A DNA stretch of 64,000 nt. It comes from Lama guanicoe (lineage: Eukaryota). The notes below the pieces were generated by a model, which saw only the letters and a list, made by a program, of their open reading frames with translations, searched no databases and was not told the DNA's origin. The position numbers and the translations under genes are program-made. This document shows, piece by piece, positions 1 to 64,000 of the stretch; position 1 is the stretch's first letter; each line of letters starts with the position of its first letter. The stretch spans positions 87,988 to 151,987 of the forward strand of contig MU053588.1 of assembly GCA_013239625.1 (NCBI GenBank). The letters run 5' to 3'.

Positions 1-321
1 GAAGACTTGAATAAGAATGTTCATGGCAGCTTTGATCATAGTAAGTCAAAACCAGAAACTGCCCAGGAGAACGAGATAATTGTGGTGTGTCCATATAATG
101 GAATACTATTCAGCAATAAAAAGGAATGAACTGCTGACATCCATGCAATCCATGTGGATCTCACAGATATTATGTCCAATGAAAGAAGTCAAACTTAGGA
201 AGAATATACTGGATAATTCCATTTCTAGGGAGTTCCAGAACAGGTAAAATTATGGTGAGAGAGTCAGAATGTGGGAAGGGGATGGATATTACTGAGATGG
301 GGTAGGAAGGAGCCTTCTAGC

Positions 322-550
322 ATAGGGGGTCAGCCAACTTTTTATTTGAAAGACCAGACAGTAAATATTTTTGGCTTTGTGGGTCCTATGGAGTTTGCCA
401 CAACTATTCAATTCTGCTGTTCTAGCATGAAAGCAGCCACTGATATTGATACAGAAGTGAATGAGTACAGCTGTGTTCCAATAAAACTTTAATTACAAAC
501 AGAGATGGCAGGCCAGATTTGGCTCATGAGCAATCGTATGCCAACCCCAG
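322..550. mobile_element. MER58A-like hAT-Charlie MITE inside an old L1 3' remnant (1-680)
   Basis: ggggtcagccaac...gtaaatatttttggctttgtggg...ccaataaaacttt...ggccagatttgg...tgccaacccc with terminal inverted similarity. Confidence 0.75.
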
Positions 551-1475
551 CTCTAAGGTGGTGGAAACGTTGCTCTAAGTGATAGTTACATGAATGTGTG
601 TATGTATTTAAAAATCCATCAAGTTGTATATTTACTATTTGTATGTTTTGCTCTATGTCTTTTATACCTCAGTAAAAGAGACAAGGAAAAGAAAGGCAAA
701 AAGCAAATGGCAAGACGTAGACAAAATAACTCCTACATCCACCAGAACTGACTCACACCTTTGAGGGCAGGAAAACCATCCCACCACTGCGCGGGCGACA
801 AGAGCTTGTTTCCTGACTGGCATTCTTGAGCTGTGGCCCTGATGACTGACAACTCAAACAGTGACAGCCTCACAGCTGATTCCCACCAGATCCAGGCTTT
901 GCCCACTGAGAAATAGTCTAGGAGGACAACTTTCAAAACGGAGCAACTCATATCTCTCCTCTGCAAAAAGAGGAGATTGTAATCTTCCCATGGGACAGAG
1001 AAGAGCTTTTCTTGAATACAGTGACATTCATACAAACATAATGTTTGACTATCCTGGTGTCCTCTCCTGTAAAAACAGGTCTAGCCAATTACTCTCCTAA
1101 GGTTTCTTTACATAATGATGATTAATCCCTCCAACCTTAGTGACTGCCGAAGTCTTACAGCTGATCACAGATCAAAGAAAATTAACTAGAAGAGATCGAG
1201 AAAAACTGGCCACAACTGGAATAACAGACTTTCATTATATACTTTCATGTGTCACGTAAGCGTGGGAACTTCAAAATGACTTATTCTAACTGTCACATAA
1301 ATATAAAAGGACGTCAGTGTCCCTAAATACTAAAAGCCTGCTACTTAGAGTCTTTGCTCTGACAAGAGATTTGGACCCTGGTGACTCCTTCAGAAGAAGA
1401 TCCCCTCTCTGGGACCTCAGGGTCTTTTACCTGGCCCGTTAGGCCCTCAAGCTCCATCTCTCAAAGGTAACTCAC

Positions 1476-1665
1476 CCTCAGCTGCAGCCACTGACAGAGG
1501 CTTCTGCAGATGTGACTGAGGTCCTGTGGCCCCAAGGAGAGCCCTGCTGTCCAACAAGGTGCTGGGACCCAAAGGTGTACACTCAGGAGACCTGAAGATA
1601 AGCAGACCCAATGGTGAGAAGTCATCCAGCAGCCCCCAATACTCTGGGGCCAGGGAGGAAGAAGC
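1476..1665 (-). other. Candidate non-coding 5' exon of the leftward gene
   Basis: GC-rich unique segment with ccctcttgcag acceptor and GAGG|gtgagt donor on the minus strand. No recognisable coding similarity. Confidence 0.35.
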
Positions 1666-1901
1666 CTGCAAGAGGGCTGAGCCGCAGACATATCTGAGTG
1701 ACGGCTGTGCTCCGGGTTTGGGGCAGGGGCAACTTCTGGTAAGACCCTGAGCCTACAAGTCACTCGGACAGATGTCTGAAAGCCAAGCGATTCCTTTAAC
1801 TGACTGAAGGAGTCTAGGCCAGACAGTTTACCTCCCTGGGCCTCATTTTCCTCACCTGTGAAAACAGGAATGATAAACAATAATTTTAAAAAGCCCATCC
1901 T

Positions 1902-2057
1902 GGTGGGGAGGGCATAGCTCAGCAGTAGAGTGCATGCTTGGCATGCAGGAGGCCCTAGGTTCAATCCCCAGTACCTCCATTAAAAATAATAAATAAACCT
2001 AATTACCTCCTCCCCGCCCCCACAAAAAAGGTAGAAATTAAAAAAAAAAAAAAAAAA
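1902..2057 (+). mobile_element. tRNA-Ala-derived SINE (camelid Vic-1-like), inserted at the edge of a MIR remnant
   Basis: A box tagctcagcagtag, B box ggttcaatccc, tail ccattaaaaataataaataaacctaattacc, poly(A), TSD aaaaagccc(a/t)tcct. Confidence 0.9.
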
Positions 2058-2680
2058 GCCCTTCCTTAGAGGCTTTCCAAAAGTTACCTCATTTAACACA
2101 AACTCAGGAGTGGTTGAAAGGGGCTGAGTTATGAATAACAAAAGACACCTTTATCCCTCTTATCACTTAGGAAATTCCAAGGGTTTTAGGAGCTCTGTGC
2201 CAAAAATAGGACTGAAGACCACATACATATTTCTTATCATAAATCACAGTATCACACAGACTAAAATAAAAAGGACAAGAAACAGTAATTGGGTGCATTA
2301 TGGTGAAACCATGGAGAATTTTTTTTCAATTTTCCTCAACAACAAGGTAAAATTATTGTAGTGAGTTTTCTTTTGTCATTAAAAAGCAGATGATTCTGGT
2401 GGATAATCTGGATAATTCCACCAGATAATCTGATGGAAGATGAAGCCAGTCATCTTTCCTGCTAGTCAATCTTGATAAGCAGTACCACCATGCAGTCAGT
2501 CCCCCAACAGCAGCATGGCAGTCCTCTGAAGGGATACCATCTCCTTCCCTGCATGATAGTGACTCATACATCCTCATCACCATACGCTGACATTTGAACT
2601 CAAAAGCCGTATGTTACTATATAGATACCATCATCTGGATGCTCTCAGGCACAAAGCACAGGGTCCAGTTCAATGTGCAT

Positions 2681-2752
2681 TTTTTTTTTGTTTTTTTTTT
2701 TAACTTAAGTATAGTCAGTCACAATGTGTCAATTTCTGGTGTACAGCACAAT
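2681..2752 (-). mobile_element. Extremely 5'-truncated L1 3' end with a perfect 13-bp TSD
   Basis: Poly(T) followed by aacttaagtatagtcagtcacaatgtgtcaatttctggtgtacagca; TSD gttcaatgtgcat at 2668-2680 and 2753-2765. Confidence 0.8.
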
Positions 2753-3825
2753 GTTCAATGTGCATGTTTTTGACTTCCAGAAGGAATATCCAAAAACAAA
2801 CAAACAAACAAAAAAGGCAATCTCAAATGGCCAAGCCAGAGCTACAGATTAGAATTTTGTCCTGGTGTGTGTCTGGTTTCAGAATTTCAGACAAAACTTT
2901 CCCATTGTATGAATGTTTTGGCTTCAGATTATTTCTATGATTCCATTTAATTCGAGTTCAAAAACAGGCAAAACTAATCCATTGTATTAGAACTGGGATG
3001 GCAGTGGGTTTTGACTGGTAAGGCTTCAGGGTGCTAGAGGTATCTTAATCTAGGTTGTGTACACAGTTCTCTTCAATGTAAAAATTCATTGAGCTATGCC
3101 GTTAACATAAGCATACTTAACCGTATGTGTGTTATGCCTGGAAATGATCTGGAAAAATGTTTATTGCATAAGTAAATGAAATAATCTGGATTCAAACTTA
3201 AACATTTTTTCAAATGAGGCCACATACTGCCCCTTGACCAGGTATGAATATTCCATTTAATTCAAATTCAAAAACAGACAACATTAATCAGTGATGTTAG
3301 AATTGGGAGACTGGTCCCATGGCAAGCTAGTGGCTGGGAGCGGGTATCATGGGGCTTTCTGGATGTTACAATCTTCTGTTTTCTGATCTAAGCACATTAC
3401 CCTGGGGTGTTCCCTTTGTGACAATTCACTGAGTTGTATGTATATTTATGCATACTTTTGTATGCATCTTATACTTCAATAAAAGGTTTATGTTAAAAGC
3501 TTTAAAAAGAAATATTACTTGCTCCCAAACCTGGCACTAAGCATAGTGTAGGTGATGAAGGAAACTATAAGAAAAAGAAAATGCCTGACTCCTTACCCAT
3601 GCGTGTGGGTCCTGCATCGAAGAAATTACCTGTCTTTGATTCTGTGCAGTGGAAAAATAGGAAATGTCTGCTCTAAAAATGAAAGCCTGACATGTATGTT
3701 TTCTGAAAGATGTTACCTGCCTCACCTCTCCACTTCCTTTGTTTCTTCAGATGCTATTCTCACTGCGCTTTGTCTGAAGATTGCCTAAGGATTGAATGTA
3801 ATACTTAAAACAATCAGGGGTGGAG

Positions 3826-3952
3826 GGGTGGGAGGGTGCAGCTCAGTGGTGGAGCACCTGCCTAACATGCACGAGGTCCTGGTTCAATCCCCAGTACCTC
3901 CATTAAAAATAATAAATAAACCTAATTAAATCCCCCCAAAGGGAAAAAAAAA
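3826..3952 (+). mobile_element. tRNA-derived SINE (Vic-1-like)
   Basis: Same tRNA-like head and AT-rich tail as the 1902 copy. Confidence 0.88.
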
Positions 3953-5859
3953 CAATTAAAAGACTGTTTCAGCATTTCACCCTTTTATTAAGCTAATGAT
4001 CAAATCTTATTTTCCTTTCATTTGTGATTTCGTCCTGGTCCATCTTAATCACCAGTACTTTGACTTTAATTTCAGTGAAGAGCAGTTGCTAAAAGTAGCT
4101 TTTTGGTTTTGTCATTGTTATTGTGGTATTAGGTTTATTGAATGGTTCTACCAGGATTTTATAAGGCACAGGTTCGCGAAGTCAAACATGCCATGCCTAA
4201 AAAATACAGAACAAAGTAAAAAGATTCTTAGAACACGATAACTTCCAGAACCAGTTTCTTTTCCTTCTGTGATTCATCTTTTTTTCCCTAGCCTTACTGA
4301 GATATAATTGTGTAAGTTTAAGGTGTTCAATCCCCTGATTTGATACATGTACATATTGCAAAATGATTACCACATTAGGGTTAGTTAACATCTCCATCAC
4401 TTCATGTAATTATCTTGTGTGTGGGGGGGGAGAACATTATTTTTAAGGATTTTCAAACACTCTCAAGGTTTACCCCTTCAGCAAAATCTTTTACAGTATC
4501 AGTTCAGATACTTACTCAGTAAGCTCTTTGTTTCCTGACCACAGGCCAAGGAACATCCATCCTAGCTGCCATGAGGTCAGAACAGATTTCCAGAAACCAG
4601 GCTCACACTTGGGATGCTGTTACAGATGGATACGTCATTACATTTTCCAGAAAGAGCCTTAAAGGAAGCATTAGGAGAAATATGCATTAAATCCTTGGCA
4701 AAAGCAAGAGAAGCCACATCTTTAATAACATTTTATTTTACAGAAGTTTAACGCTTAATCCTTTCAAAGCACTTTCATTAATGTGAGGAACAATACAAAA
4801 AGGGGGAGGGAGGTTTCCAAAAGAGTTCTGAGGTAGGCTTTGGCCCTGAGGAACAGGAGGGAACTGGCTGCTCATCAGATGGGGTATGTCCTATGGGTGA
4901 AGTGTGTTCCCACTGTGCAGGGTTGCAGCCTCAAATCCTTAACTCTCCCACTGCCTTCCTCTGCACTTTACAAGCCTCAGCACCAACTCCGTTTAAGCCT
5001 CCTAATCGTAGACACACCTGGTGTCTCCAATCTACAGCTCCCGGGCGTCTTTATAGCTATGATATCCCCATATGTCCAAATATGACCATCAAAGACCACT
5101 AGTCAGTGACTACAAAGGTCACTGATTCGTTCTGATTGCAGAATAGTGAATAACACAGATCCCAGATGGGGAACCCACACTGATCTCCAATGATATCCCA
5201 ATGACTGGAGATCAATCAGTGATTCCCATTGTCCCACCTCCCCTGAAAATTATGACAGTCTCAGTCACTGATACCACCCTCCTTGATCCGTCTGTTCCAC
5301 ATTCCCTATCTACAAAAGTCCAGTCACTGATAACCTCAGATCCCCCATCGATGAGCCAAAGGAAGTCTCAATCACTATTAGCCTAAAAGCATTTCTCCAA
5401 ACATTGATCCTCATTGACCACCCTCATCACTGAACCTCAGAGTTTCCACAATCACCAGTTCTAGGTACCCAAACGTAATTTAGAACTTCCGATCACTGAC
5501 TCCCTCAGTATTCTGATCACCGAGCCGCAACGCCATTCAAATCAGTGTCTTCGAAGAAACCCACCTGGCCTCAGACCCCGTAAGACCATTAAAAACTGAC
5601 CCCCACGCACTCTTGTCAATCAAGAACTCTCATTTATTGATTCCCGCATAACTCCCAACCCATTTTCTTCAGACACTGCCACTGACTCCCACAAATCCGC
5701 CACCACAGACTCCCCCACGGGGCTCAGACGCCCAATCACTTAACCGTCCAGTCCCCTCAGTCTCTGACCCTTACAGGCAACCATGACTGACCCAGTCGGG
5801 CCACCATAGTCGTCTGCTCACTATTACCCGGGTCCCGATTTTTGACTGTTTCTCACAGG

Positions 5860-6540
5860 GACCTTTCTCATTTTCCCTGCACAAGCGCCCATTACCTGAA
5901 ATGGGCTGTCGTACCCCGCCGCCTCACCACAGTACAAGCTCTTCTCTCTTCCCATCCCGAGTGACCGTGCGCAGACTCAGTCGCGACTTGGAGGCTGGCT
6001 GCCGCCCCCTGGCAACCTCCCAGAGAACGGGATTCTGGGTTCCGGAACGTTAATGGCAGGTATGATGGCCGCGCCCGCTTGTCAGCCGCTTGCTGGGGGC
6101 GGCCATGATTACGCCTGTGCCGTGCAGCCGATGATTCGGCCCTTTGTTAGGCGATTGGGCCATTTTAGAACGGGGAGAAGCAAGTGTTCCTGAGTCCCTA
6201 AACACAGACGTCACTGCTGCTTTTCGCATCTCAGGAGCCCATACCTCCTCTGACCAGCAGAGCGGCTCCCTGACCCGGCAGCTGAGCTTTCTGTGTCTCC
6301 AGCAGCGCAAGCAGTGAGGTAAGATGGCCGCGTACGTTCGTACCGCTTCTTACGGGCAACCAGCGCGGCCATCTCCCCCGAGGAACTCCCCTCCCGTAAA
6401 GCAAGGTAAAACTTTTTCCTGGCGTGGGAGAACGGCGAAGAAGAGAAGCTCTTCTCTCGGGGAGCCTGAGGCCCGGGAGGAAGAGGCGGGACTTCACCCA
6501 GTGGGCGGAGCTGCAAGAGTGGGCCAGTAGGAGGATCTTG
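5860..6540. promoter_or_regulatory. CpG-island promoter, likely driving a minus-strand gene that runs off the left edge; possibly bidirectional
   Basis: High CpG density; several YY1-like motifs (aagatggccg 6321-6330, gccatttt ~6160, ggccatct ~6367); CRE-like gacgtca ~6207; minus-strand donor TCAG|gtaatg (exon end 5896); plus-strand GAG|gtaaga at ~6318. Confidence 0.7.
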
Positions 6541-6599
6541 AAAAGAGTATGTTGAAAGTGGGAACTTTGTCTCAGGTGGCTTGACCCTGTTGACTTTAA

Positions 6600-7045
6600 A
6601 AATAAAACAGCCAACTTATGGGACCAAAAAATGAATTTATTCCTAAATAGCAGAGACTCACAATTCGGGACAAGAAGTCACAGCAAAAACCATGGACAAG
6701 TCCAAGAAACAAAGAGGAACTGTTATTTTACAGAGAAAAAGGAGGTAGTTGGGAGGGGTTGTTTTGAAGCAAAGTATGTTGCAGAAAAGTGAAAGATCAG
6801 AGTGAAGACGGCTTCTCACTGGCTGAGTTGCTGGGGTAGTGGATTTCCCGTGGGAGATGCAATGTACATCTCTTCTTGTTGGGGTCTGTGATTGATGATT
6901 TTTTCCTGTTGATTCTTCTGTCGGGGTCTCTAATTGACAGTTCTTCCTGAAACACCTGGAGTGGTACTGCCTGAGATCTCCCTTTTCTGGCCTCCCTACT
7001 CCATTTGAGTGAGATTTTCCTTTATTACTTTTCATGCTCCAGAAG
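6600..7045 (-). mobile_element. ERV LTR-like remnant (family not determined)
   Basis: tttatt poly(A) signal near the left end and an overall LTR-like composition; recognised by recall only. Confidence 0.4.
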
Positions 7046-7574
7046 CCCACCTGAAATAAGGGTGTGAGTGCAAGCAGTTTATTTGGGAGGTAGGGGATGG
7101 GTCAGTGAGACGGGAGGGATGGAAACCAACAGAGAGTGCTTCCATAAGCAGATTACCCCTGTGAGTAATGGGGGTTCAGTCCTGTGGGGAACTCTGATAG
7201 ACTGTGTGAAAACCACCTCCAAGTTTTCCCAGTCAAGGGCTGATGAAGCTGAGATATTTATGTTATCTCTGGTTCCTCACTGTTGTGGGCTACTGCAGGG
7301 GCCTTAAAGCTCTAGCACTTTCAGCCTGCCTCATGGGCAGGTCTCAGGCAGAGCCTGCAGGCGCTCAGAAAGAAGCCAGCCATCAGCATATGGGCATGGT
7401 GAGTGCCTAGGCAAAGTGGGGTACCAACAGCATTCACCACAGTCCTGTTTTTAATAACCATCCACGCAGTGCTCTGCACATCACAGGCATCATTTTGGAA
7501 CACCTCTAGAAATGATTGCCTTTTCCTATGAAAATAGCTCTCTAAATAAACAATTCTGTTTGGTGATCATACCA

Positions 7575-8120
7575 ACTGGTAAACAGCTCACCTCCAAAAT
7601 GACTCCCAACGATTCCTGACGCCTGGCATTCACACCCTTGTGTCATCTCCTTCCACATTGCAGGTCTGAGGTTAATAGTTTACAGTAGAAGTGATGACCT
7701 GACGCTACTGAGATTAAGTTGTAAATGACACCTGAGCTTCTATTTTGGAGGTGTTCAAGCCCTTTCTCTCAACTTAACTTTGGGAGAAGTTGGTTGCCAT
7801 ATCATTGAGGACAGAGACCACCTATGAAGAGGCCCAGGTAGCAAAGAACTCCTGCCAACAGCCAGGGAGGAACTGATGCCTTATTATATCCAAGTGCCTT
7901 CTGATATCCATCTTGGAAGCAGGTCCTGCACCCTAGTTAAACCTTGGAATGCCTGCAGCCTCCACCAATGGACTGACTGCTACCACATGAGGGACTAAGT
8001 CAGAACCACCCAGCTGGCAGCTCCCAGATTCTCGACCTTCAGAAACTGTGTGAGCTGTTAAATGTTTGTTTTAAGCCACTGGGTTTGGGAGTAATTTGCT
8101 ATGCAGCAATAGGTAACTTG
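7575..8120 (+). mobile_element. MLT1 (MaLR) LTR, MLT1E/F-like
   Basis: aaaatgactccc...gccaacagccag..aggaactga...agaaactgtg...ttttaagccact..gtttggg.gtaatttgctatgcagcaatag. Confidence 0.8.
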
Positions 8121-10136
8121 GATGCTGGGGTAAAAATGCTGTAATTGATGTCTCTGGATTCCTTAAACAAGTTCCTAAACTTGTGAGATTGTTCTGTCAA
8201 GTCAGAGGGGATTATTGGCAATTTCTTCTTATCTTGCATAATGGAGAAATTAAAGGCCTGTGGCTCTGTTAGATTTTTAAAATTTAATAGAGTTTAACAG
8301 TCTTGCCTGATTTGAATTAATACAAGTGGTTTATATGACAGTATTTTGAAGTGATTATAGTAATTAATAAAAATGACTATTTGGAAAGTGCCTGTTACAT
8401 GTCTGGCCTGTTGCTGGCTTGCTCACTTCAAGGGCTACTCACTCTCGCACCAGTCAGCTAGGCAAAAGGAAAGAGAGCCTTAGAGTGTCTTATGCTGGGA
8501 ATTAAATACACTGCCTCAGAAATGACACATGTCATTTGCTCCCACTACTCATTGAACAGTCAGCCAACCACGATATAAATACAGTCTTACCATAAGGTTG
8601 AGATGGGGAGAGCTAGAAATATTTAAGGAACAACCTTAAAGACAAACACAATGAAAACAGTGTTATCATCACGATTTCACAGAACGTGCACACAGAGGTA
8701 AGATGTCCAATCCATAATCACTCAGCTAGTAAGCAAAGAAGGAAGCAGAGCCAGGTATGTCTGTTCTATATAGAGGTAAATGTTCATTACCATTATTATT
8801 AAATTTTTACTTCAATGTATCTAAGGCACTGAAGTAGGGAACAAAGAGAAGACTGAGGTCTCCAGTAAAAATAAAGGGACTCAAGATGCTGAGGTCTTGG
8901 CTGGGGGACGGGGGAGGAGGAGTACAGGTGGAGAGAGAAAACAGATAAAAGAAGAGTTTTTACAAAAGAGTACATACACACTGTATGTGAAGCTCAGGAA
9001 CAGGCAAAACAAATCTATTGAGTTATAAATCAGAAAGCAATTGACTCTAGCAGTTGTTGGCTCTGAAGAGAATTTCTTGGAGTGATGAAAATGTTCTATA
9101 TATTGTTTTGGGTGGTGGTTTTGTGCATCTATATAATTGTCAAGACTCATCAAAGTTAACTTATGATTTGTGCATTTATTTTATGTACAGTAAAACTTAA
9201 TTTTTTGAAGAAAAAGAGTGTCAAGATTATTGAGTGATCATGTAGGCTAGGGAAAACGGAGACATGTGAAAGAAGTCACACAACTTTACCATCATCTGTG
9301 GAAAGATGGGACCCAGGCAAGGCCATCATAAACACTCTGGCTTGTGACAGTGCCCGCTCTGGGCAGAGGGGTGAGAGAAAGGAGCCCCAGGGATTCATGG
9401 TTTAGCGAATTAAAGGCTCTGGGCTAACCCAGCCATAGTGACCATCAGCTCTTATTTACTCCCTGGGTTGATAAGTCGCAGCCTATTGAACCAGTTGTGG
9501 TGGCCCTCCACACTGCCATCATTTAAAGGGATACTGGGCCCCAAATTTGGCCTAAAAGGAGGCACAACCGTTTCCTACTCTGGAGCAGAAAGGACTGTGC
9601 CCTGGCCTGAGTAGAAATAGGCCTTTGCCCTTGTATGAGTGAAGACTGTTCTGGATCTCAGTGGGATGAGACTGTCCCCCCGGATCAAGGTAGATCTAGA
9701 GAGTAGTCTGGCATGAGCAGAGGCCACACCCCATCCTGTCCTGTCTTGAACTAGGGGTGGAGGTGGTAATTGGTGACACAAGTCTTAAAGTATACTTTCC
9801 AAAAAGTTAAAAATTAGAACTCTTACAGATATTCAGAGGTTCATTTAACTTAATAATGAGGGAATTAGCAGGATTGGAATTTTGGTTCAGAGTAAACAGG
9901 TATATAGTCAGTGGAATAAAGAATCTTGAAATAAGATTGCAAAGTTAGATACAAAACTAATGTCCTACAGAGCAATAAAACCATGACCTGTAAGGTTATC
10001 TTTTCTCCACAGAATCAGTTTGTGTCTATAAAAAATATATGAAATGTACCAATTGTCTCCAAGTAAAATTTATCTATATAGTCTTCATCCTAATTAGTAG
10101 TAAAAAGCCAATCAAACAAGGCACATTTTACTAGAG

Positions 10137-10342
10137 CATTGGGTTCTCAAACTGGTGCAGTTTTAATCTCCAGGGGGCATTAGACGGACGACCTGTGGAG
10201 ACAGTTTGTGGGGAAGGGGGATGCTACTGACACGTGGTGGGTAGAGGCCAGGGATGCTTCCAACCATACAGAGGACAACCTGGCACAACAAAGAATTATC
10301 TGGCCCAAAATGTGAACAGTGCTGAGTTTAGGAAACCTTCCT
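10137..10342 (+). mobile_element. MER20-like hAT-Charlie element
   Basis: ggttctcaaac...gggtagaggccagggatgct...acaacaaagaattatctggcccaaaatgt...gaaacc. Confidence 0.82.
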
Positions 10343-11526
10343 CTAAAATGATTTGTTAGTCTTTGGGTGGGGTTTTTAGAGTATGCTCCAGTATGACTTT
10401 GAAAATGCACACAAGATAACACAGTATTGTTTCCTTCTTTCCCAGTTTTTGATCATTTTTCTTAACACAAAATTGACAAAGTGTTGATAATTATTGAATC
10501 TGAGTAATGAATACATGGTGATTTTTGTGTATGTTTGCTTTCCCCCCTACATTAAAAGTTTTTTTTAAAAAACCCAGTAGATTCTGGTCTTTCGCTTATG
10601 GTCAATGCCATGTACCAGTGGCCACAGCTTAAGAGCATGTTTAGACATAATATTTAAGTGTAAAGATGTTTCTCTTTTATGACTTGATTCCCAAACTCTG
10701 CCCATCTTTCAAGTGCAGGAACTCTCAATTCTAGCTACATCTTAAATTCAGTCAGATTTTAAAAATCCAATGATTGGGATCCACTCTCAGCAGTTCTGGT
10801 GTGGTTTTCCTGGGGTAAGGTTCTTTTTTATCTTTTTTATTTTTAAAGTTTACCAGATTTGGGACATTGTGGACATGCAACCTAAATCAATTAAGGAACT
10901 TCATATTATGAACTTGGTTTGAGGTGGGCTGGATGGGTAATACCTTGCAGGGCAAATGAGAATACACCCTGAAGGAGGGCATACCTATCTTATGCCTAGG
11001 CCTCCACACATAAAACATCAAAAACAACAAAATACTATTAAGAATCCCTTGGGACAACAAAACCACAACTGAATGCTAAACAGCCATCAAAAAACAAGAC
11101 TGGAACCTAGCAAAAAAGACCTTCTGCGACTGGAAACATAAAGAGGGAGCCACAGCAGGATGGTAGGAGGGGTGTGCTCGCGATATAATTAGGCCACATA
11201 CCCCTGGGGTGGGCAACTCACAATCGCTGATAACCTAATGGGAGTTTCCTTATTTGCTATTTTTGCTTTTCTCTTTCAATTTCTAGAAGCCCTCAACTGT
11301 GAGATCCTCAGGCAATATGAATCCATACATTACAGTGATAGCTAGCCCTGTTTGTCACTGGTAGGTAGATAACATTGTACCAGTTACTTCCCATAAACCC
11401 TACCCCACCTCAGGTCTTTATTGTAGTTGTTCCTGTTTGGATTATGGGGTTCATTTTCCACTCTATCCTCTATATGTAGATGTAGTGTTATATATTGTTT
11501 ATTTCTAATCAGTATTAATTTCCACC

Positions 11527-11620
11527 TTTTTCTTTTTGTTGTTAATGGAGGTCCTGGGGATTGAACCCAGGACCTTGTGCATGCTAAACACACACTCTAC
11601 TATTGAGCTATACCCCACCA
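11527..11620 (-). mobile_element. tRNA-derived SINE (Vic-1-like, short tail)
   Basis: Reverse complement: ggggtatagctcaatagtagag...ggttcaatccccagg. Confidence 0.85.
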
Positions 11621-12545
11621 CTCTAATTACCACTTATTTTTTTAATGCCCTCTCCTGTGTCTCAGGGGCTGGAAATTTCATTTTCTAGACTACTTGCCAC
11701 TACAGCGCTGACTATAATCTAGTTACTGCCAATGAGATGCTTTCATATAAGATAAAGTAAGAAGGGAGGTAGAGGCCTTTCTACTTGATATACAGATTTC
11801 AGCAGATGCAGGCTTCTAACTCATCAAATACTAGCAAATTACAGTTTCCTGTAATTTCTGACCTCCAAATTACAGGTTGATTAGTGTGATTTTAAAACCA
11901 GTGGCAATCTCCTGATGCTTGGCCCTCTAGCCCTTCCAAAGATTTGGAAGCATCTAATCCCCTATATTGAATCTCCTTCTGTTTGAAATACCTAGGATAC
12001 CTAGAGATATTTCTATTTTCCTGCCCTGAATCCTCATATATGGGTTCTACTGCTTCCATGATAGCTGATTAGTTCACAGATCTACAGTTTAAGAGTGGGC
12101 CCATAACTTTATATAGGACCATTTATGTTCCTTCCACCTTGCCTATTACATCTCAAGGAATAAGTATCACTGAGTGATAGAACAGGTTATCTAATGTGTT
12201 CTGAGCAGCCCAGCCTATAACTTAACTGATAATGCTTTCATGTTGAAGTAATTTGTGTCACTTTCCTCCTTGTTACAGAGGAGTGGTAAAAAAGTGATGG
12301 GCTATGGGTAATTAATAGATTTGCCAAAAATGGGCCCAAGTCTCAGGTATACTTGTCATGCCAGTATATTATGTATTTGTCATGTCATGTCTACAGACAA
12401 GGACTTCTGAATCTTTTTTTTTAAATCACACACAGAGACAAAAGAAAATATAAGCCTACCTTATTTTCTGGATTTGGGCAATAAGTATAAAGTAGGTTAA
12501 AAGGTGGTAATGTAGTTGAAGAAGTAGAAATTACTTGTATGATTC

Positions 12546-13631
12546 TGAACTAGAACAAATAGTCCTAAAATTTATATGCAACCACAAAAGACCCAGAATT
12601 ACCAAAGCAATCCTGAGGAAAAAGAACAAAGCTGGAGGCATAACCCTCCCAGACTTCAGACAATACTATAGAGCTACAGTAGTCAAAACAGTATGGTATT
12701 GGCACAAAAAAACAGACATATGGATCAATGGAACAGAGTAGAGAGTCCAGAAATAAACCCAAGCACTTATGGTCAACTAATCTTCGACAAAGGAGGCAAG
12801 AATACAATGGAGAAAAGATAGTCTCTTCAGCAAGTGGTGTTGGGAAAGCTGGACAGCAGCATGTAAGTCAATGAAGCTAGAACACTCCCTCATACCATAC
12901 ACAAAAATAAACTCAAAATGGCTTAAAGACTTAAACATAAAACAGGACACCATAAATCTCCTGGAAGAGAACATAGGCAAAGCATTCTCTGATGTAAATT
13001 GTAGCAGTGTTTTCTTAGGTCAGTCTCCCAAGGCAAAAGAAATAAAAGCAAAAATAAACAAATGGGACCTAATCAAACTTAGAAGATTTTGCATAGCAAG
13101 GAAAACCGTAAACAAAACAAAAAGACAACCAACGGAATGGGAGAAAATATTTGCAAATGATGTGACTGACAGAGGCTTAATTTCCAAAATATGCAAACAG
13201 CTCAATATAATTAAAAAAAAAAACACTCTATCAAAAAAATAAGCAGGAGACCTAAATAGACATTTCTCCAAGGAAGACAGATGAATAACAGGCACATGGA
13301 AAGATGCTTATCGTTGCTAATTATTAGAGAAATGCCGTTCAAAACTACAGTGAGGTACTACCTCACACCAGTCAAATGGCCGTCATCAAAAAGTCTACAA
13401 ATAATAAAGGCTGTAGAGAAAATAATAAAAGGAAGCCCTCCTACACTGTTGGTGGGAATGCAAATTGGCACAGCCACTACTGAGAACAGTATGGAGGTTC
13501 CTTAAAAAACTAAAAACAGAGTTACCATATGATGTGGCAATCCCTTTCCTGGGCATATATCCAGAAAAGACAAAAACTCTAATTCGAAAAGATACACTCA
13601 CCCCAAAATTTATAGAAGCACTATTTACAGT
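12546..13631 (+). mobile_element. L1 ORF2 C-terminal fragment (relatively young, broken ORFs)
   Basis: Peptides [20 protein letters not shown], [38 protein letters not shown]. Confidence 0.95.
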
Positions 13632-16590
13632 ATCCTTCCACCTGTCTGCTGGACCACGGGAAGACACAGGCCACTGGCCCTTAATAGAGCACAAGACACA
13701 GCCTTCACCTGCGTCTGCCAACCGCCAAATGGCGCTCGGGCTCCCCTACAACCCAGGTTACCTTCCAGTGGCAACTGTGCTTGTGATTATCAAGCTAGCT
13801 GCCCTCTGCATCGCCCAGGAGCAGTGGGAGGGTGGGTTTCAACTCTGGCAAACTGGGTTGTTAGATGAGAAGAGGGAGAGGATACTAGGAAGATGATGGG
13901 AGGTAGGAAGGTGAGCCAGACTTTCTCTCCTCCGGTTACCAATAACCCATATCTCTGAATATGTACACCATCTTTGACACTGCTGCAGCGGCAGTAGCAG
14001 CTGAAGTGGCGAGACACAAAGTAGACTCAAATCCAGATCTAGGTGGATGGTAATGGATTCAACTGGGGGTGGGGAGAGGGGGGATGAAATCTGGTGTGGT
14101 GGGCGGCGATGAAGATCCCCAAATCCCCATTCACAACAAGGGTCATGTCGCCTGAAAATCTGTTGACCTTGAGAGTGGGTCCTATGCTAGTGGGCAGAGG
14201 AAGCCCATGCCCTATGCCACACGGGGTGGGGGACGCTGCCCCTCCCAGTGCCTCCCTGGATTCTGTTGAAAGCCCCTTCTCTCTGTCATTCTTCCTCCCA
14301 GCCCCCCAACTTCTCTCCCTCACTCTAATTCCGCTTGGTAATCCTGGCCTGGCTTTCTTACTCTTGGGAGCCCCAACAATCCATCCATCCATCGATCCAT
14401 CCACTTGTGCGTTTATCCATCCGTCCATCCTTCCATCTATGCGCTGGACCACAAGAAAACACAGGCCACAGACCCTTTATAGAGCACTGGACACAGTCTT
14501 GGCCTAGGCCAGTCAATTGCCGAGAGGCACTCCCTTTGCATCAGAACCTAGTCGACCTGTCGCATAGCAACCTGCTGTGTTGTGCTCAGGTCCCGCGCAG
14601 TAGCAGTTGGAAGGCGCTCTTCAACTCTACCAGTCTGGGTAGTCTGAGGCGAGAGGGCCCAGGGAACAGAGTGGAGTTGATGAGAGGTAGGTAGGGTGCA
14701 TCAGTCTTCCTCTTCCCAAGTTACCGACATCCCAGATCTCTCTGGATGTCACCATCTTTAATGCCGCCTGCACTGACACCACCACTGTCACAATGGCAGC
14801 TGGACCTGGTGGCCAGACGCTCTGTAGGCTCAAATTCAGATCTGGGTTGGTGGGAATGCTGTCAAATGGGCAGAAGTGGGGACGTCGGGGGCGGGTCATG
14901 AAATCTGGTGCAGAGGACGGTGAAGAAAATCCCTAGTCCCAGCTTGAAGTGATGGTCCCTGTCGCCTGAAAATCCATTGACTCCTGAGAGTGGTACCTCC
15001 CCTAGACATGGGCAGAGGAGGCCCATGCCCTGGGGCCACAAGAGGTGGGGGGTGCCTGCTTCTCCCAGGAACTTCCAGGAATCTGTTGAAAGCCCCTACT
15101 CCCAGCCATTCTTCCTCCCCTGCCCTACAACATCTCTTCCCCACCCCCCTTAATCTTGGCTTGGTAAGCCTGGCCTGGCAGGGAGCCTCAACAATCCATC
15201 TATTCATCCATCCATCTTTCCATCCATCCATCCATCCATTTATCCCTCCATCTATCCGCTGGACAACTAGAAGACACAGGCCACAGGCCCTTAATAGTGC
15301 ATTGGGCACAGCCTTCGCCTAACCCTGCCAACCACCAAACTGCACCCGGTTCTGCCAAAGCCTAGCCGACAACGTATCGCACAGCAACTGGGCTTGTCAC
15401 TGTGAAGCCAGTTGCCAGCTCGCGCGCAGTTAGTGAGAGGTCTTCAACTCTGGGAAGCTGGGTTTGGGGGAAGGGGCAGCGGGGAGAAGAAGACAGAGGG
15501 GAAGTGCTGGGAGGTAGGGTGGTGGCTGGACTTGGTGGTGAGATGCTCTGTGGACACAAACCCAGATTGGGGTGTGAGGTTATGGTGTCAAATGGGAGGC
15601 AGGGGAATAAAATCTGGTGCGATGAAGATCCCTAGTTCCTGCTCTAAGTTATGGTCTCTGTCGCCCGAAAATTCATTGACCCTTGAGAGCTGCACCTCCC
15701 CTACACAAGGGCAGAAAAGGCCCAGGCCCTGGCGCCACACGGGCCACACAGGCGCGGTCTCTGCCTCTTCCAGTGCCCTCCGGGAGTCAGCTGAAAGCGC
15801 CTTCCCCCAGCGGTTCTTCCTCCCGCGCCCACCAGCCTCTCTCCCTACCTCCTTTAATCCTGCTTGGCAAACCTGGCCTGGCCGGGCTTTCCTCTACTTT
15901 CGGGAGCCCAACAATCCAATTTTCCAGTCATCCATCCATTGACCCATCCATTTATCCATCCGTCTTTTCGCTGGACCTCTGGAAGCCACGCCACAGGCCC
16001 TTTCAAAGAGTGTGGGACTCAGCTTTCACCCGCGCCTTCCAACCGCTAGCATCCTGGCTCCAGCAGTGCTTAGTCCTCCGCTTGCGCAGCTGGAGGGTGG
16101 GGTCAACTCCAGCGCAGTGGGTTTTCAGGGAGGTAGAGGGAGAGGGCAGAGGGAGATGGTGGGAGGTAGAGAGGGTGCGCCAGTCTTCCTCTCTTCAGGT
16201 TACCGATGTCCCAGATCTCTGCGGCAGTGGCTAGACCTAGTGGCGAGATGCAGACACTGCCAGGTGCCTCTGTGGACATAAATCCGGATCGTGATGAGTG
16301 GGAATTGTGTCAAACGGGAGGAGAAAGGGGATGAAATCCGGTGAGGCGGGCAGTGATGAAGATCTCTCAATATCTACTGGAAGTGATAGTTGTATCGTTG
16401 GAAAATCCATTGACTCCTGAGAGCGGTACCTCCCCTGGATGTGGGCAGCAGAGGCCCATGCCCTATGCCACACGGGGACCCACATTGGGTATGGTCCCTG
16501 CCTCTCCCAGTGCCTTCCAGAAATCTGTTCAAAGTCCCTTCTCACCGTTTTCCTCAGCTCCCCAACCATTCTCCCCCCTCCCTTCACCTC
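13632..16590. repeat. Degenerate GC-rich tandem array, about 4 units of 700-820 bp
   Basis: Ordered recurring motifs: cacaggccac..ccctt (~13665, 14460, 15275, 15990); gaaatc(t/c)ggtg-like (~14085, 14900, 15610, 16333); gaaaat...ttgac (~14154, 14968, 15667, 16401); (ccat)n tracts (~14380, 15195, 15930). Confidence 0.88.
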
Positions 16591-18024
16591 TACCATCACT
16601 ATCACCCAAAGGACATTCCCTGGAGTATCTGGCCAAGATGTTGAGGGTGCTGCCTCCTCTGTGTGGGAGAACCTTCCTCCTTGGACAGAGGTGATGATGC
16701 TTCTGCAAAGTGTCCCAGGACTCAGGGCTCTTTCCTCAGTAGTTGTCCCACTGACAGATTCCTGTCCCTCTTTGTCTTGTCCCCCCCATGGCTGGCCTCC
16801 CTTTGACAAAGCAGGGAAGCCATGTGGTGCTTCTCTCCTTCTGCCCTACATCTGTGGCCTCAGAGAGAGGGCCAGGGGAGGGCTTGTTCTAAATTCCTGC
16901 TGCCCATGGTGGCTAGTCTCCTGATGCCTTTCTCCTGCCTTACTCATGTATTTCTCCCCAGTCAAGTGCCCTAGGGAGCAGGAAATCCGGTCTTCATCCT
17001 ACATGAAGGTCCTGAGACATGAGTTTGACTTGCTGATGGAAGAGCCTGCCCAGTGGGCTCCCCATTCCCTAGGTGGCCTGCCTGGTGTGGTCATATTCAT
17101 TGGGCAAGTCTTTCTTGGCCTCCTATCCTGACAAGGATTTTCCTCCTCCTGGAGGGAAACATCCAAGCCATGATATAAGGCCATGTTTTGTTGAGGAAGA
17201 AATGAGGCCTGCATTGAACCAGCCAGCTAAGAGATGCCCTTGATTCTCTCCAGACAGGAGTTGGCAAGCAGGGCCCAGTCGGAGCCCCTTATTTCTGTCT
17301 AGAAGTACCCTGGGCATCATTTGGAGAGGTGGGCACATGAGGTAATCGGCTGTGTCTGAAGGCCTGGTGTTCAGGGCAAGAGGCAGCAGTATCTGGAGGA
17401 AAGACATATGTCCAATTCTGTAGTAAGAATTAAGCATGTCTGGGGGTTGGCCTGGCTGTGTTGATTTCCAGGCAAGGCATCTTAGTCTTTACTGTGCCTT
17501 AAGACAGACAGAAGAGCTTGGTAAATTGCCAGGATTCCAGACTTTGAAGCCAGCTGTTTCTGAATGTTGGCTCAGACATATACCACTGGTGGGCACTTGG
17601 GTCACTGACTAAAATTCTGTGTCAAGCCATTGTCACCTCTGCAGTGGTGATTATCAGGAAAGGGCTCTAATGGTTCTTGAAGGAACTAAAGTGAAGAAGA
17701 AGCAGTTTATTCCAGGCCCCGGTGATTCTCACTATCAGTTTTTTCAAAGGTTTTCCAGGCTCTGTCCCCTCCCATATCCCAGGTCCTGGTGGTGGCAGCA
17801 CCCACCTCCTGGTACACCTGCTAAAACTCATCAGACCAAAAGGGAAAAGCAGTACCTTTCATTTGATGTGGATCATGCCACAAGGCAGTTCATTGATAGG
17901 TACAGGGGAGGTACAAACACACATTCATCATAGACACAGAGGGAAATGCTTAGTCTGGACGGGAATGAAATCTCATCGATGAAGTTAAAAACGAAACAGA
18001 ACTAACCAAGGAAATGTAAATGGG

Positions 18025-19025
18025 GTATGTCCAAATTCAGATCAGGGTGGGTGGGAAAGGTGTCAAATCGGGGGGAGGGGTGGGTGATGAAATCTAGCGA
18101 GGTGGGGGGAATGAAGGTCCCCAAGACCCCACTAAAGTAATGGTTGTGTGGACCGAAAATCCATGGACGGTGAGACCAGTACCCCTCCAAGACAGCCCCA
18201 GGGACACCCTTAACACCATCCGGAGGAGAGACACTGTTGCTAGGCTTCTGAACCTGTTTAGTCAACCTGACCCGGCTTTCCTCCACTTTCAGGAGCCCTA
18301 AATATCCATCTGTCCATCCTTCTATCCTTCTATCCATATATCTGTCCTCCCATTCATTCACTGGACTGGACCCCCCGGAGAAACTTCCACAGCTTTCGCC
18401 TGCCCCTGGCCTCCGCGGGAGGGCGATCCCGCACCCCCAGCGCCTGGAGGACTCCAGCTTAATCACCCTAGTGATCACTGTGATGCGCACAGCGCTCTTT
18501 GCCTGCACATGCGCAGTTCAAGGCCAGGTGCGACCCTAGGACGCTGGGTGAAGTGGTGGTGCTGGGGAGAGAACAGGGCGGATGTGTGGGTAGGGAGGAC
18601 CCTGTGCCCACCTTCTTCTACTCAGATTACCGAGATCTCACACATCTGAATCGCTGCTGCTCCTGCCACCAACACCAGCATGTCCGCCACCCTGGTGGAG
18701 GCTGGACTTGGTGACTAAACACAGACACACCGGGCACCTCTGTGGACTCATTTTTGGATCAGGGTGGATGCGAATTCTGTCACATGGAGCGGGGAGGGCT
18801 GGAATATGGTGAATTGACGGTGATTAATTTCCCCGAGTCCCCGCTGGAAATGACGGTATCCACTGAAAATCTGTTTTCCCTGGTACCAGTACCTCCCCTA
18901 GTTGTGGACAGAGGAGGCCCCTGCCTCGGCGCCATATTCCAGGGGACAGCTCTCTGCCTGTCTCAGCACCTTCCAGGAGATTGTTCAACGTTCCCCCTCC
19001 TGGCCTGTTCACCACCCCCACCACC
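18025..19025. repeat. Further ~1.5 degenerate units of the same GC-rich tandem array
   Basis: caaattcagatc..gggt.ggtgggaa.g.tgtcaaat at ~18032 matches ~14831; gatgaaatctagcg ~18088; gaaaatccatggac ~18155; ccat/ctat tract ~18305; gaaaatctgtt ~18865. Confidence 0.8.
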
Positions 19026-20069
19026 TCCTGGGCATGGCCGGAGGGTCAGGCCGTGGAGGGCACTACTTCCTGCCAGGTGGGGCACACCGTTTTCCTGGCA
19101 CCTTCCTCCTGGGACCAGGACAATAGGAATATAATGAAGAGGAACACATGCAGGAGGTACAGAAATGTAAGTCTGACATATCCATCCTAGAGAGAATGGA
19201 AAGTGGAGAGGAAAAACCGTGCTTCAGAGGCAGCTTTGAGGCTCCTTGGACCAACAATGACCCCAAGCCATGCTTTGAACCCCAAAAAGAACCCCAACAA
19301 TTGTCATGAATGAAAACCATAACCAGGTCCACAAGAGGAAATGCTCTGAAGGCCAACCCAAGATCCGAGAGGCTGGGGAGGGGGGCAGTGTGAGGAGAAA
19401 AAGCAGTAAAGGAATGATTTCAAAGGAGCAAACCTCATCCCAAGCAGCCCTGAAGTTTAACATCTCAGTGAGAACAGTTGAAGCCAGATTAAGTGTGCAT
19501 GAACAAGAACATGCAGGTAAACTGGAATCGTAAATCTACCACTGAAAAGCGGAAAGGCAATTGCAGATGAAATACTCAGAATGATGAATTAGAAGGAGAA
19601 GTACAGTCTAGGTGTAGTACATATATCTCATGATGTAGATTGTCCTGTGATTTGGAATGAAAGTCAAGGTACGTTATATGTAGCAAGAATGTCAACGCAG
19701 ACACCTGCCTAGACGTTCAGAAATATATGCTGAGAAGGAAAACTGATGTAACTGATTCCACAGAAGCTTGGCATTGACATTCTTTCATTAGGAGACCTTC
19801 TTCTTAATTATGCCAAATCAACACCATTTGAGGTCATGAAAGACAAGAAGATACTGAAATTTTAGAGGCTGGAGGCAGCTGAGGAGAAATTCCTTCCTAC
19901 TTCTATGCTAATCTAGGAGCAGAGAACAAGACATTAGTGGAAAAACAGTGGATTTGCCATAAGATCTGCAGTTGAGTTAAGAAGGTTGTCTCAAAGTTAC
20001 TTTCCTGTACCTGATGTTTGCATTATGGTTAGGTAAGATTTGGGGTTTTTTTTCCCCCCTGACAATAGA

Positions 20070-20875
20070 TTGAAAGTAGAAACCAATAGCAGAAGGAAAA
20101 TGGAAAATTCACTATGTGGAAATTTTAAAACACACTTTTGAAAAACCAGGGAGTCAAAGAAGAAATCAAAAGGGAAATCAAAAATTATCTCAAGACAAAC
20201 AAAAAATACAAAATATCAAAATCATGAGATGCAGCAAAAACAGGCTGAGAGGTAAGTTTACAGCAATAAATGCCTATATTAGTAGAGAGGTAATATCTCC
20301 AGAATAAAACCTAGGTTTACACTTCAAGGAATTAGACAATGAAAAACAAAGCCCAGAGTTAGAAGAAGGATGGAAATAATAAAGATCAGAGCAGAAATAT
20401 TTTAGAAATAGAGAATAGAAAAATCAAGGAAATTAAAAGTTGGACAAACATTTTGGCAGACCAGATAATAATAAATAAAATTAAATAAAATATAAAGGAA
20501 AGAGGAGACATTATAACTGATGCCACAGAAATAAAAAGGCTCATAAGAGATTACTATACTTATACACCAGCAAACTGGGTAACCTAGAAGAAATGAATAA
20601 ATTCCTAAAAACATACAAGTTACCAAGACAGAATCAAGAAGAAATAGGAAGTTTGAATAGATGTGTAAGTACTAAGGAGTTTGAATTAGTAATCCAAATC
20701 CTCCCAAGAAGGAAAATCCCAGTAACAGATGGCTCTACTGGTGAATTCTATCAAACATTGACAGAAGAATTAATGCCAATCCTTCTCAAACTCTTTCAAA
20801 ATTTGAAGAGGAGGGTAAACTTCCATCTTTACCCTGATACCAAAGTCAAAGACGTCACAGGAAAAGATAACTACT
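20070..20875 (+). mobile_element. Older L1 ORF2 fragment
   Basis: Peptides LRGKFTAINAYI, MNKFLKTYKLPR, DGSTGEFYQTLTEELMPILLKLFQ. Confidence 0.9.
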
Positions 20876-21270
20876 AGGGTTCAAAATGGCCAATTAGAGG
20901 GCCATGAACCCACCTCCTCCCATGGATACAATATATCTACAGCTACATACAGAACAATTTCCTCTGTAAGAAACCCCAGAACTAGCTGAGTGACTCGTAC
21001 ACGTTGAGTGAATGAATAAAAATCCACATTGAAACAGGTAGGAGAGGCTGAGACACAGTCTTGCCACAGAGACCACCTCTGGCACAGTGACCCACAGTCA
21101 GGAGGGAACTGACAAACCGGAGCTTCTCCCTGAGGAGTGAAGGGTTTGAACTCCACATCTAGCATCCTAGTTTTTAAGACCTGTACCTGAAAGATGAGGT
21201 CCCCAAATCTCCAGCTTTGAAAGCCAGAGGGGCTTGCCTCTACAAGAACCACAGGGGGCTTCCTGAACCA
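20876..21270 (+). mobile_element. L1 5'UTR-like fragment
   Basis: Begins ggttcaaaatggc (YY1-type start) then cacctcctcccatgga; style typical of laurasiatherian L1 5' ends (recall). Confidence 0.55.
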
Positions 21271-21379
21271 AAGGCAACTCCAGACTCTGATGCTGAAGCT
21301 GTACAGTCAGAGACAAGGTCCACCCCCTGATGGCTGTGGTTAACACCACAGATTTCAAAGGACAGTGTCCTTTGCAGGG

Positions 21380-21735
21380 TGCTATGAACTGAATTGTGCC
21401 ACCCCCAAATTCACATGTTGAAGCCCTGGTGCTTCAGTGTGACTGTATCTGGACGTAAGGCTTTTAGGAGGTCATTATGATTAAATGACGTCATAAGGGT
21501 GGAGCCCTAATCCAATAGAGAAATAAGAAGAGAAATGGAAGATCGTCCTCTCACTCCATACACATGCACCAAGGAAAGGCCACGTGAGAACACGGCACGG
21601 AGATGGCCAGGCAGGAAGTCAGCCCTCATATGAACCCACCCAGGCTGACACCTTGATCTTGAACTTGCCAGGCTCCAGAACTGTAAGAAAATAAATTTCT
21701 GTTTAAGCCACCCAGTCTATGGTATTTTGATTAGA
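21380..21735 (+). mobile_element. MLT1A/B LTR
   Basis: tgctatgaactgaattgtg..ccccaaattcacatgttgaagcc...ccagaactgtaagaaaataaatttctgtttaagccacccagtctatggtatttt. Confidence 0.85.
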
Positions 21736-22180
21736 TAGGATTCCATGGAGCTCTTCATTGACTCCATGGCCCCCAAGTGCTGACATAAAGCTTGGATAGG
21801 AAAAGACTCCTAGGTAAAAATAAACTAAAAAATGAGGCCACACCATATAAAGATGTTAATCACTCTTATACTAGGCATGATTATAATAAGATAATAATGA
21901 TGATGTTAATAATATATGTTTCTATGGGGTGGGGGAAGGGTAGGGTATAGGAATAACCAGTCTTTTCAGAGAGAAGTTTTACAACCACACTGTAACTACT
22001 CTAACTGGAGCATAATTGTATACAACACTATAACTAAGACTATAAGTGATCATACTAATAAAGACCTTTCAGAGACAGCATTGCATGAGGGTTAATATAA
22101 TAGACATTGTAGTCAGCTAGCCTGGGTTTGAATTCCCTTGAGCTGTTTACTGGCTTTGTGACTTTGAGCAAGTTCCTCGA

Positions 22181-22276
22181 TTTTTTTTTCCCCTTAGTGG
22201 AGGCACTGGGGATTGAACCCAGGAACTTGTGCATGCCAAGTATATGCTCTACTACTGAGCTATACCCCCAGCCCCC
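22181..22276 (-). mobile_element. tRNA-derived SINE (Vic-1-like) inserted into a MIR (~22080-22430)
   Basis: ggggattgaacccagg...actgagctatacccc with a T-tail, flanked by MIR core sequence (gtgactttgagcaagtt / ctcatctgtgaaatgggaataatag). Confidence 0.85.
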
Positions 22277-22604
22277 AAGCTCTTTAATTCTTAATGACTC
22301 AGATGCTCATCTGTGAAATGGGAATAATAGTTGAGCCAATATTAAGCATTACTGTGTGGATTGAAATGAGCTTATAGATTTAAAATCCCTGGAACAGGGA
22401 CTGGTGCACTCAACAAAATTTGTTTATCATCATCATCATCATAATCATCACTATTAGCACTGTGTACTGGGTTCTATGCCATTTAAACCTCACAGAGACC
22501 TTGTAATGTGTGGATCACTTCCCTCTGGTTTTACAAGATTGTCATCATTCCTAATAGAGGTATCAATTATAATGACATTAACATCAATGCAAATAATCAC
22601 AATG

Positions 22605-23030
22605 TCAGCATGGCAGCCAGCCTCCAAGATTTCCCTTAATGAATCTTGCCTCCTAGTATTCAAACTTCTGTGTAGTCTTTTCTTATAATGAATAGGGTTG
22701 ACCAGTGTAACCAATCCAACCACCATATTTGAATACACTCAAGAAGCCTTAAGGGGCCCACATGGTAAGGTATTTAAAAGTCTCCTGCCAATAGTCATAT
22801 AAACTAACTTGGAATCAGAGCCCACAAGCCCCAGTCAGCCTTCAGAGGACTGCATAGCTCTGGCCAGCATCTTGACTACAACCTCGTGAGAGTTCTTGAG
22901 CCAGAACCACCCAGCTAAGCTGTTCCCAGATTTCTGGCCCTCTGAAACTGTAAGAAAATAAATGTTTCCTGTTGTTTTAAGCCATTAAGTTTTGGGTAAT
23001 TTGTTACATAGCAATAGATAGCTAATGTAC
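22605..23030 (+). mobile_element. MLT1E/F-like LTR
   Basis: ggcagccagcctccaagat...agccagaaccacccagctaagc...taatttgttacatagcaatagatagctaat. Confidence 0.82.
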
Positions 23031-24089
23031 TCAGCAATGTATTATAGATATGCTGTTTTCCAGAGTGCAGGGGAACCCACCCTGTGTTCTCACAATTGGC
23101 ATTAATGATAATTATAACTTTAATATAATTCAAATGATTATATCAATGTGGTGCTTACATTTTCCTGTTTCATAGATGTTTACAGAGAACACAAGCAAAG
23201 CCCATTATTATAATAAATATTAAAATAGCACAATAATAATATCAATAAAAGAGTAGTCTAAATTGTGCTGATTTCACAGAGGTGAAAAAAAAAAAACAAA
23301 AAACTGCCCCTAGAAGCGAGGCTATTGTTGTGTTAATATAATGCAAACAACAACCAGAAGGTGGCAGAAGCAGAAGAGACACAGGATTTCTTAGCATCAG
23401 AGTGGAAGTTATTCATGTTGTCTTCGTAATTAGAGGCGTAGGACAAATAATGGCAAGGATTATGTACTAGTTATAAATTATAATTGTGTTACTTATACTT
23501 CAAATCAATAAGAATAGATTAATTGTGGAATTAAGTAAAACAGTAAGTGGTATGGCATGGCGTATGGTATGGAAAGTGGGGTGAGGTGAAGTGGGGTACG
23601 CTAGATAAGTCTCTCCAGGCAAAGGCCCAAAGGGGAACAAGTTTCCTTGATGTTAAGAATAGCCAGAACCGGGCTTGTCTGACAAATAATAAAAATGTTG
23701 ACCGGCTACAACTGCTGGTTCTCCAGACCCTACACCGCCTTTTATTTCAGTTATAACTTTTCACTACAAACATTAAATGTAGACACGTAAAAATACAAAT
23801 AACTGAAATTTTATGTAAAAAGCTGGGATACAAAATATAAAAGATACATAATCTAATATATAATCATATAGTATATATATCATATAAAATTGAAATCTTA
23901 TTTTATTGTAATAAGGAAAATACAATAATGATACTATAATGTACTATATATTATAAATACACAATATTACTATAGTATATAATGATATGCAATATAAAAT
24001 TATAACTAATGTACAAACCTAATTATGTATAGATATTTATAACCTAACATCTAATAAATAATCTTTTAGCAAACATAATTTATCACATA

Positions 24090-25090
24090 GTAAAACATAA
24101 TACTTTTGAGATTCATCCATGTTGTAGCTTGTGCCAATGAATATTTCCTTTTGGCGGGGGGAGTAATTAGGTTTATTTATTTATTTTTAGAGGAGTTACT
24201 GGGGACTGAACCCAGGACCTGGCACATGCTAAGCATGCACACTACCACTTGGGCTATATCCTTCCCCCAGAATATTTCCTTTTTATGGTGTCATAAATCA
24301 GCATATTTATGGCTGAGTAGTATTCCATTGTAGAGATGTACTACAATTTGTTTAATTATTCACCCACTGATGGACATATGGATTGTTTCCAATCTTTTTG
24401 CGATCATGAGTGAAGGTTCTGTGAACACTTGAGTATATACATGATTTCTCATTTCTCTACGGTAAATACCTAAGTGTGGGATTGCTGTGTTGTAGGCAAG
24501 GATATAATTAACTTTATAAGAACTTGTGAAACTTTCATCTGGAGTGGATATACTATGTTACCTTCCCACCAGCAATGCATGGAACTGTGCATTGCTCTGC
24601 ATCCTTGCCAGGTTTTGGTACTACGTGATTGACTGCTGTTCTAATAGGTGTGTGGTGGTATGTCATTATGGTTTTAATTTGCATTTTCATGATGATTAAT
24701 GATGTTGAGTGTCTTTTCATCAACTTATTTTCCATTTGTATCTCATACAGTCATATGGATAAATCTCAAATACATCACATTAAATGAAAGAAGTCAGACT
24801 CAGAAAGAGATACATACTTACATATATATGGATACATACATTTATATGACACATGAAAACAGCAAAATTATAGACACAGGAAACAGATCAGTGATTTCGA
24901 GGGGTTGAGAGTGGGTACAGAGAATGGCTAAAAAGGAATAGGAGGGAATTTAGGGGAGTGAAGGAACTGTTCTCTTGATTGTGGTGTTGATTACATGATT
25001 GTATGCAGTTGTCAAAACTCTCGGAACTGTACACTCTAAGAGTGACTATTACTGTATGTAAATTATACCTCAATAAATCTGACTTAAAAT
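24090..25090. mobile_element. Old L1M 3'-region fragments in opposite orientations (minus ~24090-24740, plus ~24745-25090)
   Basis: tgagattcatccatgttgtagc, ttttaatttgcattttc; then aaatgaaagaagtcagac...tatacctcaataaa. Confidence 0.75.
24153..24269 (-). mobile_element. tRNA-derived SINE (Vic-1-like) with a perfect 14-bp TSD
   Basis: TSD gaatatttcctttt at 24139-24152 and 24270-24283. Confidence 0.9.
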
Positions 25091-27399
25091 ATCTCAGTAC
25101 TATGATATTATGTTATAATAAATATAAAAGAGAAATAATGGGAAGCAATTTACCGGAAGATAACACGTTTCCCTCTGTGGGGTTTGGGCAAAGTCATACA
25201 GAGAGGGTCAGATGCTCACGTCCACCTATAACTGGTAATCTTATTAACAACAGGACACTGTCATCGGTCTCCACTAGTCCACTCCCCTCAAGTGACTCAT
25301 AGTAAATCACTTCATCCTCCTTAATTCTATTTTACAGGTGAAGCAACTGAGGCTCAAGAGAGGTTGCTGGGCATCAGCGTTGGCATCAGGATTTTAATCC
25401 ATGTCAACAGCTCTCACTATTCTGCTTGCATCACTCCTCGTGGAGTAAACGGGAAGCTGTTTGTGATCTCCTGGGACCCCAGATCCTGCCCAGCCTACTC
25501 CAGACCAACAATTCTCTGGAGTGTGTCTCATCCCTTCTCCATCCCCCAAGGTTCCTGACCATGCAACGGTGGGGACTTGGAGAAGCAATGCTGGAGGACT
25601 TGCAGTAGCCACACTGAGTGGCCTCATGAAGCAACGTGTGCCAAGGGTAATCGGCAGACAGTGTTATTGACAGCCAATAGGGAAATAGCAGATATTACCA
25701 GGATTTAATGTAAGAGCCACAGATACTGTATTAGTACTGGATTAGTGGGTAATGGGCATCAAAAGGCTTTGTGCTGGTTGTTAATGGGGGTCTTACACAG
25801 ATGGCTAATGTGGAGTTTATGGTGCCTTATCAGTCATTGCCCTTACCTGGGGAGAGGGAAGCAGGTTAACGGCACACACCAGTGTTCACAGAGAGGACTG
25901 GGGGCACCACCACATACTGTGTTGGGGATGGTTACAAACACAGCTAGGTGGGGTCATGGAAGATAACTGGAAACGATCATTGTGATGGACAGCTAATGGA
26001 GGGAGATGCAAGTCATCCTGCTAGAGGTTTAATGGAAGTATCAGGAGATATTATTAAAAGCTGGATTAGGTGGGGTATATATACCATGGTTCCCTACTCC
26101 GAGGATTGTAATAAGTGGTCGTTAGTCACTAGTTAGGTGGAAGTGGGAATAAATGGGGAGTAGGGAGGCGACAAGACTGTTTTACAAGTTGGGTAAAGTA
26201 ACATACACTATGCTGGAGGTAACTGGAGAAGCCGTATAATGAGAAGGTATCTAGACACTACTTCTTGGAATTAATAAGGAATGATAAACATAGTGATGGA
26301 GTCAGGTAAAAGGGGGATAATGGAGGGTGTCCAGACCTTGTGCTGGAGTGGGTTAAGAAGGGGTAATGGAACAATCTCCAGACTCTCCTGAGGGGTCTGC
26401 TAACACTGTCCTAAGCTGGGGGACAGTGGTGGGTCACAAGACATTAACTGAAGCTGCAGTGCCAAATGAGGGAAAAGTGGGTAGTGGGTCACCATAGTGT
26501 TCTAAGATAGGGAAGGGCATACAGTGGTTCACCAGATACTGTGAAGGGGTGAGATAAAGGGGAGCTGACGATGGATTAGACGTGGAGCTAAGGTGTGGTA
26601 ACGGGATATGTCATTACACACTGCCCAATTTGGGTGAGCGGATTACAGGAGAATCCTTAGTCCTGCCCCCTCAACCAGGTTGTCACCATCCTCGATTGGG
26701 ATTGCTGTGTTGTAGGCAAGCATATAATTAACTTTGTAAGAACTTGTGCCAATGACTGACCTGGAGGAACCACTTTGCTGGTGCCAGTTTGTCCACCCAG
26801 CAGCTGAACATTCAATCAGATCCTCTCACACATCTGTGAGGCCACTGCTGCCCAACTCTTGGTTGTGCACCAAACTTCCAAGGAAGGCAAACCTCTCTCT
26901 ACTCTTGACCTTTCCATATTATTGGCTTTGGGTGTACCTGTCAGAGCATGATAAGCAGGTCTGTAGGTCAGGTCATGGGGTGGGCAAGACCCTGTCAAGG
27001 TGCAAGTAGGGTAGGGCAGGACTTGTGTGCTGGGGCAGAGTGAGGGGGCTCTCTTGTGGTCACTTTGAAGCTGACTGTGGTATTTCGGAATCACTGAAGG
27101 GAATCCTGGAACATCAAACATGTATGTGGGATTTCCTGTGCCACAGTTCTCCTTTCTTTAAATGAGTTGGCACCAGGCCAGAAGGTTTACAATTACGTTA
27201 CAACTTTCAGGCCAGGAAGGAGGCACAGGCCAGGTAAAGACTGGGGGTGGAAAAACCTGGTGTGTTTTAGGCAATTTGGTTTTCCTCTTGGAGCATTTTA
27301 TGCTGCAATGTAGAAAGGATCAAAGGGAAGTCAAGGCACGAGTAGGGTCAACACTCCACAACGTGCATCATGGAATGACTGCTGTATGTCAGGCATAGG

Positions 27400-27800
27400 T
27401 CTAGGTCCACAGTGGGGACAAAAGAGGGAAAAACATTCTAGAGTGCAAATCACAGACAAATAAGTTAAATATACAGGGTGTCATGGTAGTAAGTGCTATG
27501 GAGAAGGATAAAGGAGGAAGAGGAAGGGGCTGGAATTTTAAGCCAGGTAGGCAGGGAAGGGCAGGGAAGGCCTCTGTGAAGAGATGCCACTGGAAGAAAA
27601 ATACGAAGGAGGAAACCACAAAGATATAATGAAGAACTGTGCTCTTTGAAGAGGGCATGGCAATTGCAAAGGCCCCAAGGCAGGACCTAATCTGATGTGA
27701 TTGAGGCACATGGGGGAGAAGGTCCTTGAGTGCATGGCATGAAGTTGGAGAGAAAACAGTGAAGGCATGTTGGAATTTGTTTTCGATGAGTTTTGCTTTC
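27400..27800 (-). mobile_element. L2 fragment
   Basis: taagtgctatggagaa...gggaaggcctct...tgcaaaggcccc.aggcagga, typical of L2. Confidence 0.65.
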
Positions 27801-28189
27801 AATTTGTTACTATCATCATGAAGGTCAGGTCATTAAGGAAGAACCACGACAGTAAAAGGGAGACTGACGTGAGGAGTTGATGGAGGTGACCTGAACAGTC
27901 TCTCTTTAGAAGCTTTCCTGAAGGTAGTGGGAGTTCAGTAAGACCCTAAGCTGGGGGCTAAATGAGGCTCAGCGAGTCTGGGAGATAAGGGTAGTGAGCA
28001 GATGTGGTGTTTAGCACTAACGGGCAGTCACAATGCAGTTACAGGGCTCAGAAGACAATGTGCTGTATGAGAGCTGAAGACACTACACTCTACTGGTGGC
28101 TTAGAAGGTGGGTGCCACTCATGGTGCTAGAGGATAGCGGAGGAGGCAACATACACTCTTAGGTTTATGTCTGTATACATAAATAATTT

Positions 28190-28195
28190 TTTATT
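28190..28195 (-). terminator. Candidate polyadenylation signal (AATAAA) of the ZNF585A-like gene
   Basis: tttatt on the + strand about 530 nt downstream of the stop codon. Confidence 0.5.
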
Positions 28196-28726
28196 GTGGC
28201 ATCTCTTTCTTGATAAAAATATTCCGTAGGGGATTGGATACGTAAAACCATGTTAGATTCAACAGAAGAATAACACCCAAAATTCAGTTAGACATTGTGT
28301 TCTGCAACAAACACCTCACAGAACTGAGGGTTTATCACTCTCATATATATTGTGTCATTCTACCATTCAATTGTTGGCACTTTACCCACTCCAGAGTAAA
28401 CAGGATTATCATCAACATGACTTCACGTAATGCTTCGTATGCAGAATTTGGTAACAGTGTTCCATTATATTTTTCATGAGAAGGCTTCTTCTAATGTACC
28501 AAATTGACCAAGTTCCTTCTCAATATGAAAGCCCAAGGTTTGCTGAGACTAGTGACAATGTGGGAAGGGGCTCCTCTCACTCAGGGCCCTTCTAGAGGTC
28601 CTCTTCTGTAGTGTGACATTCTGATGCAGTATTTCTGCTTACGATAATATGCATGTTTTCTGTTGCGTGAATTCAGTGATGTAAAGCCAGATCTGATCTC
28701 ACTGAGGTTCTCTCATTCTGTTCCTC

Positions 28727-31173
28727 TCAAGTGTGACTACTCCGATGCACATTGAGCACTGATTTCTGAACAAAGCCTTTCCCACAGACTACACACTTAT
28801 AGGGTTTGTCTCCAGTGTGCGTTGTCTGGTGTTTATTCAAGTTCGACCTGTCAGTGAAGGCCTTCCCACACTCAGCACACACATAAGGCTTCTCCCCTGT
28901 GTGAATTCGCTGATGCACTTGGAGTTGTGATTTCTTAGTGAAAGATTTGCCACAGTCACTGCATTCATAAGGTTTCTCTCCAGTATGAATTCTATGATGT
29001 ATAATCAGCTCTGACTTTTGTCTGAAGGTCTTCCCACATTCAGAGCAGATGTAGGGCTTTTCTCCAGTATGAGTTTTCTGGTGTTTACTGAGATTTGACC
29101 TGCCACTAAAGGCTTTCCCACACACAGCACACACATATGGTTTTTCTCCTGTGTGAATTGGTTGATGCACCAGGAGCTGAGATTTAGAGGTGAAGGATTT
29201 CCCACAATCACTGCATTCATAAGGTTTCTCTCCAGTGTGGATCCTCTGGTGAGTAATGAAGTTTGACTTCCGGATGAAGGCTCTTCCACACTCAGTGCAC
29301 ACGTAGGGTTTCTCTCCTGTATGAATTTTCTGATGCACAATAAGTATTGATTTCTGGTTGAAGGCTTTTCCACATTCATGACATTCATACTGTCTCTCTC
29401 CAGTGTGAATTTTCTGGTGTATATTGAGGTGTGATTTCTGGGTGAAGGCTTTTCCACAGGTACTACATTCATAAGGTTTCTCCCCAGTATGAATTCTCTG
29501 ATGTGTAATCAAGTCTGACCTCTGTGTGAAGGCCTTGCCACATTTAGAACATACATAGGACTTCTCTCCTGTATGAGTTTTCTGATGTGTAATGAGATTT
29601 GACCTGTTGGTGAATGCCTTCCCACACTTAGTGCACATATAGGGTTTCTCTCCTGTGTGAATACGTTTGTGCACGTGGAGTTGTGACTTGGAAGTAAAGG
29701 ATTTCCCACAGTGACCACATTTATAAGGTTTCTCTCCGGTATGAATTATTTGATGGGCGATCAAGTGTGCCTTCTGGATGAAGGCTAGCCCACATTTCAT
29801 GCACACATATGACTTTTCTCCTGTATGAATTCTTTGATGCACTGTGAGTGCTGACTTCTGAGTAAAGGCTTTTCCACAATCACCACATTCATAAGGTTTT
29901 TCTCCGGTGTGAATTCTCTGATGTATAATCAACTCTGACCTGTAGGTAAAGGCTTTACCACATTCATTACATATTGAAGATTTCTCCCTAATTTGAACTT
30001 TCTTATGTGTATTGAGGTTGGAACTACTGTTGAAAAGCTTCCCATATTCGTTGCATATAAAGGGTCTCATTCTTGTGTGAGTTCGTTGATGTACCTGAAG
30101 TTGTGACTTAGAAATGAAGGACTTCCCACAGTTACTGCACTCATATGGTTTTTCTCCAGTATGAATTCTTCGGTGTGCAATCAAGTGTGTCTTCTGGATG
30201 AAGGCCTGTCCACATATGATACATATATAGGATCTCTCACCTGTATGAATTTTCTGATGCATCTTGAGTGTGGACTTTTGTGTGAATGCTTTGCCACAAT
30301 CACTGCATTCATGGTGTCTCTCTCCGGTATGAATTTTCTGATGTATACTAAGATCTGAGTTATAAGAGAAGCCTTTCCCACATTCACTGCATTCATAGAG
30401 TTTTTCTCCAGTATGAATTCTCTGATGCCTGAAAAGAGAAGATACCTGGAAAAATGCTTTCCCACAGTCACCACACTTATAGGGCTTCTCTCTAGTATGG
30501 GTCCTCTGATGTGTAATGAATTCTGGTTTCTGTACAAAAGCCTTCCCACAGTCAATACATACATAGAGTTTCTCTCCTGTATGAACTTTCAGATGTACCT
30601 TGAGTTGTGACTTCTGGGTAAAGATGTTTCCAAATTCAGCACATTCGTAAGACTTTTCCCCAATGTGAATTTTCTGGTGTTGAGAGGATGCCTGCTTATA
30701 GCTGAGGGTTTTTCCACATTGATTATGGTCCCACAATTTCTCCCCTGCTGGAGTACACTGACGGCCAGTAGAGGAAGAAATTTTACCATGTTCAGTAATC
30801 TTATTAATGTTCCTTGACCCACTGTTTCTATTATGACTGTGTAAATCTAAATTATGCTTCAAAGCATTTCCAAATAAGTCACACTGATGGGGTCTTCTTG
30901 GGGAAGGAATGTTTTGGCTCCCATGGATTATTTTTCTAATGTCCTTATATTCATAATCTCTCTTTATAGTCAGTGTTTTCTTGATGAAAGCAACATCTCT
31001 TAAAGATTTCTTTTCTCTTTGCTGATAGCTCTCTATCTGGTCAGCAATCTGCCAAAATTCTTCTAGAATAAAATACAACAAAATGTCACGTGTAGCATCA
31101 CTTTCCCTCTCAATGTAGAAAGAAGCTTTTTCAGAAATTCTCTGCTGTGAAGTTTGAAACTCAAACTCTCCTT
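28727..31173 (-). CDS. ZNF585A: Zinc-finger (last coding) exon of a ZNF585A/B-like KRAB-ZNF: 21 intact C2H2 fingers plus degenerate fingers. Two in-frame candidate acceptor positions: 31173/31170 (long) or 30744 (short, human-like)
   Basis: ORF 28727..31081 with tandem CxxC...HxxxH/TGEKPY units. [10 protein letters not shown]...[10 protein letters not shown]...[14 protein letters not shown]...KGFVQKSV matches human ZNF585A as recalled. The frame stays open to 31173, bounded by an in-frame TGA at a pyrimidine-rich acceptor. Stop TGA at 28727-28729. Confidence 0.93.
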
Positions 31174-32324
31174 CTCAAAGGAGAATGAGGAGATGATTTT
31201 AGCTCAAAGAGCAGCTAGCAGACGCAAGAGGGGAGGGTCATATGGCTCATCCAGGTTGAACACAGTGGAAAGGGTGAGATGACTCATTGGCTAAGGCTTG
31301 GTGACAGTGGTGACAGGAAACATTCTGGGATACAATTCAGTTTATTTAGGAAACTTTATGAAGACAATGCACCATGCACTTAAGTGAAAAAAGTAAGGCA
31401 AAGAATAAGATATACATCAGAATAACATTTATATAAACTAATAATACATACCCCAAGTTACTTTAAATTTTAAAAGAACATATATGAATTTAAAAGTATG
31501 TTTCCATCATATAAAACAATTGCCTGTGATGGGAAGTGAGATGAGTCTGGGGAAAAGAAGGAAAAAGGAATAAATCAAAAAATAAATAGAGAATCCTTAC
31601 CCATACTGATGATGATAGTCCTGAATGAAGACATGATTAAATTCAAACCCCATGCGAAGTACAGAAATAAAGCAATTACAAAAATCAGCCAGCCAGGCAG
31701 AAAGCCACTAGTCAGTGTAAATTCTCAAGCACCATAAGAAGGAAAAGTCCGAATGGTACTCCCAAAGGCTAAGCAACAGCGACCCCTAAGTCATCAGCTG
31801 GAGGAAAGGCATAGGGAACGGGGAAGTGAGAAATCTTATGTCAGTGACTATGGAGGAAACAGAAAGAGAGCATGATTGGAGGTAAAGTTCGAAAGCATCT
31901 CACAGTGAGAGAGAGAGAGAAATGAAAGAGGACTAGGAGGAGTGGAGTGTCTTACATATAGTAACTTTGAAAGAAAGCAGATCTTAAAGATACATAAAGA
32001 AGATCTCAGACAATGGGGAAGGCAGAAAGATAAAAGAATGTTAGACAAACGGAGCAGAGCCAAGGAAAATAGAAAATATTTAAAGAGGCAAATCGGCATG
32101 TGATCCAGACTCCAAAAAAGCCAAGGAAGAAGACGGAAATGACAAAGGCATTTATGTAGTAAGGCTTTTAGTTCTTTGAGAGGCCGATGTCAAGGGTTGT
32201 CAAGTAACACAAAAAAATTAGAACCCTCGAGAAGAGCCATCTTTACAGCATTTCAGAATGCCAGGCTTTCTCAAGATGGCTGAGATTTACTCTCCTGTCT
32301 GCCATCAGCCTGGGTCCCACTCAC

Positions 32325-32417
32325 CTGGACAGCTCTGACGCAGGCTCTCACTCTGCATTGCCCATGGCTCCTCTGCTTGTTCCAACATGAAAACCTCTGG
32401 TTCAGGAACTTGATACC
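32325..32417 (-). CDS. ZNF585A: KRAB-B exon of ZNF585A-like gene ([31 protein letters not shown])
   Basis: 93-nt exon with aaacag acceptor and CCAG|gtgagt donor, phase 1/1, carrying the LEQxxEPW KRAB-B motif. Confidence 0.92.
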
Positions 32418-32546
32418 CTGTTTGTGAGACATGACAAAAAGTCTCGGTCCAGCTAATTGTGTTTCAGGGACCCATCAATAAAGTTCTGTCATTCAATGAG
32501 GCTTTGTTCGTTAGGAAAGTAATAGTATATCTCTGAGAACAGAGTA

Positions 32547-35500
32547 CAGTTGTCCCTTGAACAACAGGGGACTGTTGAACTGCATGGGTCCACTTATCTG
32601 TGGACTCTTTTCAATAAATATATTTACTGAAAATACTGGAAAATCTTTTGGAGATTTGTGAGAATTTAAAAATACAGACAAACTGCATAGCCTAGAAATA
32701 TCAAAAAAATTTAAGAAAAAGAGATGTCATGAATGCATAAAATACATGTAGATACTAGTCTATTTTATCACTTACTACCATGGAATATACACAAATCTAT
32801 TATAAAAAGTTAAAATTTATCAAAACTCACCCCCCCAAAAACTTACAGACCCTACATGGCACCATTCACAGTGGAGAAATGTAAACAAATGTAAAGATGC
32901 TGTATTAAATCCTAACTACATAAAAGTAACTGTGGTGAGTACTGTACTACCGTAATTTTGTAGCCACCTCCTACTCTACTGCAGTGAGCTCAAGTGCTGT
33001 GAGTATCCACTTAAAATACCCTCATCATGTGAGCAGCCCCTCTCTCTAGCAAATTGCATACAACAGTAAAAAGGGATCTCTCCAGGTTCTCATGTACTTT
33101 TTGTTCAATGCAATATGATAAACCCAGAATAACATCACGGGACCCATACTGGTGCCACTAGTGATGCTGGAAGTGCTCCCAAGAGCAGAGAAGCCATGAC
33201 ATTACAAGAGAAATTTGAATTTTTGCTCATCCCATAGATTGAGGTCTGCAGCTGTGGTTGCTGGCCATTTCAAGATAAATGAGTCCAGCATAAGGACTAT
33301 TGTTAAAAAAAAAAAAAAAAGAAAGAAAAGGAAATTCATGAACCATCACTGCAGCTACAGCAGCAGGCATGAAAACCTTGCATTTTTTGAGAAATATTTT
33401 ATCTTGTACTAAAAATGTAGTTTTTATGTGGGTGCAGGATTGCTATAAGAAAAGCATAACCAGAGATTCTTAACATGATTTGAGAAAAGTGAAGTCATTA
33501 TAACTTAAAGTGAAAGGTAACCATAAGTTTATTCTCTATGTCTGTGAATCTGTTTCTTTTTGTAGGTAAGTTCACTTGTGAACTTATGATTATCGGGGGT
33601 AAAGGGGTTGGGAAGGGATAAATTGGGAATTTGAAAACTGCACCTCTTGGGGAGTGATGGAAATGTTAGCTAATTTTGACTGTGGTGGTGGTTTCATAGG
33701 TGTATACATTTACCAAAATTCATCAAATTGTACAACTGAAATATGTGTAGTTTACTGTACAGGAACCATACCACAAAAAAGGTGCTTAAAAAAAAGCAAA
33801 AGGAAGGTGACGGATCTAATGCTAGAGAATTTAATGCCAGTAGAGGATGGTTTCATAATTTTAGAAAGAGGTTCAACCTAAAAAACATCAAGATAATAGG
33901 AGAAGCAGCTCTGCTGACCAGAAGGCAGCAGATGAGTTCCTAGACGCCATTAAGAAAATCACTGAGGAGAATGGATATCTGCCTGAACAGGTTTTTAATG
34001 CAGATGAAAATGCTCTATTCCGGAAAAAAAAAAGCCACAAAAGACATTTATTTCTAAAGAAGAGAAGTGAGCACCAGGATTTAAGGCAGGAACTTAAATC
34101 CTAACTAACTCTACTGTTTTTGTGTAAATGCAGTAGGGCTAATGATCAGGACTGCTTTATCTGTCTGTAAAGCGGCTAACCCCAAGCCTTGAAGGGAAAA
34201 GATAAACACCAGCTGCCAGTCTTGGTTACAAAACAAGAAGGCCTGGATAACAAGAACCTTTTTAGATTGGTTCCACTGAGGCTTTGTCCTTGAAGTCACA
34301 AAGTACCTTGCCAGTAAGGGAATGTCTTTAAAGTTCTTTTGTATTTGGACAATGCCACTGGCCACCCAGAACCCTCACCAAAGCTGTCAAATGGTCTACT
34401 TGCCCCCAAACACAACATCTCTAATTCAGCCCCTAGATCACAAGGGCCATTAAGGCTTATTACACATGGTACTCTATGGTAAGGACTGTCAACACTATGG
34501 AAGAGAGCCTCGAGAGAGAACAACATGACAAACTAAAAGACTTACACCACTGAAGATGCCACCGTTGTTAGAGAAAATGCTGTGAAAGCCAACAAACCTG
34601 AAACAAATTCCTGCTGGAGAAACTGTGTCCAGATGTTGTGCACGATTTCATAGGATTTACAACAAAGCTAATGAGGGAAACTATGAAAGACACTGTGAAT
34701 AAGGAAAAAAAGGTGGGTGAAGGGTTTTAAGATATGGATCTTGGAAAAATTCAAGAGCTAACAGACGTCACACCAGAGGAAGTAACAGAAGACGGCTTGA
34801 TGAAGATGAGCGCTTCTGAATCAGCGCCAGGTGATGAGGAAGAAGACACAGAAGCAGCAGTGCCAGAAAACAAACTGACGTTAGATAATCCGGCAGAAAG
34901 GTTCTGATTATTTAAGACTCCTTCTGACTTCTTTTACGACACGGGCTTTTCTGTGATATGGGCACTGAAACTGAAGCAAATGGTGGAAGAAGGATTGGTA
35001 CCACATAGAAACATTTTTAGAGAAATGAAAAATCAAGAAAATGGTCAGACAGAAATTACAGTGTTTTTCTGTAAAGTTACACCAGTGGGCCTGCCTCGTC
35101 TGCTCCTCTTCCACCTCCACCTCCTCCACTTCTTCCATCTCTGCCATCCCTGAGACAGTAAGACCAACGCCTCCTCTTCCTCCTCCTCCTCAGCTTACTC
35201 AACGTGAGGATGACGAGGATGAAGACCTTTATGATGCTCCACTGCCGTTTGATGAGTAGTAAATAATCACCGTGCTGTACAGTTAATAAACTTACCTGTT
35301 GTGTGTGCGTGTGTCTTCCTGTGAAAATCTAGTGACTGTATGGCAGCGAGAATGGGATGAGATGTTTTTTATCATCATCATCATGATCATCAAGGATTCA
35401 TCATGTAGAACACCGGGTGCAACATTTGTATTAAAGTCGACAGCTTATCCTTACATAGGCATAAGGTGAGTGATATTTAATATAAAATTAATAATGTGTT

Positions 35501-36224
35501 TGTTTTCTTGTTTTGTAACTTCACTTTCAAAGAACTGCATTACCATATGGTATGCCTCTCTTGTAACTGGAGAAATTGCATATCAGCCTGTCATCACAGA
35601 TAGTGATTTTTTTTTAATGTAACTGTTTCCAATACTGTATTATGAATCTGACTGTAATACCATATTCCATAAAAATTGTACAGCACTTCATCTATTAGTG
35701 TATAGGCTCAGCTACCGTGTAGCCATCACACTGCTGCTTCTTCATCACCAATAAGTGAATTGTTCATTATACCTATAATACAAATTTCTTTTCCACATTA
35801 TCTTTTCATTTTTGATGTCTAGTGTTGTAATACATACAAATTTCTACAGTGTTTTGCATCACTTAAGACAATATTGATGTAGGTACTGTAAGAAGACAAT
35901 TCACCTTGTAAATAGATGATGTAAACTATGGTACCGATAAATACAGTATAGTACTGTAAATGTATTTTCTCTTCCTTATGATTTTCTTAACAACATTTTC
36001 TGTTCTCTAGCTTACTTTATTGCAAGAATAAAGTATATAATACATGTAACATACAAAATATGTATTAACCGACTGTTTATGTTATTGGTAAAGCTTCCAG
36101 TCAACAGCAGGCTATTAGCCGTTAAGTGTTTGGGGAGTCAAAAGTTATACATGGATTTTCAACTGTGCAGGGGGTTGGTGCCTCTAACACACCAACAACA
36201 CCTGTGTTGTTCAAGGGTCAACTG
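32547..36224 (+). mobile_element. Near full-length Tigger2-family (Tc1/mariner pogo-like) DNA transposon, Tigger2f-sized, with a decayed transposase
   Basis: TIRs cagttgtcccttgaacaaca ... tgttgttcaagggtcaactg flanked by TA on both sides (32545-46, 36225-26). Transposase remnants include FKINESSIRTIVK, EFNASRGWFHNFRKRFNLKNIKI and an acidic C-terminus, with many stops and frameshifts. Confidence 0.9.
33517..33795 (+). mobile_element. Short 5'-inverted L1 3'-end insertion nested in the Tigger2 element
   Basis: L1 3'UTR sequence in minus orientation (33517-33580) abuts the same region in plus orientation; A-rich tail; imperfect TSD aaagtgaaagg/aaagcaaaagg. Confidence 0.65.
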
Positions 36225-36351
36225 TAATACTCAGAGTGCCCCAAAGGCTAAAGAATCTTGGACAAATAAAGGACAAAACCATCATATAAGTCAGATACTT
36301 CACAGTATTCAGCAACTGAGAAAGAAAACACTCTCAGTGGGCCTTCCCTTA

Positions 36352-36534
<183 letters not shown>

Positions 36535-38819
36535 TTAGCTTTGGGGGAACGGAGAGACTATTTAGAAACATAGAACTTGGGTTTTGCTGCTGTTAATACA
36601 CTCACTCTTTTTAAAAAATCACCTCCCATCATTTCCCTAACATTTTATTATGCAATTTTATAAACATACAGAAAATTTAGAAGAATTTTATAGTGAAAAC
36701 CTCTATGACCACCACTTGGAATCTATCACTAACACATACTATACTTGTTTTACCACACAGTCACCCATCCTTTTACCCATTCATTAATCCATCTTACTTT
36801 CTAGTGCATTTCAAAGTAAACTACAGATGCCAGTACACTTCCTCATAAATACTTCAGAATGCAAATCACTAACTACAGTATAGTTAACCTTTTTCAGGTA
36901 AGCTTTACATATAATGAAATGCACAAATCCTTGGTATACCATTTGAAGTTTTGACAAATGCACACACCTGTGTAATCCAGGAACTTTTAAAAATAAGGTT
37001 TCATATAGGGTGTATATTAAATATCTAGCTTTACATAATATTTTATGGAAGACAGACATCAAATAAAGAATTTCTGCTTTGTTCTATACGGTTCTAAGTC
37101 AATTATTTGTTCTTCTAAACTGAAGATTGAACTACACTCTTATTCTTCTAGCAACTGGATGAATGACCTGTGATACAATTTCTGAGCAATTTAGAACTAG
37201 CCATTATGCTAGTCGTAGAAACACAAAAATGAATTATTTATGTTTCCAATGTTCTAGCAACTTAAAAGAATTGGAAAACAAATAAGATCTAAGGTTTAAA
37301 AGAAAAGAAGAAGACGCAAAGTGTCAAAAAATAAATCTCCATGTGGAACACACTGAGGTCCCCAAACAGGAAAAAGTCCATTCTACATGGGGGTGTAAGT
37401 TTATATTAGGTGAGGAATTTAAGTTGGAAGATGAGAAGTGTAATACAGAATGGGGTTGTGAGGGAGGCCAGAAAAGATGAAAGCAAACGTGTGGATACAG
37501 GAAAACACACAGTGAATTTGAAGAACAGCAAACAGATCTATGTAAGTAGAGAGAAGTCTGCACGATATGATAGGAAGGTGGTTATAGGAAAAGCAGTTTG
37601 CTCATAGAACAAGTATGAATGTTTCACTTTAAGTAAAGGTAATAATCAGATTTATATTAATATATTTCCCTGTAAGATCTGTATTGCAGAATAACCAAAT
37701 AAATAATGAGGAAAGGTTCTTTACAAAATGATTGCTCACTAATCTACTCTAGAAGTTAGGATAGAATTAGAATAACATCATTTCATTACTCCTAGTGAAA
37801 TAATGGGTTTAGACAATAATCATTAAGGGTTGCTCAACTGTTTGAGGTGAAAGGCTGAAGAGAAGTTTAAAATGGATGAATCAGCTAGCAACATCGGCAC
37901 CCACTGATTGATGTGTTTTAACATCACAAAAAGAGAGATAACCAGATACTATGTGCCTCCTGACATGATACAGTAATTAATTTCATTCTATCACCCAATT
38001 GAGTATTTTCGCCAAATATATTAAAAAAATCCAGCCTGAATCTCATTAAGCCTCCAGATCTAACAAATCATTCATAGGTAATTGAAGGATAGAGTAACAT
38101 AGTAAACAATATCAAGACCAAAACATCAGCTAAATCCATAAAGCAGCAAATGATCTGTTTCTCCAAAAAATAAACTACAACAGAAAAAATACGGAGGGGA
38201 ATCTTCTCTTTATTAAAAGAGACTTCAGAGTCATACCAAACAAATGCAACTTACGGACTTTGTTCGGCCCTTAATTAAAGCAAACCAAAATTAAAAAGGT
38301 ATTTATGGCATGTTTAGAGAAATTCAAACAATAACTGGGTATTAAATGATATCTAGGAATTACTGTTATGATTTAGGTGTGATCATGGCTTACTGCTTAT
38401 GTTAAACAAAAAGGAAGAAAAAAAGAATTCTCATCTCTTAGAAATACACATCAAAGTATTCAGAGATAAAATGGTGTTTGAGATTTACTTTAAAATAATC
38501 CAGCAGCTGGGGAGGAGGGTGGTTTTAGATGATACAAGAATGACACAATGCTGATGGCTACCAAAGCCGAGTGACAGGCACAATAGATACAAGGGCTCCT
38601 TATATTATTCTCTTTACTCTTGACTACATTTATATTTAATTCATAATAAAATGCTATTTTTTTAAATGTTATTTTTTAAAAACATGATATTAAAAAATCT
38701 AATCTGGAAATGCATAATGGAAGGAATGGCTATTTTCATCTGGAATCATAAACATTTAAAAAAGGCATTATAGGGACTTGAACAGTCCACATTCAGCAAA
38801 TTATAAGAATAGTTAGACA

Positions 38820-41135
38820 GGGTATCATCAATGATATAGAAGAACAACAGGATCTAATCAATATTTAGAATATTCCAACCAATGGCAGCAGAATACATAT
38901 TCTTTTCAAGCATTCATAGAACAGTGACTAAGACAGACCATATCCTAGGTTGTGAAACAAACCTCAACAACTGAAAAGAACTGAAATAATCTGAAGTACG
39001 TTCTCTGACCATAATGGAATCAAACTAAAAATCAATAACAGAAAAATCTCTGAAGAAATTATATTAGAAAATAATAACAAAAGCTATCTGGAAAGTTACA
39101 AAATATCTGAAAATTAAACAACACACTTCTAAATAACATGTAAGTCAAAGAAGAATCCTCAAAAGAAATTTAGAAAATACACAGAACTGAAAGAAAGTGA
39201 GAATATAACATATCAAAATCTGTGGGATGCAGATAAAAGTGTTGAAAGGAAAATTTATAGCATTAAATGCTTACATTAGAAAAAGGGAAACAAACAATCC
39301 AAATAAAAAATGCGCAGAGGATTGGAATAAGGCATTTTTTTCCAAAGAAAATATACAGATTGCCAGCAAGTACATGAAAATGTGTTCAACATCACTAATG
39401 ATCAGGGAAGTACAAATCAAATCCACAAAGAGACATCACCTTACACCTTACACCTTGCTAGAATGGCTGTTATAAAAACAAAAAACAAATACCCCCAGAA
39501 ATATAAGAAATAACAAGTGCTGGCAAAGATGGGGGGGAAAGGAACCCTTGTGCACTACTGGAAGAATGTAAACTGGTGCAACCACTATGGAAAACACTTT
39601 GGAGTTTCCTCAAAAAATTAAAACTAGAACCATCAAATTGTCTAGCAATTCCACTTCTGGATACTTTTTCAAAGGAAATGAAAACACTAACTTGAAAAGA
39701 TATACGCACCCTCACATTCATTGCAGCATTATCTACAATAGCCAAGACATGGAAGCAACTTAAGCGTCTAATGATGGATGAATGGATAAAGAAAATGTGG
39801 TATTTATGTATGCAATGGAAAATTATTCAGCCATAAAAAAGAAGGAAATCTTGCCATTTTCAACAGCATGGGTAGACCTCGAGGGCATATAGTAAGTGAA
39901 TTAAGTCAGAGAGAGAAGGAAAAATACTGTATGATCTCACTTTTATGCAGAATGTTAAAAAACCCCAAAAGAACAGGAACTGAATTCACAGATACAGAGA
40001 AGAGATTGGTGGCTGCCAGAAGCAGAGGGTAGATGGGCAAAATGGGCGAAGGTGGTCAAAAGTATAGGCTTCCAGGTATAAAATAAGTAAGTTATGGGAT
40101 GTAATATACAGCAATAGTAACTATAGTTAATACTGTATTGTATTTTTGAAAATTGCTAAGAGAAATCTTGAAGGTTCTCAACACAAGAAAAAAAGATAGT
40201 TAACTATGTATGGTGATGGATGTTAACTAGATTTACTGCAGTGACCATTTCACAATATATATAGACATCAAATAACATTATATACCTGAAACTAATGGGT
40301 TAAACATCAATTATACATCAATTTTTTTTTAAATGGAAGAAGAAAGTTCTCAAATCAATAATCTAAATTCCTACCTCAAGAAACTAGAAAAAGAAAAGCA
40401 AAATAAACCCAAAGCAAGAAAAAAGAAGAAAATAATAAAGAGTACGTATCAATGAAATTGAAAACAAAATTTTTTTAAAAACTGGAGAAAAGTCAATAAA
40501 ACAATGTAGTTATTTTGGGGGAAAAAAATCACTAACATTAATAAACCTTGCTGACTGTCCTAGCAGTCAACCAGACTGACAAGGATAAAAAGAAGATACA
40601 AATCACCAATGTCAGGAATGAAACAGGAGTATCATTACAGATGCAGCAGCCATTAAAAGAAAAATGAGGGAATACAAAAACTGTGCTAACAGAGTCAATA
40701 AGTTAAAAGAAATGGACCAATAACTCCAAAATCACAAACTACCAAAACTTAACATGATGAAATGGAAAAGGTGGTAATAACCCTACAACCATTAAATTAA
40801 ATTAAATTCATTATGTAAAAGCTTCTGAAAAAGAAATCTCCAGACCCAGACAGTTTTACCAGAGAATTCTACTAAACTTTTAACAAAGAGTTAGTCTCAT
40901 TTTTACATAATCTCATCCAGAAAATAGAAGAGTAGGAAATACTTCCCAACTAATTTTATGGGACCAGTATTATTACCCTGATACCAAAACAGTGCAAAGA
41001 CAGTACCAGAAAGAAAACTACAGACTAATACCTCTTGTGAACTTAGATGCAAAAATCCTAAAGAAAATGCTGGCAAACCAGATCCAGCAATGAATAAAAA
41101 GAATTGTGTACCTCAATAAACTGGAATTTATGGGA
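38820..41135 (+). mobile_element. Old L1 ORF2 with a nested younger L1 3' end (~39290-40330)
   Basis: ttctctgaccataatggaatcaaact; [13 protein letters not shown] is interrupted and resumes at ctcaaatcaataatctaaattcctacctcaagaaactagaaaa; the inner segment has an L1 ORF2 end and 3'UTR. Confidence 0.85.
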
Positions 41136-43654
41136 GAACTCTCGGTAGTATATTTTGCAATGCCTTTGACTCTATAAGTATTTCAAAATAAATTAAAAAT
41201 TTGAAAAATATACTGAAGAACGATTATCCTCAAAACAGAGTATTCTGAAATGGGCAAGACAGGAAAGTCAGTCCCAAGAAGAACTGCACAATTCATGTGA
41301 GAGAATACAAAATCCTTACTCACCTAAAGTAAGGCTGTGGTAAGGCTACAGGAGAGATTGCTGTTAATAATTAAGGAGGTAAAACTGATACTGAGTTGAA
41401 AGTGCGAAAAAGGACTCATGTAAGTCTCAGTTAATCAGTTTTGTGTTGCTGTAGGTTCGATTTCACAGATGAGTTTACAAACTAGAGGAGGAGGAAGAAG
41501 ACCAGAAATAATAAATTTTGTAAATAGTGAGATTTAGGCAATAAGAAATATACAAGGCTGCATACTAGGCAGGTGGAGAGAGAGCTAGTATGGAGTTGAA
41601 GATTTGGGAGTTGTATATACAAAGCAGGTCACTGAATTCAGGGGAAGGAATGAACGTGCAGGAAGGACAGGATAGAGAAAGTATTAAAGATACTTGCAGT
41701 TTTTAATGTTTAAAATTATGATACTTGAAAGCTATCTTTTTATTTAATTGTGTTCAGAGATTACAGTTTATTTCTTTGTGATCCAAAGGATGACAGTAAA
41801 AGAATAAGCAAAAAGCACATCTGAATCCACCAACAGAAAGGAAACAAGAGCCCCTATCCAAACATCAGACAGAGCTGAATTCTAGGGGAAAAAAAGTAAA
41901 CGTGACAAGGACAAAAAGAACTTAGATGTCATTACTGTTACTGCACCAAATTACATAACATCAAAATGTATAAACAGAAACTACAGGCAAATACAGAGAG
42001 AAATATATTCGTGATGGAAAACTTTAAATAGCATCTCTTGGCTCAAGAAGATAAAGTGGAAAATAAAAGCTACATTGTAAAAATCTCATAACTATGTATC
42101 TTATTGTAAAAAAGTTGGTATCTAGAAACATTCAAGTGCCTATGTACATTGAGAAATATTAAACATAAAACTTGCACACACACACGTTAGTATTCCAAAA
42201 GTAGAGTAAAATCAATGCAAATAAATCTCTCCAAAGATGGCGATCTTAATTTCATTAAAAGCAGAATTTTTTAAGTAAAAATCTTAACACCTACAAGTGA
42301 AAATGTAGTAAATGGTAATTAAAGGTTTCATTGGAAATTTAATGTTCCTAGAAATTCATCCATTTAAGCTAGGTTTTAAGTGTTATTTCTTTGAGATACA
42401 TTATTTTTCTAGATTATTTTTGAGCTTTGTTTTGCTGTAAATAGTTAATACACTTGACTTTTGAATCTATGTTCACAATTTCTAGTTTTTTTTTAACTGC
42501 CGTTGACTGGTTTGAGCATCAAGATTAACATAGTAAACAAAATAAAACAAACACCAAAAACAAGATTGGGAATAAGTTGACATACCATCTTGACCCAAAA
42601 TTTTGTTGTAAAGATCAAACTGTAAAACCATACGACGTTTTCCAACATTTTTGACTGTGTTGGAGGTGTCTGATCAACATTTTAATTTCTTCAAAGGCTT
42701 CTGAACCATTTGTATTTGCCGTTTTGACATTTATGTTTTGGAAAATTTCATCCTTTTTGTTTAGGTTTTCATGTTTTTGTGTATGATTTTATATAACATT
42801 CAAGATTATTTTAATATTTGATATAGCAGTAACCATCTCTGTTTTATTACATATTTTCTGTGTATCTCTACTCCCTTTTTTTGATCACCTCCACATAGAA
42901 ATGTGCTTCTGCCAAATATTTTTCTCAATTATTTCATTCTCTTTGTGACTGATTTCTTCTCTTATCTTTTTTCAGTCCTGATTGTTATCTCATATTTATT
43001 CTTTTTCTAACTTCTTCAGTTGAAAGTATAACTCACACCATAGGTTTTGTTTCTTTTTTTCTCCAAACTCCCAGGATTCCTTAAAAAGCATTTAAAACTA
43101 TATTTTCCCCTATGTTTATGGTTTAGCTTCACCACACAACTTTAAGATCTAGTACTGTATTTACTAAACTTCAACTCAAAGAATTTTGTAAGAAGACATT
43201 TCGTGATTTTTCTTTTAAAGAATATTTATGAAGAAAGAAATTTTAAGTGGCATTAAGTCCACTCAAAATGTTGTGTAAAAAAGCCTTTTGCTTTCTATAT
43301 GATAGAATAATGCTCTTGCTCAGAAAATAAAATCAACATTATAGCAAAGGTAGGTATTTTTTGTCTGCTTTGATCATGAAGTTTTTGAGAGTACTTGATA
43401 AAATGGTCAATGGTATAGTTAATGATTTCTGTTCATTTTTACTTAATATAGTTCAAAGATACATACTATTAATTAAACAAATATTGACAATTCTTTTTGG
43501 TATATTATTACTTTTGTAAGTTTGAACCAGGCCTCTCCCTCCCTTTGGATATTTTTCATCTTAAATTCCTTTTGATCTGTTTCTAAACCTGCAGCCTTAG
43601 CTTTCTTTTGGCTTTTGTTTCTGAGTAAATTTTTCCATTCCTTTATTTTCAGAC

Positions 43655-44010
43655 AAGGAGAAAAGCAACCCTTGAGTGCTGAGAACTTGCCTGGCACTAT
43701 TGTTTAGACTTGGGTGTTGCTAGGAGCTGGCCAGGCAGGATCAGCCAGGTCACGGTGCTCTCCAGTTACACGAAAAACACAGAGAACACCAACATCAAAC
43801 AGGACCACTCTCTGACCGTGAGGGCGCAAGACAAAACCAAGACCACTCTGTGATCATGTCTGAGCACAGACAAAAATCAGAACATTGTTCAAACCACAAA
43901 AGTGACCGAACATCCCCTTGTTCTAGCTAATACAAGTGACTGCTGCTTTTGACTCGCTCCATTCTTCCTACCTTCTAGATAAAAGATGCCCAATCACAGA
44001 ACTGCCCAAC
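43655..44010 (+). mobile_element. ERVL-type LTR remnant (family uncertain)
   Basis: aaggagaaaagcaacccttga...accactctgtgatcatgtctgagcacagacaaaa...gtgactgctgc; recall-level recognition. Confidence 0.5.
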
Positions 44011-44290
44011 GGCAATGGAAGTGGAGGTTCACTGAGATTCAGCTGAGATTCACTGCATCTGACTAAAAGCCTGCACTGATATTCCACTGCTTCTAATATA
44101 TACAACAGAAAGGGAAGACAAGACGAGAATTACCCTGCCACGTTGTTCACGATATTGCACCATACAGTATTGAATTTTATCAATTGTTGAAAAAAAAGTG
44201 CAGAAATGTGTCTAGTATGCCACTTTTTGTGAAATGGAAAGGAAAAAAGTTTATAATTGTTTTTATTTACATAAAGAAACTAAGCAGTCA

Positions 44291-44431
44291 CAGGGAGGGT
44301 ATCGCTCAGTGGTAGAGCACATGCCTAGCAAGCATGAGGTCCTGGGTTCAATCCCCAGTCCCTCCATTAAATAAATAAATAAACTTAATTACCTCCCACC
44401 AAAAATGAAGAAAGAAAGGAAGGAAGGAAGG
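44291..44431 (+). mobile_element. tRNA-derived SINE (Vic-1-like) with a perfect 17-bp TSD and (GGAA)n tail
   Basis: TSD aagaaactaagcagtca at 44274-44290 and 44432-44448. Confidence 0.92.
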
Positions 44432-45231
44432 AAGAAACTAAGCAGTCAAAACTAACAAAACTGGTCATTTGTATTGGGGCAACCTGGGCAAGCAGGGGAC
44501 AGAGATGCACCAAACACAGTCCTGACCTTTCCCAGAATTTCTTTCATTATGCCTTTCAACTGTACTGCTTTGTATATTTTTTTTTAATTTCTGAAGTGTT
44601 TGTATTATCTACTCAAAAAATTACACCATTCCGAATAAATTATTACAATATTTTCAGATAAGAAATAAGATTACATCTGTGAAATAAGAACAGGATGCTA
44701 ATAAAAAGAAACATTTATAAAACCAACTAGAGTTTTTGAAAATTAAAACTCTGAATTAAAATGTTGATAGCAGTAATGAGGAACTCAATAGAAGGGCTGG
44801 AAGACAAAGTTGATTAAGTTTAGCAGAATAAGAAGTAATAAATAAATAGAAGAACACGGAGAACCAAATTTCAGAGAGAGATTAGAGAAAGTATTTGTGT
44901 AGGGGAAACAGTTTAGGAAGAAAAGAGAAATGCTTTCAAAGTCTTGCACGTAACTGATTTCTAACCAGGAATTTCATTCTCAGCCAAAAGATCAATATAG
45001 CATGAGGTCAAAATAAAGGAGAGTTTTCCTTGACATCGTACCTCTCCATTGTCATACTACTGGCCTCTAGATGTGGATACATGACCTGTGTGTTGCTCAT
45101 TCTCAGCAGAAAGATCAAGATGTTTCAGGAGCAGAGGAGAGTCTGGCTGCTTCCTGTGACCCAGCTCCCTCCGCCCTCAGGCTTTGGTGCTCCCAGGACG
45201 AATTCCCACCCCTGGGACTCCTCATCCTCAC

Positions 45232-45300
45232 CTCACATGAGCTATGTTCCTCTGGAGCCAGGCCTAGGGATTTCTGGGGAGAGGACCAATTAGCTGGCAT
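45232..45300 (-). CDS. ZNF585A: First coding segment of ZNF585A-like gene (MPANWSSPQKSLGLAPEEHSSCE); the exon probably spans 45232-45444 including 5' UTR
   Basis: accATG at 45300, GAG|gtgagg donor (phase 0), ttttcag acceptor at 45445. The peptide resembles the human ZNF585A N-terminus [24 protein letters not shown] as recalled. Confidence 0.9.
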
Positions 45301-45529
45301 GGTCATGCTGGGTCTCAACCTTTATTCTCTCAGAAGCCTAAAGTTTGGTGGACATCTGTGAACTCCAGCAGAGCTGCTGGGGAGAGGTGAGCTGGGGTCT
45401 GGAGGAAGATCTGGCCCAGTGGCACCCTAGAGACACCAAGAAACCTGAAAAGACAATGTCCACATGGTCAGTCATCACAGAAACATTTCCAGGGAACACC
45501 AAGATGTAGTTTCCTGAGCTAGACACCAC

Positions 45530-46090
45530 AAAGCAGTGGCTCTCAAATTTGAGTGTGCGTTCAAATCACCTAAAGGGTTTGTTAAAATACAGTTAAAAAT
45601 CCTCAAACTCACTCTGACAGTCTCTGATGCTGTAGGTCTAGGGTAGGGGCTGTCTATTTGGGCTACTCTAACAAAATACCAGATTGGGGAGCTTATAAAC
45701 AACAGAAATTTATTGCTCACAGTTCTGGGAAGTCCAAGATCAAGGTGCCAGCATGATCATGTTTTGGTGAAGGCCTTCTTGGTTCATAGCCAGCACCTTC
45801 TAGCTGTATCTTCACATGGTAGAAGGGGCTAGGGGCTCTATGGGATCTCTTTTATAAGAGCACTAATCCCATTCATGAGGGTTCTACCTTCAAAACCTAA
45901 TCATCCCGCAAAGGTCCAACCTTCTGATACCATACTTTTGGGTGTTAAGATTCCAACATATGAATTTGGGGTTGGGGGGCAAACATTTAGACCACAGCAG
46001 GGCCCAAGAATTTGCATTTCTAACTAGTACCCAGGTGATGCTAAAGCCGCTATTCCAGGAACCACACTTTGAGAACCAGTGCTGTGGAGA
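45530..46090. mobile_element. MER5A split by a minus-strand MLT1A-like LTR (~45650-46000)
   Basis: cagtggctctcaaatttgagtgtgc...tctgatgctgtaggtctagggt | MLT1 | ggcccaagaatttgcatttctaac...ccacactttgagaaccagtg. Confidence 0.8.
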
Positions 46091-47799
46091 ACATATTTAA
46101 CAAAAACCTGTGATAGTCATGGTAAAATACGGGGAAAATCATGAGATATGGAGTAATGTTATTGCAGATTTGAATTGCAGCTCTGCTACTTTTCGGTTAT
46201 GAGAAAATGAAGAAGCTATTTCAGCTTCAGTTTCAAAAATGAGGATGAAAGTGCCAACCTCAAAAAGTTATGAACATTAAATGAGCTGGTGCTTGCAAAG
46301 CACTCATCACCTCCCTGGAATGCAAGCAGCATGCAATAAATATCAGCCACTACCACGCACTATTGGATATTAAAATTTAATATAAGAATATAAAAAGCAA
46401 GTAAAGCAATAGACTAGACAATACTGATTTATATACGTGACCAAAGTGACATTCAACTCAGTGTACACAAGACATTCTTCGCATAGATGGCGTTGACATA
46501 ATTGGCTATCCATCTGGAAGAAAACAAACTAGATCCCCAACCTACACTACACATTAGACTGAATTCCAACAGGAACAAACATTTTAAGTTTATGTAATTA
46601 AAAAATCTCAAAGAATATTAAAATAAAATTTAGAGGATACATTTGTATAACACTGGTGGGGTAGGAGGGACCTTATTACACATGAGAGAAAACCCAGAAA
46701 CTACAAAAGAAAAAACAAATATTTCTTAATTCTATGTTAAAATACACCTTAAAAATAAAAATCAAGATATACATATAAAAGATTTTTTCAATATGTGATG
46801 ATAGGTTATCCCTAATGTTAAAAAATCTAGCAAACAGAAAAAAAAATGCCCAGAAAAAAAAAAAGGATATGAAAATTCAAAGAAAAGGCAATTTAGATGG
46901 CAATTAAAGAAAAAGATGCTAACTTTATTAACAGGAAAATGCATTAAGGCAACTAGGTATAATTTTCCCTCAGAATTGTAAAAGCTTTTTAAAAAAATGG
47001 TGGAAAGCATTTGGGAAATTGAACTCTCTTATAAATTGTTGGTGGAAGCTTAAATTGCTATAATATCTTTTGAATTATTCAGTCGTATCTATTATTAAAA
47101 ATACACATAACCGTTCCTAATAATAGTTTCAAATATATAAAGCAAAAACAGATAGAAGGAAGGGCAAGTGAACAAATCACCTTTCCAGTGTGAGTGTATC
47201 TTTATAATGAAACAGACAAAACAATCTGTGTAATGTATTTCTGAAACAATACAATACAATTAATAGAGAACACATTGTTTTTACGTAATAGATAATGACA
47301 TTTAGGAAAACAGACCGTGAACTGGGCCATAAAGCAATTTTTACACTTGATCATCACCCAGAGGTATTTGAAATAGAGAATGCACTTCTAAATAATTCAT
47401 GCGTCATAGAAAAAAAAAACTGAAATTCAAAAAAAGACAAAAACAAAACCCCAACACTCAGACTTGAGCAGTAAAGAAAATGCTACATACCTAAGCTTGT
47501 GAATATTTATAAAGCAAGCTCGTCACAGACCCGAGATCCCCATGCTGACGCCACAGACCCTGTCACTGACCAGAGACCCTCATCACTGGACCCTCAAATC
47601 CCAACTGCTCATCTCAAAGATCCTCATTGCCCAGAGAGAACCCTATCACTGACCCCTCTGACACCCATCAACCGACGCCACAGACCCCGCCCCTCATGCT
47701 GAACCCCAAAACCATCATCACTAACTCCACGGACAACCCTTCCATCACTGACCCCACAGATTCCTAATCAAGATCAGCCAAAATCACCTCAGAGACCTC

Positions 47800-48320
47800 T
47801 CGGAATTAAAACGTGAAGATCCTCTTGAAACAAACGGCAAAAACGACTCCGAAGGCCACTTCCGCTTCCTCTAGCACCGCCCCTAGAGGACTGTTGGTAC
47901 TGCGCATGCTCTGAGTTACCTTGGAAGCGGCGTTCTGCCAGCAGTCAACCCGGCGAAGATCCGTTGCTAGGGACCTTGTGCAGTGTCCGTAAGAGGCGCT
48001 GTCGGGCAGAGAACATGGCTGCGCCCAACGGCGCTTCGGCTTGCGGGGCGCCATTTTGGGAAGCGTGTCCATTCCGTACACTGGGGAAATAGGCCTCCTG
48101 CCGGTTTTCATACAGGTAGGCAGGGGTTACCACACAGAATACGGGAGTGTGGTCTTGGCTAGGTAGGCTTCCGGGAGGAGGAAGCTATTGGAGATGCGGT
48201 CCGGAGCTTCATGTTATGTAATAGAAAACCTACAATGCCCCTCGGGATACAGCACAGTGCGGAGGGCAATTGCCTGCTTGGAGAAACCACCCGGGAAGTA
48301 GGGAGCCAGGGAGGAAAAAT
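47800..48320 (-). promoter_or_regulatory. CpG-rich promoter and probable non-coding first exon of the ZNF585A-like gene
   Basis: Local CpG enrichment; YY1-type AAAATGGCG (cgccatttt 48049-48057); NRF1-like tgcgcatgc at 47901; ZNF143-like ctacaatgccc at ~48230; minus-strand donor CAAG|gtaact with the exon ending at 47920. Confidence 0.7.
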
Positions 48321-50563
48321 CACCAAAGGAGAAAGACAGATGCCTTATATTCCACGGCTGGATCCTGGGAGAAATTACCGGGGGATGATCAGGATGTCAA
48401 GTCATAATGGTACAATCCATTTTTTGGAGGAAGTACTCAGGGAGAGTGGGGAGAGGTTAGAATGGAGTCCGCTCCTGGGCCGAAAACATTCAGCAAGACA
48501 GAGAAATGTCAGAACGAGCAATTCGCTGCAGGAAGGATGGTGCAGTCTTTAACACGAGAAATGAAACCTTAAGTCCAGTCTCTGACTCCTCCCTTAGCTT
48601 CTCCTATATGGAAATTGTGGAGCAGCTAACACTCTCCCCACCCCCAGTTCCCCACTCGGGGGGGGGGGGCTATGAGTGGGAGTTGTAAAGACAAGTCTTT
48701 TCATCTCGTGGGCTCCTAGATATTCTTCAAAACCCAGCTTAAATGTTGCCTCTTCCAGAATGTTCTTCCACCTGATGATGGTAGGAGTTTCTATGTCCTG
48801 CTTAAGGTGTTGTTTCAGTCCCAGGAGATGGGGAAGATGTTTTGAGGGAACTGGGCCTGGGCTCTGATGTGGACATCCTGGGTATCTTCAGGCCAGTTGT
48901 GTCCCCTTCTGGGATTCAGCTTAAAAATAGGACAAGTTAGAGGGTTGGACTCTGCTTATGCCAGGTTCTCTTTCTTTTCCCAAAGCCTGATTTAAGGAAA
49001 ACCCTGTGAAAGTCCATTAGTAAACATACATTTTTATCAGAGGCCTAAGAATTACTGTTAATTTTGTTGGTAATGTGGTTATGTTAAAAAAAAAAAGTTT
49101 ATCTTTTAGAGATTCATATGGAAGTATTTATGGGTGAAATATTAGCTTTAAAAACTTCACTGGAGAGGGGTAGATGAATGAAACAAGAGTAACAGAATGA
49201 TGATAAATGTTGAAGCAGGGGATGATGGGTACATGGAGTTTAGTATAACGTTCTCTTCTTTAGTATTTGAATGAAACTTTCACAGTAAAATTTAACTAGA
49301 CAGGAAAGGCGTTTTAAAAACATTTTCAAAGAAATATTATGAAGAAGAAAGCAGGTGTGTTGACAGAATTAAATAATACAGCCATAAGCAAACAATGAAT
49401 AAAGATATTCCATATTTTAAAAAGATGCAGCTACCATGGGCATACAACACTTCTAACATTTATTTCACAATATAGTTCTGTAATATGGGAAAAAGTGATA
49501 GAACAGGGACATTTTGAGGAAGCTACAATCACAGTAGCATATTAACACATCTCTCAGAAACAGATCAAACAGAAGAAAGGTGAGGATTAGGCTGTACTGG
49601 AATAATATAAATAGTTTGCTTGGTATATCACTCATTTACATTGAAAAAAATTTTTAACCAGAGAATGAACATTTTTTCCCCAAACACAGAACACTCATAA
49701 AAATTCTCCACAAAGTAGGCCAAAAAAGAAATTACAAAGCTCCTAGATTTATATCACATAAGTCATATTCTCAGACAACATCAAAATGAAAATAGAAAGC
49801 AACAACAGGCAGATAATGAAATGTTTCAAATGCCTGGGCATTAAAATATACGTACGTGAGTAATTCTTCGGTTAAGGACAGCATAACAAGGGATATTACA
49901 AATTATTTAGAATGAAGAGGGAAATAATAGTACAATGTATTGAAAATCTAAGGGATGGGCCATGTCTGTTTAACTCACTGCTGTTTAATCAGCTTATAGC
50001 ACAATGTCTACCATATAACAGGTGTTCAATTAAGTAACTATTGAATGATGAAGGGTTAGGAAAAGGAATTAGAATGAAGGTACAGGAAAATATCAGGAAG
50101 TTAAGAAAATAGGGAAAGCAGTTAAGTTTCATAATCATCATTATTTTAAAATAATTTTTATGATATTCTATGCATTGTGGCAAAACTATATAGTTAAGCT
50201 TCATGTGATTCTGAACATATAGATTTGTGGATGTGGGAGGCTAGCACTCTCCAGTGATGCAAAGAGTGTCTTAGTGACTCCTGAGCCAGAAACTCTGTAA
50301 TAAAAACAACACTGAATGTTATTTGATGGGGACAAGGGTATGGTTGTTCAAAGTGGAATACCCTAGGGAAAGTTCAAAGGACTGACTGAGTTTGGTGTGA
50401 GCAGATGATGCAGAGGGCTTTCATGTCAAGAGTAGACACTGTGTAACATACCACTTGGTTGGCATGTGATGATGCTGGCCAAGGATGAGAAACTAGATAA
50501 CTTCACCAAAGGCTATAGCCATTGACAGTCTGAAGTAAAAGCAAGCTCCAGATAGCATGACAG

Positions 50564-50697
50564 GGAGAGGGACAGCTCAGCGGTAGAGGGTGTGCCTAGC
50601 ATGCACAAGGTCTTAAGTTCAATCTCCAGTACCTCCATTAAAAAATAAATAAATAAACCTAATTACCTCTCCCCCCAAAATTAAAAAGAAAAACTGA
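50564..50697 (+). mobile_element. tRNA-derived SINE (Vic-1-like) with a 12-bp TSD
   Basis: TSD atagcatgacag at 50552-50563 and 50698-50709. Confidence 0.9.
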
Positions 50698-51419
50698 ATA
50701 GCATGACAGAACAAAATGTAAAGTGCTGTAGTATGAAAATCAAATGAACTCTATCAAAGAGATTGGATTTCAAGTCTCAGCTCTACTATTTGCAAGGTTT
50801 GTGCCCTTTGAAAAATTTGTCTGTAAGTTCCATTTCCTCATCTGTAAAATGATGGTAATATCTGACATATATATGTTTAATTGCTAAAATTAAGAATAAT
50901 TCAGGACAAGATTGGCAAAATATTGCTAACTGTTGAAGCTGGATGATAGATGCATGTAAATTTATTGTATTGTTTGCTTTGCTTTCATGAATGTTTGAAA
51001 TTTTTTATAATAAAAAGAAAAGATAATAATTTGGGCAAAGTCCTTAGGAAAAAATTAAGTGGTTAGCAAATGGTAATTGTTATAAATAGGAAATTATCTT
51101 CACAAAAATCATAAAAGACAAATGATTTTGAAGACATCAAAGTAGAGCTGGGCTGAGAAGCACAAACCAAAAACTGAACGTTATTCTACTATCCTTCTCC
51201 AAAAGTCAAATAAAATTAATAGTACCAGAACATGTGCCCCATATATCATCGTTTTCCAGATGAAGAAAGTGTGGTAACTCATCCAGTTTCACCTATGGTC
51301 TTACATATTGGGGCCACTATAAGAGTCACCACTACAATGCTCAACAAACACACTGCTTGACGCTTCCAATAACCAGCCCCCATCAGCCCCATTCCAGGCT
51401 CTAGGATTTCTCTCCTTCA

Positions 51420-52260
51420 GTTTCTTTGGTGCGGTTTGGGTCTGAGACTCCCAGGTTTCCGCTGCCAGAGCAGCACAGGTCCTGCGCCAGGCTAATCCGC
51501 GGAGAAATGAATTATGTCAAAAATGGCGGTGTAGTCAGTCAGTCTGGAACATTCTCAGAGAGAGTTACAATTCCTAAAAGACTCTTGGGCGCCACTCTGT
51601 CCTTCACTGTGTCCAAGCTCAGGGCAGAAGGCCAACACAATCTTGGGCGGGCGCCTCAACCATCCCAACTCTAGACTACATTTCCCAGAAGTTCGGGCGG
51701 CTTCGGTGCGACTCCCGCGACCTGTTTCTATTTCTCAGGGAACACATGGCTCCCTGGGATTGGCTAGACACATGGAGGCAGCTTGTCTCTAGGGCGTAGG
51801 GGGCTGCCCCTGGATCTTGAAGACTACTGGCAGCGATTCCGAGAGGGGAGAAGAGATGTGGCTCGGCCTAGGCTGTGCTCTAACAGAAAATCCGAGGGTT
51901 GGCAGCCATCTTGTCCAAGCGAATCTGGCTCCGGACTACATTTCCCAGAGGCCCCGGCGGATTTAGGGCCGCCCCTTCACTCGCCTGCAGGACCCTCGGC
52001 CTCCAGGGAAGGGGGAGTGCAAGGTGAGCGGCCTAGGTCTTGAGGGCTCGGCTAGGTTCCGGAGGTGCATCCGCGAGGGTCTGAAGGGACTGTCTAGGCG
52101 GGTCCGGAGTCTCGGGGCCATATTATTTGGCCGGTCTGGGGGGTGGGCCGAAGTGTGGGATTCCACATGTGCGTTTGTGACCCTTGTGACTGTGTGGCGG
52201 TGTGTGCGGGTGTGTTTGTATGTCCCTGTGGTGGGTGTATCATTGTGACTGTGTGCGCGG
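51420..52260 (+). promoter_or_regulatory. CpG-island promoter and first exon of a plus-strand gene, probably a KRAB-ZNF (ZNF383-like by human synteny, unverified)
   Basis: Two ACTACATTTCCCAGA ZNF143/THAP11-type motifs (51675-51691, 51935-51952); YY1-type aaaatggcgg ~51520; strong donor CAAG|gtgagc at 52023/52024 followed by a GT-rich intron start. Confidence 0.78.
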
Positions 52261-52859
52261 AGCTCTGTGTGTAGGTATGGTTGTGTCCCCGTGGTAGGAC
52301 TGTGATTTTGCTTGTCTGTTTAACTTTGTGTCATTGTGTGTACTGGGGAGGGGAGTGTAGGGAATCTGATTATGTGGCTATGACTTTGTTATCTGAGGGC
52401 TGCGTGTGTGTGATTGATTGTGGTTCTATGAATGTTAGCAGTACTAAGTGTACTGGACGTCTGTGACTGTGAGGATGTGTGAGTGTGAACTTGTAACTTT
52501 TTGTGGCACTGTGTGTGTGGTTGGAGGGTGCCTATAATTGTGCCAGGCTGATTGTGTGTCCCAGTGGTTGATATATGACATCAGGACAGATTTTGGTCTT
52601 GGACAGCATTGACTTTTCCCCTTCTAACACCAGGAATGCTCAGGGCAGTCTAAATTCCTCTAAACTCTCTTCATCCGTCCTCTCCATGGGTAATAGGTGT
52701 GGGTCCAGAGTAACCTCGGATCAGTCTGTGCCACCAGAAAGGCCTGGCATTTCATGATTCCTTTCTCCTTTCTCAGCTCTGCTTTTCTCAGAGAGGTCCC
52801 CAGAGGAAGACGGAGGAATGGCTGTTGGCCATGCCGAATACAAGGTGCGCTTGGGTTTC

Positions 52860-54760
52860 CTTTTTGCTTTATAAGTACCCTGGTGCACATATGCATACTT
52901 CCCTAGGTAATAAACATACCAATGGAATTGCTGGGCCATAGGGTATGTGTGTATCTTCAAATTTCCTGGATAATGCTGGCCTGATTTTCAGTATGGTTGT
53001 ACCAGTTAAATTCTTACCGGCAGTTTATAAACCTAATCATCTTGTATTCTCTCTAATACTGGGTCACTTGGTATTTTAATTTTTGATGAATCTGCTGGTG
53101 TAATGGCTTAGCATGTGGTTTTTAAAAATACACACTCCAAAAAGTACAAAAATAAAAATATAAGACTTGATGAATTTTACAAAATGATCATATTTGTTTA
53201 ACCAGAGCTCAGGAAATCAGTTCAGGAAATAGAGCATTACCAGCATTCCAGAAGCCTAATTCTTGTCCCGTCCACTCACTGCCCACATCTCCCAAAGATA
53301 ACAATTATTCTATCTTCTATAGCCATGGATTAATTTTATCTGTTCTTAAATTTTATATAAATAGAATCACACAGTATCTGCTCTTTTGTGCTTGGCTTCT
53401 TTTGTTCACCATGACATTTCACATGTAATACGAATGTACTGTATAATAATATTATGTAGTATGGATATGTGAGATTCATCCGTGTTGCTTCATGTAGTTG
53501 TAGGTCATTTGTTATTGTTACTTAAAAGTGCATTGTATAAACATACCACAATTTGTTTATCCTTTCCATTATTGATTGGCTTTTGAGTTGTTTTCAGGTT
53601 GGGACTATTATGAGCAGGACTGCTATGACCATTCTTGTGTGTCTGTTGGTGCACGTATGAATGCATTTCTGTTGGGTATATTTCTAGGATTGAAACTTCT
53701 GTAGCATAGGTTATACAAATATTCAACTTTAGTATATATTGACAATTTTCCTAAATGGTTGGATCAGTTTACACTCCTGACTTTAGTGGATGAGAATAGA
53801 CTTTGAGAGAAGCTTTACTGGAGACAAACAGCAATAGTTCATAATAAAAAGGTTAGTCCACCAGTAAGATATTATCATTCTAAATGTATAGACCTTCATA
53901 AAATGACTTCAAATATATATGACAGAACTGAAAGAGATAGTAGACAAATCACAATCATAGTAGGGGATTTTTAGCACTTTCTTCAATAGCTGGTAGGACA
54001 ATCAGTATAAACCCAGTAAAGTTATATAACATTTGGACAATGTGATTGACAAATCTCACTTAAATGTTATATGTAGAACAGTGTACAATACAACTATAAT
54101 ATATATTACTTTCAGGTGCATATGACACATTTATCCAAATTGATCATATGCTGGACCATAAAGTGAATCTCAATAAATTTCAAAGGATTGAAACATACAT
54201 AAAACTATATGTTTTCTGACCATAATGGAATTCAGCGAGAAGTCAACAACAAAAAGATAATTAGAAATTTCCCAATGTTCAAGATTTAAGCAATGGTAAA
54301 CAACTAGTGAGTCAAAGAAGAAACTGCAATAGAAATTCAAAGTATTCTGACTGAATGATAATGAAAATATAACATCAAAATGTGGGGTGTCGCTGAAGCT
54401 GAACCTGAGGGAAATATATAGCTGTAAATACATAATTCTAGTAAAGAAGAATGTTGAAAAATCGATCTATGTGTTCATCTTAAGAAATTAAGGAAAAGCA
54501 TACTAAATTAAACCCAAAGAAAGCTAAAACTAGGAAACAATAAGAGCTCAAATATAAACTTACAAATACAAATATAAATGTATATTGAAACATGAAGTGA
54601 ATTTATAATTGAGAAGATTAATAAAGCCAAAAGTTTATTTGGGGGAATTAGTACAACTGATAAGCCACTAGCAAAACTTGAAGGAAAAAAGGGAGAAAAG
54701 ACACAGATTACCAAATTAGATAGGAAGGAAAAAACAAAACCACCACAGATTATGTTTAAG
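52860..54760. mobile_element. Old L1 fragments: minus-strand 3' region (~52860-53800) and plus-strand ORF2 endonuclease region (~53800-54760)
   Basis: tgagattcatccgtgttgc; acaatcatagtaggggatttt; ttttctgaccataatggaatt. Confidence 0.78.
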
Positions 54761-55654
54761 GCTGAGTTCCCAATTCCTGATTGGTACCTGGGACTTATTG
54801 CACAATATTAGAACCTGAGCCAGTGACCATTATGGTGATTCCCTTTTTAATTTCATCAGACGTGTAAATTTTTGATTTTGATAAAGATTTTTATTTTTGT
54901 AACTCTGTCTTTATTGGACATGAAGTGTGCTTTGTTTTCATAGTCTGCAACGTCATTACAACTCACTCTCCTGCCATGAAGATATATTGACGTGGGCGAG
55001 GGGTGTTTTTTAAAAAACTTAAATTTCCTAGTTAATGTTGCTACATAATTATTAGGGGTTTAATATTGTTAATAAAATGTTCATTTCCTAGGTGATAATG
55101 GACTGAGTATACAGTGAGCTCTCATTTGGAACATTCAGCTTATTTACTGTACCCTGTTTCCACTTGGTTTTGTGTGTGTCCACTGGTGCTGACTGTGGAA
55201 TACACTTTCTATCTTGGATTATTATGTGAGGCCGCAGGTGTGATGGGTCCTTCCTGGTTTTGGTACATTTTTCCTTTTTCTGGAGCTAAGTGGCTTTTTC
55301 GAAGTACTCTGCATTTATACTTTTCAGATTGCGCAGATGGAAACAAGCACCTTTTACCAGGAATCTGAATAATATAACGAGAAAAAAAAACCCACAAATG
55401 AAATCACTAATTATGACAAGTTAAAGAAAAAAACTATTCTTATTCACTTTCCTCTTTTGTGGACTTTATAACAGTTTTCCTCTCACATGTTATTATGGAC
55501 TTAACATTTTCAGATGTTTCAGTTAACTGATGATTGTCATGGGCTCCATTGTAGCACAAATGCGGCAGGAGGAGTGTATTGCTGCATAAATGTTCATTAC
55601 TTGGCCCCCTGCAGGAGACTCTGAAAAGGAGTCCTTTCAGCACAGCACCTGATA

Positions 55655-55871
55655 GTTTTTGTTTTTTGTTTGTTTTCTTATAAACAACAGAAATTTATTT
55701 CTCACAGTTCTGGATGCTGAAAGTCTGAGAGCAGGATGGTCTCAGACATGGTCAGGTGAGGAGGGCCCTCTTCAGGGTTGCAGACTTTTTTTTTTCTCCT
55801 TTATATTTTAAAAAAAATTGTTTATTTATTTATGTTTAGTTTACAACGTTGTGTTAGTTTCTGGTGTACAG
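55655..55871 (-). mobile_element. Truncated L1 insertion carrying a probable 3' transduction (MLT1-derived)
   Basis: TSD cagcacctgata at 55643-55654 and 55872-55883 encloses the L1 3' end, a first A-tract, an MLT1 fragment with AATAAA and a second A-rich tail. Confidence 0.75.
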
Positions 55872-56789
55872 CAGCACCTGATATTTTTGAAAATAGCCTC
55901 ACTTTTTGGTAATAGCAGAAGGTTCCAGATCTATCCGAAAAAAATTTTATTTTTTCTGTTCTAAGACATGTAGTCAGCTGTTATCCAGGAACCCTCTATG
56001 CTTTTCTCTTGTCTTCACTTTTCCTCTTTCCTTCTTAGAAATGAATGAAAGACCAGAAACAGGTGACTTATCTTATACCTGAGAGTTTGTTGGGCAAAAA
56101 CGCTGCCATTATTGGGCTACTTTACGTGGTACCGGAGCTCAGAAGTTTTCTTTTTAAGGTTTTGTGTTCATATTATTTTTCTCTAATTTTCTTATCTTAA
56201 GTGATTTTTTTTCAACCTTCAAAAGTTTCTCATACTTCTCATACTGAAGCTATTCAATATTAGCTTCATTATGTAGTGATTAAACATTCCAGTGGTAATT
56301 CTATGACTGCATAAGGCTAAAAACTTTTTTTATGACTCTATTAACCTAAAAATGAGCAGCCTTAAGAGTTGGAGAGTTAGGATACAGGTAGTATTTTTGC
56401 AAGTTAAATACTTGGTGTTTTGAGCAGGCTTACTCTGAATTAAAGTAATTTGGGTGGTGCAGATGAAAACGTTTACTGAAAATCTGGAGTTTACCCAAGA
56501 GAAATTAAGATGAGCATCAGTCTCCCCAGTTTTGTTAGCCCTATGCCCTTTCTGTCTTAATTTCCTCTCCAGTCCATTTTCCTGGCCAAAACCAAGCAAG
56601 GATGTGCTGATTCCCCTCGCCCATTAGCCACTCAGAATGTTTACGCCACCCTCAGTTTCTTTTCCTTACTAGGAAATAGAGTTATTGTCTATTCCAACAT
56701 GAGTGGGGATGCGTTGGGAAAGTAATGGACTGTAATGGAAATTACGTTAGAAAAGCATTCTAAAGAATTCGGTTCTTAAAAAACTAATT

Positions 56790-57530
56790 TTACTCAACAT
56801 TATTAGTCATAAGGAAAATGTGAATCAAAACACAAAGAGATACCACTTCATACCTACTAGGATGGCTCTGATTAAAAAAACAGACAGTAAGAAGTATTGG
56901 GGAGGATTTGCAGAAATTGCTGGCGGGATATAAAATGGGGCAAATGCTTTAGAAAAAAGTTTGGTAGTTCTTTAAAAAGTTAAGCAGATTTACCATATGA
57001 CCCAGCAGTTTCACGCCTAGGTACGTACCCAAGGGAATTGAAAACATATTGACACAAAAACTTGTTCCAGGAATGTTCAAAGCTATTCACAATAACCAAA
57101 AAATGGAAACAATTCAAATGCCCATCAACTGGTATAAATGGATAAACAAAATGTCGTATAGCCACACAGTGGAATATTATTTGCTGATAAAAAGGAATGA
57201 TGTTCTGATATATGCTACAACATGGATATACCTTGAAAACTTTTTAAGTGAGAGAATCTAGTCACAAAAGGTCATATATTGTATGATTCCATTTGTATGA
57301 AATGTCTAGAATAGGCAAGTCCACAGCAGCAGAAAGTAGATTAGTGGTTGCTTAGGGCTAGGGGAGGAAGGGAAACGGGAACTGGCTTTTAATGGCTTTT
57401 CTTTTAGAGGAGATGAAAATGTTCTAAAATTGGATTGTGTTAGTATACTAAAAAGCATTGAACTGTATACTTTAAATGAGTAACTTATATAACATATGAA
57501 TTATATCTCAGTAAAGCTGTTAAAAAATAA
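56790..57530 (+). mobile_element. L1MB-like 3' region
   Basis: gataccacttcatacctactaggatggct...ttaccatatgacccagcag...tgtatgattccattt...tatctcagtaaagctgttaaaaa. Confidence 0.85.
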
Positions 57531-59214
57531 GAAAGCTGATCTAAAATTAGTGGATTAGAGTCCAGGTAAAACAAGATGTGACTTGATAATTGTTGAAGCT
57601 AGTTAATGGGCACATGGACGTTTTTTATAGTATTTAAATTCTATTTTTGTGTACGTTTGGAAATTTCTGTATTAACAAGTTAAAACAAAAAGCTAACCTC
57701 ATGCCTAATGGTGAAATACTAGACACGTTCATAGTAAAATCAGGAAGAAGGTACAGTATTATTTAACATTTTTTTTCTAAATCTACTAGAAAAACAGTAC
57801 TGCATAGGAAACGACTAGAAAGCAATTGCTTTTTTTCTTCCCATGATTTCTACTATCAAGCTGCTTTAGGGGCTAGTTGATTTCCTGCCCATGGATGAGT
57901 TTTTCAGTCAGTGTTGGATAATAAAATGTCCATGTCACTGAACTAATCAACACCATAAACTTTTATAAAAAAAAAAAATTAAGCCTCCTGACTCCTTGAG
58001 CAGGAGCTTGCAGTGAGGTAGCCTTGTTGATTACTTTTCTTTCCTTTTCCTGAACTTCTCCTCTGTCCCACTAGGTATTCTGAACTCCCTGAGGTTGGGA
58101 GCAGGGGAAGGGAGAGAGTAAGGGATAAAAAAAAAAATCCTAGTTGTATTGACACTGGTCCTCTCTTGCCTTGGGGCGTGTTCACATCTGACTTTTTGTG
58201 AAGAGAGGGCAGTGGCCTGCTCTAGCTGGCTGCCTGCAGTTCCCACACTCGGCCTTTGGGTGTTAGTCCCCCGTGGAGCCCATCTCTAGAGTGCAGGGTG
58301 TGCTACTGAAAATCCTCTTGGTAGACTTAGAATAACCTAACCCCAGGCCAGCTCCTACTGTGATGTCCAGTCCCAGGAGAGAATTAGGCCCCAGTCTTTG
58401 TGCCTTCTAACTGAGAACTCTCGTTATATTCCACGTGGAATCCTGATGGCACTGGGGTCCCCTCTTTTCTTTATGAGGTGGCATACCAGTGCTTTCCAAA
58501 AATGCATCTTTCTGTCAAAGACAACCTTCTCTCCTACACTGCGGCCTCCTCTCATACACTCTCAAATCTCTGAACTACCTTTGGAATAGATGTTGAATTG
58601 AACCAAGGGCACAAAATCAGTTTCCAGACAGCTTATTTTGCACAATGCATAAGATAGCCGAGGTTTTTCACTGTGGAATCAGGATTCTGTGGCCCATGTT
58701 ATCTTGCTCTCCTTTTCCAGGGCCTCTCTTAAGCTGAGGATGAGAAAGGCATATTTTAACATCCTGTTAAAACTGAAAACTAGTGCAAATAATAAAATTC
58801 AAAAAGGTACAAAGTCAACATCCAGAAATCAGTAGACTTTGTATGTTATAAAAAAAAAAGTGGAAGATACATTGGGAAAAGACACCATTTAATAAAAGCC
58901 ATAAAAAATAATGTAAGACACCTAGGAATAATCTGAATAAGAAACATACATGATACATAAGAAGAAAAATTTTAAATGTTCCTGATGGATACAGACATTG
59001 ACTTGAATAAACAAAGGTATTCTGTGTTCTAGGAAAGCAAGATTCAACATCATAATCAAAGAATGTCTTAATCTACTCATTTTATGCAGTCGTGGGAAAA
59101 ATACCAGTACAATTTTTAAACTGATCTACGTTCACATGGAAACTTTTGAAAAAAAAGAGTATTGAGGGGGTTATTATCTTTTTAATCTAGCTAGTCAGGC
59201 TTCAGGGTCAGAAC

Positions 59215-60160
59215 TTATTTTTTAAATGATGTTATTTTTTAGAGCAGTTTTAGATTTACAGCAAATTTGAGAGGAAGATACAGTGATTTCCCATATACCT
59301 CCTGCCCCTGCACGTGCTTAGACCATTACTAACATCCCCCACCAGAGTGGTACATCTGGTATGACTGATGAACCTACATTAACACATCATTATTAAAAAA
59401 AAAACACACATCATTATCACCCAAAGTCCATAGTTCACATTAGGTTTCATTCTTGGTGGTGTATAGTCCATGGGTTTGGACAAATGTATAATAACATGTA
59501 TTATTACTGTGGTATCATAGAGACTAGTTTCACTGCCCAATAAGTCCTCTGTGCTTCACCTATTCATCCCTCTTTTCCCCCCACCCCCCTAACCCCTGGC
59601 AACCACTGATCTTTTTACTGTCTCCATAGTTTTGCCTTTTCCAGAAAGTCATATATAGCTTTTCATATTGAAAATGGCAGACATGTATATGGCATGCATA
59701 TATGGCATATATGTGGCAGATAAAGCCTTTCATATTAATTTCTTTCACTTAGTAATACGTCTTTTCATGTCTCCATAGCTCATTTCTTTTTATTGCTGAA
59801 TAATGCCCCTTTGTCCAGATGTGCCACGGTTTATTTAACCATTCGCCTACTGAGGGCCATCTTGTTTTTTCCCAAGTTTTTGCAGTTATGAATAAAACTA
59901 CTATAAGCACCTGCACAAGTTTTTGTGTGACATAATTCTAAAACTCCTTTGGGTAAATACCAAGGAACACAATTGCTGGATCATACGGTAAGAGTATGTT
60001 TAGTTTTGTAAGAAGCTGCCAAACTGTCTTCCAAAGTGTCTGTACCGTTTTGCATTTCCCCCAGCAGTGAATGAGAGTTCCTGTTTCTCTGCATCTTCGC
60101 CAACCCTTGGGGTTCTCAGTTTTCTGGACTTTGGCCATTCTAATAGGTATGTAGTGGAGG
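59215..60160 (-). mobile_element. L1MA/L1MB-like 3' region inserted in an older plus-strand L1
   Basis: tttttagagcagttttagatttacagcaaa...ccctggcaaccactgatc...; peptide WKTVWQLLTKLNILLPYDPAI. Confidence 0.85.
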
Positions 60161-60656
60161 GGTCTTTTTAGAATTAAGACAATAAAATACATTTTAAAAT
60201 TATAATAAATAGAGAATGTGGTACTGACAAAAGAATAAATAGATCACTGAGTCAAAATAGAACCACACACAAAAAAAGTAGAACCACAAATAAATCCCAA
60301 CATGTATCTGTGATAATGGTAACATTTAAATCAGTAAGGAAAATACATTCCATAGTCATCTGTTCTAAAGCTCACTTTTCTTTTCTCATTTCAGCATATC
60401 TCAAGTCAGGTTATATCTTAAATAGTTTCTTTCTTAGTGGCATATAAAATAATGGTGCATTTTAAGTCCCATGAAATATTACATTATTCATGTGTGATTT
60501 TGTATACTTGAGTAGCCTCCTCTGGGGGAAAATTAAGTCGGATTACCAACTCCTATCTTATACTAAAATAAAATTATAATTGATAATCTTAGTCTGCTGT
60601 CTTTTACCAAATAGTCTCATACCCAAATAAAATAATAATTGATTAAAGACTTAAAT

Positions 60657-60898
60657 TTGTGGGGGAAGGATAAATTAGGAGTTTGGATTACCATATACAC
60701 ACTATTATATATACAATAGATAAACAAGGACCTACTGTATAGCAGAAGGAACTATACTCAGTATCTTGTAATAACCTATAATGTAAAAGAATCTGAAAAA
60801 GGATATGTGTGTATGTATAACTGAATCACTTTGCTGTACACCTGAAACTAATACAACATTGTAAATCAATTATACTTCAATTTTAAAAAAAGAGAAAA
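60657..60898 (+). mobile_element. Young truncated L1 3' end with a 12-bp TSD
   Basis: ggataaattaggagtttgg...aaggacctactgtatagca...ctgtacacctgaaactaa; TSD aaagacttaaat at 60645-60656 and 60899-60910. Confidence 0.85.
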
Positions 60899-61724
60899 AA
60901 AGACTTAAATGTAACAAATGAAAGTGTTAAAAGTTTTAGAAAAAAGAGACATTTATATAAATATGTATAGGTTAGAAACATCTTACCCCAAAACTAGAAG
61001 TGTTGACATTTTGACTGTTTTGTGTGGCAAGAACACATAAGAAAAGTTACTATTTTTTAAAACAATAGAGCTAGAGCATCTAGAGTATAAGAATGAGGAG
61101 TGCCTCATTGTGGGTATGAGTGTGTGGTGGGGGGCGCTGACTGATTTTCTGGTGCCTGGGAGATGAGAAGGCTTGATTAGGGGAGCCTTTAGTTCCTCTG
61201 ATTAGAGTGAACTGTGTTCCTGACCAAATGCACCATTTGGGTGAATCAGGCTTGGGGACCTGAGGTCTGCAGGGGAGCACTCTGCTCAGGGCCGATCATA
61301 GCAGCTCTGTCTTAGGTTCAGAGCAAAACATCACTGGAACGGGGCAAGGTGCTGCCTGAATCACTTGGCTGTCAAGTGATTGCCCAAGTGAAGGAGAGGG
61401 AACCTGGATTGCCTGGGTGAAGGAGAGGGAATCTCAGTCTGTATTCCTTTGGATCTGCTAGCCGGGATCCTTCTTGTTACAGCTGCAGCCTGGAGATTCT
61501 GGGGTTGAGGAAGGAGTAGGATTTATTCCATACTCCCACTAACTAGAGTTCTATCAATGGACCAAGGGAAATGGAGGTAGTTTTGCCTGGACAGTCTGAG
61601 GACTGTAAGGCCAGTGTGATTTCTAGAACTTTCCTTTGCTTCACCAGGCCTGCCTTCTCAGAACACTATCCTTTTTCAGGAGAACAGCCCCAAGGAGGAC
61701 TGATCATCTACAATATTGAAAGCC

Positions 61725-61733
61725 ATGGCCCAG
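61725..61733 (+). CDS. Probable initiator mini-exon (M-A-Q) of the plus-strand KRAB-ZNF gene; exon 61680-61733; the KRAB exon would lie beyond the window
   Basis: ctttttcag acceptor, good Kozak context aaagccATGG, and ATG GCC CAG|gtgagt phase-0 donor. This layout is typical of KRAB-ZNF start exons. Confidence 0.62.
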
Positions 61734-63029
61734 GTGAGTTAGTTGTTGTTCTTTCTTACCTTCCCGACACTCAGTTCTTTTTAAGAAAAAAAAAAATTTT
61801 AAGGGCATGTGAGCATTTGCTATCTTTCTCCTGACATTTCTGGCTATCAGGGTCCCCCCTTCAGGATCGTGGTTCCCATTTCCTCTCATTGTTGCTAGAT
61901 AATCCTGTGCCACACCTACGCACCTGCTTCTTTTGACCCAGCCTTAGTATTTTCATTCAGTAAACAACTGAGCATCTCTTTCCTCAGCCCTCTCCCAGGG
62001 ACTATGATGGAGGGGAAATGCATTTTCTTAAAGGAAACAAGAGTAGATTTATAGAATGAACTTGTCCTGTCTGTATGGTGATTTGATGAGGTGGAGGTAT
62101 GAGTTGCTTAGCTCAGAGCAAACATGGAAAAGCCAAGATTATCTCTACAGATCAGATGGGAGGTGGTGTTGGTAGCTCCAAATGTTAGATTGTTGCAAGA
62201 TCTCCTGTTTTATAACGCTTGGAGGCCTGTTGGGTGGGAACTGATACAGACAGATCTCTGGAACTCTGTTAGGATATCCATGAGAGAAGTCCAGTTTAAG
62301 GTTGAGCAGGAAGTGTGGGTCATGAGAGTTTCCATCTGAATCACCAGTTTTCTTTATCTCAGAAATAATGATAGTATTGATGGATGATTACAGTGAGTTC
62401 AGCCAGTTCATAAATTACTGAGATCATACTATAAGAGCTCAGAAGAACCTTCTAAATCTCGCCCAGTAATATCTATATTGTAGAAAATTCTGGTGTCAGA
62501 AAAATAATTATTAAAGATTTGTATTAACAGGAAATTATTCTTATAACCATAAGGCACAAGAGAAACTAGAGTTTATGAGAGTCTTTAAAATTATATGCTG
62601 TTTCAGAAATATTGCTCTTCTTAAAATGTATTTGTCAAATTTTACATGTTAATAATTCAAGGAGCATTAATGGAATCACATCATCACGTATGAAATATTC
62701 TTGACAAAAAAATCCCAACTGAATCTGATCAAGTTTCTGGACTCACCACTTCATCCTACTCCATAAAGGCAGGCACTCATCTCTTTTAGCGGTATCCAGT
62801 GAATTTAACTGTATTTTAAATTAATATTCCTATGATGCTATTTCTTGATTAATTAATTTTTAGACATTTTCTAGTTTTTTACTTGCAAGGTGTGTGTGGA
62901 TTTAGATATGCTATATCTCACTCTCTACTGCCTTTCCTCACAACAGAGTTATATCACAATTTTGTTTAAATCAATGCTATATACACGGTTGCAACTATTC
63001 TCTACCACCCCTCTTTAGAAAACTTTATT

Positions 63030-64000
63030 ATAATAAATTCCAGACACAGAAAAGTGGAGTAGTCTTATGAGCTACCATATGCTCACCATTAAGTTTTAAT
63101 AATTATCTACTCACAGTCAGTCTTGTTTCATGCATGCCTCTTCCTGTTTCTTCCATGCACACTGCCTACCCTCACTCCCACACATAGGATTATTTTGAAG
63201 GAAATTGGTATGTAACTCTAAAAGATAAGGATTCTTTTTTAAAAGAAGATTCCTTATGCCATTATTGCATCTGAAAAAGTTAAAGATAATTTGTTAATGT
63301 CATCAATATCCCGTGTTCACATTTTCATAATTGTCTGATGTTTTAATTATTTATTTGTATTAGAATCCAGATAAGGACTGTGCACTGTAGTTGGTTGATA
63401 TGTCTCTTGAATCTCTTACTTTGTAGGTACCCCTTCCGTCTCTCTTCTATCTGTGCAGTTTTTAGTTTGTTGTTGTTCGAAAAGAAAAAATTGATTTGTC
63501 CACTGTTTGGATTTTGCTGATTTCTTCTCTGTGGTATCATCTGAGTCTTTCCTGCAAATCACTCATTAGATCTAGAAACTTGATCAGATTCAGTTGGGAT
63601 TTTTTTGTCAAGAATATTTCATAGGTGGTGATGTGTGAGTCCATTGGGAGACATGTTATTTCTGATTCTCTTTCCTTTTTTAATGTTAACCACCAATGAT
63701 TATTATTGTCTAGATTCATTAATTCGTTAGTGGTTTCAAAATGATGTTTTAATTCTGTCATTCCGTCTTCATAGATTAGGTAGAGTACTATCTGTAAAGT
63801 TAAATGTCTTATCAACTGTTTGGTTACCCTGAAAGACAGTTTGTATGGGAACGGATGTTTGATTCTTGCCCTTTGTTTTCCAGTGTTTAAAATAATGAGT
63901 TGGTTTCATAGACTTCTATAAAGATAACTAGTGATTTTTTAATTCAGTATAGTTATGAACTCATAGATTTAAGTATTTTTGGTCTAATCAGTCCATTATA
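63030..64000 (-). mobile_element. Ancient L1MC/ME-like 3' region
   Basis: ttggttgatatgtctctt, ttagatctagaaacttgatcagattcag and similar hallmark strings. Confidence 0.6.

Follow-up and report, generated by a model that had tools for sequence, protein, structure and literature searches.

A very old tandem array in a KRAB zinc-finger cluster of Lama guanicoe, probably built from copies of a gene start

The 64-kb window of Lama guanicoe DNA (the whole stretch that was analysed) contains, at 13,628-19,030, a tandem array that we read as a decayed, tandem-amplified GC-rich module of ~0.8 kb, likely comprising a promoter and a short first exon, which is shared with whales, is partly transcribed and likely acts as a spliced upstream exon of the left-hand gene (probability about 0.55). 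Copying of gene-start modules is the probable origin, given the relatives in a whale, the RNA from reproductive tissue and the likely splicing onto the next gene. The array probably supplies this neighbouring gene with a distant 5' exon in reproductive tissue and, if correctly interpreted, neatly illustrates how a frozen macrosatellite can become gene-start sequence or arise from it. The array further bears on the origin of the satellite SST1, that is, on whether SST1 has a non-primate ancestor. A literature search, with most subscription journals outside its scope, found no description of the array, and this very old camelid and whale repeat is apparently undescribed.

Layout, age and relatives of the array

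The tandem array is real. Self-BLAST, which answers to the self dot-plot proposed in the initial annotation, gave periodic diagonals across 13,631-19,038; 8-mer offsets peak at 700-800, 1400-1600 and 2200-2250, and the gaaatctggtg-type motif recurs at 14,086, 14,900, 15,609, 16,333, 18,089 and 18,801. The resulting spacings (814, 709, 724, 1,756 and 712) agree with those noted earlier (roughly 810, 710, 720 and 710 bp with a ~1.4-kb interruption), and leave-one-out nhmmer recovered six of six units (E 2.6e-29 to 1.3e-154), so that the earlier count of about six colinear units stands. Tandem Repeats Finder, also proposed at that stage, detected only (ATCC)n tracts and missed the array itself.

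The array comprises six colinear units (one partial) of 0.64-0.81 kb each and a non-unit block of 1.4 kb. U1 (13,628-14,428; leave-one-out E 1.7e-147), whose left end lies against an L1 fragment, and U2 (14,429-15,242; E 1.3e-154) are full-length. U3 (15,243-15,953) has an internal deletion of ~95 bases and contains the splice donor in use, and U4 (15,954-16,595) lacks the (CCAT)n tail. Beyond the block, U5 (18,015-18,345; E 2.6e-29) consists of the 3' half only, and U6 (18,346-19,030; E 4.4e-67) is a full unit and the most diverged. The pairwise identity in register of 0.57-0.71 supports the strong divergence already described. The block (16,596-18,014) is CpG-poor (observed/expected 0.08), produced no usable match in ESM Atlas and had neither terminal repeats nor a target-site duplication when these were sought; a second copy of it is absent from the array flanks, which argues against a higher-order 2.4-kb unit.

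The left neighbour of U1 is an ORF2-end fragment on the plus strand (12,540-13,632), which we take to be L1, and its 3' side is cut short where the array starts. Since it is this 3'-truncated side that abuts the array, and similarity to another L1 copy ends at 13,635, a deletion joining the fragment to the array probably explains the boundary better than an L1 insertion; the earlier proposal that an L1 cuts the array on the left is thus right as to adjacency but less apt as to insertion. The KRAB-ZNF neighbourhood recognised earlier is borne out by a KRAB match and 21 C2H2 matches in the window. The neighbouring KRAB-ZNF gene, presumably ZNF585-like, has its zinc-finger exon at 28,727-31,066 (minus strand, C2H2 matches) and its KRAB exon at 36,379-36,501 (KRAB match). 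The left-hand gene has a CpG-island promoter at 5,550-6,550, with a minus-strand donor at 5,895 and no sequence likeness to the units.

K2P distances are 0.37-0.42 among U1-U4 and 0.46-0.67 to U5/U6, and the unit tree is star-like with branches of 0.21-0.23. Between the window and RNA run X1, from a close relative, 93 of 3,280 letters differ (~97% identity); distances among the units exceed that between the window and this relative by a factor of 14-21, and on this measure the array is taken to be very old.

Among 1.84 billion proteins, five matched units at E <= 0.001, a single minus-strand frame being searched, so that the strand of each match is fixed by construction. P0126, a RefSeq model of the right whale Eubalaena glacialis listed under the two loci LOC133077666 and LOC133077674, has its top match in U4 (53 bits; 30 shuffles reach at most 29.6) and also matches U1, U2 and U6. 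P0132 matches U6 at 59 bits (30 shuffles, at most 28.1). P0124 scores 66 bits on U5 (30 shuffles, at most 25.8) and no more than 20 on any other unit; P0124 and P0130 come from another organism and their match is specific to U5. P0123 and P0128, whose contigs measure 3,280 and 3,532 nt, do not count as evidence separate from the RNA. Two others were dropped: P0127 is a low-complexity repeat, and P0129, although in the P0124 cluster, is enzyme-like and unrelated. In metagenome contigs a motif scan hit 20 loci; at none of them did the likeness go past the motif, and the one read fully looked bacterial.

As the right-whale model (two loci) and other predicted proteins match the units, the array is not camelid-specific but common to camelids and whales. 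Of the two origins offered in the initial annotation, an undescribed lineage-specific satellite is unsupported in view of the whale model, and an older eutherian form of SST1 keeps only its first half: the array is older than camelids, while the SST1 link is unsupported.

Transcription, splicing and the gene-start reading

In run X1, which carries the label reproductive system, a single contig (record 4: 3,280 nt, depth 11.9) extends over 15,847-19,148, and there is essentially no coverage over 13,816-15,759. The transcribed, unspliced 3.3-kb segment (15,849-19,148), assigned to the minus strand from its GT-AG junctions, includes U6, U5, the block, U4 and the tail of U3. It contains 60 ATGs, the longest ATG frame reaching 119 aa, and likely serves as first exon of an RNA that is non-coding or forms a 5' UTR. 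Two 56-nt branch records end at 15,847, evidencing branching at the minus-strand GT donor of U3 (15,847-15,848; GAG/GTAGGG). The branch depths (8.7 and 9.2) together exceed the contig mean, which is weakly consistent with extra starts near U4. Transcription and splicing of this region did not figure in the initial annotation.

The best acceptor pair among 993 minus-strand AG/G sites was 4,657 and 7,050, at distance 3, a decoding that supposes that a two-read consensus breaks ties alphabetically; none of 300 shuffles reached distance 3 and the best pair on the other strand had 6. The first inferred downstream exon would start at 7,023-7,050 (minus strand, acceptor 7,050, decoded from a mixed loose end). 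The second (4,517-4,657, minus strand, acceptor 4,657), which differs from the decoded read at three letters, would lie inside intron 1 of the left-hand gene, the right end of the intron being inferred and the exon end predicted from a GT donor. These acceptors suggest that the array is likely spliced to the left-hand gene. Four runs of one study contain 0.35-0.37 of the words and the junctions come from one run. The donors of U1 and U2 were not used in X1, and X5 and X7 contain low-depth unspliced pieces spanning the U3 donor that may be DNA or nascent RNA. The holes of run X13 over 16,600-19,000 and the small shares of runs X6-X12 were not counted as RNA evidence.

Based on these observations, a sequence of events can be proposed in which unequal crossing-over would have produced the copies, U5/U6 first and U1-U4 in a single later burst, after which homogenisation would have stopped. 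Read on the minus strand, each unit would contain a C-rich part, an NRF1-like core (GCGCA), a segment richer in CpG and a (GGAT)n tract, followed ~60 bases on by a GT donor. The RNA would start near 19,148, perhaps also within U4, pass through U6-U4, exit at the U3 donor and join exons at 7,050 or 4,657, so that in reproductive tissue the left-hand gene would acquire a 5' end that is remote and probably non-coding. Tandem promoter duplication yielding alternative promoters has been described (10.64898/2025.12.03.692127); in that source, REF1 elements likewise go back to a gene start that was duplicated in tandem long ago, giving upstream alternative first exons on common downstream exons. Promoter activity was tested for REF1 pairs, whereas the array counts six copies, all of them decayed, with a single donor in use and starts unmapped inside the units.

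The main rival, possible but clearly less probable, is an ordinary ancient satellite or minisatellite-like array without promoter origin, decaying neutrally, passively transcribed from an unrelated start near 19,150 and using the U3 donor opportunistically. Several observations suit it. The 182 invariant columns (of 475) do not cluster (P 0.76 and 0.17) and U4 differs from X1 at 26 or more of 642 places, against 2.8% overall, hence no purifying selection is visible and U4 diverges no more slowly than the remainder. In X1 the RNA contig stops at 19,148 and in X7 at 19,147 (two studies), ~120 bases outside U6, and a transcription start within a unit is therefore not shown. Units had no match to the three CpG-island promoters of the window by nhmmer or local alignment, MYB, GC-box, ETS, RFX and YY1 cores are not enriched in them, and the U3 donor is only moderately strong (score 4.1).

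A passive satellite accounts less well for the composition of the units (GC 0.51-0.59). Their CpG observed/expected of 0.26-0.44 (0.63 in columns 101-200) is 2-5 times that of the block and the flanks (0.17-0.19) but below that of the three CpG islands (0.59-0.72); the many CpGs reported earlier hold in relation to the surroundings and not to islands. GCGCA occurs 11 times against 3.0 in shuffles, the array copies not being independent. Also against that rival, the GT at the donor column is retained in U1, U2 and U3, and the whale gene model spans a unit on the strand of the camelid RNA, as the single frame searched dictates.

SST1, other origins and known repeats

A relationship with SST1/NBL2 has little probability. 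It would make the array a non-primate relative whose U4-to-U6 interval gave rise, by renewed amplification in simians, to the 2.4-2.5-kb monomer; this interval (2,392 bases, flanked by homologous sequence, occurring once) does equal the monomer length, and the array may be old enough to predate primates. The setting is also alike: as stated in the initial annotation, human 19q13.12 carries SST1 arrays amid zinc-finger genes (PMC3018141). Another source (10.1101/2021.07.12.451456) regards chromosome 19 as the place where SST1 originated and describes polymerase peaks of a promoter/enhancer-like kind in every monomer. In the available parts of the sources on SST1/NBL2/MER22 (PMC3018141, PMC12657243, PMC6009586, PMC8382927, 10.1101/2021.07.12.451456), these repeats share with the array GC-rich, transcribed tandem units among KRAB zinc-finger genes, promoter-like unit features and few simple repeats per unit.

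The array departs from SST1 in four defining features. SST1 monomers measure 2.4-2.5 kb (chr4/19) or 1.4 kb (acrocentric), against units of 0.64-0.81 kb; SST1 is >99% homogeneous within an array of 14-154 copies (PMC3018141), against 57-71% and six copies; it has 62-64% GC and a ~400-base CpG island per monomer, against 51-59% and CpG observed/expected of 0.26-0.44, a difference that decay could explain in part; and it is confined to primates (PMC6009586, 10.64898/2025.12.22.696095), whereas the array occurs in camelid and whale. Two published SST1 primers had no match at up to three mismatches, which, with these features, leaves the proposed link unsupported. The unit motif had no match in the accessible parts of PMC8582499 and PMC12657243. 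By-eye comparison with ~385 of 1,591 characters of a gibbon SST1 consensus gave hand-scored blocks of ~20 (chance 30 +/- 3.5; the hand alignment is not optimal) on a scale where a true unit piece scores 92-206, and no stretch of these bases resembled the 70% unit-to-unit likeness. Colinear SST1 patches seen by eye in the block and U4 were set aside at such scores, below simulated chance. The array site probably differs from that of the distal human array, which lies beyond ZNF383 on the other side of the ZNF585 pair, the names ZNF585/ZNF383 at this locus and in part the polarity being our assumption. The human gene order around ZNF585/ZNF383 is given in PMC5704537.

A broader conjecture, to which we likewise give little credence, is that the KRAB-ZNF cluster has held since early placental evolution a promoter/first-exon cassette array that re-amplifies independently in different lineages: it would have stayed frozen in camelids, been duplicated recently in whales and, in primates, given rise to SST1, with the interval from U4 through the block to U5 as the 2.4-kb monomer. 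On this view SST1, the repeat at which human Robertsonian fusions have their breakpoints, would descend from a host gene start whose copying ran away, instead of from a primate retroelement.

Slightly less probable still is a derivation of the unit from a known old transposable element, part of which would have been tandemised; an LTR is one candidate, the 3' end of an L2 with its microsatellite tail another. The unit length suits an LTR, several copies exist in other genomes and the ~90 bases past each (CCAT)n tract may faintly resemble an antisense L2 end. Against this, nhmmer found no copy outside the array within the 64 kb (best E 5.8), the units have no conserved poly(A) signal, neither their homologues nor the block (six-frame scan) matched Pfam, and viral contigs contained neither motif matches nor relatives of P0132. 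A small-RNA cluster with one microRNA or snoRNA per unit is hardly credible, in spite of a spacing that resembles such clusters and one 69-base hairpin (z -4.0) located in the block, because none of the seven Rfam matches with E <= 10 comes near its gathering score or recurs per unit, and the units have no short conserved island and no hairpin at a homologous place.

Among other known repeats, the alpaca satellites VpaSat01-13 (PMC13751797, accessible part) are also camelid tandem repeats, some of them GC-rich and interstitial; unlike the array, they form large homogeneous arrays with monomers of 1.8-8.5 kb. Four of the 26 VpaSat primers scored at chance level on the array, and six unit motifs were absent from the accessible supplement of PMC13751797. 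Like the array, the ZAV macrosatellite is GC-rich and lies upstream of a gene in KRAB surroundings, beside the KRAB gene ZFP37; it differs in its homogeneous 5.3-kb units with two CpG islands each and in its absence from mouse. Splicing into the neighbour is not described for ZAV in the accessible part of PMC3018141, whereas the array is likely spliced; this source reports ZAV as expressed in testis and proposes a regulatory role.

Structure and genomic setting of the array

The tandem organization proposed in the initial annotation was confirmed by self-BLAST and by 8-mer offsets, both of which reveal the period. Six units in register with 57-71% identity were delimited: U1 (13,628-14,428), U2 (14,429-15,242), U3 (15,243-15,953), U4 (15,954-16,595), the half unit U5 (3' half; 18,015-18,345) and U6 (18,346-19,030), U4 and U5 being separated by a 1.4-kb non-unit block (16,596-18,014). 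The spacings previously claimed were correct (814, 709, 724, and 712 bp). In leave-one-out profiles each unit was found by the other five (E of 2.6e-29 or better), and the unit profile gave no further unit match within the 64-kb window. The array was also described as containing many CpGs; its CpG content exceeds the background but stays below the CpG-island level. Likewise, an L1 does adjoin the left edge, said to be cut by it, but this element ends there at its truncated 3' side, so that a deletion would be the likelier cause of the edge.

Within the block, an imperfect 69-base hairpin (17,115-17,183; z -4.0, 1 of 200 shuffles) ranks in the top 2 of 125 windows; it is without an Rfam match, and 7 letters of its centre are missing in X1, an RNA-labelled run from a ~97%-identical relative. 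The right end of the block (17,950-17,990) looks by eye like the gaaatc/gatgaag motif of the units and is unscored by the unit profile.

In agreement with the KRAB-ZNF setting formerly suggested, the window contains a KRAB-ZNF gene on the minus strand (KRAB exon, 36,379-36,501; zinc-finger exon, 28,727-31,066), which we take to be ZNF585-like; searches returned no name for it. A long decayed DNA-transposon-like stretch in one of its introns (~33,000-36,200) is presumably of the Tigger type, and a SINE assumed to be of the camelid Vic-1 type fits the mammalian, camelid origin of the window. Three CpG islands/promoters are located near 6, 48, and 52 kb (5,550-6,550, 47,500-48,400, and 51,400-52,300), and the first introns of the first two have similar C-rich repeats in common. 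The 6-kb island shows splice donors in both directions (5,895, minus; 6,318 and 6,405, plus). For the minus-strand gene starting from it (the left-hand gene), an exon is predicted at 754-960 (minus) with a 69-codon open frame (P0122), for which neither a homologue nor a Pfam match was found.

Age and species range

U1-U4 form a star tree with branches of 0.21-0.23, U6 being more distant. The window and X1 differ in 93 of 3,280 letters; the divergence among the units is therefore 14-21 times that between the window and this relative. A phmmer search with one minus-strand frame retrieved five proteins at E <= 0.001; two were set aside, one belonging to the same lineage and the other being low-complexity noise. 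P0126, a right-whale (Eubalaena glacialis) RefSeq model, has its best match in U4 and further matches in U1, U2, and U6; it appears under two loci (LOC133077666 and LOC133077674), which may reflect a recent duplication of the unit family in whales or a double in the assembly. The predicted proteins P0125, P0131, and P0132, from 1.2-kb contigs, match U6, U2, U3, and U4 and have one stretch in common with P0126. The fact that U5 is the sole unit matched by P0124 and P0130 (58%) points to a probable orthologue of U5 itself in another species. All three homologue groups score far above 30 shuffles each. These matches are translated non-coding DNA and no evidence of a protein, with no Pfam match in any of the homologues. 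The homologues in the whale and elsewhere argue that the array predates the camelid-whale split (~60 million years ago), and branches near 0.2 together with assumed rates suggest an age around the early placental radiation. The array is real, ancient, and common to camelids and beyond.

Transcription and promoter-like layout of the units

Nine RNA-labelled runs contain part of the region; in four runs from one study, labelled reproductive system, 0.35-0.37 of the words are present. X1, X5, X7, and X13 were compared along the array. X1 provides a single contig over 15,847-19,148 (depth 11.9) with no cover over the bodies of U1-U3, and two 56-nt records with 26 loose letters branch at 15,847, a GT donor on the minus strand. 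The loose end is one printed consensus of two different ends (agreement 0.62), and its decoding assumes alphabetical tie-breaking, an inferred rule under which 1 of the 71 AG/GT sites left of the array fits (7,050). Among all 993 AG/G sites the best acceptor pair is 7,050 and 4,657 at distance 3, which 0 of 300 shuffles reach (best on the opposite strand, 6); the 4,657 acceptor has three differences from the decoded end and the junctions rest on one run. Both acceptors show proper polypyrimidine tracts. As 4,657 lies inside intron 1 of the gene starting at the 6-kb island, the array likely provides, through these decoded and inferred junctions, a distant first exon for the left-hand gene; this splicing reading is limited by X5 and X7, in which coverage is low and unspliced. 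The far contig ends nearly coincide (X1, 19,148; X7, 19,147), which hints weakly at a transcription start ~120 bases past U6.

A strong-looking minus-strand acceptor at ~19,187, 40 bases past the RNA contig end, shows no use in X1. Were it active elsewhere, the 3.3-kb segment would have to be read as an internal exon. The stretch where the inferred 7,050 exon starts (6,540-7,050), just upstream of the 6-kb island, is presumably LTR-like, judging by eye.

On the minus strand the units show, in order, a C-rich stretch, a GCGCA core, CpG-richer columns, a (GGAT)n tract, and a GT donor, whose GT is kept in U1-U3; the right-whale model lies on the same strand. Judged from sequence, this would be the layout of a promoter and a short first exon. 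We consider it slightly better than an even chance (about 0.55) that such modules would have been multiplied into a tandem array by unequal crossing-over and would then have decayed, one donor remaining in use. Against this reading, no transcription start maps inside any unit, the units bear no likeness to the local promoters of the window, the conserved unit columns do not cluster, and U4 changes at a rate at least equal to that of its surroundings. A neutral satellite, merely read through, is a strong rival, which we regard as the less likely of the two.

Comparison with SST1 and other satellites

No description of the array was found in the literature searched. The array, real, ancient and wider in range than camelids, is likely used as an upstream exon, and the idea that it is a non-primate relic of SST1/NBL2 is without support here. 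One report describes two SST1 arrays amid zinc-finger genes at human 19q13.12, with 2.5-kb monomers of 64% GC that are over 99% alike (PMC3018141), and another presents this locus as the ancestral site of SST1, with promoter/enhancer-like polymerase peaks in every monomer (10.1101/2021.07.12.451456). In contrast to SST1, the guanaco array has a different monomer length, homogeneity, GC content, and species range. Two SST1 primers had no match in the sequence tested. The first ~385 bases (about a quarter) of the gibbon SST1 consensus showed by eye short colinear anchors to the array, with hand scores of ~20 vs. 30 +/- 3.5 by chance and 92-206 for true unit pieces. The position probably differs as well: the human distal SST1 array presumably lies beyond ZNF383, whereas the array described here flanks the ZNF585-like gene on its opposite side. 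The human gene order is ZNF829, ZNF568, ZNF420, ZNF585A, ZNF585B, and ZNF383 (PMC5704537). An alpaca satellite catalogue covers large homogeneous arrays only (monomers of 1.8-8.5 kb) and gave no link to the array in a comparison of 4 of its 26 primers and of six unit motifs (PMC13751797). A relationship to SST1 is regarded as very improbable, the sole suggestive number being the U4-to-U6 interval of 2,392 bases.
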